The notes under the pieces are model-generated. The model ran no database searches. It had not been told where the DNA came from and worked only from the letters and a program-made list of their open reading frames with translations. From positions 448,001-512,000 of the forward strand of contig CBDCTJ010000003.1 of NCBI GenBank assembly GCA_965222115.1: a DNA stretch of 64,000 nt, read 5' to 3'. This document shows, piece after piece, positions 1 through 64,000 of the stretch. Position 1 is the stretch's first letter, and every line of letters starts with the position of its first letter. Both the position numbers and the translations under genes were made by a program. Source of the stretch: Planctomycetota bacterium (GTDB lineage Bacteria > Planctomycetota > PLA2 > JAEUHO01).

Positions 1-7
1 TAGGAGA

Positions 8-1795
8 ATGACCATGAAACTACCGACCCGTTGGAAAATGCCGTGTATCTACCTTCCGCTGTTTCTTGCGGGAGCACTTGCGGCAGTTGCCCAGTCCGTA
101 CCCGCGCTTGCAGACAACAAATCGAACTCGCTCGAAACGGCAACCATTGATGTCAGTGATATCGTGGTAGGTCGACCGGATCTATTTGGACATCCGTTCG
201 GCATTGAGCAGTCTTACCCGCGTGCAGAATCGAGAGGGAAGCCCGAACCCTTTCGATGGGTTGGCTCAGAGGCCGAGCTTATCGATCTCATCAAGATGAC
301 CGTGAGTCAGGTCCACGCGGGTGCCTTCGAAGAGGTTGAGTACGAAGACATAGGGGAGGCCAATCAGTACTTGGTCATCCGCGCTCGGCCCGATGTCTTG
401 AGGACCACACGCGAAGTCATCGCCGCGATTCGATCCGATGCCGTAGCACGTACGACGCTGTCAGTGAAGGCCACGCAGGGCGCTGACCCTGCCGATGGGA
501 AATCAATCCGTCGGATTCGGACAACCCGCCACGGGCATATCGATGCACCGTGGGATGCCGTTCGATCCATTTCGTCACTCGATCATGTGACATACGTCGC
601 CGACTACCACGTTGAGATTGCACAGGGCGTGTCCATCGCCGATCCGGTGATTGCGGGCGCCGTGGGCGGTCTGCAGGCAGAACTCAATACGCGACCTACT
701 GCGGATGGCTCCAACGCACTCATCAGTGGCGTTGTTCAGTTGGGCAGCACCGAGTTGGGGCGGACGGCACGGTTGGGCGTCGACGAAGAGTACATCGCCA
801 AGCCGCCGCGCACACCCGACACTCGCCCTCACGGTGTGATTCAGTTGCCTGAATTTTCGCATGTGCTCGTGGCGTTCCATTCCGTGGTCCCCTACGGCGA
901 GACGCTGCACATCCCAACATCGTTGGAGGGCGTTCAAACCTCATTTCATGTATCTGCGTCACAAGGGCGCAGACTGCTCGCTCACAATGGCGTTGCAACG
1001 GGCTACCTCACGTTTTCTCCCATCGAAGGTCGGCTGAACATCCCCGCATTGCGTCGGGCAGACGACGCAGGTGATCGGTCATCAACTCCGCACTTTACGC
1101 GGATGAACAAACGCAGGTCGGTCTTTCCGATCGACAACGTTGTTGAGTGGATGATATCCACGGGCATGAACGGCGCCGTGTCCGATGAGTATTTCGAAAC
1201 GGCTACGATTCAACCCTACAGCCGTTCGATGCTGCTTTTCACCGGCAACGAGCAAAAGAAGGACGCACTCCGCGTCGCGATGGAAAAACTCGAATCAGAC
1301 TTACTGCATCCAGTAACGATTGAGCTATCCATTCAGAGCGTGGGCCCCGAAGACTCGGACATAACGCCACGCCGAATTGCTGGCGGTCGGATTCCGGCGG
1401 TTTCGGGTCGGTGGAGCTCGCTACTTGCAGGCAAGACGACGGCCATCCTTGCTGACTACGAGGTCGAAGTCGCCCAGGATGCTCGCATTGCCAATCCGCA
1501 GGTGTCTCATACATTCGCCGGACTCGCCTGCAATGTGATCCCCGTCATTCAACCCGACTCCGGCAGTGCGATGGTGTCGATCGGTCTTGTCTACGACGTT
1601 CCTACACGGTCCCCGTCAAATTTCAAAATGGGTCCTCGCTATCTGGGCGACCTGCAACAGTCGCACACGCGTCGCATGGCTGTCAGTACGAGCACCTCGG
1701 TGAAACTCGGCGAGGCTCACCGCGTTGCGGTCAGCACCGACCCTCGCGACTCGAGCCGACGCATTGTGATCGACCTCACCGTCACAGCGCCGTAA
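8..1795 (+). CDS. Exported protein with two tandem secretin-like (planctomycete T2SS/T4P secretin-type) modules
   Basis: RBS AGGAG at 2-6; signal peptide; motif repeated twice (YVADYHVEIAQGVSIADPVI / LADYEVEVAQDARIANPQV), plus IQLPEF, as recalled from planctomycete secretin-like proteins. Confidence 0.6.
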   Translation: MTMKLPTRWKMPCIYLPLFLAGALAAVAQSVPALADNKSNSLETATIDVSDIVVGRPDLFGHPFGIEQSYPRAESRGKPEPFRWVGSEAELIDLIKMTVSQVHAGAFEEVEYEDIGEANQYLVIRARPDVLRTTREVIAAIRSDAVARTTLSVKATQGADPADGKSIRRIRTTRHGHIDAPWDAVRSISSLDHVTYVADYHVEIAQGVSIADPVIAGAVGGLQAELNTRPTADGSNALISGVVQLGSTELGRTARLGVDEEYIAKPPRTPDTRPHGVIQLPEFSHVLVAFHSVVPYGETLHIPTSLEGVQTSFHVSASQGRRLLAHNGVATGYLTFSPIEGRLNIPALRRADDAGDRSSTPHFTRMNKRRSVFPIDNVVEWMISTGMNGAVSDEYFETATIQPYSRSMLLFTGNEQKKDALRVAMEKLESDLLHPVTIELSIQSVGPEDSDITPRRIAGGRIPAVSGRWSSLLAGKTTAILADYEVEVAQDARIANPQVSHTFAGLACNVIPVIQPDSGSAMVSIGLVYDVPTRSPSNFKMGPRYLGDLQQSHTRRMAVSTSTSVKLGEAHRVAVSTDPRDSSRRIVIDLTVTAP

Positions 1796-1844
1796 CCGGC
1801 CGCCACGCGGGGCTTGCGCCCTTCATTTTGGGGGCATTGTCGCC

Positions 1845-3509
1845 TTGCAAGACGCGACTACACTTGCGTTGGGCGCTACACGGCCCTGCGCAACCCCGCC
1901 CCCGGAGACGCCCTTGTTTGGAACTATTGTTTGGACGCGCTCGACCGTGAGGTCGGCTACGCGCTGTGTTGCTGCACTTGCACTGATGGCGTCCGCGACG
2001 CTGAGTCTGCCTGCGTGTGGTTCCGGCGGAGGTGGATCTGATCCCGTTCTGCATATCGCCACCGGTGGACTTTCCAATGGCATCTTGGGCGCGGGATATT
2101 CGCCGGTGCAGTTTGCCGCTGGGTCCGCCACCGGTTCGACGACCTGGTCGATCGATAGCGGCACCCTTCCCGCAGGCATGGGCATGTCCGCAACCGGATT
2201 GTTGCAAGGCACACCCAATGCCGTTGGCGACTTTGCCTTCGTCGTCATGGTTGAAGACGACATCACGATGGCCACGCGCGGGTACACCATCACGGTCGCA
2301 GAATTCCGTCTGCAATCGACGTCGGGTATGATCGGCAGTGAAGCGTGGACCGGCGTACCGATAGAGCTTGAATCCCAGGGCGATCTCGGACCCGTGAGTT
2401 TTGATGTCGTGGCCAACGGCAGCGGCGGGGCGCTTTCGATGATCAACAACGCCGCGGGGACCGTCGTATGGACGCCAGGTTTAACAACCGGAGTTCAGGA
2501 CGAGATCCGCGTCACCGACGACACCTCGGGCGCCAATGTGCGCCTGACCATCGATGTACGCACCAATCCGGTACCGAACCATGTGGCGGAGTTCGGTTCG
2601 AGCGATGTGTGGTGGGTCAATACGAGCATCAAGCGTGGAACGCACGCATTCCGAACCGACTACATGCGCGCGCTCTCCTCCATTGGCATGCTGCCGGCGC
2701 AAGCTGCGACGACCGAGGAAGGCATTGAGTTGGAAGACCGCGTCGCGGCAACGGCGCGGCGATACTTCTTAAAAGAACTAAACTTTTTCTATCTACGAAA
2801 CGGTGATGGCACGCGGGGCACAGGTCTTCGTGCGTCGTTTCCCTACTTCCGTCCCGTCACGCCGCCCAACTTCACGCCAGGGCCGGCAGGCATCATTGGC
2901 GCCGCCCCCAATCGCTTCAATGTGATGGAACTTGCCGACTATGCCACGTCCGGCAGCCCCGGGGTGCTCGGTCGCGCCTACTTGGATCCGGGCAACGGTT
3001 CCATCGAACACGACGGCGGCACATCGGGATCGGGCAATCGCCTCGGCGTCTTTGTCGAACGCATGACCAGTTCGTTCAAGGTATGGCAAGCCGGACGTCT
3101 CTTAACATCTGACCCTGTCACCGTGACGGATGCCTCAATCGTGGACGACATGCTCTATGACCAACCGGTGGTTGGTCCTCGGCATTCCGAAATCGATGAA
3201 CTGTTGACCTACTTCTCCCGCGCCTTCGCCCAAGTGACGGCCCACGAAATCGCGCATAGCATCGGATTCGAACACACGGGCGATGCCGGTACGCTCATGT
3301 CCGGAACCGGTGCAGGCTTTTCCGATGCAGATCTTGGTGTTAGCAACGGCGTGAAGTTCACGACCGCCGAGATCGACGTCATGCGCACGTCCAATTTGCC
3401 CGGCCCGAATCGTGGCGGTAGTCCGCGCTTGGCAGAGCAACCGGGTGCAGACGATGCGCCCCGGCCTGCGCCAATCGAAATCGAGCTTCGCGCAGTGGAG
3501 AAGCGGTAG
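1845..3509 (+). CDS. Putative lipoprotein with Ig-like (He_PIG) domain and metzincin Zn-metalloprotease domain
   Basis: LPACGSGGGG lipobox-like; WSIDSGTLPAGMGMSATGLLQGTP Ig repeat; HEIAHSIGFEH zinc motif followed by TLMS Met-turn; true start probably downstream of 1845. Confidence 0.75.
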   Translation: MQDATTLALGATRPCATPPPETPLFGTIVWTRSTVRSATRCVAALALMASATLSLPACGSGGGGSDPVLHIATGGLSNGILGAGYSPVQFAAGSATGSTTWSIDSGTLPAGMGMSATGLLQGTPNAVGDFAFVVMVEDDITMATRGYTITVAEFRLQSTSGMIGSEAWTGVPIELESQGDLGPVSFDVVANGSGGALSMINNAAGTVVWTPGLTTGVQDEIRVTDDTSGANVRLTIDVRTNPVPNHVAEFGSSDVWWVNTSIKRGTHAFRTDYMRALSSIGMLPAQAATTEEGIELEDRVAATARRYFLKELNFFYLRNGDGTRGTGLRASFPYFRPVTPPNFTPGPAGIIGAAPNRFNVMELADYATSGSPGVLGRAYLDPGNGSIEHDGGTSGSGNRLGVFVERMTSSFKVWQAGRLLTSDPVTVTDASIVDDMLYDQPVVGPRHSEIDELLTYFSRAFAQVTAHEIAHSIGFEHTGDAGTLMSGTGAGFSDADLGVSNGVKFTTAEIDVMRTSNLPGPNRGGSPRLAEQPGADDAPRPAPIEIELRAVEKR

Positions 3510-4801
3510 GTACGGAATCCTGTAGTCTTACTGCGCCGTTCAAGAGCATACGCATAGCGCTTCCAATGATCTTTGGCGCCGGATGATGAGGGCGTGCGGA
3601 GATCACAAGTCTCAAGTCGCTAAGTTGGAGGAGAAGAGCGCGGCGTTGGCAAAGGACCTGACGCTTCCGCCGAAATATGTGGAATTCGCCCTTGCGCCGT
3701 GTTTCTTGTCACACTTGCGAATTCGGAAAAGTGTGAAATCGTTCCTGGCACCGTATCTTCGCCATTGCCGCGGTGTTAGACATTGCGAGAACACCAAGCT
3801 CTTGAAGCCTTGCGGCCAACCACCACCAAAGTTCGGGAGCTCGACCCTCCAACGCGTCAGGAGGCTCAGGCGCGCCGTCAAAGCGCTTGCCCTTGAGCGT
3901 GTCCTTGACGAGCTTGGCCCTCCACGACCCACGAGCTTCGAGGATTTCACGTGGTGTCTTGGGAGGTCCTGACTTGGCCATGACGTGGACGCTAGATGGC
4001 GCCATATACAGGCTCGCCAGCAAAGGCCCATTAGTTGGGGCCAAGCCTCACCTTCGAATCCGCTGCCCCAGCGTCACCCCAGCCTGAGAGAATGTTCGCG
4101 AAGACCTATCTTCGTCGTCCTTGTTGCCCATGGCAGAAAGGAGGGCCTGTGATCTTCACAAAGATTTTGTCTTCGGACCGAAGAGCCTTCTCGCTTCCGG
4201 CGCTGCGGAATACCCAAAGCGCCATGACGGGAAGATGAGGGGGCTCGCTGACCTCTTCGCGCAGTACTCGCCTAGCTCGTCATGCGAAGCTAGTGCCGCA
4301 ACAGGGGGCATGAGGTCCCGGATGAGGAGTACCTGAGGGTACGGACTGGGTAGGCGACCGAGTCGTACCTAGCTGGTGTCGGAGTGAACCGACTTTAGCA
4401 AGGCATTGCACTTCTAGGAACTACCCAATAACCGTCCCAAGGTGGACTCTTCCGAGTTCGGCAATTCAACCATCACTGAGTAAGTTCACTGCAGTGAACA
4501 GGTCCCTTGGTTCCTTATCCGGGTACTGAACTCTGCGACAACTCTCTAAGTCGGTTGGGGCGTCACGGTGCCTGAGATGGAAATGGCCGGCAGGCCAAGA
4601 ACATCCGCTCCTCATCCTTCTTTTCAAAGTGCGAGGCCGCGACTCAAGGACAATACGAGTCGTCCGCTACACAGACGTTTCATCACAATTGTCGTCCAGA
4701 ACCCGTGAAGAAAATTTCGAGGTTAGGCGCCCGCTCGTAAACCTAATTCCCCCAAGGATTTACACCGCCCCTCCCCGCAACGTGATACATCTATCTACTA
4801 T

Positions 4802-5650
4802 CTACGCGCCTAGATCAATCTCCCGAAGCCCGTTACCTTCAATCTTCCCTATCTTGATGCTCTTTGGCGACCACCCTTCCCTCACTCGCTTTCGAAACAT
4901 CGCGGGCTGCTTTATCGCGATCCCGTCTCCGGTGAGTAGTACGTCACCACGCGTAAGGCCTAGACCAGCCCAATCCAACTCGGATCTGATCCCCGTCACG
5001 CGCATTCCGATACACTTGCCGTGATTGTTGAAATAGGGAACGGCTTTGAGGTTGAGGTGCTTGGAGCTTGCGACTGCTTGGGCGTGATTGATATCGCCGC
5101 TTTGGCATGACCCCGGCGGATGGAATCGAATCACATTGCTGTGAAACTCGCGGCTGCGATCGAATTCGAACGTGTGCTGCTCATCGCCGCGACTGGCAGT
5201 AAAGCGCGCAAGTTTGTCGTCCACATCCACTCGTACCAACTTCACGTCTCGATCTGGCTTATCGGTGTCGATGCAATACGCGATGTCGTGTGCGGGGTCT
5301 TTGCAGCGCAACGTCAATGTAGTTCCAGAATCACCGTGAATCCACATGGAGATTGCGAAGGCACGTAGAGGAGGGACGATCGGTACTGATTCCTTATCGC
5401 TTATTGGCGTGTTTGTTCTCGGAAAATCTGAGTACATCCGTTCAATGAGATGGAGCGATGTATTGTCGATTGGCTTTGTTGCCAATGCTGGCGCTTCCAC
5501 GTGAGGTCGAATCCATGTAAATGGCGCTGGTGTTGCGCGCTGGTTGTTGCTAACGAATTCAATAGACATAATGATCGCGGCAACTGCTGCGGGAATACAT
5601 GCCGTCCATATCAGTCGACGCAGGCGGTGCGGTAGTGGGCAACCGGACAT
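4802..5650 (-). CDS. GspC-like membrane-anchored protein with C-terminal PDZ domain
   Basis: N-terminal TM; C-terminal VPYFNNHGKCIGMRVTGIRSELDWAGLGLTRGDVLLTGDG resembles the GspC PDZ domain. Confidence 0.6.
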   Translation of the reverse strand: MSGCPLPHRLRRLIWTACIPAAVAAIIMSIEFVSNNQRATPAPFTWIRPHVEAPALATKPIDNTSLHLIERMYSDFPRTNTPISDKESVPIVPPLRAFAISMWIHGDSGTTLTLRCKDPAHDIAYCIDTDKPDRDVKLVRVDVDDKLARFTASRGDEQHTFEFDRSREFHSNVIRFHPPGSCQSGDINHAQAVASSKHLNLKAVPYFNNHGKCIGMRVTGIRSELDWAGLGLTRGDVLLTGDGIAIKQPAMFRKRVREGWSPKSIKIGKIEGNGLREIDLGA

Positions 5651-6097
5651 TTCTGTAGTCTACCGTGACAAGGCGATGTGCTCGACTCTCTTGAAGATGT
5701 CAAAGGAGTGGTTAGGCCCTAAACTGGCTCTTCGTCTCCACGGCCGTCAATCTTCGGGGCGGGTCGCACCGGTGAATTACACGGAACGTACTCGGCGGTG
5801 CGTACGAAAGTCGAAAGTCACGAAGTTGGTGGGAGAGAATGCGGCGCGGTATCCTGATATCTCGTTTCGCCGGTACTCCGGCGTATACGTGGGGCGTGTT
5901 TGGGGCAATTTGTCCTCGCTTCCGTTCTAGAAGAAAGGTGTCCACGAAAACGGGTCAACTCCGATCTCGACTCCCTTCGAGAACTCGCTCGCTTCTTCTT
6001 TCGTTGAGCCATGAGAACATCCTATACGGTTGGGATCGGACGACGCTCCGTACACAAAATTTCTGACACTTCCCGGTATTCAGGCATCCTTGCCCTG

Positions 6098-6637
6098 TCA
6101 GTTGCGGTCAAATAACGACTGACGACAAAGGTCCACGATTGCCAAGTGATACTTTCGCTCTTGATCAGGAAAGCCACCATCAGAGACGTACTCTCGAAAC
6201 GTCTCAATCGCAACATCCACGTCACCTCCACAGGCGGACTGCAGGAAGCTGATCGGTCCAGCTAAAATGAAGCAAAGTCCCGATGTACATGCAATCGAGA
6301 ATCGACGTCGCTCACCGACCAGCAATAAGTTGGCGTGGCAATAGTCAGAACTTACTCGCTCAAAGTCCGAGTCCGATACATCGTACTTCACGCAATTCGA
6401 TTCACCTTTCGCAAGCTCTAGAGGTATCGCATGAAACTGCTCTTCTCCCAGAGAGCTGGCAGCCTCGGCGAGGCGCTGTGTGTCTCCCTTGTCGAAGTGT
6501 GCTGCAGATTCGATTGGAACAGCTCCCCAACCCGTAGTTAACAAGAACTCAAGACTATAAACCTTGTTGTTGCTCGTGGCCATCTTGCGCCACGCGATTG
6601 GGTCTACTGGTATTGAGTTGAGAGGCTTCTTGTTCAT
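6098..6637 (-). CDS. Probable cognate immunity protein of the Rhs toxin
   Basis: 179-aa ORF starting 1 bp after the Rhs stop; more AT-rich like the toxin tip; standard Rhs-immunity position. Confidence 0.7.
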   Translation of the reverse strand: MNKKPLNSIPVDPIAWRKMATSNNKVYSLEFLLTTGWGAVPIESAAHFDKGDTQRLAEAASSLGEEQFHAIPLELAKGESNCVKYDVSDSDFERVSSDYCHANLLLVGERRRFSIACTSGLCFILAGPISFLQSACGGDVDVAIETFREYVSDGGFPDQERKYHLAIVDLCRQSLFDRN

Positions 6638-6638
6638 G

Positions 6639-9600
6639 TCACTCAGGATATCGCACCTTTATGGGCTTGCCTTTTACTCTCCCCTTCCTTTTGACTTGGA
6701 CAGTTGGGCTGCCTTCCGTACTCTTACCGCGAACCGAAACTGTACTGCCATTGGGCAATTCTCCGGAACATACCTTATCCTCTCCCTTGCCACGCTTCAC
6801 GACTGGCTTCTCGTCATCAACTAACTGTTCAAAGTCCGCCATTGCCTGCTCATATCCACCGGCCTTTCCGAACTGTCGGACCCTACCCTTCTTCTTCAGC
6901 CGAGTGGCACCATGCAGCAGCTGCGCAATACGGTACTCCGACCAAAATTCGCGCCAGAACTCGTCATTGTAGGGTCCCTCCCAGTCGATAGATTCCGCGA
7001 ACTTCTCTGCGGCATGTTGCAGCCACGAAAAGATTGCCCATAGCCCAAAAGGATCAGTCAATGAAGCCGGATTACTCGTGGCGTACTGGTAGGGCGACAA
7101 TCCATCCACATATCCAAGCGGGTCCCTCTGCAAGAACCGTCCCGCTTCGGGGTCATACGCCCTGGCGCGATAGTGATACATCCCCGACTCGGCGTCGAAC
7201 TCACGCCCGGTGAATAGGAACGGGTTGCCCACATAGCTCGACCCCTGCGTAGTCCCAACCGAATTCCGAACGGCTGCCTTCCCATAGACGTCATACGTCA
7301 CCCACTCAACTACGCCGCCACCGGGCGCAGAAATCTCGCTCACGCTCCCAAGCGCGTTCTGGTGATAAGTAAACCGAAGAATCTCCGATGTATTGCTGTC
7401 GCCATCAACGTCTGAAATGTCCGCGCGATCCATCGCCCGCGGATGGTCAATGCGGTCTTCGTGGAAGTAACGCGCAAGCCATGTGTTGTTCCCGTCAAAC
7501 TCCTCAACAATGTCCTGCCCATCGAGAATGTAGCGCGTCGTGACCGCGCCAGAGACAACGTGCTTCTCGACCCGCCGGCCAAGTGCGTCGTATTTGTACT
7601 TGGCAATAACTGTGCTCGATCCATTGACCCTCACCTCGACCAAACGATTCTTATAATCGTAGTGGTACGTCTGCGTGCCGTCGTCGGTGAGATTGCCGTT
7701 GCTATCGTGCGCGCGGGAGGTACCGCCGATCGCCGTGTATTCGTTCATGGCGTTGAACGAGTAACTAACCGTCGTGGGCGAGCCGCCCCATGGAGTCTGC
7801 TGCGTTTGGCTGCGGTTGCCCAGGCCATCAAGCGTGTAAATCTGCTTGGTGACGTAGGTCTGCGAACCGGGCGTGGCCACCTCAGTCGCGGGATTAGTCA
7901 CGTCGTAGCGCGTGTCCACCATGCGGTAGGCCATGTCGTAGGCATAGACATCGCCCTTGCCGTTTCGAGCGTTCAGAAATGGTTGGATCCCGGTCGGCAA
8001 CGAGTTGATCCACGTGGAGTTGAATGAATTCTTCTCCATCCTGCGGTTGTGGACTTTGTCATACAAATAGTCGAATGTGTGGAAGCTCTGGCTCGATCCG
8101 TTCTTGTGGTCGAGCTGCGAGAGACGCGCAAAGCCATCGTATCCGTGATCCGTTGTGGTCGCGTTCTGGTTGGTCGTCTTGGCCAGACGGCCTGCGCCCT
8201 GGAAGGTGTAACTCGCAATGTTGGTGGAGGCTGCGGAATCCACCATCGCCGTCATGCGGTAGATGGCGTCGCGTTGGTGAAGCACACTGAAGGCACTCGG
8301 GTACTGAATCGCGCTGCGAGAGCCCGCGTCGGTATACGTCGAAGTGACGGTGCGCCACTTCTCTTGGCCTGTCACGGTGTAACCCTGCGTCTCCTTCAGC
8401 TCGTTGCCCACGCTGTCATACGTGAACTGCACCTCATAGTCATTGTCTTTCGCGGTGAGCATGCGGTTTAGCGCATCGTAGGAATAGGTCTCCGACGTCG
8501 TTCCCAAGACACCGGTGGCGCGATTGACCGCGCGCGAGGTCAAGCGACTGAGCACATCATAGGTATTGGTAACCACTGTGCCGTTCTGATCCGTCCAAGT
8601 CTTGACGCGATCGTTCTTATCGAAAGTTCGGGTCACGAACTTCGTGTCGGCAAAGGTCGTCTTGAAGACGCGCGAAAGGGCATCATAAGAATAGGACGTC
8701 GTGTTTAGATTGTCATCCGTGACTGACGTCATGCGGCCTGACGCATCGAAGCTCGCTGTCTCAAGAATGCTATTGGTGAAATCGTCAATCGACGTGCCAG
8801 TGGCAAGCGCGCGCTCATAACTCGTTTGGCGATTTGCGAGATCGTAGGTCCAGCGAACAGGACTCCCTTCGGCATCTACGCGGAAGGTCAGATTTCCGCG
8901 ACTGTCATACGAAAAATTCGTTGTCAAAATGTTCGAAGCGTTGAGCCGGTCGATCTCGCGCCTGGACGTGAGGCGGCCCAGGGCATCGTAGACAAACTCG
9001 GTTTCAAAAGTTTCGGAGCCGCCTGCTGTAGGAATGTCCTTGCGCTTGATTTTGGTGGCTTGCCCGCGCGCATCGAGGATCCACTCGGTTTCATTTCCAA
9101 CAGCGTCTTGGACCTTAATCTGGCGCCCCGCATTGTCATAGAGATAGGTCGTCTTATTGTTGAGCGGGTCTTTGATCTCCGTGACGCGGCCCGTTTTGTC
9201 GTGCTGGATGGTGACCGTCGGGTAGCTCGGCGTGAGCCCAGATCCGAAACGATCCTGGACGCGTTTCCAAAGTCGATTCACTTCATCAAAGTGATTCGTC
9301 GTCTTGGATTGAAGCACATTCGAGGCATTGTAGGCCGCCGCCGTAAGGACGTTTCCGTTCTTATCATAGGTCCAAGAAACGTAATGGCTCAGCGCGTTCG
9401 TTCGCTTCGTCGCGCGGTCAAAGAGATCGTACGTGAAATTCGTCGCGTCGCCTTCGCCGTTAATCGTCTTGCTGCGATTGCCGTTGGCATCGTAGTCCAC
9501 TTGAATCGTCGAGGCTTCAGCCGCGCCATAACCGCGCGTGAGCTTGAAGAGCAGCGCCCGCTCGTCGTACTCGACCTTCGTCTCGTCGCCCGTCGGGCTT

Positions 9601-12600
9601 CGAATTTTGGTGACCTTGCCCTCGCCGTCGTACTCATATGTCGTTACCGCTTGACTTGACGACGTCAGATCCTGGGTGGCAGTCAAGCGCCAGCCCATTT
9701 CGTTGTACGTATAGCTCGTCTCAATCCAGGGCGTGGTGGGGTCGAGCGTGCCGTCTTTGTCGCGGTTCTCCGTTTCAAGCAGCGTGAGATTTCGATTGGC
9801 ATCGTAGGTAAATTTGCGTTTGTAGTTGAGCGGCGTAGGCGCTTGTATCTGGGTAACGAAGTTTTCGGCGTCCACCGTGATCGTCGTCGTGGCACCACTC
9901 GGGTCAGCTACAGAGGTTACATTTCCATACTGATCATATTGAAATGTCGTGGTAATCGCGAGCCCGCCAGGATCACGAATGACTTTGTGCAAGTACCCGT
10001 TTTGGGAACCCGTCGTGTAGTACACAAAATTCGTTACGCGACTCTCCGCATCGGTTGCTGACGTGATGCGCCCGTAAGAATCGTATGCAAACGTCTCAGC
10101 AATCGCCTGGCTCGTCGGCTGCGTGACCGTGGGTCGCGATACGGCCGTCGTGTTGCCAGAGGAATCAACCGTCATGGACGTGACGTTGCCCTTGGGGTCG
10201 GTCACTTGGCTCACTTGGTTGTATTGGCCCGTGTACTGGTACGAGGTTACGAGGTCCGTTCCGCTATTGGTGCTGGTGTCCGTCGTCCGGTGGCGGACCT
10301 CCGTCAGATTGAGCGAACTGTCATACGTGTAGTCCGTCCGGTTGCCGCGCGGGTACACCACAGCCGTGGTCATGCCGGTGGTTGCGTTCACCGTGTACGT
10401 CGTGGTGAAGTCCGTTGGCTCGCCGGTTCTAAGCCCCTTGGTATAGACCTTCTTCTCTGTGGGCACCGCGAAGGAACCAAAAGTCCAGCGCGTTGTATTT
10501 CCCGCGCGATCAACAACGGTCGTCCGCTTGTTGGGCACATCATAAGAAATTGAGTAGACGCCCGGCCCGAGCGTTTCCTTCACCACCATGTCGTTGTCGT
10601 CGTACTCAAGCTCTTGGACGATTTCGTGCCGGGCACTCTCCACGTCAACCAAGTTCGATTGAAGGCGCGTCTGCGCGTGATTGGGGCTATACGAGAAACG
10701 CGTTGTGCGTCCTGATGTGAACTGTGCAGACGCCGGCGTTGTAATCGTCCGAAGATTTCCCATGTAGCCATAGGAGAAGGTCCACGTGCGGCCCCCAAAG
10801 TCTACCAGGCTCGACAATCGCCCCGTGGCATCGTAGTTGAGCGTGACATTTCGATTCAAAGAATCGGTGATCTGCGTCAGCTTGTCGCCCACATAGGTAT
10901 AGGTGTGCGTATTGCCATAGCGGTCAGCGAGGGAAATGCGTTGGCCGCTGGCATTGAATGTGCTCACGCGACCAAAACGATCCGTAACCGTGTGGTTTGC
11001 GCCCGAGGGGGCGAGCGTGGTGTCATAGTGGACTGGCGGAACGAACGTGCTTCCTGTTTTGACGTACGTATCCACCCGGCCGTAGGGGCTCTGGTACGTC
11101 ATGTCCCCGTTGGTCTCCGTTTGCATGCGCACATCTTGGTTTAGGAACCAACTGTTTCCGTACCGACCCTTAAAGTCTCGCCGCGATCGATACGTCAGCG
11201 TGAGATCAAGATCCATGCCACGGCCAGGGATCGATACCAGCCTGTGAATGTAAACTTCTTCGCCGGTGCTGTACTGGACGCTGGCTACGCTGGCGGGGCT
11301 ACTCTGCGCGGATGGCGTCGGTCCCTCCACGGGTCCCTGAGCAGTCGAATCAAAAGGTGGACACGGTCCGCCGCACGATGCTGCCGAAATATTGAAGGCG
11401 CCTGATGCTGCCGCCGTAATCGTGGGAAACACCCCGCCCGGCGGCACGTTGCTGGGATTCACGAAGATCATGTGGTCGTTGATCTCGCGACCGTTTGTAA
11501 CACTCATGTCCTGAGTGAGATTCGCCCACGTGATCTGCAATTTCTCAAAACTATCTCCGCCATCTAGCCACGTACTGCCTCCGCCGTAAGGCAAGTAGCC
11601 AGAAAGCAGTTCCACGCTCCCAACTTCAAGCGGCGAACTAGGCACGCCGACGTCAAAGACTCGGGCTGTCGTTTCATTGTTGGTGCTATCCGACATAAAC
11701 ACCGTGACCCACGGGCCAGCCACAGAAATGTCCACGGCGCTGACGTTCGAATACGTTCCCATCACCGGCGAAATGAAGCCAAACGTCGCTGCGCGCAAAT
11801 CGACTTGCAAGACCTTGGCAGTCGATCCGTCGTTGATGGAGACGTAGGCGTAGTCGGCATCCGCAACGGCAAGCCCCGTGGGCTCGACGTTCGCACCTGC
11901 AAAGGTGTCGTCGTAGTCAACAAGCAGCGTGGCGTCGAGCCGGTAAATCTCCGCCGAACCGTCGCCCAAAGCAACGACGTTATTGTTACCTGGTTTGGGA
12001 CCGGCAAGTTCGGTCGGCCCCCTTGCAAAGGAAGCGCTGCTGCTCACCGTGGGTCCGGAGTTTGTGATCTTGTAGAGTTCGTTGGTATTGGCGTCGATAG
12101 CCCACGCATCGGTGCTCGCCGAATTGTTGTCGGCCGCAGCTACGGTGAAGTCGGCACCGGCAACCGTGGCTACCGTGGTCGACGTACCGGTCGTCATGTC
12201 GAACCGAACGACCTCGCCATCGCTGGCACCGTAAATCACATCTCCGGATGTCTCGTCCAAATCAATCTGTTCAACCGCGTTGTTGGAGTGGGCGGGCTTT
12301 AGTGACGCGAACGAAACCGCATGGCGATTCTCGTTATCGACTTGGTAGATGCCGCCAGCCTGTCCGGCCAAGCCGTACGACTCCTTCGGATTTCCCGTGG
12401 TGCTCGTGTCCTTCATGCCAAAGTCAGTTAGGACGATGGGGTTCGCATTGTGCCCGGCTTCTGCACGAATATGGCGAGCGCCCGTCAGAACGAGCAGTGC
12501 AAGCACATAGGTTGCGCACCCAACTGCGGCAAGCCCCAAGGGTGTCTGCACCCATGGACGACGCGGCGTCTCTTGAAGCATGCGCTTGGAACTCTTACGA

Positions 12601-12623
12601 ATCTTCTTGCTCTTGCTGGCCAT
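6639..12623 (-). CDS. Rhs/YD-repeat polymorphic toxin (signal/TM, propeller-like N-domain, DUF6531, YD repeats, Rhs core, C-terminal toxin)
   Basis: Many YD repeats; DUF6531-like VQYSTGEEVY..IPGRG..GRYGNSW; core FTGREFDAESGMYHYRARAYDPEAGRFLQRDPLG..DPFGL; about 133-aa basic tip at 6639-7040. Confidence 0.95.
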   Translation of the reverse strand: MASKSKKIRKSSKRMLQETPRRPWVQTPLGLAAVGCATYVLALLVLTGARHIRAEAGHNANPIVLTDFGMKDTSTTGNPKESYGLAGQAGGIYQVDNENRHAVSFASLKPAHSNNAVEQIDLDETSGDVIYGASDGEVVRFDMTTGTSTTVATVAGADFTVAAADNNSASTDAWAIDANTNELYKITNSGPTVSSSASFARGPTELAGPKPGNNNVVALGDGSAEIYRLDATLLVDYDDTFAGANVEPTGLAVADADYAYVSINDGSTAKVLQVDLRAATFGFISPVMGTYSNVSAVDISVAGPWVTVFMSDSTNNETTARVFDVGVPSSPLEVGSVELLSGYLPYGGGSTWLDGGDSFEKLQITWANLTQDMSVTNGREINDHMIFVNPSNVPPGGVFPTITAAASGAFNISAASCGGPCPPFDSTAQGPVEGPTPSAQSSPASVASVQYSTGEEVYIHRLVSIPGRGMDLDLTLTYRSRRDFKGRYGNSWFLNQDVRMQTETNGDMTYQSPYGRVDTYVKTGSTFVPPVHYDTTLAPSGANHTVTDRFGRVSTFNASGQRISLADRYGNTHTYTYVGDKLTQITDSLNRNVTLNYDATGRLSSLVDFGGRTWTFSYGYMGNLRTITTPASAQFTSGRTTRFSYSPNHAQTRLQSNLVDVESARHEIVQELEYDDNDMVVKETLGPGVYSISYDVPNKRTTVVDRAGNTTRWTFGSFAVPTEKKVYTKGLRTGEPTDFTTTYTVNATTGMTTAVVYPRGNRTDYTYDSSLNLTEVRHRTTDTSTNSGTDLVTSYQYTGQYNQVSQVTDPKGNVTSMTVDSSGNTTAVSRPTVTQPTSQAIAETFAYDSYGRITSATDAESRVTNFVYYTTGSQNGYLHKVIRDPGGLAITTTFQYDQYGNVTSVADPSGATTTITVDAENFVTQIQAPTPLNYKRKFTYDANRNLTLLETENRDKDGTLDPTTPWIETSYTYNEMGWRLTATQDLTSSSQAVTTYEYDGEGKVTKIRSPTGDETKVEYDERALLFKLTRGYGAAEASTIQVDYDANGNRSKTINGEGDATNFTYDLFDRATKRTNALSHYVSWTYDKNGNVLTAAAYNASNVLQSKTTNHFDEVNRLWKRVQDRFGSGLTPSYPTVTIQHDKTGRVTEIKDPLNNKTTYLYDNAGRQIKVQDAVGNETEWILDARGQATKIKRKDIPTAGGSETFETEFVYDALGRLTSRREIDRLNASNILTTNFSYDSRGNLTFRVDAEGSPVRWTYDLANRQTSYERALATGTSIDDFTNSILETASFDASGRMTSVTDDNLNTTSYSYDALSRVFKTTFADTKFVTRTFDKNDRVKTWTDQNGTVVTNTYDVLSRLTSRAVNRATGVLGTTSETYSYDALNRMLTAKDNDYEVQFTYDSVGNELKETQGYTVTGQEKWRTVTSTYTDAGSRSAIQYPSAFSVLHQRDAIYRMTAMVDSAASTNIASYTFQGAGRLAKTTNQNATTTDHGYDGFARLSQLDHKNGSSQSFHTFDYLYDKVHNRRMEKNSFNSTWINSLPTGIQPFLNARNGKGDVYAYDMAYRMVDTRYDVTNPATEVATPGSQTYVTKQIYTLDGLGNRSQTQQTPWGGSPTTVSYSFNAMNEYTAIGGTSRAHDSNGNLTDDGTQTYHYDYKNRLVEVRVNGSSTVIAKYKYDALGRRVEKHVVSGAVTTRYILDGQDIVEEFDGNNTWLARYFHEDRIDHPRAMDRADISDVDGDSNTSEILRFTYHQNALGSVSEISAPGGGVVEWVTYDVYGKAAVRNSVGTTQGSSYVGNPFLFTGREFDAESGMYHYRARAYDPEAGRFLQRDPLGYVDGLSPYQYATSNPASLTDPFGLWAIFSWLQHAAEKFAESIDWEGPYNDEFWREFWSEYRIAQLLHGATRLKKKGRVRQFGKAGGYEQAMADFEQLVDDEKPVVKRGKGEDKVCSGELPNGSTVSVRGKSTEGSPTVQVKRKGRVKGKPIKVRYPE

Positions 12624-12680
12624 GTCTAACCTCTATCTCGCTCACACTTTGCTTGATGGTTTCCGGTGATGCGTTTCGCC

Positions 12681-13916
12681 CTACTCGTCGATTTTGTCAA
12701 TGAGGTCGTACGCAGCCTTGGCTTGGGCTGCGACGGATTTGGTCGATGAATCCTTGTCGGTCTTCATGGTTTGAAGCCCGCCCTTGTCGCCATAAGCTGC
12801 AAGCGCTAAGGCAGCACCGAGACGGATCTTGAAGTTCTTGGAACCAAGCTCGGAAACGAATGTGCTCTTGACGTCGGACAGGTCCCACGGCTTCTCAGCG
12901 GCGGCGAGACGCAGCGCGAGCTCTTGTACGCGAACATCCGAATCGGATAGCAACGTCTTGACCGTGGACTTCTCGCTTGAGACCGCCTTCGCCTTCTGAA
13001 TGGCGCGAAGTGCCTCCAGCCGAACACGCGCGTCTTTGTCTTTCGCAAGCGTGACGAAGGTCGCGGTATTTCCAGACTCGCCCCTCGCACTAAGTGCCGC
13101 TGTGGCGTGCTCGCGCACGAACCCCGACGTGCTCTTGACAAGCGTCTTGAGTTCTGAAGAGGCCGAACTTGCATTGCTGCCCGTGACTTCGCCAAGACAG
13201 CGCATCGCGAGAACTCGATCTCGATCTTCGCGCTTAGTGTCCACGGCGATCGCTGCGAGCTTGCCGGGGCCAGACGTTGGAATGAACCCAAGCGTACGAA
13301 TGGCCGCGAGTTTCGTGAGCCCGGAACTTGCCGCTGCGGCCTCCAGGGCCTTTGCGCCCGCGCCCGTGGTTCCCTTGAGCGCACGCGCTGCACGAGCCTT
13401 GACGCCATCGGCTACGCGATCATCGGCAAGAACGTCTGCAAGCTCAGCAACGAGCTTGTCGCGTGCCTTAGGCGCCTTCTGAAGAATCAGCGCGGCGCTG
13501 GCTGCAATGTTGGCGTTGTCACTTGCTAAGAGATCACGAAGTGCGCTCACATGATCACCACCCACAGGTAGCTTTGAAAGGGAGCGCACAAGACCGGCGC
13601 GTGTGACGGCGGAGTGTTTGCCTGCAAGTTCGTCCAAGAGCTTTGTAGCCTGCTTGCTACCGCCCTTTCCCAACCGGTCGCTTGCGTCTTGGCGCTTTTG
13701 GGCATCGACATTGGATAAGAGCGCCAAATCAGCTTCATACGGCGAAGGAGCAGCGGTAATTACCGCAGCGACAAGCGCAACAAGCATCACACCGGCGACA
13801 GGTGCAGCGCGCCTCACCTTCTGCGCGCGATTAACACGACCCGAGGAACCGACTTCACGCTCGCGGCTCCGATTTGGCTCGCGATTCCCCTTCTTATCCA
13901 ATGTGTCGTTGGTCAT
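12681..13916 (-). CDS. Exported HEAT-repeat protein, co-oriented upstream of Rhs
   Basis: Hydrophobic signal segment; repeated LxDxDxxVRxxAxxAL HEAT motifs; 57 bp from the Rhs start. Confidence 0.85.
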   Translation of the reverse strand: MTNDTLDKKGNREPNRSREREVGSSGRVNRAQKVRRAAPVAGVMLVALVAAVITAAPSPYEADLALLSNVDAQKRQDASDRLGKGGSKQATKLLDELAGKHSAVTRAGLVRSLSKLPVGGDHVSALRDLLASDNANIAASAALILQKAPKARDKLVAELADVLADDRVADGVKARAARALKGTTGAGAKALEAAAASSGLTKLAAIRTLGFIPTSGPGKLAAIAVDTKREDRDRVLAMRCLGEVTGSNASSASSELKTLVKSTSGFVREHATAALSARGESGNTATFVTLAKDKDARVRLEALRAIQKAKAVSSEKSTVKTLLSDSDVRVQELALRLAAAEKPWDLSDVKSTFVSELGSKNFKIRLGAALALAAYGDKGGLQTMKTDKDSSTKSVAAQAKAAYDLIDKIDE

Positions 13917-14323
13917 CTGTGCCCCCTAACCGGGGAAGCTATCCACTCCGCGATTGGCGCGGATACGTACCCCAACGTGTGACTGTCGCTCGTTGCGGAG
14001 AAAACGAGGAACACGGCGACTTGCGCGTGCTTCTCGACAGCGCGAAATCGACACTAGAGACATGCGCGGCCGGTGGCGCGGAAATTCTCAACGTTTTTTA
14101 CAAAGAAAACAACCGTGTTCTTACCAGCACGCCGCGTGTGAACGACGCGTCAATCACGCTCAAAGATAGCTTGCTTGCGGCTTTGCGAGTTTGGAACACC
14201 GTTTGATGTTGCAGGTTCTTATGAGACGTACGACGTGACACAACAAACACGAGTGCGTGACATTTGTCGACATAGGAACGCATGCAGATGAAATACGCGC
14301 GCAGCCGATGTTGCACATCTCCG

Positions 14324-14430
14324 CCGCCCCTGCAGGGCGGGTCCTTTAGAGAGGGACGTTTACCCAGGGTTCCGCGTCGCTGCGCTTGCGCTCCACCCTG
14401 GGCTACTGATCCGTGGCCCCTAACGGGGCC
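14324..14430. repeat. REP-like composite palindrome
   Basis: Hairpins ccgccc..gggcgg, cccagggt..accctggg and ggcccc-taac-ggggcc in series; a second REP-like cagggctcgcttcgctcaccct lies near 14601-14622. Confidence 0.55.
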
Positions 14431-14694
14431 GTTGACATTGTTGTGGAGCGCGACCGGCGATGGCGGACGCGTCTGAGGCATTGCGTCGTGCGCGTCAACA
14501 GATTTAAGTAACTCGTGTGGGGTCGCCGTGTGTGACCCATCTACGCGCCTCTTGATTCGGTCCTTCGATGCGCACTGCGCGAATCAGAGATTCGCTTGCA
14601 CAGGGCTCGCTTCGCTCACCCTTGACTAACAGCTTTGTCTCCTTCGGAGCCATATCCCTTTAATGGCCCCAATGCGCGCGGCGGCCGTGTACGA

Positions 14695-15170
14695 GGCCGC
14701 TCTTGGTGAACTTGGTGTCCTTGGTGAGATCCTCTTCTTCAAGTAGCGTCCCGCCACCAGAGTTGCACGTCACCGCCAAGAGGCGCCCCAAAACGCTTGC
14801 GCTCCGTTGCTTAGTTTCTTCGTGTGCCCATTCTTGAAACGATTTGCTTGCGACCCATTCCGCATCCAAACAAATCGCGTCCATTAACGCTTGCGCCTCT
14901 GCGCGCGGCAAATGCGACTTCTCCGAAAGTTCCCCGCTCTTCGGCTGCGCTTGGTGGCCTTGGTGAGAGCCTTCTTCCTTCCAAGCAGTGCCCCGTATCC
15001 AACCGCGCACGCCCTCGCCATACCGCGCTAACCGTCGCTTGCGCCTTAGTGCCTTCGTTTCTTCGTGTGAGCAATTCAAGAGCGACCTACTTGCAACCCA
15101 CTCCACGACTTCACAGTTCGCGTTCACCGTCGCTTGCGGCCCCGCGCTCTTTGCGGCTCTGCGTGAAATT
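14695..15170. repeat. Degenerate tandem duplication of a ~240-bp unit made of short CTTGGTG/CTTCGTG/CTCTGCG-type repeats
   Basis: Paired motifs at offsets 239-243: cttggtg.ccttggtgaga 14711/14950, tttcttcgtgtg 14815/15058, cttgc.accca.tcc 14847/15090, cgcttgcg 14888/15131. Confidence 0.7.
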
Positions 15171-15315
15171 AAATTATAGGAGTCTACGAATTCATACGGC
15201 GTGACATGCAAGGAATGGCACTCAGGACAGGGTTAAGAGACAGCTTAAGATTCAGATTCGGATGAGGTGAGAGGTCGGGCGTGGGGATTGATTTGGGGAA
15301 CAACCTGAGTGACTG

Positions 15316-16362
15316 TTACGCCCCAGATGCGGCCGGTTCGCGGTAGAGACGGCGGGCAGCCGACATGCGTTCCTGGTATTGCACGGCCACCGCCTGGGGT
15401 GAAACCACTTTGGCGCGTTGGCCCATTTCGGAGAGCCAGCGAAAGAGGCCTTCTTTGCTCTTCACTTTGACGGTGAAGACGCCTGTGCCATCGGGGTTCT
15501 CGACAAGCGTGCCCGCGCCGCGGCGGCGGCGTTTCATGAGCCAGGTGGCGACGTCGTCGAGTTCGATGCGCGCGGTGAACTCGGGACCATCGGGGATTTC
15601 GAATTCCTCGCGATGGATGTGATGGGAGATATCGAAGTCGTCGGGGACTACGTAGGCGTCGTCTTTCTTGTCGATGACTTTGATCTTGCCGCGGATGCGA
15701 TCGAGGCGGAAGTTTCGAAGTTCGCCGCGGTCCTCGTCAAAGGCCACCATGTACCAATTGCCGTCCACCAGACCGAGGCCATACGGACGCACGATTCGTT
15801 GACCGGTGCGATCGGCATCGACGGTGTGGTATTGAAACTTCACACGCCGACGACGACCCACACACTCGCCCAATTGCGCCATGTGCTGGCGACCGGGATC
15901 GCGCTGCGGACGCCCAAGGCTCAATAGATGCTGCTCCCCCACCGACGTACGCAGGGGCTCAGGTAGTTGGCTATCGATGGTGAGCTTGGCACATGCCGAC
16001 TTGAGATTGCGGCCCAAGGTGTCGTCTACGACGCCAAGCGTGCGCTGAAGCACGGCCAAGAGCATCGCATCTTCCGGTTCGAGCTTAGTTTCCTTCATAA
16101 AGTAGCCGCGGGGATCAATGACATAGCCCGCGCGACCGAAGACATCGCTTGCGACATATTCAATGTTTACGCCAATGCCACGCAGGTCGGCCTTGTCTCG
16201 ATCGAAACGCTTCTCAACCGCATCGACGCTTGCGCCGTCGTCGTAGCCCACAACCTTGCCGCGAATGGCGGAGAACGGAACCGGCGCGCGCGCGGAGAGC
16301 AGGTAGGAAACGAGATTGAGCTGGCGTTCGAGCTTGAGTACTTTCGGATCGCTCTTCGTCAC
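15316..16362 (-). CDS. HTH-WYL-WCX transcriptional regulator (PafB/PafC-like)
   Basis: ERQLNLVSYLL, KRFDRDKADLRGIG, RIVRPYGL..WYMVAFD..RNFRLDRI; GTG start overlaps the MATE stop (GTGA) with an AAGGAG RBS. Confidence 0.9.
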   Translation of the reverse strand: MTKSDPKVLKLERQLNLVSYLLSARAPVPFSAIRGKVVGYDDGASVDAVEKRFDRDKADLRGIGVNIEYVASDVFGRAGYVIDPRGYFMKETKLEPEDAMLLAVLQRTLGVVDDTLGRNLKSACAKLTIDSQLPEPLRTSVGEQHLLSLGRPQRDPGRQHMAQLGECVGRRRRVKFQYHTVDADRTGQRIVRPYGLGLVDGNWYMVAFDEDRGELRNFRLDRIRGKIKVIDKKDDAYVVPDDFDISHHIHREEFEIPDGPEFTARIELDDVATWLMKRRRRGAGTLVENPDGTGVFTVKVKSKEGLFRWLSEMGQRAKVVSPQAVAVQYQERMSAARRLYREPAASGA

Positions 16363-17876
16363 GTCAGCTCCTTCTTCGCCCATGGGCCAAACCGGAACCA
16401 TAGCACATACACAACCGCCACGGCTAGGTGGATCGCAACCGCTGAAAGCCACACACCGCGAAAGCCCCACACGTCGGCGCGCTCGGCCACGTATTGCGTA
16501 AGCGGATAGCCCACGGCGCCATAGGCCACAATCTCGACAAGCAGCGGAAACTTGGTAGCACCTGCGCCGGCCAATGCCTGGGAGATGACCACCGCCACCG
16601 CCAAGAACACAAAACCGCTCGATGTCACATAGAGATAGGTCCGTCCAATGTCTTTCACGCGATCGGAGTTGGTGTCTGCGCTCACATCAAAGCCCATCAC
16701 GCCGAGCAATTGATCGGCAAAGAGCACATACGTCGCCGCGAATAGCAACATCATTGCAATGTTGAGCCCAAGCGCGATCCATGACGCCCGAATCGCCCGA
16801 TCGGGCCTGCCACGCCCGAGATGTTGACCCACAAGCGTCGCTGCAGCAGCGCCCCATCCGAATCCACTAAACAGCGCCAAACTGTCGAGTCGCAGGCCAA
16901 CCCCAAACGCGGCCTGCGCATCGGTTACAAGGTCTCGCTGATACCCCGCAATAGCCGCGACTGCCATCTCGGTCTTCTCAGCGGTTGCCATTGCGATTTT
17001 CTTCGCGGCGACATCCACAAACTTGAGCGTGTAGAGATAGGCGGTCATGCGCACGAGCCATTGCCCGCACGACGGAATGCCGATGCGCAACGTCTGCCAC
17101 AGGATCTTCCAGTGCACGAGCCAGCGACGAATGCGAATGCCTTTGAAGCCGCGATAGAGCAGCCACAGGCCGGCCACACAGAAGATGGCGCGCGCCACAA
17201 TCGTTGCCCACGCCGCCCCCGCAACGCCCATTGGCGGGAGGCCGAAACCGCCAAAGATGAACCAAATGTCGAGGATCACATTGAGCAAGTTGGCGCCGCC
17301 CAGCAAAATCAGCGGAACGAGGCTGTTGCCCACCGCACGCAACGCGCCGGTCACTTGCAGCAGCAGGAACATGGTGATGGTGCCCGCGCTCATAATGGCG
17401 AGGTAGTCGGTGGCAGGCCCTACCACAGGTCCCTTGGCACCCAGCGCGATACAGATGTCTTCAGCAAAGAGCCACGGCGGAATGCCGAATAGCAAACTCA
17501 TAGCAATGGTAAGGATTAGCCCTTGCCCCACCGCCACGTTGGCTCGTCCATAGCGGCCCAAACCATGAAAGCGCGCCACGAGCGCGATCATCGCGTTCAC
17601 AATCCCATTGAAGATAATGATGGGAATGGAGTTGACGAGTGAGCCAATGGTCACGGCGGCAACGGCAATCTGTGTCTCGGGCATGCGCGCCACGATGTAG
17701 AGATCGACGAGGTTGAAGACCGAACCCAACGCCATGGCGACGACGAGCGGCGTACCAAACGAGAGCGTTGCCTTGAGCAACGGGACGTCGGTGAGAGACG
17801 TGGCGGGTTGCTTGGGCCTGCTCGGCCGTTCGGGCTGCCCGGTGGAGGACGCGGCTGTTGCGTTCGCGTCGCTCAC
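16359..17876 (-). CDS. MATE family efflux transporter
   Basis: About 12 TM; LRAVGNSLVPL, LNVILDIWFIFGGFGLPPMGVAGAAWAT, VGQHLGRG motifs. Confidence 0.92.
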   Translation of the reverse strand: MSDANATAASSTGQPERPSRPKQPATSLTDVPLLKATLSFGTPLVVAMALGSVFNLVDLYIVARMPETQIAVAAVTIGSLVNSIPIIIFNGIVNAMIALVARFHGLGRYGRANVAVGQGLILTIAMSLLFGIPPWLFAEDICIALGAKGPVVGPATDYLAIMSAGTITMFLLLQVTGALRAVGNSLVPLILLGGANLLNVILDIWFIFGGFGLPPMGVAGAAWATIVARAIFCVAGLWLLYRGFKGIRIRRWLVHWKILWQTLRIGIPSCGQWLVRMTAYLYTLKFVDVAAKKIAMATAEKTEMAVAAIAGYQRDLVTDAQAAFGVGLRLDSLALFSGFGWGAAAATLVGQHLGRGRPDRAIRASWIALGLNIAMMLLFAATYVLFADQLLGVMGFDVSADTNSDRVKDIGRTYLYVTSSGFVFLAVAVVISQALAGAGATKFPLLVEIVAYGAVGYPLTQYVAERADVWGFRGVWLSAVAIHLAVAVVYVLWFRFGPWAKKELT

Positions 17877-17999
17877 GTTGGGTGCTCCAGCGGTTCGGCG
17901 GTCTCAAGCACGACGCCGACACGCACACATGTCAAGACGTCGCGAATATCCTACGGCGCGCCCCGCAAGTTCGCGGAAATGCTTACGACCTCAGTCGCA

Positions 18000-19106
18000 T
18001 TAGACGAGCGACAAAGCGTCCACGCAGTCGAGTCCGAATGCCTGTGCCACACCTTCATGCGTGACTTTACCCTTCCACACATTGAGAGCGCCACGCAAGT
18101 ACTCGTTCTTGAGGGCATTTGCGGGACCGACGCGCGCAAGTTTGCGCACCCACGGCAGCGTGGCATTGGTGAGCGCGTAGGCCGACGTTCGCGCCACAGC
18201 GCCGGGCATGTTCGCCACGCCGTAGTGAACGATGCCATCGACGATGTAGGTTGGATCCTGGTGGGTCGTGGCCTTGATGGTTTCCACGCAGCCGCCCTGA
18301 TCGATCGCCACATCGACGATGACTGCGCCGGGCCGCATTTCTTTCAGGTAACTGCGCGGCACAAGCGTGGGCGCGCGCGCACCTTCAAGCAACACCGCGC
18401 CGATCACCACATCGCAGTGACGAATGCGCTGGCGAATCGCCTGCGGACTCGAAAAGATCGTCGTCACATTGGCGGGCATCACGTCATCGAGATAACGAAG
18501 GCGTTTCAAGTCAATGTCGAGAATGGTGACATTGGCCCCCATGCCCGCCGCCATTTTGGCCGCGTTTGTACCCACCGCACCGCCACCAATAATCATGACG
18601 TCCGCGGGATCGACCCCCGGCACCCCACCCATCAGGACACCACGTCCGCCGTTCTTCTTTTCTAGCGCCCACGCTGCGGCTTGAATCGCAAGTCGCCCCG
18701 CGACTTCTGACATGGGATCGAGCAAAGGCAGCTCGCCGTCCACTTCGAGCGTTTCGTAGGTAAAGCACGCAGAGCCAGCCTTCAACATGGCGTCGGTCAA
18801 CTGTTTCGACGCCGCGAAATGAAAATAGGTAAAGAGCGTGAGATCAGGCCGACAGAGCGGATACTCGTCGGGAAGCGGCTCCTTTACCTTCACGATCATT
18901 TCGGCCGTGTCCCACACTTCCTTTGCGGTGTCGAGCATCTTCGCGCCAGCGCGAACATACTCGGCATCGTCGATGCCACTGCCGATTCCTGCCGACTTTT
19001 GTACGAAGACATCGTGCCCATCGGCAACGAGTTGCTCCACGCCCGCTGTCACGACCGCCACGCGGTTCTCTTGCGCCTTGATCTCTTTCGGTACGCCGAT
19101 CTTCAT
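18000..19106 (-). CDS. ald: Alanine dehydrogenase
   Basis: MKIGVPKEIK..ENRV, VKVKEP, PMSEVAGR, GGGAVG, DVAIDQGGC, YGVANMPGAVARTS. Confidence 0.97.
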   Translation of the reverse strand: MKIGVPKEIKAQENRVAVVTAGVEQLVADGHDVFVQKSAGIGSGIDDAEYVRAGAKMLDTAKEVWDTAEMIVKVKEPLPDEYPLCRPDLTLFTYFHFAASKQLTDAMLKAGSACFTYETLEVDGELPLLDPMSEVAGRLAIQAAAWALEKKNGGRGVLMGGVPGVDPADVMIIGGGAVGTNAAKMAAGMGANVTILDIDLKRLRYLDDVMPANVTTIFSSPQAIRQRIRHCDVVIGAVLLEGARAPTLVPRSYLKEMRPGAVIVDVAIDQGGCVETIKATTHQDPTYIVDGIVHYGVANMPGAVARTSAYALTNATLPWVRKLARVGPANALKNEYLRGALNVWKGKVTHEGVAQAFGLDCVDALSLV

Positions 19107-19193
19107 CGCCAACGCTCCCTGCGCCTACCGCGCCGTCGCCAAAGGTGCGCGAAGTATAGGCAAGGGCGCTACGCGAGAAGCAGAGAAGATGGG

Positions 19194-19386
19194 GCGCGGA
19201 CCCCGTGAATAGCCGACTGCGACCAGGCGAAGTTGCCCGGGGGGCTCTTTCGTCCCGGCGGCGCACTCACCGAGAAATCAGGGCCGGCTCGAGTGCCCGT
19301 CAGAACGCATCGCAAGCTAGAGCGATGTCCCTAGATCCCGGAGGACCATGGGATCCCGGTTAGTTCACCTCGCTACACGGAGGCGC
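19194..19386 (-). ncRNA. Candidate structured ncRNA (6S-like rod, about 190 nt)
   Basis: Intergenic; ends pair as a long interrupted stem (ctccgtg/cacgggg, tagc/gcta, aggtgaa/ttcgcct, ccggg/cccgg) enclosing hairpins gatccc/gggatc, catcgc/gcgatg, gcactc/gagtgc; strand uncertain. Confidence 0.4.
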
Positions 19387-19428
19387 ACATGAACGTTGAT
19401 CGAATGGGTTGATCGAATCGCTGGTGCG

Positions 19429-20223
19429 CTATCGCCCGCGACGACCATTATTCCGGCGGCCGGAGGTGCGCATGCCGCCGCCAAACATACGACCGACATT
19501 GCTGTTGGAGATCTTTTCGGCGTCGGCGGTGGAGACGAGTTCCGCAACCTTGTCGTCGAACTCTTTCTTGACGGATTGCAACATTTCGCGCCGCTTTTCT
19601 CGCGTCTCATCGTTGCGCATCATGCCCATCGTCTCGCGCATGACGTCGCGCGCTTTGGATTGGTACTCGAGGGCGAGGTCGATGACGGCTTCTTCTTGCT
19701 CGGCCGAGAGGTTGACATCCTGCGCCTTGAGCATGCGCGCATACCCTTCGCGCCGACGCCTTTCGCGTTGACGACGCTGCGCTTCCTCCATATAGGCCGT
19801 AAAACGCTCAATCGAACTGTCGTCAAACACAGGCTCATCGGTCGTGCCTGCGGGCGCAGCCAATCCGATTTCACCACCCGCCGGCACATCCGAGGATGCA
19901 TTCGATCCAGTACTTCCGGAATCTTCAGTCCGCATGCGCGTGAGTAACGCAATCTGACGCTTCAATTCTTCGAGCTGCATCGAGTGCTTGGCGATCATGG
20001 CTTCGGTGCGATTGCCTTCAAGCCCGGTTCCGTCGGGCGCCGCGTGCAGCGTTTCATTGGTTTCGTCACCTGAATCTTTGTCTTCGATGTGATCGGTAAC
20101 GGCATCTTCGTGATGATGTGCGGGCGGGGGCTCGGACGATTTCACGGCGTCATAAACAACAATCCCGCCACCCACGAGTGCGAGCTGCAACAGAATCTGA
20201 AGTGGAATGCTCATCGAATTCAC
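19429..20223 (-). CDS. Membrane-anchored coiled-coil hypothetical protein
   Basis: N-terminal TM, charged helical body, GR-rich tail. Confidence 0.7.
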   Translation of the reverse strand: MNSMSIPLQILLQLALVGGGIVVYDAVKSSEPPPAHHHEDAVTDHIEDKDSGDETNETLHAAPDGTGLEGNRTEAMIAKHSMQLEELKRQIALLTRMRTEDSGSTGSNASSDVPAGGEIGLAAPAGTTDEPVFDDSSIERFTAYMEEAQRRQRERRRREGYARMLKAQDVNLSAEQEEAVIDLALEYQSKARDVMRETMGMMRNDETREKRREMLQSVKKEFDDKVAELVSTADAEKISNSNVGRMFGGGMRTSGRRNNGRRGR

Positions 20224-20466
20224 CTTTCGGGACCTGGCCTGTCATGCGCGGGCGTCCGTACTGGGACAGCCCACACGCGTCCAGTTAGACGACGATCTTA
20301 ACCGCCTATTGTCCCCCTGAACCCCGCGCCGCGCCCTAAGTTTCGCCAAAATGCTCCTCAAACACCCCACACACCCCCATAAATCTGGGCCCGAGGCCCC
20401 ATCCGTCCGCGACCAATCGCCCTCAGCGAAACCCGCAAATTAGTGCCGGGTGATCTTTTGCGGGGT

Positions 20467-21975
20467 TCAGCGGACCTTCCGGCTCGACGAGGCGTGCTCA
20501 AGGCGCACGATGAGGTTCTCTTCTCCGCGCTCGAACGAGTTGAACTGCACGGCCTCAAAGTCTTTGGCGGACACGCGAATCGCAACCTCGTCAAGCTCGC
20601 CTGCATAGCGCAATTCGAAGCACCCGAATTCGTCGGTGCGAAGCCCCACCCCATGCAGCGGCCACCACTTGTTGTTGCGATCGCCTGATCGTCGCGCGAG
20701 ACCCATGACCCATGCGCCGCAGAGCGGCTGACCCTCATCATCTTCCACAACGCCCGAAGCGAACATCGGCAAGGGATGCAGCTCCTGATCACCGAGGTTG
20801 CGGATTCCCGATTGCAGCTCTTTAGGCAACTCGATGCGCGTAAAGCCGCTACCTTTGCGTCCCCTGGCATCGCCTGTCATGAGCAAGGCGTAACGCGCGT
20901 GTTCAACAAGTTTGGTGGTTCCGTACGTAAAGTCGATTCGACCTTCCTCATCGGTGGACAAAATGACACGGTCCTTGGGTTCACGTAGCCGCTCGGTTGA
21001 TTCGGTGGGCATGCCACCATGTTGCCACACGGCAAATATCAGGCGTGCTCGTTTGAGTGGATCGCCATCGGGACCTACTACACGCCCAACAAATCGAGGT
21101 CTCTCCGGCCCAAGCGTGACGGTGCACTGCATCGTTTGACCGTCCTCTTTCGGCCCCTCAATATCGATCGCCCCGGGCTCAAGCGTGTCGTCAATCACGT
21201 AGGCCTCGACGTGAAGCATCGCGCCGAGTGGCAGATTCTCAAACGAAGCCATGCCCGATGCGTCAACATCTTGGGGACTGTTGTCGGGACCCGCCGCACG
21301 TCGCTCCATGCCGTCATCAATCACCCAACTTACGTTTACACGCGATTGAATCTGTGGCGCACTACCAGATTGATCTAACACGTTCACGCGAAGCCGACCG
21401 AAACCGAGAAGTTGAATCGTCTCGCGCTGGCCAGCAACTGGCGTCGACTTCAAGAGCTTTGTAACTCGTCGAGACAAGGAATCTGTTGCCTGTAATTGAT
21501 ACTGAAACTTCACTTCGCCCAAGTCGCGCGACGAGTCGCGCTCACGCATCGCCGCCACGTCGAACAATACGACGCCTCGCGAACTCGTCGTTTCTCTTTG
21601 CACCAGCTCCCACGGCGCCTCCAAACCACCGAGTGAGGGCGATTCAATCAGCTCGCGACGCACAAGCTCCACCATCACGCCCGCCTGCGGATTTCCCGAA
21701 GGAACGATCACGGTCACATGCAGTGCGGACTCACTTCCCTCATCCTCCGCGTTTGTTTCGCCCGCTGGATCTTCCGTATTGCCATTATCGACTTCTATCG
21801 GCTCGGCGCCTCTAGCGTTGGTCGGCGTCGCAACGGGTGAAGACACGACTTCGATATCACTATCAAAATCGTTGCGCGGAAGATCTGATGGGCTGTCCAT
21901 CAATAGAAACGCCAACAACACGCACGCCAGCCCCACGACTCCCAAGAGCAGCAGCCCTCGTCGATCTCGTTGCAT
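20467..21975 (-). CDS. Membrane-anchored carboxypeptidase-regulatory-like (Ig/transthyretin-like) repeat protein
   Basis: N-terminal TM; repeated GRVVGPDGDPL / SGVVEDDEGQPL..TDE.G.F units; paralog of the next gene. Confidence 0.8.
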   Translation of the reverse strand: MQRDRRGLLLLGVVGLACVLLAFLLMDSPSDLPRNDFDSDIEVVSSPVATPTNARGAEPIEVDNGNTEDPAGETNAEDEGSESALHVTVIVPSGNPQAGVMVELVRRELIESPSLGGLEAPWELVQRETTSSRGVVLFDVAAMRERDSSRDLGEVKFQYQLQATDSLSRRVTKLLKSTPVAGQRETIQLLGFGRLRVNVLDQSGSAPQIQSRVNVSWVIDDGMERRAAGPDNSPQDVDASGMASFENLPLGAMLHVEAYVIDDTLEPGAIDIEGPKEDGQTMQCTVTLGPERPRFVGRVVGPDGDPLKRARLIFAVWQHGGMPTESTERLREPKDRVILSTDEEGRIDFTYGTTKLVEHARYALLMTGDARGRKGSGFTRIELPKELQSGIRNLGDQELHPLPMFASGVVEDDEGQPLCGAWVMGLARRSGDRNNKWWPLHGVGLRTDEFGCFELRYAGELDEVAIRVSAKDFEAVQFNSFERGEENLIVRLEHASSSRKVR

Positions 21976-22059
21976 TGGTAATATTGTATCGCCAGCTTGT
22001 TTTCGTTGGTGGAAATCTGTGCTGGAAGTTCCTGTGTTGCTCGCGAAGACACTAAATCA

Positions 22060-23586
22060 CTACTTCGCACTCTTCTTGAGGTGCACAACCACGCCGGCAT
22101 CGCCGCGCCGGAAATCTTGGAAGCGGAGCGGCTCATATCCCCGAGCGGTGATAAGTATGCTGCCAGTTTCGACTTTGCCGGCGTGCTGAAATCTAAATCT
22201 CCCGTTTCGCTTCGTTCGCCAGTTCAATCCGGGGATCGAATCCCATTTCATCCTTTGCCGGTTCTGCGAACCGCTTTGGATGACTACGGTGGCCCCTCGA
22301 ACTGGTTGTTCTTGGTCGTCCACAACCGTGCCAGCTACTAGTAGCGGTACCGGCTCAAGTGTGACGTTGCCCAAGTCCCATGGTGCGGACGGAAGCTGCC
22401 GAGGAAGTTCGAGTCTTGAGTACAGTATCGTGTGGTCTGTACCCTCTATCGCTTGATCGAGAGTATGGATGCGTTTCACGCGAATTATGGCGCGCTGGTC
22501 TCCAACGGTGGGAATCGTAGATCCAAAGGCAAAATCAAAGCGTCCCTCTTCATCGGTCCTGAAGTGCTGAATACTGCTGAGTCGACCGCGCAGGTCCGGA
22601 CGGCCCGGGAAAAGTTCATCCGGCAGCCAAGCCTGATACGTAAAACGAGATTTAGGGATGCGCACGCCATCAGGGTTCAGCAACGTACCCCGAATGCGTG
22701 GTCGGGACGGTCCTAGCCTCAACGTAACGCTTGTCCGTTCTCCTGAACGAGTTGGTCCCCTCACGATTGTCGATGCCGATCCAACCGAGTCGTCATAGGC
22801 AGACGCCGTCACACGCAGCGAAAGACCCAGTTCCAACGATTTGTAGTCGACGATGCCGTTCTTCACCATTCGCGGGTTGTCCGGATGGCATCGCGGGCGC
22901 ACCACGCCGCTTTCCCACGTATCCCAATTCAAGGCAACACACGTGGGGATACCTGGTGTCGCACCTTCGTTGTCAATCACGTTTACACGGAGTGACCCAA
23001 GTGCCGGCAGCTTGAGCTCAACACGTTGACCGTCTTCAGGCGTACCATCCAGCTCAACGGCAGCTGTCCGGCTCGATGCAACTTCGGCGCGCACGCAATA
23101 CTGAGCTTGCACATTGTTCGACTTTCTAAGCACGCGATAACTCTGCACCTTTGCGATATCGATTGACGCCTGGCCATGTGCGTCGCTCAGCGCGCCGGCA
23201 ACGGCAGTCCACTTTGAACTTACGAGTTCAAACTTCGGCGACCCCGGCTTGCGACGTATCTCAAGAACAACTTGCACTCCTTCGGCTGGCCTTCCCATCG
23301 AGTCTTGAACGGAGACCAGCAGATTCTCGCTTACATCAACGCTCCCTGAGCGAGGTCTCCGCACGTTCCTTCGTGGAGTCGTCGCGCTCGTTCCCTTCTC
23401 TACAGCTCCGTCGCCGCGACCCCGAAGCATCGGCTGGCCATCGCCGGACCGCTCGTACCCCTCACCAACGATCAAACGCTCATCCGCCGGCTCATCCCCC
23501 ATCTCACCCAGCCAGATAATCAAGGCGCCCACCAGGACAACAAGCCCCGCCGTCATGAGCACCGTAGTGGATCGACGTTCCAACAT
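22060..23586 (-). CDS. Membrane-anchored carboxypeptidase-regulatory-like repeat protein (tandem paralog)
   Basis: Same architecture and shared blocks (LGP.RPR..G, TDEEGR.DF, ELP..L.S....LG). Confidence 0.8.
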   Translation of the reverse strand: MLERRSTTVLMTAGLVVLVGALIIWLGEMGDEPADERLIVGEGYERSGDGQPMLRGRGDGAVEKGTSATTPRRNVRRPRSGSVDVSENLLVSVQDSMGRPAEGVQVVLEIRRKPGSPKFELVSSKWTAVAGALSDAHGQASIDIAKVQSYRVLRKSNNVQAQYCVRAEVASSRTAAVELDGTPEDGQRVELKLPALGSLRVNVIDNEGATPGIPTCVALNWDTWESGVVRPRCHPDNPRMVKNGIVDYKSLELGLSLRVTASAYDDSVGSASTIVRGPTRSGERTSVTLRLGPSRPRIRGTLLNPDGVRIPKSRFTYQAWLPDELFPGRPDLRGRLSSIQHFRTDEEGRFDFAFGSTIPTVGDQRAIIRVKRIHTLDQAIEGTDHTILYSRLELPRQLPSAPWDLGNVTLEPVPLLVAGTVVDDQEQPVRGATVVIQSGSQNRQRMKWDSIPGLNWRTKRNGRFRFQHAGKVETGSILITARGYEPLRFQDFRRGDAGVVVHLKKSAK

Positions 23587-23729
23587 CCGCGCACATTCTA
23601 CGCCCCATAGTTCCGACCATCCACGGCCAGCAATGCCCCTCTCTCACCACCTTTACCCGTCAGATAACCGGACTACCGAATCTCCCCTAGAAACCGGCCC
23701 ACTTCCCCGTATCCTCCTCACCGACCCAA

Positions 23730-23805
23730 GGGCGTTTAGCTCAGTTGGTAGAGCACCAGCTCGACAAGCTGGGGGTCACTGGTTCGAGCCCAGTAACGCC
23801 CACCA
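23730..23805 (+). tRNA. trnV: tRNA-Val(GAC)
   Basis: GGGCGTT/AACGCCC acceptor stem, D arm AGCTCAGTTGGTAGAGC, anticodon arm CCAGC-TCGACAA-GCTGG, GGTTCGAG T loop, encoded CCA. Confidence 0.97.
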
Positions 23806-23957
23806 ACCTATGTTTATCTAACGCAAGAAACCGTTCCGCTATCGGCTGCCAGTGACCCCCAGCCGGGGGAGTGAGCGAAGCGAACGGCCCGGGGGCAGCG
23901 CCCCCGGTAAAAATAGGCGGGTCCTGACCCCGAAGGGACGAGCGAAGCGAGCCCGCA

Positions 23958-23991
23958 GGGGTCACTGGTTCGAGCCCAGTAACGCCCACCA
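23958..23991 (+). repeat. Exact copy of the tRNA-Val 3' end
   Basis: ggggtcactggttcgagcccagtaacgcccacca, identical to 23772-23805. Confidence 0.9.
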
Positions 23992-24106
23992 TCTCTTCTT
24001 ATGGTCCACACAGATTCGGGTGTCGCTTGACTGTTCGTTAGCCGCGTGGGGCTCTAACCAGCGACCCCAAGGGTCGTTCTTCCTGGTCAGCCGTTCCGGC
24101 TTCCCT

Positions 24107-24204
24107 TGGTTCGAGCCCAGTAACGCCCACCAACCCATTGTTTACGCAACGCAAGAAACCGTTCCGCTATCGGCTGTCAGTGACCCCCAGCCAGGGGAGT
24201 GAGC
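24107..24204 (+). repeat. Second copy of the tRNA-Val 3' end plus about 70 bp of its downstream flank
   Basis: Near-identical to 23780-23877 (tggttcgagcccagtaacgcccaccaacc..aacgcaagaaaccgttccgctatcggctg.cagtgacccccagcc.ggggagtgagc). Confidence 0.9.
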
Positions 24205-24218
24205 AACCTCCCTTAACC

Positions 24219-26573
<2,355 letters not shown>

Positions 26574-26700
26574 GTAGAGCCCTCGTCACGGGTCGAGGCG
26601 TGAGACTACCGTATTTTGAAATTCTCCAGCGAAGAACGATACTTGGAAACACACTGATGGTTCGGAGGTTCTTCTGCATCCGTAAAGATAGGATTCCGAG

Positions 26701-27141
26701 GTGAGTGATTTTGATCGCGTCGCAGAGAGGATTCGTGAACTCGATTCAGGCGACGTTGGTACCGGCGTCTCTGAGGATGCGGTGACCGCCGCGGAGGCTG
26801 CGCTCGCCGTGAAGCTTGTAGGAGGATACAGAGAGTTTCTACTGGTCTTCGGCTTTGGCGGAGTTGAGGATGTTGAGTTGTATGGGCTTGGTGGTCCGGA
26901 CTATCTCGATGTAGTCCAGATTACGAAGAGTGAAAGAGCGATAGCAGAGCCTCAGCTCCCGCACCACCTAGTCCCAATTTGGAATGATGGCGGAGGCAAT
27001 TTGTATTGCCTGAACACGCGGGAAGGCGAGGAACATCCGATCGTGTTTTGGGATCATGAGTTGGGATCTGATCAGGCACCTGACATTGACGCTCCAGATT
27101 TCGCGACTTGGATGATGGAACAGCTAGATGGCCTGGACTGA
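26701..27141 (+). CDS. SMI1/KNR4 (SUKH) family immunity protein
   Basis: AAEAALAVKLVGGYREFLL..G.G, LVPIWNDGGGNLYCL, IVFWDHE, DFATWM. Confidence 0.9.
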   Translation: MSDFDRVAERIRELDSGDVGTGVSEDAVTAAEAALAVKLVGGYREFLLVFGFGGVEDVELYGLGGPDYLDVVQITKSERAIAEPQLPHHLVPIWNDGGGNLYCLNTREGEEHPIVFWDHELGSDQAPDIDAPDFATWMMEQLDGLD

Positions 27142-27217
27142 CGTGATGTTGGCGAGTTAAAGAGCACGGTATCTCGTCTCAAGGGAGCCTTCGTCCAATG
27201 TTCTGCGCCGTGTGTGC

Positions 27218-27226
27218 TGGTATAAT
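27218..27226 (+). promoter_or_regulatory. Extended -10 promoter (TGnTATAAT) of the TA operon, probably leaderless
   Basis: tggTATAAT ending 6 bp before the ATG at 27233; no RBS. Confidence 0.6.
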
Positions 27227-27232
27227 CGACAC

Positions 27233-27469
27233 ATGACCAAGTCAGCCTCCGAACTCCTTGAGCACGTCTTGCGACTTCCCGAGGTTGACCGCGTGCGCAT
27301 CGCAACTGAAGTTCTCGCAAGCCTCGATGGCCCACCCGACGCTGGATGGGACGAAGCATGGTTGGCGGAGCTTGACTCGCGGGTGCGTGCTGCGGAAGCT
27401 CGGGGCGAAGTCGCGCCCGAGTGGTCCGAGGTGCGGGCGCGTGTGCTAGCGAAGCTTGGATCAAAGTGA
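27233..27469 (+). CDS. Addiction-module antitoxin (TIGR02574-like)
   Basis: LRLPEVDRVRIATEVLASLD..AWLAELDSRV..WSEVRAR; overlaps the toxin (GTGA). Confidence 0.88.
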   Translation: MTKSASELLEHVLRLPEVDRVRIATEVLASLDGPPDAGWDEAWLAELDSRVRAAEARGEVAPEWSEVRARVLAKLGSK

Positions 27470-27765
27470 CTCGGCGAATTTCGGTTGCGCCCGAGGCAGA
27501 AGAGGAAATCACGGAAGCCGCTCTCTGGTACGAATCGAAGCGATCTGGCTTGGGAATTGAATTCGTTGCAGCGATTGATCGCGCCCTCGAACGAATTGCC
27601 GTGGCACCGAGCTCTTACGCCAAGTGGCGCACGGAGTTTCCGTATCGTCGCGCTGTATTGACACGATTTCCCTTTCAAGTTTTCTATACCGAAATTCCAA
27701 CGCACATACACGTGTGGGCAATCGCACATTCCAAGCGACGACCTGGATACTGGTTACACCGATAG
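27466..27765 (+). CDS. RelE/ParE family toxin
   Basis: AEEEITEAALWYE...GLG.EF, RFPFQVFY, AIAHSKRRPGYW. Confidence 0.92.
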   Translation: MTRRISVAPEAEEEITEAALWYESKRSGLGIEFVAAIDRALERIAVAPSSYAKWRTEFPYRRAVLTRFPFQVFYTEIPTHIHVWAIAHSKRRPGYWLHR

Positions 27766-27871
27766 GTGGTAGGCACCAACGCCGTGGTTAGTGTCCGAGC
27801 CGGCGAGACTTAAGTCATGAACTTGGTAGGAGAAAACGCGGCATGGCCTCCACGCACCACAGAGACTCCTG

Positions 27872-28672
27872 ATGTCGCCCTCGACTTCTTTCGATGATCT
27901 CGACGCATTGCTCCAGTTGTGGGTCAAGGACCTGCAGGAGCATCTCGGTCCAACACTCGTCGGTGCTTATCTACAAGGCTCGTTTGCGATGGGTGCGGGA
28001 GACGAGCACAGCGATGTGGACTTCATCGTCGTTGTTGGAGATGAGCTCACGGTCGAGGATGTGGCAAAGGTTCAGCACATCCACACGCAGATCTTTAATG
28101 ACGACACATTTGGACGCTGGCATCGCCACCTCGAAGGGTCGTACGTCCCCAAGCACATATTGCGCGAACTAAAGGACACGTCAGGATCGTTCTGGTACCT
28201 GGACAACGGCGCACGCGAGCTCGTCGAATCCGATCACTGCAACTCACTGGTCGTGCGGCGAACGATGCGCCGCTTTCCGTTTGTGCTGATGGGGCCGTGT
28301 CCGACGACGCTCATTCCACCGGTGCCCGATGACCTGCTCCGCGCATCGATCAAGCGAGCGATGTTTGGCTGGGCGCGACAGATCGTTCGCGACCCGACGC
28401 CGTGGGCGAATCGCTTCTATCAGGGCTTTATCGTCTTTACGTTCTGTCGCGTGTGGCGCTCGCTGACACTTGGCGACATCGGATCGAAGCGCGAGGCAAT
28501 TGTCTGGGCGAAGGAGCGTCTCCCCCGCGACTGGCACGGCCTGTTGGATCGAGCTTGGGATTCGCGTCCCGATCCCGCGACGAGCGCGCGGACGCCGCCC
28601 GACCCGATTGAGTTCGATCGGACGGTTGCGCTGGTACGACTTGTTCTGCGTGAGTTCGACGAAGAGGTGTAG
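27872..28672 (+). CDS. Aminoglycoside adenylyltransferase-like nucleotidyltransferase (NTase + DUF4111-like)
   Basis: GAYLQGSFAMG..DEHSDVDF NTase motif; C-terminal CRVW...SKREAIVWA. Confidence 0.82.
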   Translation: MSPSTSFDDLDALLQLWVKDLQEHLGPTLVGAYLQGSFAMGAGDEHSDVDFIVVVGDELTVEDVAKVQHIHTQIFNDDTFGRWHRHLEGSYVPKHILRELKDTSGSFWYLDNGARELVESDHCNSLVVRRTMRRFPFVLMGPCPTTLIPPVPDDLLRASIKRAMFGWARQIVRDPTPWANRFYQGFIVFTFCRVWRSLTLGDIGSKREAIVWAKERLPRDWHGLLDRAWDSRPDPATSARTPPDPIEFDRTVALVRLVLREFDEEV

Positions 28673-28942
28673 CGCGCATCGGCGGGACTGGCAAGATGGT
28701 CGAAGACACCGCGAAGATACCGGACCGCGTTTTCACGCACCTGGAGGTGCGGGAAACTCGGCGTCTGGATCGAACCCACACTTTTCAGCAACTCCGATTA
28801 TCCCGAGGCATGCCTCCAGACGTGCCCAGTAACGCCCACTAGTACTTTCCCGCGCAGACGCGATACCCGCCAGCAACGCGCTGCACTGTGAAATCTCTCC
28901 GAAGTGCGAGTAAGTACTGACATCGAGTCGGGACTATGTTCA

Positions 28943-29890
28943 TCAAGTTGATGGGAAGTAACGCAGCTGGGAATCTCGTTCAAAGAGTGCCCCAAGAAGC
29001 GCAACCTCCGAGCCGGCCAAACCTTCAGACACAAACAGTATCTGTCCAGTGCCAGGCAGGGATTTCACCCCGGCAACAATGTCGGACAGTGCAGTCATCT
29101 CAGCGGCCGTTCGACCGCCGGGCAAGGGGCCTATTTTGCTCTCGAATGAGGCGCACTGTTCAGGGGCATCGGAGACAAGCACGTCGGCCTTTGAGTACAC
29201 GCCTCCGGGAAGTTCATTTCGCCCTCCGAACTTAGGTCCCACTGTTGCCACATAACGTGAAGAAGCTAGGGCCTCAGCGGCAACCACAGGTTCCGAACTC
29301 CTTGTTACTGCGAGAACTGCATCAGCATCTTCTGCTGCGGTTCCTGATGTGACTTCGGCATGCGCAGGAACGTTCGTGTCCTTCGCCAACTCCATAGCAA
29401 ACGACTCGGCAGCCTCTCGGCGCCGTGCCCAAATTTGGAACGATTCAATGGACCGGGCAGAGGCCCATGTTCTGGCGTGGTGAAACGCCTGAAAGCCTGC
29501 ACCGAGTACCGCAACGCGAATGGGGTGCGTCAAGGCGCGAGTCGCGACCTCCATCGCGACACCCCCGAGGGCTGCTGTTCGCCACGCCCCGAACTCGGGC
29601 CCGCGGGCGGTAGCCAAAATCTGGCCGTCTGAAAGTCGGAGCAGTACGAGCAACTGCGAGTCATCGTGTGTACCGGACTCGCGGTCGATGGAATAGAGTC
29701 GAAAGCCAGCAACGTCTTGTGTGGCCGATGCGCCAACGGTAAATACCAACTGCCGGTTGCGAACAGGGACGTTCATTCGGGGCGGCGCCGCCGTTTGATC
29801 CTCGGCGGTAGCGCAAAGATATGATCGCATCGCCTCTAGCGCGCCTTCACGCCCCAAGCGTCTTAGCTCCGACGGCTCGAAGTGTTGCAT
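28943..29890 (-). CDS. Ornithine cyclodeaminase/mu-crystallin family protein
   Basis: PPRMNV, WRTAALGGVA, VLGAGFQA, FVSEGLAGSEVA. Confidence 0.85.
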   Translation of the reverse strand: MQHFEPSELRRLGREGALEAMRSYLCATAEDQTAAPPRMNVPVRNRQLVFTVGASATQDVAGFRLYSIDRESGTHDDSQLLVLLRLSDGQILATARGPEFGAWRTAALGGVAMEVATRALTHPIRVAVLGAGFQAFHHARTWASARSIESFQIWARRREAAESFAMELAKDTNVPAHAEVTSGTAAEDADAVLAVTRSSEPVVAAEALASSRYVATVGPKFGGRNELPGGVYSKADVLVSDAPEQCASFESKIGPLPGGRTAAEMTALSDIVAGVKSLPGTGQILFVSEGLAGSEVALLGALFERDSQLRYFPST

Positions 29891-30078
29891 TAGTTGATCG
29901 TCCTTCCAGCGGTGTCTCTATGACATTGATGTGTGCGATACCTGACGTCCGTCTCAAGCCGTGCGCGTGGATTCGTGATCGCTATCACCTACAGCTCATC
30001 GCCACAGCGTGAACATGCCAAGGAGTGCCGGCAAAGCACAGGCAATGAGTGTGATCTTCTCCCTGACACAGCATTCCT

Positions 30079-30516
30079 CTACAAACAGATTTTTGCCAAG
30101 TGCTCGCCGTCTTCGATCTCGCCTGTCGGAACGAATCCGAAGCGCTTGTAGAAGGACTCGGGGCTGCCTTCACCAACTTGGTAACTCACGTAGAGCTCCT
30201 TCGCATTCGGGCGCGTGCGCACATGCTCGATCAAGAGTTCGAGCACTCTTCTACCGTACCCCTTGTGCTGGTACTCTTTGTCAATCATCATGCGCCAGAG
30301 GAAGTACTCCGCCTTTTCAGGGATGTCGGAGATCATCACGAATCCGACGGGCTTCTCCCCCACGTAAACGCCGCGGAACCATGCATCCTCGTGGAAGTAC
30401 GCCTGTGCAATCGAAACTGCATTGTTCGCGACGAACTTCTTCTGCTCCGGTGAGACACTCAGCTTCAGGATCGCGCCAAGCGTCTCTTTGGTGATCTGGC
30501 GCAGCGTGACATCCAT
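30079..30516 (-). CDS. GNAT acetyltransferase (spermidine acetyltransferase-like)
   Basis: QKKFVANNAVSIAQA, RMMIDKEYQHKGYGR, FYKRFGF. Confidence 0.92.
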   Translation of the reverse strand: MDVTLRQITKETLGAILKLSVSPEQKKFVANNAVSIAQAYFHEDAWFRGVYVGEKPVGFVMISDIPEKAEYFLWRMMIDKEYQHKGYGRRVLELLIEHVRTRPNAKELYVSYQVGEGSPESFYKRFGFVPTGEIEDGEHLAKICL

Positions 30517-30666
30517 GCCCGCAGCCTATCGCGACGCGCCGGTTCGTGCCCGGCGAAACATCGAATCAGCGAGATACGAGGATGGTTTGAGGGCCACACT
30601 TGTTCTTGAGCTCCGCGTAACTCGTGGGCTGCCGTACACGCGTTGGCCCCAATACGCATGCAAAAC

Positions 30667-33327
30667 TCATTCGGGTTGGGGAAGGCGAATCTCGACGCCC
30701 TTGGTGCCCGGCGTGGCCCTTTGAGTGGCCACTCGCGACTTGCCCTTCTCGTACAAGTACATGCGAAGCTGGACGTCCTCGGAACGCGCAGGATCCACAA
30801 CCGCTACATAGCGTCCGTCCGGACCAACTTTGGCGATCCCGATCTGCTTTTCGTCGTGAAAGACTTGGACGAAGCCGTTCCTTATCGGCTTGCCATCGTG
30901 CTCGAACACTGTGCCCTCAATGGTCGTCCCCGTTGCAAACTGGACTTCAATGGTCTGTCCATGGGGAACCACGGATTTCGGCGCAGGGACACGCCAGGGT
31001 TGTTCAGCGGTTGAAGAGAAGAGGACGCGAACTTGCGTCGGCTGCGCGAGAAGGTCTTCGTACGTGACCTCTCCCTTGTCGTCAGTCCGAGAGTAGCCCT
31101 TGCGACCGGGCGATGTTGGATGAAGGGACACAGGGACCTTCGGCACGGCGTTTCCACTGGGATCGAGCGCTCGCACAGTCAGCGAACGGTCGCTTGCAAT
31201 TGCCTTAGCACGAACCACGATGTCCTGTGCGCCCGGTTCGACGCCCTCTGCCACACCTGCGATCGCTTTATGCGTAGGCATGTGTAACCGAGCCCTGCTC
31301 GAACCCGCCATTCCGCGAAATACGACGTCGAACACTTCCTTGCTGCTTGTGCGGTAGGTAAACACGCCAAGTTCGTCGCAGTAGGCTTGCACGATCTCTT
31401 GTCCGTCACGCCTGAACGTGACGTGTGCCCACGCCACGGGCTTGCCCCCAGGGTCGAGTACGCGTCCCTTGGTCAGTAGCGCACGCTTGAGCACGATTTC
31501 GATATCGTTTTGATCGACAACTTTGGTGCCTTGGTGCGGTTCGTAGGGCGCGTCTTTGCCAAACCATACTTGCAGTTGCATGGTGCCCGGCTTCACGCGC
31601 ACCACAGCGAGACCGTCGATGTCTGTGCTTGTGCTCACGCCCGCTTGCTGCCGGGCTCCGGTCACCGCCAGTCGTGCATGCTTCACCGGATTTCCAGCGT
31701 CGTCGACCACGCGCACACGCACTTCGCGAGAGTCCTCGAGGGTGATGTCGACCGTAGTGGGCTCATCGTCGTCTTTCAGTACAACATCCTGTCTGGTCGC
31801 TGCTTCGCCTTGCGGCGTCACAGACAGCCGATACTTGCTGGGGGGAAGATCGTCGAAGCGGAACCGACCCAGATCATCGGTTGCACGATGCAGTGTTCGC
31901 GCATACCTGTGTCCGCGTGGTCCATCGGGCAAATGCGTAAGGCTCGCAGAGGCACGCCCGACGGGCGTCCCATCCGCGAACGCCACCCTGCCGATCAGAC
32001 TGCGGCTCGGGCCAAGGGTGATGTCTTCAAGATCGACTTCGCGACCGTCCGTTGGCGGTGGCACCGCCTCCGCAAAGTACCGGGCGTGGCCGCGCGCGAA
32101 TACCGTCAAGCTGTGCGTCATCTCTCGACGTAAGCTTGAGATTGTAAATCGCCCCGCCGCGTCGGTAACCGTGCTGCCCATGGAGCTGACACTGCTCTGG
32201 TATCCGATCGCGCTGACCTGAGCCTTTCCAATCGGATTGCCGTCCGCATCGACGACGCGCCCTACAAAGCGATGCCCGGGTACGAGTTTGAAGTCGAGCG
32301 TCTCGTGCTGCTCGACGTCAATCTGGGCGCGGCCATAGCCTTCCGCCAGGACGTGAACATCCGTGACACCTTTGCCGGTCCATCCATGGAGCACGAAGCG
32401 CCCGTCCGCATCCGTCTTGGTCCGCGGAGTCAGAACCCAGTTCATGCCGACGTGCGCTCCCTCGACTGCTTTGCCTGTCGTGGCATCGGTCACACGACCG
32501 CGGAGGGTTCGGCCCTTTGGCAAGGTTAAGTCGTGAGTCGTCGTCCCAGATTTCTCCATCGAGATGGTAATCCAACTGGGGTTGCCCCAGCCTTCGCGCT
32601 GAGGACGTGGGTCGAGGAAGATCCTTGGCATGGGCGGTATGTCGTCAAACACACATACCCCGGCCTCATTGGTTGTTCCCACGCGTCGGAATGACGTATC
32701 GCGACGGCCGCGGCGAAACACGTGTAGCAACAGGCCCGCTGCCGGCTTGCCCTCCGGCGTCTTGACGTTGACAACAAGAACCCGAGGTTTTTGCATGACG
32801 ATGCGCGCGCGCTCACCGGACAGGCGCAAGGTGTATTCGGTCGTCGCCAATCCATCGGCCGAGACACGAAGATTTACGTGCTCGCCCTTTCGAAGCCGAA
32901 TCAAGAACGTCCCGTCAACCGCACTGCGAGTCGCGAGCCCTGCATGCGATTCGCCGTAGAGACCCCGTCTAGTCAATAGACCATCGTGACGCCAGGGGTA
33001 GTGGAGTACTTGCAGCGCCGCACCCGCAACCGGCGAACCATCTTCACGAACAACCACGCCATGCAGATCGCGCTCACGATCTGCTTTGCTGAGGTCTACG
33101 GGAGCAGGAAGCGCGGGAGCCTCTTCAACGTCTGTGGAGCCGCCGCCCTTGAGACCGACATGGTCCTTGGCGTTCTGCTCTACCGTGAGCGACGCGTTTG
33201 GCGTCCCCACATTGTTGGACTCGGCATTCGCGTCGCTAGGTGAATTATCACCCCGCCATCCGTAGTTCCAGACGAGCGCGACAATGACGAGTAGCGCCAG
33301 AACGATCAACCAGCGTCGTGTCTGCAT
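30667..33327 (-). CDS. Large carboxypeptidase-regulatory-like domain repeat protein
   Basis: N-terminal TM; about 9 repeats of GRV.D..G.PV..A...TD..GRF. Confidence 0.85.
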   Translation of the reverse strand: MQTRRWLIVLALLVIVALVWNYGWRGDNSPSDANAESNNVGTPNASLTVEQNAKDHVGLKGGGSTDVEEAPALPAPVDLSKADRERDLHGVVVREDGSPVAGAALQVLHYPWRHDGLLTRRGLYGESHAGLATRSAVDGTFLIRLRKGEHVNLRVSADGLATTEYTLRLSGERARIVMQKPRVLVVNVKTPEGKPAAGLLLHVFRRGRRDTSFRRVGTTNEAGVCVFDDIPPMPRIFLDPRPQREGWGNPSWITISMEKSGTTTHDLTLPKGRTLRGRVTDATTGKAVEGAHVGMNWVLTPRTKTDADGRFVLHGWTGKGVTDVHVLAEGYGRAQIDVEQHETLDFKLVPGHRFVGRVVDADGNPIGKAQVSAIGYQSSVSSMGSTVTDAAGRFTISSLRREMTHSLTVFARGHARYFAEAVPPPTDGREVDLEDITLGPSRSLIGRVAFADGTPVGRASASLTHLPDGPRGHRYARTLHRATDDLGRFRFDDLPPSKYRLSVTPQGEAATRQDVVLKDDDEPTTVDITLEDSREVRVRVVDDAGNPVKHARLAVTGARQQAGVSTSTDIDGLAVVRVKPGTMQLQVWFGKDAPYEPHQGTKVVDQNDIEIVLKRALLTKGRVLDPGGKPVAWAHVTFRRDGQEIVQAYCDELGVFTYRTSSKEVFDVVFRGMAGSSRARLHMPTHKAIAGVAEGVEPGAQDIVVRAKAIASDRSLTVRALDPSGNAVPKVPVSLHPTSPGRKGYSRTDDKGEVTYEDLLAQPTQVRVLFSSTAEQPWRVPAPKSVVPHGQTIEVQFATGTTIEGTVFEHDGKPIRNGFVQVFHDEKQIGIAKVGPDGRYVAVVDPARSEDVQLRMYLYEKGKSRVATQRATPGTKGVEIRLPQPE

Positions 33328-33387
33328 ATGTACTCCCCGCAGTGTTGAACGCGCACATCATAGCAAGGCTCGATTTAAGATACCGAG

Positions 33388-33891
33388 TTACATTCTGAAA
33401 TCTGTGTCCATGGCTCCGGATGGTAGAACCTTCTCGTATGGATAGCAGCGCGTGACGCCAAATCCGGGCGTGGCCTCGCATGTTGCGACGTATCCATGAC
33501 GCTCATAGAACGTCCTGGCGCAGACTGTGCTGTTGAGCGTGATTCGTTTTGTTCCCCAACGTGCCGCTTGCGTTTCCAGAGCAGCCAACATTTGGGCTCC
33601 AACGCCGCGGGATTCCTGTCCGGGCAGCACGTAACACAGCGTAATGGTGCCGCTTCGCCCGATCGATCCAACACCCACAATCTCGTCATGCAACTCGGCC
33701 ACGATCATGAAGGTCTCATTGCTGGCGATCCACTCTCCGACGCGTCGGGCCGTCTTGTTGGATAGCCACTGTGCCAACGTGTCGGGATCGTGCTGATGGT
33801 CGGCAGTGCAAAGTTCTTGAATGGAACGTCGAAGGACGTGGGCAGCCACGGGAGCATCGGAAGCCAGAGCGGGACGAACGGTTACGGACAT
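33388..33891 (-). CDS. GNAT acetyltransferase
   Basis: MSVTVRPALASDA.., CYVLPGQESRGVGAQML, ARTFYERHGY. Confidence 0.88.
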   Translation of the reverse strand: MSVTVRPALASDAPVAAHVLRRSIQELCTADHQHDPDTLAQWLSNKTARRVGEWIASNETFMIVAELHDEIVGVGSIGRSGTITLCYVLPGQESRGVGAQMLAALETQAARWGTKRITLNSTVCARTFYERHGYVATCEATPGFGVTRCYPYEKVLPSGAMDTDFRM

Positions 33892-34036
33892 GGTGTCGCG
33901 CCACTCTACTGGCACACCGCGCCGTCGTCGCGATCCTCGCTCTCCGCGCCAGCGTCGGGCTTGCAGCAGGCGGGATGCGGGGAAGGCCTCCGCTACGCGC
34001 AGAATCTGGTGCGGTGCAGCGTGTGATCCTCCCGCG

Positions 34037-34357
34037 ATGCTCACTGACCCCGATCCCGATGTGCAAGCGCTTCTGTCGGCCGGGCGCAATGCGGAAGCGC
34101 GCAAAGAGAGGCTCGGAGAGCTCCTCTTTCAGTACCGCGCACGGCTTTTGCGGGTGGTCGAGCTGCGGATGGATCCCGTATTGCGCGCTAGGCTCGGAGC
34201 ATCGGACGTGGTGCAAGATGCGTATGTAGAAATCGCCCGCCGTGTCGATCGCTACCTCAAGGCGCCCACCATGCCCTTTTTCTTGTGGGCGCGCTTCATC
34301 ACCGTTCAGCGAATCCTGAAGGCGCATCGCTTTCATGTGAGTGCCCAGCAACGAGAC
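34037..34357 (+). pseudogene. Planctomycete-type ECF sigma-70 factor, 3'-truncated at MITE copy 1
   Basis: YRARLLRVVELRMDPVLRARLGASDVVQDAY..MPFFLWARFI..HRFH..AQQRD, then MITE TIR; region 4 absent. Confidence 0.85.
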
Positions 34358-34678
34358 ACGGTGTACGGGCAAAATCCACACTTTTCTTGTCCTTATGGAG
34401 TGCGATGCGCACTCCTCTAGCGACGTGTAGATCATCGATGGAGCGTTCGTGTGAGACCGAAGCACCGGTGGGGTATCGAACTTTTGAGAACTCTTTGCGG
34501 TCGGCATGATGCATAGCTGATCGCAGCGGCAACGGACGCAAACACTGTGGACTGCACACAACAAGTATCATTGCCGATATGTGTGAATTTGCTTCTGACG
34601 CTGTACTCCTGCACACGGCATTCGCGCTGTTGACTGAACGCTGCCCTACGAAAGGTGTGGATTTTGTCCGTACACCGT
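34358..34678. mobile_element. MITE copy 1 (24-bp TIR ACGGTGTACGGRCAAAATCCACAC)
   Basis: TIRs 34358-34381 and 34655-34678 (23/24 complementary); interior homologous to copy 2 but about 90 bp shorter; no transposase. Confidence 0.88.
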
Positions 34679-34680
34679 AT

Positions 34681-34743
34681 GCCCTGGGACTCCTGCAACA
34701 GCGGATGGCAGGCTGGCGGCCATCGTTCGGAGGACTTGAGTGA
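34681..34743 (+). pseudogene. 3' remnant of a SsuC/TauC-type ABC permease
   Basis: ALGLLQQRMAGWRPSFGGLE* overlaps the ATPase start (GTGA); resembles the tail of the intact permease at 48145-49017 (AIFGWIERRLVPW..). Confidence 0.6.
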
Positions 34744-35528
34744 CGACTGCACAGCTCGAAGTTGAACGAGCCCATTTCGTTGTGCGATCAAAGGCCTTCG
34801 GCGATCAGGTCGTGCTTCGAGCGGTGGACGCTACCGTGCGTCGGGGCGAGATTCTGGAAATCCTTGGCCCAAGCGGCATCGGCAAGACAACGCTGCTGCG
34901 GATAGTCGGCGGGCTGGACACGGACTACGACGGAGAGGTGGTGATCGCAGGCAGCGAGCTGACGGGCCCCTCAAGAAACGTCGCGTTTGTGTACCAAGAT
35001 CCGGCACTGTTGCCATGGAAGACAATCCACTCGAATCTGCGCTTCGCCCAGAGCCACGAGCTATCTCACAGTGAATCTGCGGCCCAGATAGAGCACGCCC
35101 TGGAGCTTGTAAACCTGGATCCTGAGACTGTCTCTCTGAAGCGGCCGAGTCAAGTGTCTCGCGGGATGGCCAAGCGAGTAGCGATTGCGCGTAGTATCGT
35201 GCAAGGTGCCCACACAATCTTGATGGATGAACCGCTGGCGGATGTTGATCAGTTCACGAGAGAAGCGATACAGGAAACGATTGTCCGCCTTCCCGTAGCG
35301 CGAAAGACGGAGCCCAGCATTCTCTTCGTCACCCATGACGTCAGAGAAGCCGTATTCATGGCTGATCGGCTCCTGCTTCTCTCCCCTGAGCGCCCGGCTA
35401 CGGCAGACAGGATCATCGAGGTCGGTGTTGCGCGGCCCCGCGACCGACTTGACAGACGACTCCTTGAACTCGAAGCAGAGATCGATGAACACTATCGCTC
35501 GGCGTGTGAGACTGGACGGACGGACTGA
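34740..35528 (+). CDS. Orphan NitT/TauT-family ABC ATP-binding protein
   Basis: GPSGIGKT Walker A, YQDPALLPW, VSRGMAKR signature variant, LMDEPL, FVTHD. Confidence 0.9.
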   Translation: MTTAQLEVERAHFVVRSKAFGDQVVLRAVDATVRRGEILEILGPSGIGKTTLLRIVGGLDTDYDGEVVIAGSELTGPSRNVAFVYQDPALLPWKTIHSNLRFAQSHELSHSESAAQIEHALELVNLDPETVSLKRPSQVSRGMAKRVAIARSIVQGAHTILMDEPLADVDQFTREAIQETIVRLPVARKTEPSILFVTHDVREAVFMADRLLLLSPERPATADRIIEVGVARPRDRLDRRLLELEAEIDEHYRSACETGRTD

Positions 35529-35579
35529 CAAGTAGCCGGCGAGCCTCCGGGCTGGCCCAATGCCGTTTCGCGATGGTCG

Positions 35580-36689
35580 CTACGCCTCCGGCAGGACCGT
35601 CAGTAGCAGAGCAGCCATTCGTACATGGAGGACCCGGGCTTCTTCGGCTGTCAGTTCAGACGGGACTCGGTGAACCGATTCGTCGAACAGCTTCAAGAAC
35701 GGACCCACAGCGTCGACGTCCGTGGCGACGTACTTCTGCATGGAGGCCGTTTCTTGCCTGGCAATGAAGCGAATCCTGGCCTTGCGCGTTGGCTTGCCAT
35801 TGCTGAAGTCCTTCGGGTCCGTCGACCAATCCTGAACCTTGTCATCCGGGGAGAGGGTGTGCAGCACGTATCGGAAGAGCTCGCGCAACGAGGCGCCAAC
35901 ATGGCGTGCGACATCCGGCCCGCCCGCGCTCAATGCGGCGGAGGCGCCCTCCCAAAGGCTGACGCACTCCGGATCGAGCGCTGTGAGTCGGTCCACGAGC
36001 ACCACCTCCGTCTGGTCGAGAACGAGCGTGGTCTGCGCTTCGGCATCCTCTTCGAGCTCGGGCTCGCGGTCTTCGCGGGGGAGCGTTACGACTTCGGCAA
36101 GCCGCGAAGCCACAAATCGCTCACGTGCAACGGTCGCGGCTGTCTGCAGCCGCACGTGCGTCTCAAGCGATGCTGCCCCAAGCTCCGCGAGTACGTCCGA
36201 CTCTGCAGCCCAGAGACGACCGAGTTTCGCGTCGATCTGTGTGGCGGCAGCCCAGTCTGACGGGACCAGGCCGCCAATCTTCAGCCCGGCCATCTGATCC
36301 GCGAGGCGAGAAGAGATCGACAGTGACTGCTCGAACGCAGCCAGAACTTTCGCAGACTCCGCCAACGTTGAGGCGTACCCCGGCAGCTTCGGGGTCGTTG
36401 CCTTGGCCAAGGCGTCTAGCTGGCGCTGGGATGCGTTCTGGATCTCCTGGAACTGCTGGCTGACGCGAGTCACGGAACTTGCGACCTCAATCGCCTTGAG
36501 ATTCGGAGCTGACAGCTGCTCCAAGCGCCGGGTCTGCTGGGCGATCTGCTCCACAACGTGCATTGCGCTGGCTGACTTTGCCATCTCCTGCATCGTCGTG
36601 CCAAGAAGGCGGGAGTTCTCGATCATCCTGACAAAGGCCTCGGTGGCGCGCATGTGCGCCATCAGGGCTGAACTGTCGTGCTTAGCCAC
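35580..36689 (-). CDS. Protein with helical low-complexity N-region and C-terminal predicted pPIWI-associating nuclease-like (pP_pnuc_1) domain
   Basis: LWEGASAAL..GPDVARHVGASLRELF..VLHTLSPDD.V..W...NGKPTRKARIRFI; GTG start with GGAG RBS. Confidence 0.65.
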   Translation of the reverse strand: MAKHDSSALMAHMRATEAFVRMIENSRLLGTTMQEMAKSASAMHVVEQIAQQTRRLEQLSAPNLKAIEVASSVTRVSQQFQEIQNASQRQLDALAKATTPKLPGYASTLAESAKVLAAFEQSLSISSRLADQMAGLKIGGLVPSDWAAATQIDAKLGRLWAAESDVLAELGAASLETHVRLQTAATVARERFVASRLAEVVTLPREDREPELEEDAEAQTTLVLDQTEVVLVDRLTALDPECVSLWEGASAALSAGGPDVARHVGASLRELFRYVLHTLSPDDKVQDWSTDPKDFSNGKPTRKARIRFIARQETASMQKYVATDVDAVGPFLKLFDESVHRVPSELTAEEARVLHVRMAALLLTVLPEA

Positions 36690-36845
36690 GGTCTCACTCC
36701 CGGTCCTTGTGCGCCCCCGCACCGGATCATACCGGACGAAATACGGAGATGGGATGAAAAGGCCGGTAGCTCCTCTGTCGCGCAGTCACGGTAAACCGTG
36801 CTGCAAACAATAAACGGGCTCTACGGCCCAGGAGGAGCTACCAGC

Positions 36846-37895
36846 ATGCATAAGCGTATCACCGAAACGATTGGCATCGACTTAGGCGACCGATTCTCTT
36901 GGTATTGTGTCTTAGATCAAGACACGGGGGTTCAGAAGGAAGAAGGCGAGATAGCGACAACGCGCGAATCGTTTCACGAGTTTCTCTCGAAGCACCGAAC
37001 CGCTCGAGTTGTGATGGAGGCGGGAACGCATTCGCCTTGGGCGAGTCGGGTCGTCGAAGGTCGATGTGCTCAGTCGCTAGTCGCGAATCCGCGAGAGCTA
37101 AGCTTTATTTACAGGAACGCTCGCAAGTCCGATCGAACGGATGCCAAGAAGTTGGCTGAAATCGGTCGCTTCGATCCCCAACTACTTGCCCCAATTCGGC
37201 ATCGACCGGAGTCCGCACAACGAGACCTTGCGCTGATTCGTGCACGAGCCGCGCTTGTGTCGTCACGAACCAAGTTGGTGAACTCGCTACGAGGTGTCAT
37301 TAAGAGCATGGGCGGGCGGTTGCGTAAGCAGGCATCAAAATGCATCGGATCGAAGACGCGGGCCGAGATTCCGGAGGAGCTCTGCGATGTGCTCAATCCC
37401 ATTCTCAGTGCAATCGAGCGAATCACTGAGTTGGTAAAGATCTACGACGCAAAGATCGATGAGTTGGCGAAGGAGCGATATCCAGATACACAGTTGCTCA
37501 CTCAGATTCCAGGCGTGGGCAATCTCACGGCACTCGCATTCATGTTGACCGTTCAAGATTGGGCGCGGTTTGAAGACCGCCGAGATGTCGGGGCGTTTCT
37601 CGGGATGGTTCCACGGCGTGATCAATCCGGCCAAATGGACAAGCAGCTACGCATAACGAAGGCTGGGGACCGTATGGTTCGGTCGTTGCTCGTTCAGTGC
37701 GCGCATCACATCCTCGGGCGACTGGGCCCGCCATGCGATCTAAAGTCCCACGGTGAGCGGATCATTGCGCGTGGAGGCGCAGTTGCGAAACGCAAGGCAG
37801 TCATCGCCGTGGCACGCAAGCTCTCCGTGCTCATGCTTGCGCTGTGGCGAACAGGCGAAGAGTACATACCGGTTCGATGCCCAGTGGCTGCCTGA
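36846..37895 (+). CDS. IS110-family DEDD transposase / bridge recombinase
   Basis: IGIDLG, VVMEAG, KSDRTDA (DEDD), IPGVG, FLGMVPRRDQSG (catalytic Ser), AVARKL; RBS AGGAGG. Confidence 0.97.
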   Translation: MHKRITETIGIDLGDRFSWYCVLDQDTGVQKEEGEIATTRESFHEFLSKHRTARVVMEAGTHSPWASRVVEGRCAQSLVANPRELSFIYRNARKSDRTDAKKLAEIGRFDPQLLAPIRHRPESAQRDLALIRARAALVSSRTKLVNSLRGVIKSMGGRLRKQASKCIGSKTRAEIPEELCDVLNPILSAIERITELVKIYDAKIDELAKERYPDTQLLTQIPGVGNLTALAFMLTVQDWARFEDRRDVGAFLGMVPRRDQSGQMDKQLRITKAGDRMVRSLLVQCAHHILGRLGPPCDLKSHGERIIARGGAVAKRKAVIAVARKLSVLMLALWRTGEEYIPVRCPVAA

Positions 37896-37953
37896 ACCTC
37901 GCGCAACAGCTTTAGGCAAGCATTAGAAAGGTCAGTTTCCACGTACCCCAATT

Positions 37954-38101
37954 CGAGTCCGGGTGACTGCGGTGCCCTGACCGACGTATAGCGACGTCGC
38001 TACTGAGTATGCAGCACCCAGACTCGTTCTCGGACCCCACCTTGCACCGGGTCGCATCAACTTCGATCCAACACGAGTGCGCATAGAAGCCTGAATGGGA
38101 C
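37954..38101 (+). ncRNA. Predicted bridge/seek RNA core (target-binding and donor-binding loops)
   Basis: Stem 37954-37965/38015-38026 enclosing an 11x11 internal loop; second loop with cccacct (38036-38042) and catagaag (38082-38089) matching the IS circle junction. Confidence 0.75.
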
Positions 38102-38726
38102 GTGTTTTCTGGCGCCAGTGACGATGGCTGGCAATTTGATTCGCTCCGATCCGCTGCCAGAAAGGCAAGGGCGATAAGGGTAAGTTGCGTACTCAAGGGG
38201 CCGAACTACACATGCACAACGCGGTAAATGCGCTCGCCGACGCGGCTTCGCACTTGACATGCCAGGCCTTTTCATAGAAGTACGGGAAAAATCCACACTT
38301 TTCTTGTCCTTTAGGTGCGCCATGCACGCTCCTCTAGCGACGTGCAGTTCATCGATGAATTGTTCGGTCGAGATAGACGTCGCAGATGGGGCACCAAACT
38401 CTCAAGCTCTCTTTGCGCTGGGCAAGCCAGTCGAATTCGATCGCCAGCATGCCTCATGGTCATTGCAATGATCCTACTTCGTCACGTCGACATAGTCACT
38501 CGGCACGATCGGAATGACGCATAGCAGATCGCAGCGGCAACGGACGCAAACACTGTAGACTGTACACAACAAGTATCGTTGCCAATAAGTGTGAATTTGC
38601 TTCTGACGCTGTTCTCCTGCACGCAGCATTCGCGCTGTTGACTGAGCGCTGCCCTACGACAAGTGTGGATTTTTCCCGTACACCGTATTCTTGCGGAACG
38701 CGGTGCGGCGCTAGGCCACGGAGTGG

Positions 38727-39947
38727 TCAGCAGGCGATCTCCGAGACGGTCAGATTGCCTTTACCGTCACGGCAGAAGATCGTGGTGTCTCCGTCCGTGG
38801 AGACCACAAGGCCGAAAGAGTCCGAAACGCGGCTTGTCGCACATGCGATCGACTTGTGTCTCGTCCCCTTCTTGCGCGACTCCAAGAACTCCCGGACCCC
38901 AGGCGGTAGGTCGGGGTATGCATCCTCCGCAAGCAGCTTGCTGCCGACACCCAGGGGACGGAGCATGGGTCCGAGAACCACTGCCCCGTCGATGCGCGTC
39001 GCGTGGCAGAGACGCACGACCTCGTCGTCAGCCATTCGCGCCGACGTCAGCATGTGCTGGGTGTACGGATGCTTCAGTGCTGGCGGCGGCGCCGGAGGAT
39101 CGGCGGGGTCGATAGCACGGCACGCGAGCGACTCCTGCAACCCCCCCGACCAGTCATCGCCGGCCGACTTCAAGGCGTTTGCCTGGTCTACACACTTCAG
39201 TTCGTCGAGCGACGCGGCGCAGGTGACCAGTACCCCGGCGCCGCCGCCGAGTCTCCTTGCCGACCGCGCTAACTTGAGCAGGGACTGTCCCAAGCCATGA
39301 GCGATGCCAAGCAGCAACGGTGCGTCGGCACGCACGACCCAGTCGGCCTGTTCTTCCGCAGTGAACAGACTCCTATGCAGGTCGCCGGCGCGGAGTTGAA
39401 CATCCCAGCTGGAAATCAGCAGGTATGCGGGCGGGATCACCGTCCCCACTTCGATTAAGGTGGCTGGGCGTCGGCACGCCGTCTTCAGGAAGACAGCTTC
39501 ACCGTCGGCGTTCTTGACATACAGCTCCGCGACGTCCCGCAGCTCTACGACACAGCCCGCTCCCCACTCGAAGGCATGGCCACTCACGAAGTTCGCAACT
39601 TGACGGGAGACGATGCCACGGACACGAAGCCCATCGTTGCTCCCTTCGATGACGAATGCCGTCTCCCACGGATCGAAAGCCGAGCCGACTTTGCGAAGCC
39701 AGTCCACTGAAACGGAGGGCTTCTGCGAGAACTCGACGAGCAAGTTCAGTGTGGCGTCGGCGGGAAGCAGGAGAAACGACCCGCACGGCACGCGCCCCTC
39801 TTCCCGGTAGAGCCCGGTCTCGTAGAGCAGATCAAGCAACTCGGTCGTCGCGGGAGGCCACGGCAAGCGGTCACTTTCAGCGAGATGCTCTTGCGCCGCG
39901 TCGAGTAGTGACGACGCGTCAAAGCGCCGATAGCCTGCAGTAGCCAT
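38727..39947 (-). CDS. Diadenylate-cyclase (DisA_N/DAC) domain protein with DACNV-type N-terminal sensor
   Basis: LYETGLYREEGR N-motif; IDGAVVL and GTRHKS..VVSTDG DAC motifs; RBS GGAGG. Confidence 0.8.
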   Translation of the reverse strand: MATAGYRRFDASSLLDAAQEHLAESDRLPWPPATTELLDLLYETGLYREEGRVPCGSFLLLPADATLNLLVEFSQKPSVSVDWLRKVGSAFDPWETAFVIEGSNDGLRVRGIVSRQVANFVSGHAFEWGAGCVVELRDVAELYVKNADGEAVFLKTACRRPATLIEVGTVIPPAYLLISSWDVQLRAGDLHRSLFTAEEQADWVVRADAPLLLGIAHGLGQSLLKLARSARRLGGGAGVLVTCAASLDELKCVDQANALKSAGDDWSGGLQESLACRAIDPADPPAPPPALKHPYTQHMLTSARMADDEVVRLCHATRIDGAVVLGPMLRPLGVGSKLLAEDAYPDLPPGVREFLESRKKGTRHKSIACATSRVSDSFGLVVSTDGDTTIFCRDGKGNLTVSEIAC

Positions 39948-39995
39948 GTGCCTCCCCGATCGAGCCTAGCACGCGGTCAATTGCCTCGCAGTACA

Positions 39996-40029
39996 TAATA
40001 CCGTAATACCGTGCCGTAATACCGTGCCG
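39996..40029. repeat. Short tandem repeats TAATACCG(TGCCG) x3 upstream of the DAC gene
   Basis: taataccg-taataccgtgccg-taataccgtgccg. Confidence 0.75.
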
Positions 40030-40079
40030 CGTTTCTTCCCACCAAGTAAGTGACTCTAGACCTATGCGCATTCAGAGAT

Positions 40080-40585
40080 TCGGTGTGCGGGCGAAGTCCA
40101 CACGTTCTGTATTGCTCGGCGAAGTCAGAGGCATCTTGCCCACACGAAATGAGTGGAGGATCGGGGAAGAGTCGGAACTTCTGTGTAAGGCATGTCGTCC
40201 GATCCAAAGCCGAGAGAATGCACCGTGGCTCAACGTAAAGAAGAGCGAGCCCGTAGGCGTTACTGGTTCGAGCCCAGTAACGCACACCAACGAGTTCTCC
40301 TCCTTCTTAGCAATAGCCCAACTCACGCCATACTGGAGCCCCCCAAAATGGCAAGTTCCATGCTGCGACAAAACACGTGACCGCTTCTCAGCCACTTTGG
40401 CTGCCGAGCCGCCAACAGCTTGCGTCGACGGACTAATCTTTGGTCATTCAAATGGTGGGCTAATTTGTGGTGCGTATCAAGTCGTGTCGAATTGCCTCGG
40501 ACTGTCAAGGAAACGCTGCACTAGGCGTCCGCCCTGGTGACTGTGCGCTGTCCTACTAAAGGTGTGGATTCTGCCCGTGAACCGT
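40080..40585. mobile_element. MITE-family copy 3 (degenerate TIRs, different interior containing a tRNA-Val fragment)
   Basis: Left tcggtgtgcgggcgaagtccacac; right gactgtgcgctgtcctactaaaggtgtggattctgcccgtgaaccgt matches the right ends of copies 1 and 2. Confidence 0.7.
40244..40289 (+). repeat. Degenerate distal copy of the tRNA-Val 3' end (att-like)
   Basis: agcgagcccgtaggcgttactggttcgagcccagtaacgcacacca vs 23946-23991 (4 mismatches in 46). Confidence 0.85.
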
Positions 40586-40634
40586 ATCTTCAGAGCAATG
40601 AACACCGTTTTCGCATCCCGAAGCAAACTGTAGA

Positions 40635-41561
40635 TCACCTTCCCTGAAAGCCATGGCGCCTCATGATTTTGAGTTGCTCCAGCTGCAGTTTGTGGATCCC
40701 TTTCAGCTTAGTCTCCAGACTCGATGGATCCTGAATGAGTTTGTGCTCGAGCATATAATTCTTCCACCTCTCCGACTGGCCCGGTGACATTGTCCCAAGG
40801 TGTTCGATTAGCTTAAGAGAGTCCGTGGAGCTTAGCGTTGATCCATTTTGCTTGGCGAGTGCAACCATATTGCATCTCTGAAGATGTTTCAGAAGAGGAG
40901 TAGGTGCAATCGTTTTTTCAGTTTGGTAATTGAGCACCAACTCACGCAATTCGGAATCGTCCAACGCATTGCCAATTCGCTCTTGAACATATCGTGCGCA
41001 ATTGTTGAACAGTGCATGATAATTCCATTCAACATAGTTTTCTTCTGAGACTTCAACTCTCTTCATTGCTAGCAAGACGGAGCGCAGCATCTTGTGAACT
41101 GACCGATTTGACATTAGATCAGAAATAGACTCTTGAGTGATGTGCGTGTTCTCTCCCTTCTTCGACATCAACTGCTTCTTCCCAAACACTCTTAGGATCG
41201 AGATCGCCTCGTGATTGGCATTCTTGGGTCGTCTTCCCACGTCAATAACAAAGCTCTTCTGTTTAGCGTCAGACCCGAGGCTGACAGTGATGGCCGCATG
41301 TTCCCCATGCCCGAAGAGCCCCCTAGGATTCCACACCACATAGGCTACATTTGAGACTTCCTGTCCGGCGTCAACGCATGCGCGTAGTTCCTTTAGCGCC
41401 TTGGAAATGTTCTCCTTCGTAGTGTTGCCGTCGGGTCCCACAAATTTCTTGACCCAACGGCCGAAGTTCGAGTCACGCACTCCTGGGACAACGTGAGAGA
41501 CAAGGACTGTGAGTGCGATCAATATGACGAGCACTGCCATCCCGCGTGCAACAAGCTTCAT
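40635..41561 (-). CDS. AT-rich membrane-anchored protein with a permuted papain-like (His..NC) motif
   Basis: N-terminal TM; GHGEHAAI and YHALFNNCARYV resemble DUF4105/PPPDE-type catalytic motifs. Confidence 0.55.
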   Translation of the reverse strand: MKLVARGMAVLVILIALTVLVSHVVPGVRDSNFGRWVKKFVGPDGNTTKENISKALKELRACVDAGQEVSNVAYVVWNPRGLFGHGEHAAITVSLGSDAKQKSFVIDVGRRPKNANHEAISILRVFGKKQLMSKKGENTHITQESISDLMSNRSVHKMLRSVLLAMKRVEVSEENYVEWNYHALFNNCARYVQERIGNALDDSELRELVLNYQTEKTIAPTPLLKHLQRCNMVALAKQNGSTLSSTDSLKLIEHLGTMSPGQSERWKNYMLEHKLIQDPSSLETKLKGIHKLQLEQLKIMRRHGFQGR

Positions 41562-41931
41562 GTGATCCCCCTCTCGTAATAGATCTTACCGCTCAATACA
41601 GACCAACCGTATCTCTTGAGCAACTCTGCAGGGATTAGAACAGAACGACCAAAACATGCAATGGCGGCCCTCGACGATTTTCTGGCCAGTTGACTATTAT
41701 GGATTCTGAGGCATAGATCATGCGTCGAGTTCAGCGCGATCGCACCTATAGATCAATGTCTGGTGTCATATTGAGTGAAACGCAAGTGCCTAAAGGATAG
41801 GACATTGGAACTAGGTCCACGCCTTACGGGAATTCCAACTTATATGCTGATGCACACTTCGCACGGGACTTGGAAGACCGTGGAATCTATGGACCGACCT
41901 GACGTGCAAAGCGCGAATCTACCCACCCACC

Positions 41932-44160
41932 CTACTCCACCCCCAACTCCCCTATCGCCAACAAGGCAAGCGCAGTCGAACTCGCCTTCCCAACCATGAG
42001 CGAATCGGCGAAGCTACCGTCAACCTCCTGGAGCGGACGGATGATGTCGCGAAGACGCTTGACGTACTTTTTCTGCGCGGCTTCCGGTAGCACGGCAATC
42101 GTTCGTGCGGCGTACCAGACGCCGAAGAAGTAACGGTAGGAATCCTGCATTGACGTTGGATCCACGTAGCTCTCGAAGACCTTTACTGTGCTCCGAGCGC
42201 CCTTGAGGCCATCGAAAAACACGTCTAACGACTCGTGTAGTCGCTTCTCACCCTTGGAATGGCCGGCGGCGTGGAGTGCCAACTCGCAGAGCGGGCTGCG
42301 GAAACATGAGGAGGCGCGCGCAATGTCTTTGTCGCGGGCGGGCGTCATGTGTTCCATCTTCGTGCCGTAGTGGAAGACGCTCTTGCCATCGAGGCGATTC
42401 TGCTCGAGAAACGTTGCGCAGCGGGCGATCTGCGAGTCTTCGACGGCGAAACCCTGTGCTTTCGCATTGACCAATAGAAGGAGGATCGGTGCGGTGTTGA
42501 AGGTGTGGAGGCGCGCGGGTCCTGTGTAGGTCCAGCCTCCGCCGTGCTCCGTGTCCTTGAGCTTGGCAAGGAGCTTCTCGATGCGGGCCGCACCCTTTGT
42601 CTTTGCGGCGTCACGTCGATTCGGCTGTAAGGCCAGCTCAAGATGAAGGGCATAGGTCAGATGCCAGACCTTCGGCGTCGGATCACTCGACCACGCGGAA
42701 ACGATCCTTGTACCTTTCGCAATGGCCTTGTCCGCGCGCTTCGCAAGCTCACCCTTGAGAGCGCCGCGCCACGTACGAAGCGCGTCCACACAGAGTGCGG
42801 TGCGGGGAACGATGACGCCGTAGTCAATTGCACGTTCGCGACTCGGGTGGCGATGGCAGGGCTCTGGCCAGGAACCGTCGGCATCCTGCTGATCCAATAG
42901 GAAGCTGACTGCCGCACGCACGGCGTTGCGCTCACCAGGGGCTTGTTCCGTACTGTCGAGTAGCGGGTCGGTTGCATCCTGTGCGCGGGTCTCCCACACT
43001 CGCGGAAAAGGACCATTCTTATCGAGTAGAAGACGTGAGCGCGCTTCGAGGGGCCGAGGCTCACCGCGGCGCGCAATCGCTTGCAGGTGCGTGTGCGCCT
43101 TGTCGGTGTCACCCCTTTCAAGCGCGGCGAGCGCTTTGTCGTAGTCTGCGCGATCCTTCGGGTCGGCCGGATCGACGCCGACTTGGGGCATTTCCTTTGG
43201 GCGGTAGCGCTTGTTCTTATCGAGTATCGCACGACAGGTACGCTCGAAGAGTCGCGGATCAAACACTGCCATACGAACGACGCGATGGACACATTTACCG
43301 CTCGGCGTGGCGAAGATGATTGCCGGCGCATGGGAATCGGCCGCAGACGTGCCGAGTTGCGGAAGAGGATCGGACCACGTGCCCTTCCCCGAAGAAAGAA
43401 AGTGCCATGTGTGCATATGCACGCGCACGGGAATGAAACATGTGGCAACTAGATTGGACACGGCGGGATCGCCGAGGAATGCCGTGAGGATGGCGCGCTC
43501 CTTCCAGTAACCGGGATCGCGAGTGATCGGAGACGGCGGCGGCGCTGCCTGATTGGGATGACGAAACTCTGCGACCTTGCGGGCGCCTTCGTATCCCGCT
43601 TCCCAAACTTTGTTGTCCCACGGCGTCACGAATGCGAGGACAAGCTTGTTTTCGTCTTTGGCTCTTGCGCGCGCCGCTTCGATGGTGTCGGCCCAGGGGA
43701 TCCACGGAAACACGAGCTTACCGGATGCTGCGCCGGATAGCGCCTCGATGGCTTTTGTGATCTGAGTCTTCACGTTCGGTCGCTTGCACGCTACTTCGAG
43801 TGCCTTCAACTTGGGAAGCACGGAGCGGTCACCGATTCGCCCCAACGCCTCCGCAGCACAACCCGCTACGAGCGCGTTGGGATCCTCGACGCCAACGAGC
43901 AGATCCGCGACAGCGGCGCGTGCTTTCACTGAACCAAGGACTTTGGCGGCGTGCCAACGACGCGTCGGGTCCTTGTCGTCGCGGAACACCTTGTGAACCG
44001 CCGGGATCACCGGCTCGCCGAGCCGGGTCAACGCCTGCATAGCTTCAAATGGGTGCTTCTGATCACTCGTTCCGAGCTTCTTCACCCATGTGGCGACGTC
44101 ATCGTTTCCGGCAAATGCCATTCCTGTGAACAACAGCACCAACAAGATTGCACGCTTCAT
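41932..44160 (-). CDS. Exported multidomain protein: HEAT, thioredoxin-like, prenyltransferase/squalene-cyclase-like alpha toroid
   Basis: Signal peptide; HEAT repeats; IPWADTIEAARARAKDENKLVL; FLLDQQDADGSW, HGGGWTY, LQEVDGSF repeats. Confidence 0.72.
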   Translation of the reverse strand: MKRAILLVLLFTGMAFAGNDDVATWVKKLGTSDQKHPFEAMQALTRLGEPVIPAVHKVFRDDKDPTRRWHAAKVLGSVKARAAVADLLVGVEDPNALVAGCAAEALGRIGDRSVLPKLKALEVACKRPNVKTQITKAIEALSGAASGKLVFPWIPWADTIEAARARAKDENKLVLAFVTPWDNKVWEAGYEGARKVAEFRHPNQAAPPPSPITRDPGYWKERAILTAFLGDPAVSNLVATCFIPVRVHMHTWHFLSSGKGTWSDPLPQLGTSAADSHAPAIIFATPSGKCVHRVVRMAVFDPRLFERTCRAILDKNKRYRPKEMPQVGVDPADPKDRADYDKALAALERGDTDKAHTHLQAIARRGEPRPLEARSRLLLDKNGPFPRVWETRAQDATDPLLDSTEQAPGERNAVRAAVSFLLDQQDADGSWPEPCHRHPSRERAIDYGVIVPRTALCVDALRTWRGALKGELAKRADKAIAKGTRIVSAWSSDPTPKVWHLTYALHLELALQPNRRDAAKTKGAARIEKLLAKLKDTEHGGGWTYTGPARLHTFNTAPILLLLVNAKAQGFAVEDSQIARCATFLEQNRLDGKSVFHYGTKMEHMTPARDKDIARASSCFRSPLCELALHAAGHSKGEKRLHESLDVFFDGLKGARSTVKVFESYVDPTSMQDSYRYFFGVWYAARTIAVLPEAAQKKYVKRLRDIIRPLQEVDGSFADSLMVGKASSTALALLAIGELGVE

Positions 44161-44430
44161 TGCGTCCTCCTGCGATGATCCACAGTAAGGGGAAGGGCAG
44201 GGTGGGCGGTGGGGCTTCCAACAGCCTGCGCTGACGATTTTGTCCTTTGTTGTTCAAGTGGTACGTGAATACACGGATGCGTGTGTCAAAAGTAGACGGA
44301 CTTGGACCATTGTAGAAGCCCCTCGTGGGCACTTCGGGCACCTGGAGAGTACCGCGTGATAAAGTCAGAGGCGGCATTCGATAGAAGTACGAATCGGGCC
44401 GCGCGATTTGTGTAACACCTTCTTGGTGAG

Positions 44431-45960
44431 ATGGGGGATTTCCCATTCATGTCCAACGGTAAATCCAATGGTTGTGCCTTCGCTGTGCTACTCGTAGCGG
44501 CAGGTCTCCTGTACGGGCTTATTGACGTGCAACAACGGGTTGAGGCAAAAGAGGACATTAGAAGAGAAAAGCTGATCTTACTCGGTCAACCGAAACAAAG
44601 AACCATCCGCATCGCCTATATCCCACGAGATACTCCTCCGAAGATCAGGAAGGAACTCGGAGCGCTCAATATTGCTATCGAACAAGCCAAGAGGGCTACG
44701 ACAGAGGCGGACAAGATTGTCAATCTTCCGACCTACTTCGACCTCGAGGTCGATGTCTATCAGGTCAAGAGAACGGTGTTTGGGAAAAAGGTATCTTTCG
44801 CGGACGTCAACGGCGACGGTGATGTCCTTGACAGCAACACAGACGCGTTTCTGATCCACGACGTCGCGGGCAAGACCCCGATGTGGATCCCTTTCGAACC
44901 GAGTTGGGGATTCTCAATCGGGGTAACGTGGCTCTCCGAGTTTCAAAGAGGTCCAGAGCCCACTCAGCTCCGTTTTCAAGCCACAAGGCAAGAGGTCATC
45001 ATCTCCCTCAAAGAACTCCTCAAGCGTAACGACGAGGGGCTGGGTCTCCCGGCGGGAACGCTGCAGCGCTACTCGCTCACGCGATCGAAGGCCCCCGAAG
45101 ACGGACTCATCTCGAATGCGGCTATCAAGGGGCAGAAGAGCGGGTGGAAGGCAAATCGAAAGGGAGCAATCGAAGCCTACGTAGCACTAAACCAGCGGCG
45201 GCGGCAATTTGGTGGCCTCCCTTGTTCGCGTGCAATGCTCCACCTTTCGGCCCGCTGCTCGCTTCACTCTTGGTACCTAAAGAAATATGGGGATGAATAC
45301 GCTCATTATCAGGACAAGAGCCACACGGACCGCTACACCGTGGCTGGTGCGGCCGCAGCCGAGCTCTCAACTCTTGGCACCAGCGCGGGTGTTCTTGGGC
45401 TTGACGAAATGATGGGGACTTTCTTCCATCGAGTCTTGATGACAGAGAACGCGCTCCTTTACGTCGGCTCATCAACGGTTGGAAGCTATTGGGTGATGGA
45501 CGTTGGCGAGGGATGGAACAAAGCGGAAGCTAAAGAGCGGCGCCCGTGTCCAATCATCACCTTTCCTGCTGCCGGCGCAAGTGATGTCCCGAAAAGAGGT
45601 GTCGAAGACGAAGACCCCCAGTTCCAAGATGAGGACATTTCCGCTCCTGGGATGCCATTCACGGTTCGGCTCAATTACTGTTCTCCGTGGTTTGAACTCG
45701 CAGACGTCAAAAAGACAGGCGCGCAATTCTACCGAGGAGGCACACCTGGCCGCAAAGGGATGGCCCTGCCAACACGACACAGCTCTCCTGTCAACCCAAG
45801 ACATTCCGATAGCGGGAACAGCGGTGTCTCGAAGAACATGGTGGCAATCTGCGCCTACACGGAAAAGCCCTTAAAGTCAGGAACCAAGTACTGTCTCGAA
45901 GTGCTGATGTACGCTAACGGGGTGATATTTAGAGCCATCGTTCCCTTCCGAACAAAGTGA
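44431..45960 (+). CDS. Exported protein with CAP/SCP-like domain
   Basis: N-terminal TM; LNQRRRQFGGLP..CSLHSWYL..AHYQD..MMGTFFHRVLM. Confidence 0.6.
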   Translation: MGDFPFMSNGKSNGCAFAVLLVAAGLLYGLIDVQQRVEAKEDIRREKLILLGQPKQRTIRIAYIPRDTPPKIRKELGALNIAIEQAKRATTEADKIVNLPTYFDLEVDVYQVKRTVFGKKVSFADVNGDGDVLDSNTDAFLIHDVAGKTPMWIPFEPSWGFSIGVTWLSEFQRGPEPTQLRFQATRQEVIISLKELLKRNDEGLGLPAGTLQRYSLTRSKAPEDGLISNAAIKGQKSGWKANRKGAIEAYVALNQRRRQFGGLPCSRAMLHLSARCSLHSWYLKKYGDEYAHYQDKSHTDRYTVAGAAAAELSTLGTSAGVLGLDEMMGTFFHRVLMTENALLYVGSSTVGSYWVMDVGEGWNKAEAKERRPCPIITFPAAGASDVPKRGVEDEDPQFQDEDISAPGMPFTVRLNYCSPWFELADVKKTGAQFYRGGTPGRKGMALPTRHSSPVNPRHSDSGNSGVSKNMVAICAYTEKPLKSGTKYCLEVLMYANGVIFRAIVPFRTK

Positions 45961-45974
45961 ACAAAGCCGGGGAT

Positions 45975-45998
45975 ACCCAGTCGGGACCAAATCCACAC
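45975..45998 (+). repeat. Solo degenerate MITE end
   Basis: (at)acccagtcgggaccaaatccacac, 19-20/26 identical to the MITE end; no partner end found by eye. Confidence 0.5.
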
Positions 45999-46399
45999 TA
46001 TTCGGGGATTGTGTTTGATCATGCTCGCGCGAGAATGCTCCGGTTCTTAGTATCGTACGGATTCGTCGCAAAAATCATTTCTCCAACGACGGGCGCTCCT
46101 CCATCGCGATCGAAGACACGGCCACAAATGGTGATCAACTCGTCGTGTTTCAGCCCAACTTTCAGGATACCGGAGATACGGCATGTTAAATGAAACGGCC
46201 GGACGTCTAACTTACGAAGCCACATCGGCGAGCGTAACTTATTCAGCGCGTGCATGGCCAGCAATCCACCTGAATTCGCGTATAGTACATACTCAGTCAA
46301 TCGCGTCGTTACTCTTGCGGCCATGCTGAGGAGCCAGGCATTTCATTCGTACCGTTTAATTCCGGCACGTACACGCATCGCTTTCCCGTTGCGGACGCA

Positions 46400-46735
46400 A
46401 TGCGTAGAGCGCGCTTGACGGAGGGGCAAGCGAACGCGTTGGAACGAGCGTTCAAACGTAAGGAACACATCGAGTGGGTCTTCAAATTTCGAAGCGATCA
46501 GACGTGTACTAGCTATTGGAAGCTGCCATCGGGAAGTCAAATGCCGGCGCTAACCGGATCTTGGCGCCAAACCGAAGAGACGACCGTGGAAGCATCGTTT
46601 GCCTGGGCATTTCTCATGCCGCCCGAGCTCGAATCTGGAGTGGACACGGATCCGTGGCGGATTGATTTAATTGATGAAGACGCCATTGACATTCACCACC
46701 CCACCCACGGTGTAATTCGCGCAATACGTTTGTAG
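46400..46735 (+). CDS. Hypothetical protein
   Basis: 111-aa ORF with protein-like composition, co-oriented with the downstream operon. Confidence 0.4.
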   Translation: MRRARLTEGQANALERAFKRKEHIEWVFKFRSDQTCTSYWKLPSGSQMPALTGSWRQTEETTVEASFAWAFLMPPELESGVDTDPWRIDLIDEDAIDIHHPTHGVIRAIRL

Positions 46736-46744
46736 ACTGTCCGC

Positions 46745-47092
46745 GTGAACAAGCACGGCGACGACTTGAAATGGGCAAAGCCCGGCGTGACGTTGCATGA
46801 GGGAAAGCAATCACTCGGCAAGCGCATAGGACTTGGCAAGTTTCTAGGTAACGCACGATTGGCATGGATTCTCTCGAGCGTGCTTTTGTTTGTTGCATAC
46901 TTGAATCTTCGTGCACAAGGAGCATGGGCGAGGGCGACGGCCAGTGTGGGTTCAAAGAGCCGAGTTCCGCAAATTGATGCAGCATGGAGTTGGATGAAGC
47001 TTGCGATTGCGGTATTCGTGATTGCGGGCGTAGTGTTCTTCATTGCGATGATTCGGCAATCGAGCAGAGACTACGATCGCACCAGGAGTTAG
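46745..47092 (+). CDS. Small two-TM hypothetical membrane protein
   Basis: Two hydrophobic segments; ends 3 bp before the SBP gene. Confidence 0.5.
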   Translation: MNKHGDDLKWAKPGVTLHEGKQSLGKRIGLGKFLGNARLAWILSSVLLFVAYLNLRAQGAWARATASVGSKSRVPQIDAAWSWMKLAIAVFVIAGVVFFIAMIRQSSRDYDRTRS

Positions 47093-47095
47093 TTC

Positions 47096-48070
47096 ATGAC
47101 CTCGCGGATCCCCGCCACAATCCTGCTCTGCGTTCTAACCCTCGGATGTGGTAATCGAGAACAAGCCAGCATCGTGTATGCAGGTTCCTCGTGGTACGGC
47201 CATGCACCCGTATGGGTAGGTCTGAAGCAGGGCATTTTCAAGAAGCACGGATTTCGGGTGGAGGAACGCGCCTTTGGAAGCAGCTCGGATCGGATCAATG
47301 CACTTGAGGCTGACAATGCACAATTTGCGAGCCTTGGCGAGGTGGCAATGCTCACGGCCATGTCTCGCAACCGAAGAGATTTCTATTGGATTGGTTGCCA
47401 GAACATCGCCCCCGGTAATGAGGGATTGGTCGCAAGCAAAGATGTCGCGTCCATTGCGGACCTCAAGGGAAAGCGTATTGCGCTCCAGCGCATTACGTCG
47501 GTGCATCTTACGGTTGCCATGTTGCTTGAAGGCGCGGGATTGGACATCACGAAAGACGTAACGGTGCTCAACGCAACCGATTCCACGGTCGTTGACATGG
47601 TTCGACGCGGTGATGCGGATGCGGGTGCGATGTGGGAGCCCTACTACACCGATTTGCGCGGAATCGACGGCATGCATGTGCTGGGCACCGACAAAGACAC
47701 GACGATCTACGAACGCTTCAAGACGATGAGTGGACCCGATGTCATCTGTGCATCTAAGGCGTGGGTTGATGCGGATCCGGAACGCGCCAAGCGATTCTTC
47801 AAGGCCTACTGGGAGGCGGTTGCGTGGTGCAAGGCTCATCCCGACGATCTCACCAAACTGATTGTTGAGCGCGTGCAGAAGGACGAGGCCTCGGTCAGAC
47901 GAGCCATGAAGAGCTTCGTATGGCTGACCTGGGACGATCAGCGGGAGATGCTGTCCGGCAATCGAATGTTTGGCCAAGCGCAAGTTGCAAGTGAACTTCT
48001 CAAGCGCATGGGATTGCTCGAAACAATTCCGCCATTTCGAGACTGGACGCGTACGGATTGGTTTCAGTAG
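47096..48070 (+). CDS. ABC substrate-binding lipoprotein (SsuA/TauA/THI5-like)
   Basis: LTLGC lipobox; SIADLKGKRIA, GDADAGAMWEPY. Confidence 0.9.
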   Translation: MTSRIPATILLCVLTLGCGNREQASIVYAGSSWYGHAPVWVGLKQGIFKKHGFRVEERAFGSSSDRINALEADNAQFASLGEVAMLTAMSRNRRDFYWIGCQNIAPGNEGLVASKDVASIADLKGKRIALQRITSVHLTVAMLLEGAGLDITKDVTVLNATDSTVVDMVRRGDADAGAMWEPYYTDLRGIDGMHVLGTDKDTTIYERFKTMSGPDVICASKAWVDADPERAKRFFKAYWEAVAWCKAHPDDLTKLIVERVQKDEASVRRAMKSFVWLTWDDQREMLSGNRMFGQAQVASELLKRMGLLETIPPFRDWTRTDWFQ

Positions 48071-48144
48071 TCAAGCGCATGTAGGAACTGCCAAGTCTCC
48101 GGAAGCGGTAGCCGAGTAGCGCTTCAGTGCCGTAGAGTCGTGGC

Positions 48145-49017
48145 GTGAGCCGGTTTCCCCCCACCTTGCCGCGATCCAAGCGACTCCTCTATGGCGGCAT
48201 TGGAATCGTCCTGTTCTTCGGACTTTGGTGCTTGCTCACCACACCGTTCCTGACTGAGACACGCGTCGAACGCAAGGCGGTGGTAGGTACGAATGGCGAC
48301 GTCTTGCGCTACGAAGAAGTTGAACACGAGCGCGCTCGCGCTCTCGTGAATCCACCGGGGCTTGAGACCCCATGGCACACGTTTTCGCGCGCCCTTGAAA
48401 TCGGCCTCCCGCAGCACATTCTCCGATCCACGTTGCGGATTCTATTGGGGTTCCTTCTCTCCGTTGCATTGGCCGTACCGCTGGGCATTGCTATGGGCCT
48501 TTTTCCGCGCCTGCATGCCATCCTCAACCCACTCGTAAGCCTAATGCGCCCCCTACCGTCGATCGCCTGGGTACCGCTATTCGTGATCTGGTTCGGCGTA
48601 GATGAAGTTCAAAAGTTGGCCGTTGTGTTTGTCGGCAGCTTCGCTGCAGCACTCATCTACACAGTGGAAGCCACACGAAAGGTGGATCCCGATCTCGTTC
48701 GCGCCGCCACCAATCTCGGTGCGAGCAAGCGCCAACTGCTCACACGCGTGCTACTGCCAGCCGCTTTGCCAAACATTCTCAGCGGATTGAAAGTCGTGCT
48801 CGCCATCTGCTGGACCTGTGTCATCTCGGCGGAGATTGTGGGCACGCAACAGGGCTTGGGAAGTTTGATTTGGAGTCGCAAGGAGATCTCCGACACCGCC
48901 GCCGTGCTGGTAGGCATGGTGTCCATCAGCGTGGTTGTGCTCGCCATGGATGCGATCTTTGGATGGATTGAACGCCGACTTGTGCCGTGGACCTTTCTCT
49001 CGGATAACGCCGGATGA
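48145..49017 (+). CDS. ABC permease (SsuC/TauC-like)
   Basis: RPLPSIAWVPL..WFG, EAA loop AATNLGAS, VLLPAALPNILSGL. Confidence 0.93.
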   Translation: MSRFPPTLPRSKRLLYGGIGIVLFFGLWCLLTTPFLTETRVERKAVVGTNGDVLRYEEVEHERARALVNPPGLETPWHTFSRALEIGLPQHILRSTLRILLGFLLSVALAVPLGIAMGLFPRLHAILNPLVSLMRPLPSIAWVPLFVIWFGVDEVQKLAVVFVGSFAAALIYTVEATRKVDPDLVRAATNLGASKRQLLTRVLLPAALPNILSGLKVVLAICWTCVISAEIVGTQQGLGSLIWSRKEISDTAAVLVGMVSISVVVLAMDAIFGWIERRLVPWTFLSDNAG

Positions 49018-49784
49018 GTCAGATTGCCCTTGCAGCCACCAATGTGACCCACGTGTATGGCGACACCGTTGCACTCAACGAATTGAATCTGGAAGTTCAT
49101 GATGGCGAGTTCGTTGCGCTGCTCGGCGCCTCGGGTTGCGGCAAGTCCACACTACTCAATCTTTTTGCTGGATTCGAACGGCCAACAAAAGGATCGATCT
49201 CGCTCATGGGCGCCGACGTCACCGGCGTGGAACCGAGGTGTGGCATGGTCTTTCAGCAGTACGCGCTCTTTCCATGGCTGAGCGTCAAGAAAAACGTGGC
49301 ATTTGGCCCGCAGCTGCGCGGCAAGACAGATGAAGATCGAGTTTCCACGCTTCTTAAGACCGTTGGCATCGAAGACTTCGCCGATCATTATCCTGCACAA
49401 CTTTCGGGAGGCATGCGGCAGCGCGTTGCATTGGCCCGTGTGCTTGCAAACGACCCCGCCGTCCTGCTTTGCGACGAATCCTTTGCGGCTCTCGATGCAA
49501 TGACGCGCGAACTCCTTCAAGAGGAACTTGTGCGCTTGGTGGCGGCTTCGAAGAAGACCGTTGTGTTTGTCACCCACAGCATTGACGAAGCGCTTCTTTT
49601 GGCGGATCGCATTGTCGTTATGACCGCCCGACCCGGCCGCATCAAAGCAACGATAGACAACACCTTGCCGCGACCACGCGGACATAAGCAGCAACTGACG
49701 CCTGCCTATGCGGAGTTAAGGGAACGCATTTGGGGGTTGGTGAAAGAAGAAGTGTTGTCAAGTATGTCCGTCGACGCTCGTTGA
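49014..49784 (+). CDS. ABC ATP-binding protein (SsuB/TauB-like)
   Basis: GASGCGKST, LSGGMRQR, LLCDESF, FVTHSIDEA. Confidence 0.95.
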   Translation: MSQIALAATNVTHVYGDTVALNELNLEVHDGEFVALLGASGCGKSTLLNLFAGFERPTKGSISLMGADVTGVEPRCGMVFQQYALFPWLSVKKNVAFGPQLRGKTDEDRVSTLLKTVGIEDFADHYPAQLSGGMRQRVALARVLANDPAVLLCDESFAALDAMTRELLQEELVRLVAASKKTVVFVTHSIDEALLLADRIVVMTARPGRIKATIDNTLPRPRGHKQQLTPAYAELRERIWGLVKEEVLSSMSVDAR

Positions 49785-49813
49785 TACGCCGCTAGGTCCG
49801 CGGCCCAGTCGTG

Positions 49814-50542
49814 CTACTTCATCTCACCCTTGGCGTCCCACTGGTCCCACTCACCGAGCCGTTTGCCGTCTTGCCAAACTCCTTGTTGGTGCAGCTCTCC
49901 ATTTTCATGCCACGTCCTACCGGGGCCGTGACGTTTCCCATGCCTGAACAAGGTCGCTTCTTTCTGATTTCCGTTCTTGTGGAATGACTCGAATTCACCG
50001 TGATAGCGACCCGCCTTGTGATCTGCACGAACATGAATCTTTCCGTTCGGATACCACGTGGTGAATACGCCGTCTTCCTTGCCATGCGCATATGTGCCTC
50101 GGCCAGCGATTTGACCATCCCGATACCACGAGGTGTACTCGCCATGCAAGACGCCATTTAAGTAGTGGCCCTCGTTCAACTTGGTGCCATCGCCAGCGTA
50201 GTTAATCCAGTGCCCCTCGGGTTTGAGTACGTAGCGTCCCTTTTCATAATAAACCTTGAGCGTACCGTGAGGCACACGAACGAGTTCACTAAGCGCCTGC
50301 TCATCAACCGTGGATTTCGAACCCGTCGGCAGGGACTTTGATCGTGGCTTAGGGCCAGGGTCCTTGGAACCTTCTTTGGAACGCAATGGTTGGTTCGGCA
50401 GAAGCATGGGCGCCGACGCGGGCTCCTTCGTTGAGGTCTCAATTGGCAGGTCAGAGGAAGCTGTATCGGTCGAGGCGGTAAGACGACCGAGGGCAAAGCC
50501 GGCTCCGATAAGAAGGATTAGCGTGATAACACGTATAGCCAT
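49814..50542 (-). CDS. MORN-variant repeat protein (YwqK-like), exported
   Basis: Signal peptide; repeated G.Y..G...G.W..WY.NG units. Confidence 0.85.
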   Translation of the reverse strand: MAIRVITLILLIGAGFALGRLTASTDTASSDLPIETSTKEPASAPMLLPNQPLRSKEGSKDPGPKPRSKSLPTGSKSTVDEQALSELVRVPHGTLKVYYEKGRYVLKPEGHWINYAGDGTKLNEGHYLNGVLHGEYTSWYRDGQIAGRGTYAHGKEDGVFTTWYPNGKIHVRADHKAGRYHGEFESFHKNGNQKEATLFRHGKRHGPGRTWHENGELHQQGVWQDGKRLGEWDQWDAKGEMK

Positions 50543-50715
50543 GTCTCCAGCTTAACCCGAACCGAGCGACGAGAGACCGGGTTGTATCCAGTTGATCTTG
50601 TCGCTGCACTCTTGTCGTTGGGCATGAGGACCTTAGTGCGATATCCTAGAACGATCCTATGCGCTATGAGTCGCCAGAATCTCTGATAGCTCATTCGGGA
50701 TCGGAGCGAAGCTAG

Positions 50716-51393
50716 ATGCAATTTAGTGGCCGATGCACGCTAGCGTTTCGATTACTCATGCTAGTGACCTGCCTAGCTACTGCGTCTGCCTGCGGAACGA
50801 AGTCGGGGCCGCCTGATCGGTCTATGCAAATCAACAAGGCCGTACTGACCTACTTGCTCGAGAATCATCTCGGTGTCGAAGATGACGAAGGGGCGCCGGC
50901 AATGTTGGTGATTGATCCCGCGAGCCGGGCGTTACGAACGAACAAGAGGGACTGGGTGAAACACTGGGCGTGGGTACGAGGCGACGGACCTCGCCACAAC
51001 CTAACTCCCTTGCCTGGATTGCGCCATGACACGTGCGTCAACTATGTAGCGTCCAATCGGCACACGCGAGACCACGTACTCCCCTTTGATGCACCACTGC
51101 CAGTTGTGCTGCTACGCGAGGACGAGTTCTCGAAACGGAGCGAGTACCGAGGCGTCGCCCACAATAGGGCGTATGAGACCTCACCTGCGTGGCAGTGGTT
51201 TCATGTCCGTTATCCACGGGCCAATGCACACATCCGCTTGTCCTACCCCGGCTTGGGCGATGACGGCAACCAAGCCATTGTGTGGGCATCGGTGTACCGA
51301 GGCTCGCTGAGTGGTTGGGGTGGATACTGCTTGCTGGAACGCGTAGACCAGCGGTGGAAAGTGACGAAGTTGTGCATCACGGTCATATCTTAG
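50716..51393 (+). CDS. Hypothetical lipoprotein
   Basis: ASACG lipobox; C-terminal LSYPG..GNQAIV..GSLSGWGGYCLL....W motif. Confidence 0.65.
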   Translation: MQFSGRCTLAFRLLMLVTCLATASACGTKSGPPDRSMQINKAVLTYLLENHLGVEDDEGAPAMLVIDPASRALRTNKRDWVKHWAWVRGDGPRHNLTPLPGLRHDTCVNYVASNRHTRDHVLPFDAPLPVVLLREDEFSKRSEYRGVAHNRAYETSPAWQWFHVRYPRANAHIRLSYPGLGDDGNQAIVWASVYRGSLSGWGGYCLLERVDQRWKVTKLCITVIS

Positions 51394-51469
51394 ATGACTA
51401 ACAAGATCGCGCCCGTGGACGCGCCGACGACTTCTAATCTGATTGACGAGAGGTTGATAACATACGCCG

Positions 51470-52948
51470 ATGCACCGCCCGCTACTGCTAGTCGTTTCCG
51501 CGCTGCTCCTACAGCCGGGATGTGGCGGGTCAGGCGGTAGTAGCACCAACATTGCACCCATGCTGCCGGAACTGATCGTTCGCGAGAGTTCACCGCATGA
51601 GTTGGCGCCCCCCTACCTCGATGACATCGATGCGTTCTGGGCACGCAGCGATATCTACGTCATGCGGCCGGATGTTGAGCCGCTTGATCGATGGCCCGAC
51701 GAAGTGCTTGCGCCACTAGATCACAGCATACGTATCATTGTGATGTTGCCGGGTGACTATCGAGGACGTTCAAACGGGACGGCGAGCGATGGCTGGCTCT
51801 ACATTCCTCAGTCGGGGACCGCGACGGAACCAATTCTCGTTGTCTATAGCCCGACGGTTGGTGCAGACATCCTAGCGGAGCCGCATCCCGCAGAGCGACT
51901 GGGCCAGAGCGAAGCTCAACTCATTGCGGTGCGCGTAATAGGAAATGCTCATCAGTTCTTTCACGGGCTGACTTTTGCGGATGGCTATGCACCCTGTCTA
52001 CTTCATGGTACAAGCCACTGCGTGTTCGATCGTTGCCTTTGGCATGAGGTGCTGGGCCAACCACTCAGGATCCGCTTCGATGCGCGAAGCAATATGGTTC
52101 AGCGATGCGTGTTTCGACGCTTCGAAAGGACGCTCTGGGGGCACGGCGACAACGTCGCGATTCAGGTCAGCGATGGCGTCTGCACACACAATCAGATCGT
52201 TAGCAATGTCATTCTGAACTACACGGACTCGTATCAACATACGGATCGCGATGGAGATCCATACGGATTGGGTGCCGGCACGCTGATTGACAACAATGTC
52301 TTTGGCTTCACGTCAGAGGCTTACTTACAGGAAGGGGCGAATGAGCTTCTGTGTGGAGAAAACGCCATCGATCTCAAAATGGGAGGAACACAGGCCGAGC
52401 CCGTCATGGTCACGAACAACGTGTTCTTTGGTGCACGCGCGAGCAAGGTGGGTTGTGCCGCCTCAGGTTCTGGCGGATACGCCGTTACGTTGCATCGTCT
52501 CGGGACGTGGATCCACATGGAGGGGAACCTCTTTGTCGATAACGACAGCGCGTTGTTTCTCAACAGTATGTTCTTGAATGCGGACCCGGCACAGGGCCGA
52601 ATCAATCCCGAGTGGCGCTTCGTTGACAATGTGTTCACGGGTGTTCGTAGCTATGCTGATGCGTTTCCGAGTCGTACGGGTCGTGTCATGTCTGGCTTGA
52701 GTCCCGCACTATTCGAATCGAATTGGGTGATGGATTCGGACCGCTTGATGGACACGGAACCCGCCTCGGGCCCTTGGTCGCTCGACATTCTAAGCAACCA
52801 GTTCGTGGGTCCAATCGTCCTCTATCCGCGCAATCAAGGCCAACTCGAAGCCGATGGGAACGTTTTTGTCGCAGCGAGCATGCACAAGATCGTTCGCTAC
52901 GCGATTCCTTGGCACGATCGCGAGCTGGAATTCAAAGCGCCTCGGTAG
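51470..52948 (+). CDS. Lipoprotein with right-handed parallel beta-helix (polysaccharide-lyase-like)
   Basis: QPGCGGSGG lipobox; repeated NxVxxCxF / IxxNxF strands; ENAIDLK. Confidence 0.7.
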   Translation: MHRPLLLVVSALLLQPGCGGSGGSSTNIAPMLPELIVRESSPHELAPPYLDDIDAFWARSDIYVMRPDVEPLDRWPDEVLAPLDHSIRIIVMLPGDYRGRSNGTASDGWLYIPQSGTATEPILVVYSPTVGADILAEPHPAERLGQSEAQLIAVRVIGNAHQFFHGLTFADGYAPCLLHGTSHCVFDRCLWHEVLGQPLRIRFDARSNMVQRCVFRRFERTLWGHGDNVAIQVSDGVCTHNQIVSNVILNYTDSYQHTDRDGDPYGLGAGTLIDNNVFGFTSEAYLQEGANELLCGENAIDLKMGGTQAEPVMVTNNVFFGARASKVGCAASGSGGYAVTLHRLGTWIHMEGNLFVDNDSALFLNSMFLNADPAQGRINPEWRFVDNVFTGVRSYADAFPSRTGRVMSGLSPALFESNWVMDSDRLMDTEPASGPWSLDILSNQFVGPIVLYPRNQGQLEADGNVFVAASMHKIVRYAIPWHDRELEFKAPR

Positions 52949-52987
52949 GCGTCGATGACGCGCTGCGCGCCGTAGCGACGCACCACG

Positions 52988-54211
52988 TTACTTCACCGTG
53001 GGCGCATCTTTATCGCCGGGCGACTTGCTCTCTCTTGATGAGCCCTTCGCCTCTGATGGTTGCTCCCCTTCCACCTCTACGATCCACTTGTACTCTTGCC
53101 TGGGCTGGGCATTGGTGATTCCGCTTCCGCGCGGATACATAAGAGGTGCGACAATGACATTGGATACAAATTCGCTTCCGGTGGCGTCATCGACAGGAAT
53201 GTTGGGCTCAATGTGAAATGCAAGAAACTTGCCTACGGTGCGTCCAAAACCAAGGCTCATGGGTGGCTTGGCAACTTCGGCGAGGAATGGATCTACAGGG
53301 ACCCAGCCAACGTCTTTCGCATAGAACTCGGCGCGACCGTGATAGTGGTCGGGGGTCTTCTTCGGATCCTTGTCACGAATTGCCCAGCGCCCTGCAAGAA
53401 AGCGCGCTGGCACCTTGTTGGCACGCAACACAGCAATAAAGAGCGACGCGACCGCGGCGGCATACATTCTTTTCACGGTCAGTCCGTCCGATGCGCGATA
53501 ACAGTAGGCAGCCTTTGTTGAGATTTCGTATTTCGATACAAGGTAGGAGAGTACACGCCACGCGTATGCAAGGTCGCGTTCCTTGCCACCGCGCTTCAGC
53601 CCACTCTCGCGAATCCACTTCTTCATTTTCTTGGTGCGGTAGTCATACAGCGGCGTGTCTCGAAGGTAGAGCCGCTTTTCAGCGCTCGAGAGTGACTTGA
53701 CTTTTTCGGCGGGCTCTCCGGGTTGCAAGTCCACGGGATAGAGTGCGGCGCGCATAGAGAATCGACACGAAAGCGACGACGCACTACTAGCCCGTCGCGT
53801 ATCCACTTTTGCGCGGTGGAGACGCCGCTTCCCCTTGCCGTTCTCTTCAATTTCGTCGGTCTTCCAATCGGCACCTGGATCGGGATCGCCTGCGGGTCCA
53901 AGCGATTGGTGCAGGAGGTCCTGCGTAGTTAGCTGTGGAGCGACACAGGCATACAACACCCAATCCTTGCATGTCAGCCCCGGATAGGTCGTGTGCGCGA
54001 GAACGCATGCATCCACCGTACGCGGTTTCACACGCACTAGCTGAAAGGCGCCCACAAAGATTCCATCGAAAACGTCACGAGCAGGCTGCTTAGAAGGCGC
54101 ATCATCCTTGGCGTGCAAGGGCGGCAGCGAAAGTGAAGCCACGGCAGCAAACAACATCGTTAGAAGCACGCCACGTTGTAACCTCCGGCACAGGTTCATT
54201 GGATCCCCCAA
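52988..54211 (-). CDS. Exported transglutaminase-like domain protein lacking the canonical catalytic Cys
   Basis: SLFIAVLRANKVPARFLAG, HGRAEFY..VGWVPVDP; MYAAAVA at the expected GxCxx site. Confidence 0.8.
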   Translation of the reverse strand: MGDPMNLCRRLQRGVLLTMLFAAVASLSLPPLHAKDDAPSKQPARDVFDGIFVGAFQLVRVKPRTVDACVLAHTTYPGLTCKDWVLYACVAPQLTTQDLLHQSLGPAGDPDPGADWKTDEIEENGKGKRRLHRAKVDTRRASSASSLSCRFSMRAALYPVDLQPGEPAEKVKSLSSAEKRLYLRDTPLYDYRTKKMKKWIRESGLKRGGKERDLAYAWRVLSYLVSKYEISTKAAYCYRASDGLTVKRMYAAAVASLFIAVLRANKVPARFLAGRWAIRDKDPKKTPDHYHGRAEFYAKDVGWVPVDPFLAEVAKPPMSLGFGRTVGKFLAFHIEPNIPVDDATGSEFVSNVIVAPLMYPRGSGITNAQPRQEYKWIVEVEGEQPSEAKGSSRESKSPGDKDAPTVK

Positions 54212-54669
54212 CTAGGACAGGCACGTCCCTGTTGATCTATACGATTGTCTGGCATCGCCATACTATGCTCGAATCAGAATCTCATCCCAATGCAATCCAG
54301 GGGCTATTCATGAATCTCAGCCATGTACGAGCGCTTGGCATTGCCGCTATCTTCGTGGCAATCACGTTCTTGGCATGGACGTTGTGCTTGCCTATTGGCC
54401 TCAAGGTGTGGAGTACCTGCGACCTGCAAACCTAACGCTCCATCCCGATGTGGGAGAGCTTCGATTTCGAGCAAGGCGGTCCGTCCAAACGGCGGGTTGT
54501 TTAGGCATCTCCTAAGCTTTCTCACTGAAATCAGACTTGCAAGACAAGCACGCAACTAGGACAACAAGCGTCGGAACAAACTCTCTCATTGACCCTAAGG
54601 ACAATACGTCTAATCAACTCGCGCTACTCTGCCGTCCCGAGGTCTTTCCAATGCTGCAGAAGATGGTTG

Positions 54670-55758
54670 TCACCGCCCTCCTCGCCGCCCTCCAGGAGGA
54701 ATCCCAGGATCCGTCACGGGAATCTCCGACTCCCACGGCGCAACACCTTCACGGCGCGCGGCGCGGCGTTGGTCGCGGGTGTCTTTGGTGGCGGATTTGA
54801 ACTTTGATAGTCCCTTGTTGAACATGGCCGCGACTGATTGTTCGTTTGCCTTGGCAGTAGCGCTTTCGAGAACACTTCCGGTTAATCCGAAACGGCCTGG
54901 CTGAATGACGAATATGCCCTCTGCCTTAGGCATGTCCTTGATGGTACTTAAGTCTTTGCGATCGGAGACGACGATGTACTGCAGTCGGCCCACGAACGCC
55001 TGGCTCCACGCGAGCGTTGCAAGTGTTTTCGTCATGACGTCGCGCGTGGATTTTGACCTTGCGTAGGCGACGACGAGAGGCTGATTGTCGCAAGCGGCTA
55101 CATTGAGCGCACGCCGGAAGTCCAAACCTTGTGGTAGCGCCTTGATGGACGACTTGGGCTTGTGGCGCTTGCGATGAGCATCCAACACGGACGCCAACTT
55201 GCTTGCCTCTTTCGTGTCAACGCCCCCACCGGATGAGTCGGGAGGACCTGAGCGACGCTCCGGTGGACCACGACGCGCTCCGGTAACGCTATGGGGCCCG
55301 CGACCGGCGCGACTGAGCGGGGTCTTGCCATCGGGTGCAAGCAGCGCAAAGGTCGTGTTCTCAAGATTGCCGGAACGACCCGTGAAGATGCCCTCGAGGA
55401 ACGCACCCTCTGCCTTGTTCTCATAGGTGGCAAGTCGAACACAGATCCACTCGCGCGAAGCAGCCACGACCGTGGCATCGAACAAGACACGCTTGTCCGT
55501 CTCTTGCTTACCCGGTCACCAGATGCCGGGCGTACCCTTGCACTGCGGCGCGGCGGACGTGAGGAGAATCGGGCGACCGGTTCGTTTCGCTTCTGCGGCA
55601 GCTTCCTTCCACGTACCAAACCACTGGATCTTTGCGGCGGGGCCTGGCGTTGTCTCTTTTCGCTCCTCCTTGGCCCACGAACTGGGTGCCGCCGTCGATA
55701 CGGCGCCGAACATAATCAGTGTCAATACCGAGAATACGGGCTGGCGTTTGAAGTTCAT
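54670..55758 (-). CDS. Exported thioredoxin-like selenoprotein (UGA at 55516-55518 read as Sec), 362 aa
   Basis: ORFs 55516-55758 and 54670-55485 are in frame across one TGA: IQWFGTWKEAAAEAKRTGRPILL..PQCKGTPGIW-U-PGKQETD; SECIS-like hairpin follows. Confidence 0.75.
55482..55507 (-). promoter_or_regulatory. Bacterial SECIS-like hairpin
   Basis: GCAAGAGACG-GACAAG-CGTGTCTTGT; apical loop starts with G, 18 nt after the UGA. Confidence 0.65.
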
Positions 55759-56041
55759 GAGTCATCTCCGTGAGGGGCTTAGATCCTTGGAAGCTATTCG
55801 CAGAATCTAACGAAATTCTGAAGGGCGATCGATTCGCGCGCCGAACCGAGCACCAACGGTGCTTAAACAACGGCGATCAAATCGAGTTTCGGGGAACTTG
55901 AGCATGTTGCTTGGACGATTGTGTCGTCACGCACCTCGCCCCTCTGCGTGCCTAACTCAATCCCCCAAGCGTATCCAAGGAGCCCGCCCCAACGAAGCGT
56001 TGCGATGGACCGACAAACGCGAGTCGTACTGTCGATTCGGC

Positions 56042-56515
56042 TCAACGCGAAACGTACAGGGACGACAGATCTGCCAGTTCTTCATGGAAGTAGTAAGCAA
56101 CACCCGCCGAGCAGCGAACGAGAGCTGTGCGCGGTGCTTCACCCGCGAGACTGCCCATAACAACTTCTAGTGCTACTGACCGACCGTCCCAGGCTGGATC
56201 CAAGGACGTGACGTAGCATCGACGGTCTACGCCAAGTTTCCGGAGTAGCTTCAATGCACTCGCGCCCGGCTCACAGGGACGTCGAGTGAATGCCGCGTCC
56301 TCTTTTCGGAGCCAGTGCTCGAGGCCGGCGATCATTTGATTGTATTTCCCTCGCTTCTTGAGGCTCTTCTTTGAGAGTCTGAACGGGAGTTCGCGCGTGG
56401 ACGCGATCTCAAGGAATCGATCTCGTCGATCTGGCGCGATCAAGGTCGCGGCTATTTGGTGTTCAAATCGACTACGATCAACGGCACTCGACAATTCAAG
56501 AGTAGGTGTGCTCAC
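56042..56515 (-). CDS. Hypothetical protein
   Basis: GTG start with GGAGAG RBS; protein-like CYVTS..DG..AYYFHEE. Confidence 0.55.
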   Translation of the reverse strand: MSTPTLELSSAVDRSRFEHQIAATLIAPDRRDRFLEIASTRELPFRLSKKSLKKRGKYNQMIAGLEHWLRKEDAAFTRRPCEPGASALKLLRKLGVDRRCYVTSLDPAWDGRSVALEVVMGSLAGEAPRTALVRCSAGVAYYFHEELADLSSLYVSR

Positions 56516-56822
56516 GTTACGATCTCTCCGAACGCAAGATGCGATCCACGAGTTGGCCCAAAGCCTGGAAGTAGCTCTCGACAATTCCCCGCATCGCGTC
56601 TGGCAGTCGCTCGTCCTACTGCCTTGTTTCGACCGCGTACGAGCGCCGCGGCAAATCGAGCGTGTTGTCGCAACTGCCGCGGATTCGTCTCGCGCACAAA
56701 CGATGTAATCCAGTATTTACAGCCGTATATCGACGCTGCCGTCCGGCGGTTCCATGCATTGGCTTTCATCCCATAACTCATGCGGACGACAGCCCCCGCA
56801 ATTTACTCGTGGAACTCGCGTA

Positions 56823-59276
56823 CTACTTTGCGGCGTTCTCCAAAACGTACATATAGCTCTCGACGGTTCCGCGCATCTCGATCGGAAGTCGCTTGTCCAC
56901 AATCAATGCGCGAAACGCTTCGATGGCCTGCGCACGATGATAACCAAGCTGAACGATCATGCTGAGCACAGTTGACAATTCGGGATCAGTTGGATCCAAC
57001 AGTTCAATCATCGCGCTTTGACCTTTGGAGCCCATAAGTTGAAGCGCGATCGGCACATCGAGGCGATCGGGAGCATTGCGATCAGCGAATCGCTCCCGAA
57101 GCGCTTCAAGCACGAGACCCGAGTCAGGCGCGATGAGTGCAAGCACGCTTGCGAGATGAGGCTCACGAACATCCGCGGGCTTCTTGAACATGGTAATCAA
57201 GCGCGTGAGCATGGGGCGTCCGCGCTTGCCGAGTGCTGCCGTCAATTGCGTGCCCGCTTCACGGGTTTCGGGGTTGTCCGAATCCAAGAGACGCGCCGCC
57301 AACCGGAGCAACTTCTCGCGCTCCCCAACTACCGTACCGAACGCTCTGTCTGCAGCCAAAACCCGCCCCGCACGAGCGGCCTTGATGGGATCGTCGCCAT
57401 CCAATCGGCGCTGCAGTTCTTGATGTGTGCGCCTGGGAAACACAGCAGCGAAGCTCTGAAGCGTCATGACAATGCGGTTCGTGTGAACCTTCGAGTCGGA
57501 GATATCCAGCGCGCGAAACAGATGGGGCACAAACGCCTCTTCAAACACACCAACGCCATACATGTTGGCGGCGAGTTCAACAAGCATGCGTGGCTCGAGG
57601 CTCGCCAACATGCTCTCTGCCTCTCCAACGACGCGTGCTCGGTCGACTTGATCTAGCTCCTTCAATGCGAGCCCTGGCCGATGGGTAACGATCATGCCCA
57701 CCCGACCGTCACGCGCCGTCGATCGTCGTAGTCCAATGAGCTTGCCCACGATCGCTTTTCGCGTTGCCGCGTCTACGTCATCGAGAATTCCCATAAGCAT
57801 CGCGGGTGTCGGTGCAGGCACGGCGGCGCGCTCCACAAGACTCATGGCGTAATCGCGTACATCACCATCCTTACTCTGTAGCGCTTCCAGGATCGCCAAA
57901 GGAAGGCCGCCCACTCGTTGAAGTTGAGCCTCAACGTCACGCTGAAGCGCCTCACTTCCCTTGGCGGCTGTGGCAAGTAGTGCACCGGTGGATGAGGAGT
58001 CCCCCGCCGAGATGCGCCGCAGCAATTCTAACGTCACATATCGCAAAGACCGGTCCGCTGACTCGTCGTGCAACGCACGCAATAGCGCCCGGCGCCACGT
58101 ACCAAGGTGAGGTTCGGAACGCGGAATACCTCGCTGAAGCGCCATCTGAAAGAGCCACGTACGCTCCGAACCGTCTAGCGATTGCAGAAGCTCGGCTATG
58201 TACCTTTGGATCGTTGGCCACAGCTCCCTCAATGCTGCACGCGCTTGTGTTGACCCATTGCGACCCTTCGCCAGCCGAAGTAACTCGGGCACTGCTGGAG
58301 CCGTAGCATCTCCGGCATGTCCAAGCGCCGCTGTGGCTACCGACCTAGCACGCGGATCAGCGCTGCGAAGCATTTCGAGCAACGCCGGGACGGCCTCCGA
58401 CTCCACACGTTTCGTAGCTGCAAGCGCACCAGCCGCCGCAATGCGCGTATGGGAATCGGGGTCATCAAGCATTGCAACGACTCTTGCTCGTGTGTCTGCG
58501 TCTGCGCCACGCGCCTTGAGCATTCGCTTCGCAGCAAACCTTCGCAGCAAAGGATGTGCAGCGCTCGACATTCGAACAAGAGTTTCGACGGCAACCGTGT
58601 CGGGTCGCCAACGCGCCATCTGCATCAGTGCCAGTCGCGCGACCCGTGCATCGCTATCTCCTGCAAGCGACTCGATCAAAACGCGCTGCCCCTTGCCCAG
58701 GTCCTTCGACTTGCCCAAGTGCTTGAGGGCAGTGAATCGGACGTGTGAATCTGGGGACGCCGCAAGGTGAATAATCAACTCAGGATCTAGCGTGACATTG
58801 AGATCGGAACGGGTATACACCTTCGCGGCATGGCGCGCGAGTTTCTTGTCGTATAGCAACTCTCTAACAACCGGCAAGAGTGCATCAATGCCCTGAGATT
58901 TCTCTATCACGTTCAACACGGCGATTCGATCGATCTGAGCATCGCGATGCAGCAAGCTGGCAAACGTGCTGGCTACCGAAGCGATGTCGAACGAACCGTC
59001 GTAAAAAACATCCAAGATGTATTGTCGCTTCTGTGTAGATGATTCCTCTCTAAGCGATTTTGCAAGCGCTGGAACGGCTGCCTGCCCCATCATACGCAAC
59101 GCTGCCCGCGCAGCCGATTGCCCCTTCGATTCCGACAGTTGTGTGATCCACCACGCGGCATCCTTTCCGCCATACACAGCTGGCGACGACTCTTCCTCGG
59201 CACATGCAACTTCGCATGCGCAAGTCGTACCTAAGATCAGGAACATCATGGCACAAGCGTAAGCAGTGACGCGCAT
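56823..59276 (-). CDS. Large exported HEAT-repeat protein
   Basis: Signal peptide; YGGKDAAWWITQL start motif; many HEAT repeats; RBS GGAGGG. Confidence 0.85.
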   Translation of the reverse strand: MRVTAYACAMMFLILGTTCACEVACAEEESSPAVYGGKDAAWWITQLSESKGQSAARAALRMMGQAAVPALAKSLREESSTQKRQYILDVFYDGSFDIASVASTFASLLHRDAQIDRIAVLNVIEKSQGIDALLPVVRELLYDKKLARHAAKVYTRSDLNVTLDPELIIHLAASPDSHVRFTALKHLGKSKDLGKGQRVLIESLAGDSDARVARLALMQMARWRPDTVAVETLVRMSSAAHPLLRRFAAKRMLKARGADADTRARVVAMLDDPDSHTRIAAAGALAATKRVESEAVPALLEMLRSADPRARSVATAALGHAGDATAPAVPELLRLAKGRNGSTQARAALRELWPTIQRYIAELLQSLDGSERTWLFQMALQRGIPRSEPHLGTWRRALLRALHDESADRSLRYVTLELLRRISAGDSSSTGALLATAAKGSEALQRDVEAQLQRVGGLPLAILEALQSKDGDVRDYAMSLVERAAVPAPTPAMLMGILDDVDAATRKAIVGKLIGLRRSTARDGRVGMIVTHRPGLALKELDQVDRARVVGEAESMLASLEPRMLVELAANMYGVGVFEEAFVPHLFRALDISDSKVHTNRIVMTLQSFAAVFPRRTHQELQRRLDGDDPIKAARAGRVLAADRAFGTVVGEREKLLRLAARLLDSDNPETREAGTQLTAALGKRGRPMLTRLITMFKKPADVREPHLASVLALIAPDSGLVLEALRERFADRNAPDRLDVPIALQLMGSKGQSAMIELLDPTDPELSTVLSMIVQLGYHRAQAIEAFRALIVDKRLPIEMRGTVESYMYVLENAAK

Positions 59277-59371
59277 GCGTGCGTTCTCCCTCCAGCCAGA
59301 GCAGCCGATGGAAGAGTATAGTCCCACAGAATGGGCGCGATGTCCGCCATCGAGTTCGGACGTGAATCTTG

Positions 59372-60175
59372 CTATTTGTGACTGAGGCGCCTCATTCGAT
59401 CTACCCGCAAACGATCGCGGTCATCAAATACGAGTCGCCTTGCGCCAAAGACGACGCCAAGCGTTCCAAGTGCAACGCCCCCAGCAATCGCGAGCAGGAT
59501 AAAGATCTGATAGCGCGCCGCTACGCCCGGATCGCCGCCCGCGAGGATCTGTCCCGTCATCATGCCGGGAATGCTGATGGCGCCGGCGGCGACCATCGCA
59601 TTCAGGATGGGCACCATACCAATGCGCACGGCACGGCGAACGACATCTCGCGAGGCCTCGGCCGATGTCGCGCCGTGGGCGAGCAGAATTTCGATTTCGG
59701 TGCGATCTTTGCGAAAGCCTTCGAGCACCGTTTCAAGACCAAGTGCGATACCGTTGAGTGTGTTGCCGAGCACCATGCCGAGAATCGGAATCGCATACTG
59801 TGGCTGATACCAAGGCTTCGTGCCAATGACCGCATTCAGCCCATAGAGCGTAACGACGAGCGAACTTACAAGCATTACGCCCATGCTCATGGCATAGATG
59901 CCGGGTACGCGATGTGTGGTTCGTCGAACGGCCTCAAATCCCGCAAGTGCAATCATGAAGGCCATCATCGCAACGACCGCCCACGGCCCCTCTTGTCGAA
60001 AGACCCATGTGAGTACGAGTCCGAGCAGCAACAACTGAATGACTCCACGCGCTACCGCGATGACAATGCGGCGACCCAAGCCAAGTCGGAGCGCAATCGC
60101 TACGCCCGCATTGAGAAGTATCAATAGCGACGCTAACGCAAGATCCACCCACCCTAGTGAAATCAACGCCATCAC
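59372..60175 (-). CDS. fetB: UPF0014 / FetB (YbbM) ABC permease
   Basis: RGVIQLLLLG, WYQPQYAIPILGMVLGN, SIPGMMTGQILAGGDP..AARYQI. Confidence 0.92.
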   Translation of the reverse strand: MMALISLGWVDLALASLLILLNAGVAIALRLGLGRRIVIAVARGVIQLLLLGLVLTWVFRQEGPWAVVAMMAFMIALAGFEAVRRTTHRVPGIYAMSMGVMLVSSLVVTLYGLNAVIGTKPWYQPQYAIPILGMVLGNTLNGIALGLETVLEGFRKDRTEIEILLAHGATSAEASRDVVRRAVRIGMVPILNAMVAAGAISIPGMMTGQILAGGDPGVAARYQIFILLAIAGGVALGTLGVVFGARRLVFDDRDRLRVDRMRRLSHK

Positions 60176-60792
60176 GGAAACGACACCACGCGCGCACCCA
60201 CACGTGCCGCCAGTGCGTCTTCATGCGTCACCCACACAATCGCGCACTCACCACCGGAAACCCACGCCACCAGTCGTGACTCCCATGTTGCGGCGCGCGC
60301 CGGATCCATGGATGACGTCGACTCATCCAACAACAATGCAGTTGGGTTGCATGCCAGTGCGCGCGTGAGTGCCAATACCTGCGACTCGCCACTCGATAAA
60401 CGTTCGGTCGAAGCATTTGGCGCGAGTCCCTCAACGGATGTGTCGACATATTTCTCTTGCTGCACAGCAAGGTTCGCCACAACACTCATGCTGCTGGCCA
60501 CAGTCCCCGGAAGTCGCGCACCCTCTGGATGCACATAGACAACACGACTGCGCCACTCGGGCGCCGACATGGAGTCTAGGGTCATCCCTCGAAGCGCAAT
60601 CTGACCACGATCCGCCGGATCCAAGTCGGCGATTGTCCGCAACAGAAGCGTCTTACCCGACCCACTTGCTCCGCGAATCACGACAATCTCTCCCGCCGCT
60701 ACACCAAGATTAAAATCGCGAAACCATGGCGTTCGAGTGAGTCCCTTGATGGCAAGCAGTGGCGGCGGCGTGTTCACGGGGAGAGGGTACAC
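60172..60792 (-). CDS. fetA: FetA (YbbL)-like ABC ATP-binding protein
   Basis: GASGSGKT, LSSGESQ, LLLDESTS, WVTHE; overlaps fetB. Confidence 0.85.
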   Translation of the reverse strand: MYPLPVNTPPPLLAIKGLTRTPWFRDFNLGVAAGEIVVIRGASGSGKTLLLRTIADLDPADRGQIALRGMTLDSMSAPEWRSRVVYVHPEGARLPGTVASSMSVVANLAVQQEKYVDTSVEGLAPNASTERLSSGESQVLALTRALACNPTALLLDESTSSMDPARAATWESRLVAWVSGGECAIVWVTHEDALAARVGARVVSFP

Positions 60793-60820
60793 GGAGCACG
60801 CTGCACGCTACACTTCGAGC

Positions 60821-61270
60821 ATGTCAAACATCTTCGCGCAAGTTGCACAGCATTGGCTGGATGGTGGCGTACGACTCCACTCGCCAGCTACCGATGCACA
60901 AGTCGCCGAGTTTGAACATTCACAAGGCATCAAGTTGCCCGGCGATGTGCGCGAATATCTGCTCTCCGTCGGCGGTATGATGGATGGAGAAATGTGCTCC
61001 GAAGGGCTGACGTTCTACGGGTTGAGCGGAATCTATCTAGTCGACTCCCGATGGAAATTTGAGTCCAATCCACTGGGCCTATCTGTAATTGGGGATTACC
61101 TCGCGAACTGCTTCTGTTATGCCTTCAGCTCTACGGGAAATGGTAACGGCGAAGTGTACGAGATTCACAACAATGGCAATGATCCCGGACAACCCGTTGC
61201 CGCATCATTTCGAGAATTAATGAAGCGCTACCTAGCGAATCCGCACCAATTGTCATGCGGACTTCGCTAG
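60821..61270 (+). CDS. SMI1/KNR4 (SUKH) family protein
   Basis: PATDAQVAEFEHSQGIKLPGDVREYLLSVGG..VAASFRELM. Confidence 0.88.
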   Translation: MSNIFAQVAQHWLDGGVRLHSPATDAQVAEFEHSQGIKLPGDVREYLLSVGGMMDGEMCSEGLTFYGLSGIYLVDSRWKFESNPLGLSVIGDYLANCFCYAFSSTGNGNGEVYEIHNNGNDPGQPVAASFRELMKRYLANPHQLSCGLR

Positions 61271-61562
61271 TGGATCTACTGTTGACTAACGCCACTCTGA
61301 GGATTTTCGAATACGCCAACGCGAGTATTTCGTTGACATTCCCTGCTCTTCACGATGTTTCAATCGGATCTTGTCTCAGCGGACTCAATACTTCTGGAAT
61401 CCTGACATAAACGCGATCGATACGTCGTCTATCAAGTGATGATGTGATCGCCTACGATGGAATCAGGACGATTGGACTTTCATCTAGGACTCCATACAAT
61501 GGAGGCGTGAACCAACGAAACTGGCTACTCATTCAAGTCATTGATCTTGCGCTATTCGCTCT

Positions 61563-61838
61563 ATGAACCAGTCCCGCACCAAACCCAGGACTCAACGCAC
61601 GTCAGGTTGGACGTATTTCGCATGCGGGCTCGTTTTCTTGTCTGGGGCGATCACGACACTTGAAGTCCTGCTGGGCTCTGTACCGGCGAAACAAGTGATC
61701 GTTGGGCTCGCGCTGCTCGGAATGGGTGTGGTCTATTTAATTCACGACGAACACCCCATCGCTGCCCGATGCATCGAGTTGGTCGCGTTGGCACTCTTCT
61801 TGACATACGTAGTCATGTACTTAATTGAGCACGTGTGA
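61563..61838 (+). CDS. Small three-TM membrane protein
   Basis: Three hydrophobic segments. Confidence 0.5.
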   Translation: MNQSRTKPRTQRTSGWTYFACGLVFLSGAITTLEVLLGSVPAKQVIVGLALLGMGVVYLIHDEHPIAARCIELVALALFLTYVVMYLIEHV

Positions 61839-61932
61839 GTTCGTTCGCGTTCAATGCAGCTCCGCAGATTCAATGCGCACCCCTTCACCGACCTGAATCG
61901 TATAGACCCAATTCACAGGGCGGAACAACGGA

Positions 61933-62454
61933 TCAATCGAGATTCATCAATGACTTAAACGACCTCACGGACGAGGTGACCTGACCCCGCTTTGTATTGA
62001 TGAAACCAGGCACCTCCAGTTCTCTGTACATCCTGGTGTCGCTTAGGTTGCAGAGCTCGTGGTTCGCTCGGTAGGCCGCGCCTATGAGCATGACCTCTAA
62101 CGCCTTTACGGCGGGTCGCTCTCCAGACGAGTGCGATACGAATCGGTTCTTTGGCGTAATTTGCGACAACAGATAGAGACAGGGTGTGCCCCTCCGCCCT
62201 GCCAGAACGCGATTATAATGCGTCAACTTGTGGTGCGCGAAGCACTCGCGACGAAACACGCGAGAGGTTGCACGGCCTACGTACCAGGGCCGAATTCCTC
62301 GTCCGGCCTTTACACCAAAGACGTAACACCCAATGGCATAAGGTAGTCCCGGCACATCGGCATCGACATCTAACCAAAAATCGTCGAGCGCCTCGCGATC
62401 CACGATGCCTTGATAGCGGGGAATCTTGTACTCCCCATGAACAGTGAATTTCAT
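61933..62454 (-). CDS. GIY-YIG-like nuclease domain protein
   Basis: GCYVF..WYVGRA..FRRE..LEVMLI..LCN; GGAGA RBS. Confidence 0.65.
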   Translation of the reverse strand: MKFTVHGEYKIPRYQGIVDREALDDFWLDVDADVPGLPYAIGCYVFGVKAGRGIRPWYVGRATSRVFRRECFAHHKLTHYNRVLAGRRGTPCLYLLSQITPKNRFVSHSSGERPAVKALEVMLIGAAYRANHELCNLSDTRMYRELEVPGFINTKRGQVTSSVRSFKSLMNLD

Positions 62455-62667
62455 GTAAGTCTCCGTGGCGAGGATACAGGTGTGAATAATCGCCCATCGC
62501 AGGCAGTCGAAGGCAAGGGTATCGCAACACCATCTTCGTTCATCATCCAAATTCACGCCGGCATGTACGAAAGACTAGGAGATTGGGCGCTCATACGGCG
62601 AGCATTGACTTGGAAGAGACAATCTCAAAACCGTGGGTACCCTCGCGTAGGACTTCACGCAACTCGC

Positions 62668-63444
62668 CTACTTCCCGCCGCCCTTAACTTCATTGAGGGT
62701 GTCCTTGAGCGTCTCTCTAAGTGTCTCGCTGGGATCGACGCGTATCAACTCGTGAAGTCTTGACTGGACGCTTTCATCCTCGGGAAACAGCTCGGCCAAC
62801 GCCTCCGCGGCACTCAATCGAACATCCTCGTTCTCATCACGCGTGAGGGCAAGCAGCTTGGGGCGTGCTTGATTGCGCACGCGAGGAAGATAGGCAATCG
62901 CGTTCGGCGCGTACTTCCGCACCTCAATGCTGGAGTCGTCGAGTACGGCCAACAACGCTTCGCCGGCAGGGTCGGCCCTTTCCTCCAAATCCGTGAGCGC
63001 GTCCACTGCCCAAATGCGAGCTTTCTCATGCTGACTTGAAAGTGCCTTGGCTAAATACGGAACGCCGGGATCGCCAATCTGCCCCAACGCCCACGACGTA
63101 GTCGCACTACACTCGCCACCTTGGATGAGCCGACGGTAGAGCGCGGGTGCAGCGGGTTCCGCGATGGGACCAAGTGCTCCCAACACCCCGGCGATCCATG
63201 CGCCGATGCCGGCATCGACATCTGAACGATCGAGTGCCGCAGCGAGCGGCATCACAATCTTGGCGCCGTGCGCGGGAAGCGCCTTGTGTGCCGCGTCGCG
63301 CTTCTCTCCGTCGTCGCCATCTACGAGATCGTGAACTTGCGCCGCAATCGCCGGATCGAGAGCGGGCTCCGTAGGTGCAGATTCGCCACATCCAGAGAGC
63401 ATCAATATCAAGATGAATGAGCAGGCGATGCGCATGATGTGCAT
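62668..63444 (-). CDS. HEAT-repeat lipoprotein
   Basis: LSGC lipobox after MHIMRIACSF; HEAT repeats; the upstream ORF extension is a shadow of the EEP gene. Confidence 0.82.
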   Translation of the reverse strand: MHIMRIACSFILILMLSGCGESAPTEPALDPAIAAQVHDLVDGDDGEKRDAAHKALPAHGAKIVMPLAAALDRSDVDAGIGAWIAGVLGALGPIAEPAAPALYRRLIQGGECSATTSWALGQIGDPGVPYLAKALSSQHEKARIWAVDALTDLEERADPAGEALLAVLDDSSIEVRKYAPNAIAYLPRVRNQARPKLLALTRDENEDVRLSAAEALAELFPEDESVQSRLHELIRVDPSETLRETLKDTLNEVKGGGK

Positions 63445-63502
63445 CGTAGCTCTAGCGAAGGCAATTCCTAGTGAGGCGCAGTGTATGTCAGCATCCAATC
63501 GA

Positions 63503-64000
63503 CTACGCGTCCAAAGGAACAAGTCGCAACTCCGCCAATACCAATATGTGATCCGACAACGCGTCGTCGATCCCGTCGAAGTGGAGCGCGTGGTTGACAC
63601 GCTCAATGGCGATGGATTTGCCCGATCGAAAGAGTATGTGATCGGGGTCCCAACCCATGTGATTCTTGTGCTTGCGTGGCCACGGGACGCGAGTGTTCCA
63701 TGGTACCTGATGAATAGTGTGACCATCGATCCTGGTTTTCCCAAGCTTGTTTGCGTCCGTAAGTCCAGCGCGTAGGAGGCGTGTGTGCTGAGGATGTGGC
63801 TTGGCGTCGTCGTCCAGTGTGGGCGTATTGAAGTCACCCGCAATGACGAGCGCCTCGTGTTCATAGCGCTTCATGTAGTCGAGCAATACGCCTAGTTGCA
63901 TCGTGCGCGCTGGATTCTCGCCGAAGGCAAAGGTCAAATGTGTGTTGATCACACGAATAGGTCCAACGGGTGTCTGAATGTGAAGATCTTGAAAGCCCTT
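63503..64000 (-). CDS. Endonuclease/exonuclease/phosphatase (EEP) family protein, 5' part outside the window
   Basis: INTHL, VIAGDFN, DHILF, LSDH; frame open to the window edge. Confidence 0.9.
   Translation of the reverse strand, partial: KGFQDLHIQTPVGPIRVINTHLTFAFGENPARTMQLGVLLDYMKRYEHEALVIAGDFNTPTLDDDAKPHPQHTRLLRAGLTDANKLGKTRIDGHTIHQVPWNTRVPWPRKHKNHMGWDPDHILFRSGKSIAIERVNHALHFDGIDDALSDHILVLAELRLVPLDA

What the first reader, a model, noticed from the sequence alone, without database searches (positions are those of the whole stretch)
35580..39947. Candidate DACNV-diadenylate cyclase plus nuclease-like effector module hidden by nested insertions
Seen: both genes are on the minus strand and separated almost only by MITE2+IS; removing these leaves about 90 bp between the DAC stop and the effector start. 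AT on both sides of MITE2 fits a clean insertion. The DAC keeps the DGA and RH(K) motifs. Known: stand-alone DACs with DACNV-type sensors and pP_pnuc domains have been predicted in conflict/defence contexts. Inference: a cyclic-nucleotide-signalling anti-phage pair, possibly transcriptionally uncoupled here.
Basis: inference. Interest (0 to 1): 0.72.

Follow-up and report, generated by a model that had tools for sequence, protein, structure and literature searches.

The report
Cyclase and nuclease-like genes, probably unlinked
A divergent cyclic-di-AMP synthase gene and a predicted-nuclease gene lie next to each other, split by two nested mobile elements, but the two families were never found together elsewhere, so they are probably neighbours by chance and not a new anti-phage system.

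Summary
On the minus strand lie a 406-aa DACNV+DAC protein (38727-39947) and a 380-aa protein with a C-terminal pP_pnuc_1 domain (35580-36722). Between them lies almost only a MITE (36741-36746 plus 38279-38688) that carries an IS110-family element (about 36747-38278) inside its terminal repeat. Without both, 58 bp (first GTG) or 91 bp (gene-caller start) remain. The cyclase is credible: model pLDDT 94; DisA, CdaA and CdaM chains match at Z 9.9-12.5 and the next chain scores 3.9; the DGA, RHK and SxDG motifs are intact.

The pairing is not supported. None of 34 other DACNV-DAC loci (33 genomes of the phylum) has a pP_pnuc_1 neighbour. None of 66 pP_pnuc_1 loci has a DAC. DACNV-DAC genes lie mostly among housekeeping genes. 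pP_pnuc_1 genes lie alone, with changing neighbours that are often restriction-modification or Abi genes. The genome also has a canonical CdaA-type DAC and a second DACNV paralogue.

Most likely (about 0.68) these are two independent genes in a stretch rich in mobile elements. A private cyclic-dinucleotide and nuclease pair is not excluded (about 0.15): the effector's N-terminal 235 residues have no detectable relative, and both genes are high-GC outliers.

The parts
38727..39947 (-). Gene for a 406-aa DACNV + DAC (diadenylate cyclase) protein, with an intact ORF
   Evidence: ORF. DACNV 30.4 bits. Model pLDDT 94, pTM 0.91. DAC fold: Z 12.5 to DisA 3c1y, and six DAC chains at Z 9.9-12.5 against 3.9 for the next chain. 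37 Foldseek matches at E<=0.001; every row listed is a DAC or CdaA-type chain.
39609..39872 (-). DACNV 'probable sensor' domain (residues 26-113)
   Evidence: PF21751, E 4.5e-07. No solved-structure match above Z 3.1 for the N-terminal half.
38730..39314 (-). DAC catalytic domain (about residues 212-406) with DGA (320-322), RHK (363-365) and S383-x-D385-G386
   Evidence: Columns invariant in 14 relatives: G236, D320, G321, G361, R363, H364, A368, V381, S383, D385, G386. Structural alignment to CdaA and CdaM covers residues 212-406.
38689..38726 (.). 38-bp spacer between the DAC stop codon and the right end of MITE2
   Evidence: Coordinates.
38279..38688 (.). MITE2, main body with the right terminal repeat and most of the left one
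   Evidence: 24-29-nt inverted repeats. Alignment with MITE1 and MITE3. Motif found 6 times against 0.06 expected.
36747..38278 (+). IS110-family insertion sequence (about 1.53 kb) nested in the left terminal repeat of MITE2. Transposase ORF at 36798-37895; its likely ATG is at 36846.
   Evidence: Pfam DEDD_Tnp_IS110 and Transposase_20. NCBIfam transpos_IS110, 220 bits. Two further full copies at 98% identity define the ends.
36741..36746 (.). Displaced left tip of MITE2's terminal repeat (ATACGG)
   Evidence: Comparison of both IS junctions with the intact repeat read from the right end of MITE2.
35580..36722 (-). Gene for a 380-aa protein (369 aa from the gene-caller start at 36689): an orphan helical N-terminal region plus a C-terminal pP_pnuc_1 domain
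   Evidence: ORF. The 369-aa form is P0002. Residues 1-235 match nothing but the protein itself, while the C-terminal part matches 75 targets. Model pLDDT 60.5; the N-terminus is modelled as long helices of low confidence.
35625..35984 (-). pP_pnuc_1 domain (residues 247-366), an all-helical, HEPN-like fold at weak significance
   Evidence: PF18165 72.9 bits. PADLOC Aga_Nuclease E 4.2e-08. VIA-align matches over 247-380 to HEPN proteins 2hsb (Z 8.8), 1ufb (8.1), 5yep_B (8.0), sacsin HEPN (7.8), RnlA (7.6) and LsoA (7.5), all within the noise range the tool states for helical bundles.
34356..34682 (.). MITE1, an intact copy of the same MITE family
40078..40589 (.). MITE3, a diverged copy between the upstream ORFan and the DAC start
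40635..41561 (-). Upstream co-directional ORFan (308 aa) with a hydrophobic N-terminal segment; GC 0.49
   Evidence: No Pfam, PADLOC or NCBIfam match. Only itself among 5.8 billion proteins by word search. GC.

Best explanation
These are two independent genes that happen to be neighbours in a stretch riddled with mobile elements.

(1) The 406-aa protein is an accessory diadenylate cyclase of the DACNV type. An N-terminal domain of unknown fold probably gates a catalytically competent C-terminal DAC domain. That domain would condense two ATP into c-di-AMP or a related cyclic dinucleotide (inferred from fold and motifs; no product shown). It most likely serves cellular signalling and not immunity.

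(2) The 380-aa protein is a stand-alone member of the pP_pnuc_1 family, a family often found in defence islands. It has a lineage-specific helical N-terminal region and a C-terminal all-helical, HEPN-like domain predicted to be a nuclease. The activity and the trigger are inferred, not shown.

(3) A MITE landed in the 58-91 bp spacer between them. An IS110-family RNA-guided transposase element then inserted site-specifically into that MITE's terminal repeat. Both coding sequences were left intact.
For: The cyclase is real:
- Model pLDDT 94.
- Six solved DAC chains match at Z 9.9-12.5, with a sharp drop to 3.9.
- 37 Foldseek matches at E<=0.001; every row listed is a DAC or CdaA-type chain.
- The DG(A), GxRH(R/K)S and SxDG columns are invariant in 14 relatives.
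- 12 of the 13 weak profile hits in the PDB are DACs.

No conserved pairing:
- The DAC profile found matches in 33 of 401 genomes of the phylum. All 34 other loci were fetched, and none holds a pP_pnuc_1 ORF. 29 of the 34 have at least 1200 bp downstream.
- Their neighbours are heterogeneous and mostly housekeeping: PNPase, FolD, UvrD, peptidase S9, QueG, glutamate synthase, aminotransferase.
- pP_pnuc_1 occurs in 6 of 401 genomes of the phylum. 0 of 66 pP_pnuc_1 loci hold a DAC: 5 from the phylum, 2 cyanobacterial, 59 metagenomic.
- Their neighbours change from locus to locus and are often defence genes: type I RM, Eco57I/MmeI, BsuBI/PstI, AbiH, AbiEii, SLFN_AlbA_2, DUF499, HEPN_Swt1, TIR_2, PLDc_2.
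- The effector's C-terminal domain also occurs on 9 plasmids. The two I looked at show no DAC. The cyclase occurs on no plasmid.

Other points:
- The genome has its own canonical DAC (126.8 bits) beside a pterin-binding gene (Pterin_bind), and a second DACNV paralogue, 31% identical, with no nuclease beside it.
- The effector has no Pfam sensor domain.
- The IS sits at the same position of a MITE-like repeat in a second genomic copy, so its presence here reflects target choice and not selection on these genes.
Against: - The two genes are co-directional, and only 58-91 bp apart once the insertions are removed. That distance is compatible with an operon.
- Both are compositional outliers of nearly the same kind. 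GC is 0.635 and 0.632; GC3 is 0.742 and 0.751. The genome means are 0.59 and 0.66, which puts both in the top 2% of 2236 ORFs. This hints at joint acquisition. It is weak evidence: 66 of 2522 ORFs reach GC 0.63, and 1.7 adjacent high-GC pairs are expected by chance.
- The effector's N-terminal 235 residues have no detectable relative, so they could be a private sensor.
- The closest cyclase relatives (36% identity and below) are on short metagenome contigs that I could not fetch. The cyclase-side survey covers one phylum only.
- DAC enzymes were recently shown to work in anti-phage systems: PanDA/Panoptoo and CdaG/DS-2C (PMC13640721, abstract and sections 3 and 5; 10.64898/2026.08.10.743927, abstract and section 5).
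Confidence: 0.68

Rival explanations
1. CBASS-like private pair. The DACNV domain senses infection and switches on the DAC. The cyclic dinucleotide then binds the effector's orphan N-terminal region and releases the pP_pnuc_1 nuclease, aborting infection. The MITE and IS now uncouple the two genes transcriptionally.
For: - Co-directional genes with a 58-91 bp spacer before the insertions.
- Intact catalytic motifs.
- Matching high-GC composition.
- The effector family keeps company with defence genes and matches the PADLOC Aga_Nuclease model.
- The orphan N-terminal region is free to be a sensor.
- DACs are used in immunity elsewhere.
Against: - 0 of 34 DACNV-DAC loci and 0 of 66 pP_pnuc_1 loci show the pairing.
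- DACNV-DAC genes lie mostly among housekeeping genes.
- Pfam finds no SAVED, STING, CARF, 2TM-beta or other known nucleotide sensor in the effector.
- A housekeeping DAC in the same genome would give cross-talk if the signal were plain c-di-AMP.
- The compositional match is within chance expectation.
Confidence: 0.12
2. Panoptes/PanDA-like guard. The cyclase constitutively makes a dinucleotide that holds the nuclease-like effector off. A phage sponge or nuclease that depletes the signal releases the effector.
For: The logic is documented for minimal DACs with 2TM-beta effectors (PMC13640721, abstract and sections 3 and 5; 10.64898/2026.08.10.743927, abstract). The adjacency and intact motifs are the same as for the first rival.
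Against: - This cyclase is not minimal: it carries a 200-residue N-terminal domain.
- The effector is not a 2TM-beta protein.
- There is no conserved pairing.
[quoted passage not shown] This genome has a canonical DAC.
- If the guard logic held, uncoupling by the IS should be harmful.
Confidence: 0.05
3. The cyclase's true partner is another neighbour. One candidate is the upstream co-directional 308-aa ORFan with a hydrophobic N-terminal segment, now separated from the cyclase by MITE3. Another is a distant receptor such as the cNMP-binding oxidoreductase seen downstream of relatives. The pP_pnuc_1 gene would be unrelated.
For: - The ORFan, the cyclase and the nuclease-like gene are all on the minus strand, each separated by a MITE.
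- In 4 relatives' loci (3 genera of one family, f5) a cNMP_binding + Pyr_redox_2 gene directly follows the DACNV-DAC gene.
Against: - The ORFan has no relative anywhere and none in any fetched locus.
- Its GC (0.49) differs strongly from the cyclase's (0.635).
- No cNMP-binding oxidoreductase was seen among the window genes scanned.
Confidence: 0.05

Closest known systems
DACNV-type diadenylate cyclases (Pfam PF21751 + PF02457). The 22 DAC families sorted by regulatory domain come from Galperin 2023, J Bacteriol. I could not read that paper; I know it only from passages in PMC13640721 that cite it.
   Same: N-terminal DACNV domain above the Pfam cut-off and a C-terminal DAC fold with DGA and RH(K) motifs. 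The ESM Atlas's nearest clusters carry DACNV in 84-97% of members and are commonest in Myxococcota, Planctomycetota and Verrucomicrobiota.
   Different: Very divergent: the best relative among 1.84 billion representatives is 36% identical, and the Pfam DAC model scores only 12.9 bits. No function or product is known for this type in anything I could search; the word DACNV occurs in no relevant paper of the library.
PanDA / Panoptoo (PanS minimal DAC + PanE 2TM-beta effector) and CdaG/DS-2C DACs in CBASS variants
   Same: A DAC-fold enzyme next to a putative toxic effector. The catalytic motifs are kept.
   Different: PanS has about 150 aa and no regulatory domain, and more than 90% of its clade pairs with 2TM-beta proteins. 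CdaG carries DACNG + DACNH domains. Here the domain is DACNV, the neighbour is a pP_pnuc_1 protein, and the pairing is not conserved.
pP_pnuc_1 (PF18165, 'predicted pPIWI-associating nuclease') / PADLOC Aga_Nuclease
   Same: The C-terminal domain scores 72.9 bits. It has the usual build: a variable N-terminal region of about 250 aa plus the C-terminal domain. Relatives lie in defence-rich surroundings.
   Different: The genome has no Piwi gene (90% complete), and none appears among the neighbours scanned. The N-terminal region has no relative. Nuclease activity is a prediction attached to the family's name, not a tested fact.
HEPN-domain RNases (for example RnlA, LsoA and the SO_3166-type HEPN toxins)
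   Same: The all-helical C-terminal domain aligns over residues 247-380 with several HEPN structures at Z 7.5-8.8.
   Different: The Z-scores lie within the tool's stated noise range for helical bundles. By eye, no canonical Rx4-6H motif lies at the conserved positions (R273, H274, R280, E281, D293, T312, R313, H351).
IS110-family RNA-guided transposases that target repeated elements
   Same: NCBIfam equivalog at 220 bits. No terminal inverted repeats of its own. It is inserted at the same point of a MITE-like terminal repeat in two copies.
   Different: No bridge RNA was identified: Rfam gives no match in 33000-42000, and no 8-mer is shared between the MITE repeat and the IS non-coding ends.

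Membership tests
DAC / DisA_N diadenylate cyclase (PF02457) | DAC fold | tested here: met
   VIA-align Z 12.5 (3c1y DisA, rmsd 3.0, 133 aligned), 12.4 (DacM), 11.9 (MsDisA), 11.9 (2fb5), 10.4 (CdaM) and 9.9 (CdaA); the next chain scores 3.9. Foldseek gives 37 matches at E<=0.001.
DAC / DisA_N diadenylate cyclase (PF02457) | DGA and RHR catalytic motifs. These are named as required for substrate recognition and second-messenger formation in 10.64898/2026.08.10.743927, section 5. | tested here: met
   D320-G321-A322 and R363-H364-K365. D320, G321, R363 and H364 are invariant in 14 relatives, and position 365 is R or K (T in one). They align with DGA and GTRHRSA of DisA.
DAC / DisA_N diadenylate cyclase (PF02457) | Pfam model score above the gathering cut-off | tested here: not met
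   12.9 bits against 27, covering residues 352-395 only. This is a sequence-divergent member recognised by fold and motifs.
DAC / DisA_N diadenylate cyclase (PF02457) | Synthesis of c-di-AMP from ATP | not testable with these tools
   Needs an enzyme assay or LC-MS.
DACNV sensor domain (PF21751) | Pfam model score above the gathering cut-off | tested here: met
   30.4 bits against 27, residues 26-113. The in-genome paralogue scores 35.4 bits.
pP_pnuc_1 (PF18165) | Pfam model score above the gathering cut-off | tested here: met
   72.9 bits against 26.3, residues 247-366.
pP_pnuc_1 (PF18165) | Association with a prokaryotic PIWI/Argonaute gene (from the family's name) | tested here: not met
   No PF02171 match in the genome, which is 90% complete. 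No Piwi among the neighbours of relatives scanned.
Cyclic-oligonucleotide signalling defence systems (CBASS, PanDA/Panoptoo type) | Cyclase and effector conserved as an operon across genomes | tested here: not met
   0 of 34 DACNV-DAC loci and 0 of 66 pP_pnuc_1 loci show the pairing.
Cyclic-oligonucleotide signalling defence systems (CBASS, PanDA/Panoptoo type) | Effector carries a nucleotide-sensing domain | tested here: inconclusive
   Pfam finds only pP_pnuc_1. The N-terminal 235 residues are an orphan, modelled at low confidence, so a new sensor cannot be excluded.
Cyclic-oligonucleotide signalling defence systems (CBASS, PanDA/Panoptoo type) | Protection against phage that depends on the cyclase's catalytic residues | not testable with these tools
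   Needs a phage challenge.
HEPN nuclease superfamily | Helical-bundle fold of the HEPN type | tested here: inconclusive
   Z 7.5-8.8 to six HEPN entries over residues 247-380. The tool warns that a Z under about 13 for helical bundles may be chance.
HEPN nuclease superfamily | Rx4-6H catalytic motif (recalled from general knowledge of HEPN) | tested here: not met
   By eye, none lies at the conserved positions of alignments A2 and A6. The conserved R273-H274 are adjacent to each other.
IS110 family | DEDD N-terminal domain and Transposase_20 C-terminal domain; NCBIfam equivalog | tested here: met
   66 and 78.7 bits. NF033542 scores 220 bits against 140.

The most novel reading that the evidence does not exclude
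A third kind of DAC-based immune module, private to this lineage. A DACNV-gated cyclase would signal with c-di-AMP, or with a non-canonical dinucleotide that avoids cross-talk with the resident CdaA. The signal would be read by a previously unseen helical sensor fused to a pP_pnuc_1/HEPN-like nuclease. The two genes would have been acquired together, as their matching high-GC composition hints, and are now uncoupled by a MITE and an RNA-guided IS.
Probability: 0.15. Interest if true: 0.7.

Novelty: new member of a known kind. Interest (0 to 1): 0.3.

Why it matters
DAC enzymes were recognised as immune signalling enzymes only in 2026, in two forms: minimal PanS, and CdaG/DS-2C. A DACNV-type cyclase wired to a nuclease would have been a third form. 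The survey here argues against that for this locus. It suggests that DACNV cyclases are mostly non-immune signalling enzymes of unknown input, and that pP_pnuc_1 proteins are stand-alone genes of defence islands that do not need an Argonaute. What remains of value:
- a very confident model of a highly divergent DAC with an N-terminal domain of unknown fold;
- an orphan N-terminal region on a predicted nuclease;
- a clean example of an IS110-family element that targets a MITE's terminal repeat.

Tried and rejected
Searches that gave nothing:
- Close relatives of the cyclase: none in genome contigs with the single protein, and none but itself by word search.
A 5-sequence alignment ran but found no relative.
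- The contigs of the nearest metagenomic cyclase relatives are short, 969-4921 bp, and were not fetched.
- Galperin 2023 is not held. The words DACNV, PF18165, PF21751 and 'pPIWI-associating' occur in no relevant paper of the library. Passages of the 2013 pPIWI-RE paper say nothing about this domain.
- Earlier findings of this scan were not open.

Tests that were uninformative:
- Synteny with relatives: the flanking HEAT-repeat gene has only 31-35% identical matches in 4 of 20 genomes of the family. I could not tell whether 33.4-41.9 kb is an inserted island.
- Promoter and terminator scan of 35400-40700: 0 promoter-like sites and 5 terminator-like sites, against 4.2 expected.
- Rfam scan of 33000-42000: no match.
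- c-di-AMP riboswitch: not found in the genome.
- Sequencing runs: no RNA holder is listed, so nothing can be said on expression. Contigs of 4 runs show no empty-site joint, but contigs drop rare variants.
- Bridge-RNA guide: no 8-mer is shared between the MITE repeat and the IS ends.
- N-terminal half of the cyclase: no solved-structure match above Z 3.1. It was not folded alone, so a known fold is not excluded.

Considered and set aside:
- Composition: the shared high GC looked striking at first, but the expected number of adjacent high-GC pairs by chance is 1.7, so I give it little weight.
- I did not send a complex prediction. The hypothesis is small-molecule signalling, not protein-protein binding.

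Full report
WHAT IS THERE

The window is G000:C3:448001-512000. Two intact ORFs lie on the minus strand: 38727-39947 (406 aa) and 35580-36722 (380 aa, or 369 aa from the gene-caller's start, P0002).

Pfam gives for the first:
- DACNV: 30.4 bits, cut-off 27, residues 26-113.
- DAC: only a sub-threshold trace, 12.9 bits, E 0.087, residues 352-395.

For the second it gives pP_pnuc_1 at 72.9 bits (cut-off 26.3, residues 247-366). PADLOC has nothing for the cyclase. For the second protein it gives Aga_Nuclease at E 4.2e-08.

THE INSERTIONS

The 2 kb between the genes holds an IS110-family element. Its transposase (36798-37895, + strand) hits DEDD_Tnp_IS110 and Transposase_20, and NCBIfam 'IS110 family RNA-guided transposase' at 220 bits against a cut-off of 140. 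The genome holds two more full copies at 98% identity, plus fragments. Aligning the junctions puts the IS ends at about 36746/7 and 38278.

A MITE family with 24-29-nt terminal inverted repeats has three copies in the window: MITE1 at 34356-34682, MITE2 at 38279-38688, and a diverged MITE3 at about 40078-40589. The repeat motif matches 6 times, against 0.06 expected.

MITE2's left repeat is cut. Its first bases (ATACGG) lie at 36741-36746, left of the IS, and the rest follows the IS.

A second copy of the IS (C7:506866-508423) is flanked in the same way by a MITE-like repeat. The IS therefore appears to choose this target.

Removing both elements leaves 18 + 38 + 2 = 58 bp between the cyclase stop and the first GTG of the downstream ORF, or 91 bp to the 369-aa start.

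Contigs from four public runs of one study join both flanks to the IS ends. None bridges an empty site.

THE CYCLASE

It has few relatives. Word search finds only itself. A full HMMER scan of 1.84 billion representatives finds 63 proteins at E<=0.001, 13 at E<=1e-10 and 4 at E<=1e-30. The best is 36% identical.

In an alignment of 14, the invariant columns are G236, D320, G321, G361, R363, H364, A368, V381, S383, D385 and G386. These form the DG(A), GxRH(R/K)S and SxDG motifs. The window protein reads DGA and RHK.

A profile of 50 relatives finds 13 PDB sequences at E<=1, and 12 of them are DisA or CdaA. The scores are weak (best E 0.058), but the profile's DGA and GtRHrS columns align with DisA's own.

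The AlphaFold2 model is excellent: pLDDT 94.0, pTM 0.91. Foldseek gives 37 matches at E<=0.001, and all rows listed are DACs or CdaA-type chains. An all-against-all VIA-align search gives six chains at Z 9.9-12.5 (DisA 3c1y, DacM, MsDisA, 2fb5, CdaM, CdaA); the next chain scores Z 3.9. The N-terminal half finds nothing above Z 3.1.

It is shown that the protein has the DAC fold with the catalytic motifs in place. It is inferred that it makes c-di-AMP or a related dinucleotide, and that the DACNV domain regulates it.

The genome also has a canonical DAC of 305 aa (126.8 bits) next to a pterin-binding (Pterin_bind) gene. It has a second DACNV paralogue, 31% identical, that runs off the end of contig C3 and continues on C5. 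No c-di-AMP riboswitch was found.

THE NUCLEASE-LIKE PROTEIN

Its N-terminal 235 residues match only the protein itself.

Relatives have the same build: a variable N-terminal region of about 250 residues, then the pP_pnuc_1 domain.

The model is poor overall (pLDDT 60.5), with long low-confidence helices at the N-terminus. It is good for residues 240-320.

The C-terminal domain aligns over residues 247-380 with HEPN proteins: 2hsb Z 8.8, 1ufb 8.1, 5yep_B 8.0, sacsin HEPN 7.8, RnlA 7.6 and LsoA 7.5. The tool warns that such Z values are common for helical bundles. By eye I see no canonical Rx4-6H motif at the conserved positions.

The genome has no Piwi gene. 'Nuclease' is therefore a prediction that comes with the family's name.

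IS THE PAIR CONSERVED?

Cyclase side:
- A profile of 14 relatives found matches in 33 of 401 genomes of the phylum, G000 included.
- I fetched all 34 other loci. These include the in-genome paralogue and two loci of one genome.
- I searched all their ORFs with two pP_pnuc_1 profiles and got 0 hits.
- 29 of the 34 loci have at least 1200 bp downstream of the cyclase, and 31 have at least 1200 bp upstream.
- I scanned the nearest neighbours against Pfam: 72 of the 119 ORFs within 4.5 kb in the first batch (the two on each side), and all 47 in the second batch.
- The neighbours are varied and mostly housekeeping: PNPase, FolD, UvrD, peptidase S9, QueG, glutamate synthase, aminotransferase, histidine kinase, fatty-acid desaturase.
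- A few conflict-type neighbours appear: GAP1-N1/PNP_UDP_1 + DO-GTPase1 in L063, DUF6602 in L061, and DUF4062 in L146.

Nuclease side:
- PF18165 occurs in 6 of 401 genomes of the phylum.
- The 5 other loci show no DAC. Their surroundings include a type I RM system with an AAA_15 ATPase (L075), a DNA methylase (L076) and DUF5677/RHS (L073). I scanned 34 of the 52 ORFs.
- Two full-length cyclobacterial-type relatives, both cyanobacterial, lie between housekeeping genes.
- A metagenome scan gave 59 loci, and 58 of them have a called ORF. 35 of those have at least 600 bp upstream and 23 have at least 1300 bp. There were 0 hits to two cyclase profiles.
- Pfam was run on 119 of the 137 neighbour ORFs. 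The 18 I dropped belong to five loci that are near-duplicates of loci kept (L085, L086, L103, L104, L128). No DAC was found.
- Many neighbours are defence genes: Eco57I/MmeI, HsdR, BsuBI/PstI, AbiH, AbiEii, SLFN_AlbA_2, DUF499, DUF1156, HEPN_Swt1, TIR_2, PNP_UDP_1, PLDc_2.
- The C-terminal domain is also found on 9 plasmids. In the 2 I looked at it stands alone, near T4SS genes, a reverse transcriptase, or a VapC pair.
- The cyclase is found on no plasmid.

POINTS IN FAVOUR OF A LINK

The genes are co-directional and were 58-91 bp apart.

Both are high-GC outliers. GC is 0.635 and 0.632, and GC3 is 0.742 and 0.751, against means of 0.59 and 0.66. About 2% of 2236 ORFs reach their GC3.

By codon usage, the nuclease-like gene ranks 140th of 2236 in closeness to the cyclase, and 15th of 123 among high-GC3 ORFs.

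This is weak evidence. 66 of 2522 ORFs have GC >= 0.63, so 1.7 adjacent high-GC pairs are expected by chance. Counting this pair with the IS removed, one is seen.

The orphan N-terminal region of the effector could be a sensor of a new kind.

COMPARISON WITH WHAT IS KNOWN

Two preprints of August 2026 describe DACs in immunity:
- Minimal DACs of about 150 aa (PanS), paired with 2TM-beta effectors in more than 90% of the clade.
- CdaG/DS-2C proteins of about 550-575 aa (DACNG + DACNH + DAC), found in CBASS variants.

For PMC13640721 I read the abstract, sections 3 and 5, and some passages. For 10.64898/2026.08.10.743927 I read the abstract and section 5. In what I read, neither mentions DACNV or pP_pnuc_1. 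The word DACNV occurs in no relevant paper of the library.

The paper that defined the DAC families (Galperin 2023) is not held. Its supplements may bear on neighbourhoods of this type, but I could not see them.

VERDICT

The functional pairing is not supported.

The most likely reading (0.68) is two independent genes: an accessory DACNV-gated cyclase for cellular signalling, and a stand-alone pP_pnuc_1 protein of the defence-island type. They are separated by a MITE that was itself hit by a target-specific IS110 element.

A private signalling pair keeps about 0.15-0.17 in total, split between a CBASS-like and a Panoptes-like logic. Each gene is a new, divergent member of a known family.

Noticed in passing
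window 36741-38300; L002 (G000:C7:506866-508423); L003-L005 (G000:C7:2359812-2362002): The IS110-family element sits at the same point of a MITE-type terminal repeat in two of its three full copies, which suggests RNA-guided targeting of the MITE repeat. At the third copy, the last 330 bp or so of the IS are repeated in tandem twice more. Isolated 3'-end fragments lie on C1.
   Followed up: partly
G000:C3:566751-567944 and G000:C5:2-127 (L048, L047): A second DACNV-DAC paralogue, 31% identical to the window's, runs off the end of contig C3 and its last 42 residues are at the start of C5. The two contigs are therefore probably joined there. Its downstream neighbour is a BNR-repeat protein, not a nuclease.
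   Followed up: partly
L050:8157-9809, L059:7621-9255, L060:8125-9771, L159:7436-9055: In four loci (3 genera of one family, f5), the DACNV-DAC gene is followed directly, on the same strand, by a gene for a cNMP_binding domain fused to a pyridine-nucleotide-disulphide oxidoreductase. This is a possible receptor for the cyclase's product.
   Followed up: no
window 40635-41561 (-): A 308-aa ORFan with a hydrophobic N-terminal segment and GC 0.49 (genome 0.587). It is co-directional with the cyclase and separated from it by MITE3. It has no family match and no relative.
   Followed up: partly
L063:5697-7045 and 7476-11492: In one genome (G245) the DACNV-DAC gene is split into two overlapping ORFs of 226 and 234 aa, possibly by a frameshift. 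It lies next to a GAP1-N1/PNP_UDP_1 protein and a DO-GTPase1, a conflict-type system.
   Followed up: no
window 34740-35528 (+) and 47096-49781 (+): A lone ABC-transporter ATPase gene lies between MITE1 and the nuclease-like gene, convergent with it. A complete NMT1-type ABC operon (binding protein, permease, ATPase) lies 12 kb away.
   Followed up: no
window 34320-34353: In run X4 one contig skips 32 bp and has a single T in their place, just left of MITE1's left end. This is a length variant at the MITE boundary.
   Followed up: no
window 26701-27138 (+) and 27872-28669 (+): A SUKH/SMI1-KNR4 immunity-type protein and an AadA_C/Polbeta nucleotidyltransferase-like protein lie 7-9 kb from the finding.
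   Followed up: no
L127:5176-7584 (also L128): In two near-identical metagenome loci, a pP_pnuc_1 gene is followed with no gap (6438/6439) by a TIR_2-domain gene and then a Schlafen AlbA_2/HATPase_c_4 gene. This is a tighter candidate partnership for this nuclease family than the one in the window.
   Followed up: no

Follow-up and report, generated by a model that had tools for sequence, protein, structure and literature searches.

We identified an insertion sequence (IS) of the IS1111 group within one terminal repeat of a small inverted-repeat pair in the window, the whole stretch of 64,000 nucleotides analysed (Table 1). The pair is flanked by a gene with a DACNV domain and a gene for a pPIWI-associated nuclease. 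Two more full copies of the IS, about 98% identical to the window copy, were found in the genome, and the boundaries were set by comparison of the three sets of flanks, which share only AG at their junctions. Read directly, the left junction is ...AAATACGG-AG-ATGGG-ATGAAAAGGCC, with AG at 36747-36748, and the right junction is GGCCTTTTCAT-AGA-AG-TACGGGAAAAATCCACAC, with AG at 38279-38280. Both junctions agree with the original prediction, as does its AG recombination core. Its span of 36741-38298 located the element correctly, but took in a few repeat bases on each side of the IS proper (36749-38280).

Table 1. Features of the IS1111-group element, its predicted guide RNA and the associated repeats (positions in the window).
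Feature	Position	Strand	Remarks
IS1111-group insertion sequence	36749..38280	+	1,532 bp, right-hand AG counted in
Left target half ATACGG	36741..36746	+	outermost part of the left-hand terminal repeat in the MITE-like pair; agrees with the 26-mer family at its outer end
Left copy of AG core dinucleotide	36747..36748	+	AG borders both ends in 3/3 full copies
Left sub-terminal inverted repeat ATGAAAAGGCC	36754..36764	+	11 nt, 100% complementary to the right arm
Left-end hairpin	36762..36845	+	14-nt arms, 93% complementary
Transposase / bridge recombinase gene	36846..37895	+	349 aa from ATG; open frame starts at 36798
Predicted target-binding loop	37955..38025	+	outer stem, internal loop, top stem CGACG/CGTCG; 8-element consensus with compensatory changes
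Predicted right-target guide GGTGCCCTGAC	37971..37981	+	5' side of target loop; complementary to top strand G|TCAGGGCA(C)
Predicted left-target guide TACTGAG, within CTACTGAGTAT	38000..38010	+	3' side of target loop; same sense as top strand
Predicted donor-binding loop	38029..38095	+	helices 3 and 4 of the consensus structure
Predicted donor guide CATAGAAG	38082..38089	+	identical to IS right terminus 38273-38280
191-bp 3' module	38090..38280	+	bracketed by direct CATAGAAG repeats; also found alone
TTGACA, -35-like hexamer facing outward	38254..38259	+	5 nt upstream of the right sub-terminal repeat
Right sub-terminal inverted repeat GGCCTTTTCAT	38265..38275	+	pairs with 36754-36764, 11 nt, 100%
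Rest of MITE-like element	38281..38688	.	right target half TACGGGAAAAATCCACAC..., body, right terminal repeat 38663-38688
Uninterrupted paralogous MITE-like pair	34356..34680	.	BLAST match; internally 151 bp shorter; without IS
Third inverted pair of 26-mer, more diverged	40078..40587	.	C3 488078(+) with 4 mismatches, C3 488587(-) with 3 mismatches

The transposase contains an N-terminal DEDD (RuvC-like) domain (PF01548 of Pfam, E 3.8e-18, residues 9-154) and a C-terminal domain (PF02371, E 4.1e-22) that also matches the transposase chains of ISCro4 and IS621 in the PDB. The protein scores 220 bits against the NCBIfam model NF033542, for which the cut-off is 140, and the motif GMVPRRDQSG (G-MVP-RRDQ-SG) was read in its translation. 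PMC11187229 gives as criteria a C-terminal PF02371 domain in which the motif G(L)-P----S/T-G occurs and a protein length of around 330-350 aa, and defines IS1111 elements by sub-terminal inverted repeats, extensions of 7 and 3 bp beyond them and a downstream non-coding region. Sub-terminal repeats of 11-13 bp with few or no mismatches were taken as characteristic of the IS1111 group. The terminal extensions measured here are AGATGGG (7 bp) before the left repeat and AGA (3 bp) after the right one, the AG being assigned to the left end, and a non-coding region of 385 nt lies downstream of the gene; a homologue of the left sub-terminal repeat, ATGAGAAGGCC, is present in 8/10 related loci examined. 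The domains, motif, repeats, extensions and non-coding region all fit, and the element belongs to the IS1111 group of the IS110 family. The original identification of an IS1111-type bridge recombinase, with sub-terminal repeats about 7 and 3 bp from the ends, was therefore correct.

We noted two putative regulatory features at the ends of the element. The 3' arm of the left-end hairpin covers GGAGGAG, directly upstream of the transposase ATG, and this hairpin may control translation. The outward-facing TTGACA is found at the equivalent place in the relatives L002-L004 and, by analogy with the circle-junction promoter role known from the IS1111-family literature, may supply half of such a promoter.

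We predicted by comparison that the right end of the IS (37955-38095) encodes a bridge/seek RNA with two loops; its scaffold is also present in eight relatives from other genomes, with protein identities of 44-61%. These relatives came from the genome search, a related-loci search with the single protein having given none. In the consensus structure, built from eight sequences, 94.8% of the cells are paired and 8 pairs have changed on both sides; these values were equalled in 0/500 shuffles, and slid controls were only 29-43% paired. L007, whose 3' loop side was incorrectly extracted, was omitted from this alignment, and L008 and L009 (46% and 54% identity), which are without the shared sub-terminal repeat, were excluded from the guide analysis. 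Folding the right end as a single sequence gave no improvement over shuffles (z-scores 0.35 and 0.19), and for this reason we relied on the comparative structure. No Rfam family was matched in 36600-38800 with E values of up to 1 allowed.

The loops, which are identical in all three IS copies, are predicted to carry two target guides and one donor guide. For the right target, the homologous 5' side of the target loop in relatives is complementary to each element's own right flank, with an anchored exact match of 5-10 nt in 6/9. Anchored matches in the cognate pairs are 2, 5, 6, 10, 3, 9, 9, 8 and 1 nt long; non-cognate pairs of guide and flank mostly match over 1-3 nt, at least 5 nt being reached in 5/72. 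In the window copy, 9 contiguous nt of the right guide are complementary to a variant of the repeat described below, TCAGGGCA at C1:482161. For the left target, the 7 nt at the guide position are identical to the element's own left flank and core in L003, L006 and L011 (L005 lacks a left flank, lying at a contig end). Here this guide reads TAC(T)GAG, which matches TACGG|AG at 6/7 positions and TACCG|AG at 7/7 with a U.G wobble. For the donor, the 7-mer AT(A/G)GAA(G/C) at the guide position equals the element's own right terminus in 9/9 elements, in three sequence variants; a right-donor guide was less apparent, the 5' side of the donor loop matching the IS left end at 6/8 positions here and worse in relatives. 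The complement of the top strand lies 5' of that of the bottom strand, an IS1111-type order that is reported for IS1111 seekRNAs (PMC11187229) and described as reversed relative to IS110. A further candidate for a target guide, CGTACTC (38188), was rejected, being located in the 3' module outside the conserved loops in a segment that relatives are without.

These patterns bear on the possibility that the protein alone picks the target and the right-end structure serves transposase regulation or as a promoter. Although the outward TTGACA gives the right end a promoter-like content, the loop sequences vary from element to element along with its flanks and terminus, on stems that are conserved, and experiments described in PMC11187229 have demonstrated RNA guidance in four members of the IS1111 family. 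We consider selection by the protein alone to be extremely unlikely.

We investigated the sequence into which the element is inserted. Removal of the IS rebuilds a 26-mer, ATACGG AG TACGGGAAAAATCCACAC, and the reverse complement of 38663-38688, ATACGGTGTACGGGAAAAATCCACAC, is identical to it at 25/26 positions, the sole mismatch (A versus T) falling on the first base of the core. An inverted pair of 24 nt with 96% complementarity is formed by the arms 38280-38303 and 38658-38681, and without the IS the occupied pair is about 424 bp long, with terminal repeats of 24-26 nt. The 25/26 identity and the exact placement of the IS within a terminal repeat were both part of the original prediction, and both were borne out; at up to 3 mismatches, the 26-mer has 22 copies in the genome, against 0 for a reversed-pattern control. 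It belongs to a dispersed repeat of 33 nt, with the consensus ATACGGTGTACGGGCAAAATCCACAC, of which positions -3 to +31 only are conserved (29 copies). This repeat was found only in this genome among the genomes searched: copies of the 26-mer were identified in 0/40 related genomes, and a search for a homologous repeat in the genomes of relatives G015, G013 and G018 gave nothing above control.

The original prediction had called the target a MITE, and this name is only partly apt. The pairs do have the terminal inverted repeats, small size and several copies of a MITE, a further paralogous pair being located at C7:1562805-1563170. However, only the 33-nt module is conserved, and most of its copies are solo. 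Direct reading found no shared direct repeat, such as a target-site duplication would leave, flanking the pairs 34356-34680 and 36741-38688, and we found no transposase domain in a 3.2-kb inverted pair (C7:2452649-2455857) or beside the other copies examined.

The repeat resembles REP/BIME sequences in being short, extragenic and present in many copies, in mosaics with other modules. A REP/RAYT assignment was nevertheless rejected, the self-complementarity of the repeat being limited to GTGT..ACAC and the Y1_Tnp gene at C7:1411691 not being repeat-flanked. We additionally observed same-orientation arrays with the repeat just after each gene, at C7:2273-2285 kb, at C7:641-670 kb and in the window, in which the repeat sits 15-110 nt after stop codons. 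An interpretation as integron attC sites in a cassette array was rejected (the best match to TIGR02249 scored 86 bits against a cut-off of 265), and a search next to the C7:2273-2285 kb array revealed no integron integrase. Short partial duplications of the left half-site, such as GATACGGAG, were also seen upstream of several repeat copies.

The composition of the repeat family is informative as to whether the repeat ends are carried or generated by the IS, the MITE-like elements being a by-product of its activity. Material derived from the IS does spread alone, as solo 3' modules and tandem arrays (see below), and the partial duplications before repeat copies would also suit such an origin. 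Against this, 33 uninterrupted family members are without adjoining IS sequence, compared with three copies of the IS, and no IS interrupts the paralogous pair at 34356-34680. Most family members (24/34) have TG as their core rather than the AG of the IS, which is found in only 5/34, the IS-occupied member included. An origin of the repeats from the IS is thus highly improbable.

We then compared the insertion sites in use across the genome with those that the guides specify. One full copy lies in the repeat, one in a repeat copy shortened by 4 nt, and one (copy 3), outside any repeat family, in unrelated heptamer-repeat DNA; insertion of other copies in unrelated targets, which the original prediction named as an outcome that would refute it, was accordingly seen for 1/3. 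Left junctions have the form ATAC[CG][GA]-AG in 7/8 cases, and this half-site is all that they share. A second repeat family, GATACC(G/A)(T/A)G-CCGCGTTTTTTC, holds two solo 3' modules and several right ends at contig ends from metagenome runs, and its left half-site is also that of two left-end remnants. Four unrelated classes can be distinguished among the right flanks. At the right half, copy 1 matches the guide at 6/10 positions (2 contiguous), copy 2 at 2/10 and copy 3 at 7/10, and the right half of the second repeat family has no match to the right guide. Genome-wide, the 14-mer implied by the two guides is not enriched, with 210 sites at up to 3 mismatches versus 239 for a reversed control. 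In real insertions, the left half-site and AG core are strict and the right half is loose. The pieces listed from four runs of one study included no circle junction and no empty site; these are low-depth contigs, which cannot exclude either.

These sites raise the question of whether the IS recognises a short left half-site (TAC-N-G/A-AG) only, so that its location at a repeat end is incidental and involves no specialisation. The four classes of right flank, and the use of a second repeat family and of one non-repeat site, would be expected in this case; the genome contains 142 occurrences of the pattern GATACC-N-AG, close to chance expectation, and insertion at a half-match is documented for IS621. 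In contrast, the 5' side of the target loop is complementary to a variant of the repeat over the 9 contiguous nt noted above, and the equivalent loop side in relatives matches their own right flanks. Four sites in the genome are within 1 mismatch of the two-guide 14-mer, and two of these are members of the repeat family, which covers an estimated fraction of well under 0.1% of the genome; the only site matching both guides (the left with a U.G wobble) is the family member C7:69899. We consider recognition of the half-site only to be unlikely. The specialisation originally proposed is accordingly retained for the predicted target loop, which matches the repeat, but not for the junctions, 7/8 of which share the left half-site only.

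Taken together, this is very probably an active or recently active IS1111-group element, guided by RNA to a variant of a genome-specific repeat, as judged from comparison of sequences. By analogy with the family, the DEDD recombinase would excise the IS as a circle, joining CATAGA-AG-ATGGG, the right end CATAGA-AG being connected to the left end ATGGGATG, and the circle would reinsert by conservative recombination at the AG core. The guide RNA would, as in the family, be transcribed from the 385-nt region 3' of the gene. Its donor loop is predicted to present CATAGAAG as the copy of the IS right terminus; in the target loop, the 3' guide UACUGAG would read the left target and core on the bottom strand, and the 5' guide GCCCUGAC the core G and TCAGGGC on the top strand. 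The two guides together would spell TAC(C/T)G-AG-TCAGGGC, a variant of the 33-nt repeat, and the window copy would have landed in a near-cognate member with an AG core, the left terminal repeat of the pair.

The insertion of IS1111-family elements into a MITE, REP sequences, attC sites and transposon ends is already known, and this is a new example of known behaviour. The likeness is closest to the IS1111 of Coxiella burnetii, of which PMC5896051 reports 20/21 copies in QMITE2, with the missing MITE bases on the other side of the IS: in both, a copy occupies a fixed position in a small non-autonomous repeat. As described there, the target in QMITE2 is a palindromic REP of the GTAG type inside the MITE, which has direct repeats at its ends; here a 33-nt module that is not palindromic serves as the target, right at the end of a pair without direct repeats, only 1/3 full copies (compared with 20/21) lies in a family member of intact length, and the host, a different one, looks planctomycete-like from a PSD1 hit.

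Tn21 belongs to the Tn3 family, and its terminal inverted repeat is 38 bp long. In the terminal inverted repeat of another mobile element of this kind, a single position is reportedly used for insertion by IS1111-family members with sub-terminal inverted repeats. In contrast to these transposon ends, the target here is a dispersed 33-nt repeat without a known transposase. REP sequences are described as targets of ISPa11, ISPpu9, ISPpu10 and IS621, and attC sites as targets of ISKpn4 and ISPst6. Like these elements, the IS studied here appears to be directed to short, species-specific repeats by a bridge/seek RNA, in this case a predicted one. Unlike their targets, however, the repeat has no evident palindrome, an integron integrase was not found, and the Y1 transposase gene examined was not repeat-flanked.

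The element adds a dissected natural example of the IS1111 type from a little-studied, planctomycete-like lineage, with two target guides and one donor guide read from comparative data. The combination of a strict left guide and AG with a loose right guide bears on off-target rules for bridge recombinases in genome editing.

Finally, we identified rearranged derivatives of the right end. Two solo 3' modules, bounded by CATAGAAG, are located at C1:602195-602388 and C1:603929-604122, with an uninterrupted target at C1:602987. The guide-RNA gene was also found in a threefold tandem array, with CATAGA-AG-TCCGGG at its joints, an internal site of look-alike sequence. Both kinds of derivative are evidence of recombinase activity at AG: look-alike AG sites have demonstrably recombined here, and the resulting tandem guide-RNA arrays and solo modules are natural cases of recombination at internal look-alike sites. 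We also considered whether the repeat families ending in GATAC(C/G)G-NG are themselves substrates that were spread and rearranged with the help of IS1111-type recombinases. The arrays, the partial duplications of the half-site and the recombination at look-alike AG sites fit this idea, to which we would nonetheless give only a slim chance; if true, gene cassettes would be shuffled from one dispersed target repeat to another in an integron-like manner, driven by a bridge recombinase. For ISPpu9, the ssr9 module downstream of the transposase gene is reported to occur alone as well, consistent with separate circles formed at repeated ends (PMC12288879). The 3' module studied here likewise occurs alone in the genome, but differs from ssr9 in being a 191-bp, CATAGAAG-bounded unit downstream of the predicted guide loops.

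The insertion of the IS, the IS1111-group element of the window, into a repeat end is real, and its putative mechanism is legible from sequence. Within this genome of 4.55 Mb in 7 contigs, removal of the IS rebuilds the flanks as ATACGG AG TACGGGAAAAATCCACAC, identical at 25 of 26 positions to the inverted right end of the MITE-like pair, ATACGGTGTACGGGAAAAATCCACAC, as originally predicted; junction reading and the repeat finder likewise place the IS inside the terminal repeat of an inverted pair, as had been claimed. The pair and the IS keep apart two minus-strand genes (35580-36722 and 38727-39947), one with a pPIWI-associated nuclease domain (PF18165) and the other with a DACNV sensor domain (PF21751); the scanned 27-47 kb stretch of the window showed no Argonaute/PIWI gene. 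The genome encodes a PSD1 domain, against 0 of 14 control genomes, so the host is probably planctomycete-like.

Positions of the IS, its derivatives and the inverted repeat pairs (bare numbers are window positions, the window being C3:448001-512000; C1, C3 and C7 are contigs of this genome)
Feature	Position	Description
IS proper (copy 1)	36749-38280	1,532 bp, one AG included; left flank AAATACGG, right flank TACGGGAAAAATCC
Left IS junction	36747-36748 (AG)	AAATACGG-AG-ATGGG-ATGAAAAGGCC; direct reading
Right IS junction	38279-38280 (AG)	GGCCTTTTCAT-AGA-AG-TACGGGAAAAATCCACAC; direct reading
IS inverted-repeat arms	36754-36764 and 38265-38275	11 nt, 100% complementary; repeat finder
Transposase gene	36846-37895	349-aa protein
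First loop (predicted)	37955-38025	target guides on two sides
Second loop (predicted)	38029-38095	3' side carries AT(A/G)GAA(G/C)
191-bp 3' segment	38090-38280	bracketed by direct CATAGAAG repeats
IS copy 2	C7:506866-508420	left flank AGATACCG, right flank GGCAAAATCCACAC
IS copy 3	C7:2360461-2362002	left flank CACACTTG, right flank TCCGGGTAACGGG
Tandem array at copy 3 (locus L026)	C7:2359812-2360900	324-bp unit 37957-38280 three times
Solo 191-bp pieces, n=2 (locus L027)	C1:602195-602388, C1:603929-604122	
Outer arms of MITE-like pair	38280-38303 and 38658-38681	24 nt, 96% complementary; repeat finder
Inverted pair 1	34356-34680	
Inverted pair 2	36741-38688	holds the IS
Inverted pair 3	40078-40587	
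Inverted pair 4	C7:1562805-1563170	

The transposase contains PF01548 (DEDD_Tnp_IS110, 3.8e-18) and PF02371 (4.1e-22), scores 220 bits against NCBIfam NF033542 "IS110 family RNA-guided transposase" (cut-off 140), and is similar in its C-terminal part to PDB chains of the ISCro4 and IS621 transposases. PMC11187229 (Introduction, section 6) lists features that set the IS1111 group apart from IS110 proper, and each is present, confirming the predicted group: sub-terminal inverted repeats (11-13 bp in IS1111; 11 bp and perfect here), terminal extensions measuring 7 bp on the left (AGATGGG) and 3 bp on the right (AGA), a long non-coding stretch, here 385 nt, following the gene, a transposase of 330-350 aa, and the G(L)-P----S/T-G motif (GMVPRRDQSG). 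We additionally noted a 14-nt inverted repeat at the left end (36762-36845), in which sequence immediately internal to the left sub-terminal repeat pairs with GGAGGAG directly preceding the transposase ATG, and which may act as a translational block.

Whole-genome BLAST identified three full IS copies of ~98% identity or better, in the window and twice on C7, and two decayed left ends, both on C1. AG borders both sides of all three full copies, in agreement with the AG recombination core proposed from the window copy. Across eight left junctions (three full copies, two left-end remnants, two solo modules and one metagenome contig end), ATAC[CG][GA]-AG was found at seven, some of which are perhaps not independent events. 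The right flank of copy 2 could, we infer, derive from a cognate ...AG-TC-AG-GGCAAAATCC site after losing 4 nt between the two AGs. In one contig of metagenome run X4, the sequence leaves the IS interior at 37362 and runs into a repeat-family outer end (AATACGGTGCCAGG...); this single contig hints at a repeat-ended element or a rearrangement interrupting an IS copy in another sample.

The target belongs to a dispersed repeat, whose 26-mer has 22 copies in this genome at up to 3 mismatches (reversed control, 0) and none in 40 related genomes. Among 29 copies at up to 5 mismatches, conservation is confined to positions -3 to +31. The original prediction called this repeat a MITE. Several inverted pairs do occur, with 300-510 bp between copies, and pairs 1 and 2 have internal sequence in common (77-91% identity), but the copies are mostly solo, no target-site duplication was seen at the pairs, and the inverted copies examined enclose no transposase. 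Many copies form same-orientation arrays, each just past the stop codon of an unrelated gene, as in C7:2273503-2284328 and C7:641845-669589 (loci L021, L023 and L024), where spacing is 0.2-16 kb and many copies stand 15-110 nt past stop codons (PAP2, 23S_rRNA_IVP, DUF7684 and others); other copies stand at the head of mixed-repeat mosaics. An integron reading of the arrays does not hold: no integron integrase is present, and none was found beside them. The Y1 transposase gene examined shows no tie to the repeat. With these four alternatives failing, the accurate term is therefore a MITE-like pair of a dispersed 33-nt repeat. Short partial outer-end duplications (e.g. GATACGGAG or GATACGGTGAA) lie directly upstream of full copies at C7:653160, C7:645811, C7:2281163 and C7:669589. 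Mosaic intergenic repeats are abundant genome-wide, e.g. at C1:96767-97067, and a ~170-nt module containing CTCACGCAGAGGCGCAGAG gives about 60 BLAST matches in the genome.

Cores of 34 family members (up to 6 mismatches, occupied copy included) read TG in 24, AG in 5, CG in 4 and TT in 1; the occupied copy is therefore within a minority offering an AG core. The proposed specialisation on this repeat end is not exclusive: the IS or its modules also use a second repeat family, GATACC(G/A)(T/A)G-CCGCGTTTTTTC, one AG-core copy of which, at C1:602987, is uninterrupted. Both solo pieces are inserted in that family, at GATACCA-AG-CCGCG (GATACCA-AG-CCGCGTTTTTTC). They resemble the modular transposition described for ISPpu9 in excerpts of PMC12288879. 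Extra tandem right-end units following copy 3, found by BLAST at C7:2359812-2360468, each comprise the predicted guide loops and the IS right end. Their joints are exact, CATAGA-AG-TCCGGGTGAC (CATAGA-AG-TCCGGG), and represent recombination of the IS right end with an internal target look-alike, CGAG-TCCGGGT (37953-37963).

IS1111-family elements reportedly insert into the terminal repeats of Tn21-family transposons. Excerpts of PMC5896051 describe IS1111 in QMITE2, an element homing to a MITE, and those of PMC11187229 add REPs and attC sites as targets. Repeat homing by this family is already known for several kinds of repeat, and the IS with its 33-nt target is a fresh example; the excerpted literature on IS1111 with MITEs yielded nothing on this repeat family.

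The non-coding region of the IS had no Rfam match, and single-sequence folds were no better than shuffles. Searching 40 related genomes at the protein level supplied transposase relatives, and in 8 of 10 loci examined a homologous sub-terminal repeat (ATGAGAAGGCC) stands at both ends (44-61% protein identity to the IS transposase); L008 and L009 were left out because they lack it. The downstream regions of the eight relatives and the IS have a common scaffold. Alignment of the IS with seven relatives (L007 excluded) gave a consensus of two stem/internal-loop/stem units, with 94.8% of cells paired and both-side changes in 8 pairs, values equalled by none of 500 shuffles; slid controls were 29-43% paired. 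We take the first loop as the predicted target-binding loop and the second as the predicted donor-binding loop; the comparison yielded no assignable right-donor guide. The second-loop motif equals the right terminus of the element that carries it in 9 of 9 cases, in three variants, and in the IS CATAGAAG at 38082-38089 is identical to 38273-38280. The 3' side of the first loop corresponds in sense to left flank plus core, with 7-nt own-flank matches in relatives L003, L006 and L011, and the 5' side is the complement of core-G and the right flank. Between cognate loops and right flanks, exact matches from the anchor measured 2, 5, 6, 10, 3, 9, 9, 8 and 1 nt; non-cognate pairs gave mostly 1-3 nt, and at least 5 nt in 5 of 72. 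This guide strand order is that reported for IS1111 seekRNAs in excerpts of PMC11187229, and the reverse of that in IS621. In L003 (G015:C32, another genus; 60% protein identity), the left guide in the right-end non-coding region, ATACGGAG, equals the left half of the repeat studied here plus an AG core. The target of L003 itself, GTACGG-AG-GCGGGAAAAG, is similar to the repeat, yet its genome, G015, yielded no such repeat family.

The sequences of both loops are identical across the three IS copies. The left guide TACTGAG matches copy 1 (TACGG-AG) at 6/7 positions and TACCG-AG at 7/7, allowing U pairing with G. From the right guide GGTGCCCTGAC, the expected target is G-TCAGGGCA(C); a variant of the repeat, at C1:482161 (ATACGGTGTCAGGGCAAAATCCACAC), contains 9 contiguous nt of it. 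A single genomic site, C7:69899 (ATACCGAGTCAGGGCG...), an unoccupied member of the 26-mer family, fits both guides (left with U.G wobble). The guide-implied 14-mer has no exact site genome-wide and four at up to 1 mismatch, two of them 26-mer family members. Two results count against the guide reading: the 14-mer is not enriched (210 sites at up to 3 mismatches, against 239 for the reversed control), and the real right flanks fit the right guide poorly (6/10, 2/10 and 7/10 in copies 1, 2 and 3). Half-match insertion has been reported for IS621 in the excerpted literature, and the loose fit of the right half here is similar to it.

Follow-up and report, generated by a model that had tools for sequence, protein, structure and literature searches.

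Positions 37952 to 38103 of the DNA analysed here most probably encode the bridge RNA, or long seekRNA, of an IS1111-type insertion sequence that spans positions 36747 to 38280 on the same strand, a reading to which we give a probability of about 0.85. The sequence comes from a Planctomycetota bacterium (PLA2; JAEUHO01; assembly GCA_965222115.1, contig CBDCTJ010000003.1, 448,001-512,000, forward strand); these 64,000 nt are called the window, and coordinates are window positions unless they carry a G000:C prefix. The reading is carried by the anatomy of the element, by an RNA structure that is conserved and covaries among related elements, and by guide sequences that covary in those relatives with the flanking host DNA and with the element ends.

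The limits of the element were established from three full copies in the genome, copy A in the window and copies B and C on contig 7, which are 98-100% identical, align to the element ends and diverge beyond them when compared together with their flanks. The ends defined in this way are AG|atgggatgaaaaggcc at 36747 and ggccttttcatagaAG at 38280. The AG dinucleotide, found in the window at 36747-48 and 38279-80, occurs at either end of all three copies, and joining the flanks of copy A restores one copy of a repeat. This arrangement, insertion without target duplication and with one core dinucleotide shared by both junctions, is that of IS1111 elements. Inside the ends, a left subterminal inverted repeat (atgaaaaggcc, 36754-36764, + strand) is the exact reverse complement of a right one (ggccttttcat, 38265-38275, + strand), and its 11 bp fall within the 7-17 bp described for the IS1111 group (PMC11208160). 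The transposase gene (36846-37895, + strand) encodes a 349-residue protein of the DEDD/IS110 family in which Pfam domains PF01548 (E 3.8e-18, 66.2 bits) and PF02371 (E 4.1e-22, 78.8 bits) both score above their curated cut-offs, and its reading frame is open in all three full copies. A length of 330-350 residues and a GL-P----S/TG motif are given as marks of the IS1111 group (PMC11187229); the window protein lies within this range, and its GMVPRRDQSG fits the motif with M replacing L. Non-coding DNA amounts to 385 nt on the 3′ side of the gene (37896-38280) and 99 nt on the 5′ side (36747-36845), with the longer region downstream as in other IS1111 elements. The element is therefore a member of the IS110 family, of IS1111 type, by its DEDD transposase, subterminal repeats, AG ends, and long 3′ non-coding region. 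Among annotated plasmid proteins, the best plasmid-borne IS110-family match to the transposase reaches no more than 34% identity.

The right end of the element also carries TTGACA (38254-38259, + strand), an outward-facing hexamer that resembles a -35 box, and most of the relatives listed have a TTGAC-like hexamer at a similar distance from their terminus. On circularisation, this hexamer would stand 17 nt from GAAGAT across the junction and could form a candidate junction promoter. Junction promoters are known for the IS1111/IS110 family. A promoter scan of 36600-38400 found no sigma-70-like promoter. The RNA is separated from the right end by a spacer (38104-38253) of approximately 170 nt, compared with 43-96 nt in most relatives, and most of the differences between copies fall within this spacer. 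It also contains a terminator-like hairpin 3′ of the RNA, at 38114-32, which is a weak call (3 such hairpins found and 1.3 expected).

The RNA gene itself, in its long form with both loops (37952-38103, + strand), was delimited with a covariance model that we call R1. Its first part is a target-binding stem-loop (37954-38026), with a basal stem of 37955-70 and 38011-25 and an inner hairpin at 37982-99. In the basal stem, cgagtccgggtg (37954-65) pairs with cacccagactcg (38015-26) at 11 of 12 positions, with one C.A opposition, and ctgc (37967-70) with gcag (38011-14) also closes the loop. The interior of this first loop consists of a 5′ side (37972-81), the hairpin cgacgt (37982-87) with acgtcg (37994-99), and a 3′ side, ctactgagtat (38000-10). 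The second loop presents cccacct (38036-42) and catagaag (38082-89) on either side of a donor-loop stem (38044-38080, helices 6 and 7), in which gcac (38044-47) pairs with gtgc (38077-80) around a variable hairpin at 38049-69. All of the strings quoted for 37954-38101 in a preliminary description of this DNA are found at the positions given there. A short helix closes the whole RNA, as TTC/GAA in the window and as CCC/GGG or GCC/GGC in relatives, and because it brackets both loops the donor loop forms part of a three-way junction.

Conservation of this structure was assessed by comparison with other genomes. A single-protein search of genome contigs gave no confirmed relative. Relatives were sought in 40 genomes of the same order (the class-level scope comprises the same 40) and in 401 genomes of the phylum, and these searches found transposases with 42-64% identity. 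A common scaffold can be seen by eye in the regions 3′ of their genes. Fuzzy motif anchors (GACTGCG and GAGTGCG) were too similar to each other to be of use and gave way to a covariance model. R1, with 29 pairs, was built from 11 relatives, and matches 35 of the 37 sources searched, full length and always 3′ of the transposase gene; the two that it misses are a gene fragment (L026) and L035. Within the window R1 has one match, full length and on the + strand (133.9 bits, E 1e-30), and in the genome it finds five copies of the RNA gene. In Rfam, no match was found for 36000-39000 at E values up to 1, which shows only that no curated model reaches this RNA.

In an alignment of 30 distinct rows (A2), whose pair counts lean towards structure because it was fitted to R1, 96.1% of 839 pair cells are paired compared with 78.6% in shuffles, both partners vary in 21 of 29 pairs, and none of 500 shuffles reaches any of five measures. 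Slid controls of the same alignment pair at only 28-47%. The bias of A2 is partly offset by RNAalifold on a plain, structure-free MAFFT alignment of the 11 relatives, which predicts the loop-1 helices and gives compensatory changes in 13 of 27 pairs. Helices 2 to 5, in loop 1, are 93-99% paired with compensatory changes; in the donor loop, helix 6 is 99% paired and nearly invariant, and helix 7 is 91% paired with four of its five pairs changing on both sides. Approximately 35 G.U cells in A2 are compatible with the + strand alone. RNAalifold also proposed an alternative hairpin, TCGG/CCGG around the right donor guide, which had little support and was kept out of the model. The single-sequence fold is weak (z -0.79; z -1.79 with 12 of 200 shuffles equally good). 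The comparative evidence thus argues strongly that 37952-38103 is a structured RNA, although the fold of the single sequence is unconvincing. Such a folded and conserved RNA, located in the longer non-coding end and read from the gene strand, is a mark of bridge and seekRNAs. For 93% of IS1111 elements, Durrant et al. predicted a bridge RNA in the right end (PMC11208160).

The register of the guides in the window copy is that of the relatives. The right target guide (37972-37980) is GTGCCCTGA, with CC next to it at the core position, and is complementary to TCAGGGCAC. The left target guide TACTG and the core AG (38001-38007) occupy a register that is fixed in relatives, and they are followed by a handshake-guide position (38008-38009) that reads TA in the window and AT in most relatives, in which it tracks the left end. 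Together, the target guides specify cTACTG-AG-TCAGGGCAC; the ideal target CTACTG-AG-TCAGGG proposed in the preliminary description is upheld by the family register and extended to TCAGGGCAC. The effective left guide is 5 nt, with the first of six pre-core bases mismatched in most relatives. In the donor loop, the right donor guide CCCACCT (38036-38042) is complementary at six of seven positions to the left end AGATGGG, and the left donor guide CATAGAAG (38082-38089) is identical to the last eight bases of the element (38273-80). The earlier counts for these two segments, 6/7 for cccacct against the reverse complement of AGatggg and 8/8 for catagaag, are correct, as is that of 5/7 for ccctgac against the reverse complement of Gtacggg in the right target.

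Covariation of guides with flanking DNA was measured in relatives whose right ends were located by the guide 7-mer in the context of a subterminal repeat and TTGAC, and whose left ends were located by the reverse complement of the right repeat. Duplicate RNAs (L022, L025, L023, L045, and L043) and copies from the same genome were left out, as were both ends of L032 and L040, where the contig was too short or the end was not found, and the left ends of L015, L018, L033, L034, and L038. L039, with just 5 flank bases, was excluded from the right-flank test, and L016, L017, and L027, with an uncertain register or left end, from the left-flank test. The right guide agrees with the reverse complement of its own right flank at a mean of 6.42 of 8 positions, compared with 4.23 for other loci (n=24), and the left guide agrees with its own left flank at 4.24 of 6, compared with 1.79 for others (n=17); none of 20,000 permutations reached either value. 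Left guides score 5/6 in 12 of 17 relatives, with the miss usually at the first base, and poor fits are found in L014 and L028 (2/6), L029 (3/6), and L031 (1/6). The target loop therefore follows its flanks across relatives, and in copies of the window element it does so only in part. The dinucleotide after the right guide follows the core as its complement: it is CT, complementary to AG, in 12 of 24 relatives, GT in two with an AC core, and CG in one with a CG core.

The two bases after the left guide and core behave differently from a target guide, as in 14 of 17 relatives they are identical to the dinucleotide that starts the left end, and in none of the 17 do they match the right flank. 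IS621 has handshake guides that this post-core dinucleotide mirrors (PMC11208158). The match of 8/9 between tactgagta and the joined flanks tacggag+ta, noted previously, stands as a count, but the post-core bases track the donor end in relatives, and the match is better read as four of five guide bases plus the core. A second handshake position, in the donor loop and compared with the right flank of the target, agreed by eye in only about 3 of 14 relatives and was dropped.

The donor guide and the right end vary together, through ATAGAAG, ATACAAG, ATGGAAG, and ATAGAAC, and in 22 of 24 relatives the donor 7-mer is the same as the final seven bases of the element; the remaining two relatives have a single mismatch each. 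This test is partly circular because the guide 7-mer was used to find the right end, and for its independence it leans on the flanking subterminal repeat and TTGAC context. On the other side, the right donor guide changes jointly with the left end in L012 and L029. In both loops the right guide, which is complementary to the top strand, comes before the left guide, an order that the preliminary description had recognized and that Siddiquee et al. (2024) describe for IS1111 seekRNAs (PMC11187229). That description had proposed a bridge or seek RNA with a target and a donor loop, and had named a covariance model and guide-target covariation across IS1111 3′ ends among the means of checking it; both support it.

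From these observations we infer how the RNA would be expressed, bind protein, and direct recombination. It would be made from the + strand, with or after the transposase message, and the DEDD transposase is its expected partner. In loop 1, the 5′ side (GUGCCCUGA) would pair with the top strand on the right of an AG, and the 3′ side (UACUG-AG) with the bottom strand to the left of the same AG. Loop 2 would read the junction of the excised circle, where CCCACCU would pair with the left end of the element and CAUAGAAG with the bottom strand at its right end, and recombination at the shared AG would insert the circle and leave the target unduplicated. The natural target is a dispersed 27-nt repeat, represented in the window by an inverted end of a MITE-like element.

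This repeat was recognized at the insertion site of copy A, where the joined flanks AATACGGAG^TACGGGAAAAATCCACAC make up one copy. Its consensus is GATACGGTGTACGGGCAAAATCCACAC, it has the form GATACGG(T/A)G^TACGGGCAAAATCCACAC at the insertion point, and 33 intact copies with at most 6 mismatches are found genome-wide, with TG (24), CG (4), AG (4), or TT (1) as the insertion-point dinucleotide. In the window, the left part of the interrupted target repeat (AATACGGAG, 36740-36748, + strand) completes the repeat when joined with 38281-98. The remainder of the MITE-like element, whose left inverted end was hit, follows at 38281-38689 (+ strand); its right inverted end is at 38663-89, the inverted repeat copy G000:C3:486689(-). 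The interrupted MITE-like element, of approximately 420 bp, has a paralogue at 34355-34681, and the inverted pairs of the repeat in the window are 34355-34681, 40077-40588, and the interrupted 36740-48 + 38281-38689. Copies outside these three inverted pairs are solitary, many of them in same-strand clusters. Seven copies lie in G000:C7:2273529-2284329 and six in C7:641871-669590. The suggestion in the preliminary description that a MITE terminal inverted repeat is a near-cognate target therefore describes the site in the window, with 9 of 15 guide positions matched, but not the repeat as a whole, which is mostly solitary.

In this genome the guides are poor predictors of the insertion sites. 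Sites A and C each match the guides at 9 of 15 positions, a score that 1,572 of 445,534 AG sites equal or exceed (top 0.35%), and site B matches at 5 of 15, an ordinary score. Separated by side, site A has 4/6 on the left and 5/9 on the right, site C 3/6 and 6/9, and site B 4/6 and 1/9; on the effective 5-nt guide, the left side of site C scores 2/5. A perfect guide-specified site is absent from the 445,534 AG sites of the genome, the best of which reaches 12/15, and none of the 241 AG sites that outscore A and C was seen to hold a copy. The TCAGGGCAC sequence matches variants of the repeat at 7-8 of 9 positions, and TACTG occurs in one repeat copy. The variant ATACTG-TG-TCAGGGCC gives a much better guide fit with the wrong core, and the variant ATACCG-AG-TCAGGGCG gives a much better guide fit with the right core and is unoccupied. 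The element sits in two of six repeat copies with an AG core, when copy B is counted as one, and in none of 29 other copies. Copy B (G000:C7:506861-508423, L002) is flanked by GATACCGAG|...|GGCAAAATCCACAC; its repeat is 4 bases shorter at the right junction than any other repeat copy, and its right flank as it stands has no guide fit at all. If the missing bases were TCAG, as in the unoccupied AG-core variant, few sites in the genome would have fitted better than the original site of copy B. Overall, the guides are only near-cognate to the target here: they fit rare variants of the repeat best, so that the resident copies are in near-cognate sites. Copy C (L003) has a (GTCCAC)n hexamer run on one side and a (GGGTAAC)n-like heptamer run on the other.

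Partial forms of the element are found at several places in the genome. Copy C is followed by two tandem 323-bp units equivalent to 37958-38280 (G000:C7:2359812-2360468, L003), joined as catagaAG|tccgggtg, and each unit starts inside the 5′ basal stem of the RNA and contains a 5′-clipped RNA gene that R1 detects with 114.7 bits. The outer flank of this array, AG|tccgggtaac, is almost identical to an internal site of the 5′ basal stem, ttcgAG|tccgggtgac. Two solo right-end fragments on contig 1 (G000:C1:602195-602388, L006, and 603929-604122, L007) correspond to 38090-38280 (191 bp) with 94-96% identity; they begin exactly where the internal copy of the right-end octamer stops, and are flanked by a repeat-like gatacc(a)AG on the left and by ccgcgtttttt. 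A simple reading is that the recombinase may sometimes use guide-encoding DNA as a pseudo-end or pseudo-target. Diverged left-end remnants with 83-88% identity and the left flank gataccgAG are present at G000:C1:600989-601153 (L008) and 617015-617101 (L009), and a related left end also occurs in contigs from runs X1 and X3. Besides the lineage of the full copies, the genome seems to contain a second and older one. DNA-type contigs from four runs of one study confirm the known junctions, and contained no empty site or circle junction, although contigs cannot show absence. In a second sample of this study (run X4), a left junction ...gatacca and a right junction ccgggtattttccc are both absent from the assembly, which hints at further insertion sites.

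A natural swap of the handshake, together with self-targeting of the DNA that encodes the guides, would be an extension of the bridge-RNA reading that we consider doubtful. The TA of the window fits the target, AG^TA, and not the donor, AG^AT. In IS621 a target-type handshake arrangement hinders insertion (PMC11208158), and a swap, if real, would by the IS621 rules disfavour insertion and favour excision at the repeat. The octamer at 38082-89, a copy of the right end, and ttcgAG^tccgggt (37952-64), which resembles the target of site C, may themselves act as pseudo-ends or pseudo-targets, so that the machinery would cut its own RNA gene and produce the 191-bp solo fragments and the 323-bp tandem arrays, the latter holding extra 5′-clipped RNA genes. 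Self-targeting of this kind, if real, would be an intrinsic cost or a regulator of bridge-RNA elements.

A bridge RNA active in this genome has to be weighed against the view that the RNA gene is genuine by descent but belongs to a decaying or attenuated relic, with target guides and handshake that have drifted from the repeat and with copies that represent old events, off-target events, or homologous rearrangements instead of current RNA-guided insertion. All three full copies are in imperfect sites (9, 5, and 9 of 15), the handshake is TA and not the AT of the family, four AG-core repeat copies are unoccupied, and the partial copies and solo fragments show aberrant recombination, as a relic would predict. 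However, the transposase frames of the three copies are all open, and the five RNA copies are identical over 152 nt whereas elsewhere in the element the copies differ by about 2%. The RNA scaffold scores as high as those of relatives (133.9 bits), repeat variants that resemble the guides exist in the genome, and the second-sample junctions missing from the assembly suggest recent movement. On balance, we think it improbable that the system is a relic. It is very improbable that the stretch acts as a DNA or ordinary messenger feature, such as a site bound by the transposase, or a 3′ stabiliser or terminator of the transposase message, with flank and end matches as by-products of terminal repeats: the donor guide is a second copy of the right end, the terminator-like hairpin lies nearby, and the single-sequence fold is weak, but compensatory changes in four helices together with the G.U pairs argue for a folded RNA from the + strand, the variable loop sequences follow flanking host DNA that lies outside the element and varies by genome, and an equivalent RNA is needed for transposition in related IS1111 elements (PMC11187229).

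Read as a bridge RNA, the locus is a new example, from a little-sampled lineage, of an RNA-guided system first described in 2024, and only the unusual handshake dinucleotide and the self-directed rearrangements go beyond what was expected; the known picture of bridge and seekRNA systems is unchanged. Work is under way to turn such RNAs into programmable tools for recombination, and their mechanism has been studied mostly in IS621 and in a small number of enterobacterial elements. The present locus and its relatives contribute a clade from a bacterial class of which few genomes have been sampled (40 species genomes at class level), and about two dozen natural triplets of RNA, target, and donor. 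They also give a simple rule set, with an 8-9 nt right guide followed by the complement of the core on the right side, and a 5-nt left guide, the core, and a 2-nt handshake position on the left side. Finally, they illustrate what an element may do in a host that lacks a perfect site: it lands in near-cognate repeat copies with the right core, and it appears to rearrange at sequences inside its own RNA gene.

Among known systems, the window RNA resembles the seekRNAs of ISEc11, ISPa11, ISKpn4, and ISPst6, as these are published, in its position in a non-coding region downstream of the gene, in the subterminal inverted repeats of its element, and in having the segment complementary to the top strand 5′ of that complementary to the bottom strand (PMC11187229). 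Long seekRNA forms are given as 148-172 nt and short forms as 82-96 nt (PMC13604230); the window RNA, with 152 nt, falls within the former, and its loop-1 hairpin, with 73 nt, is near the latter. In contrast to those elements, it has a different repeat as its target.

Like IS4321 and IS5075, which are IS1111-family elements that insert into the inverted ends of Tn21-type transposons, the window element inserts into the terminal inverted repeat of another mobile element; the flanks of IS4321 (L052) are what we take to be a Tn21-type inverted end. With filters off, R1 gives a full-length match in IS4321, carried on a plasmid of E. coli, at 78 nt beyond the stop codon (20.1 bits, E 3e-4), in which the aligned donor guide ATAGATTC equals the IS4321 right end; the guide order of IS4321, on our reading of this match, would be that of the window RNA. 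A Phenylobacterium element has a weaker match at the corresponding position (E 0.043), and on a Klebsiella element R1 found nothing 3′ of the gene with filters off. IS4321 and IS5075 differ from the window element in their transposases, each 28% identical to that of the window, in the weak model score, and in their core and subterminal repeats.

The 323-bp and 191-bp forms recall ISPpu9 and MITEPpu9, in which AG-bounded sub-modules are likewise found alone and in tandem (Pares-Guillen et al, 2025; PMC12288879). As described there, the ISPpu9 breaks lie at duplicated end boxes, whereas those of the window element are inside the RNA gene, in the 5′ basal stem and after the donor-guide octamer, and in contrast to ISPpu9 no modular circles were observed for its 323-bp and 191-bp modules.

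The likeness to the IS621 bridge RNA is one of layout. Both RNAs have two internal loops, each with two guides for opposite strands that flank a 2-nt core (PMC11208160; PMC11208158), and in both a 2-nt handshake next to the core tracks the other DNA partner (PMC11208158). Read on the CT-core strand, the guide layout of the window RNA would equal that of IS621. Unlike IS621, the window element carries its RNA in the right end and not the left, has an AG core on the gene strand, and possesses long subterminal repeats, and the closing helix of its RNA brackets both loops, with the donor loop placed in a three-way junction.
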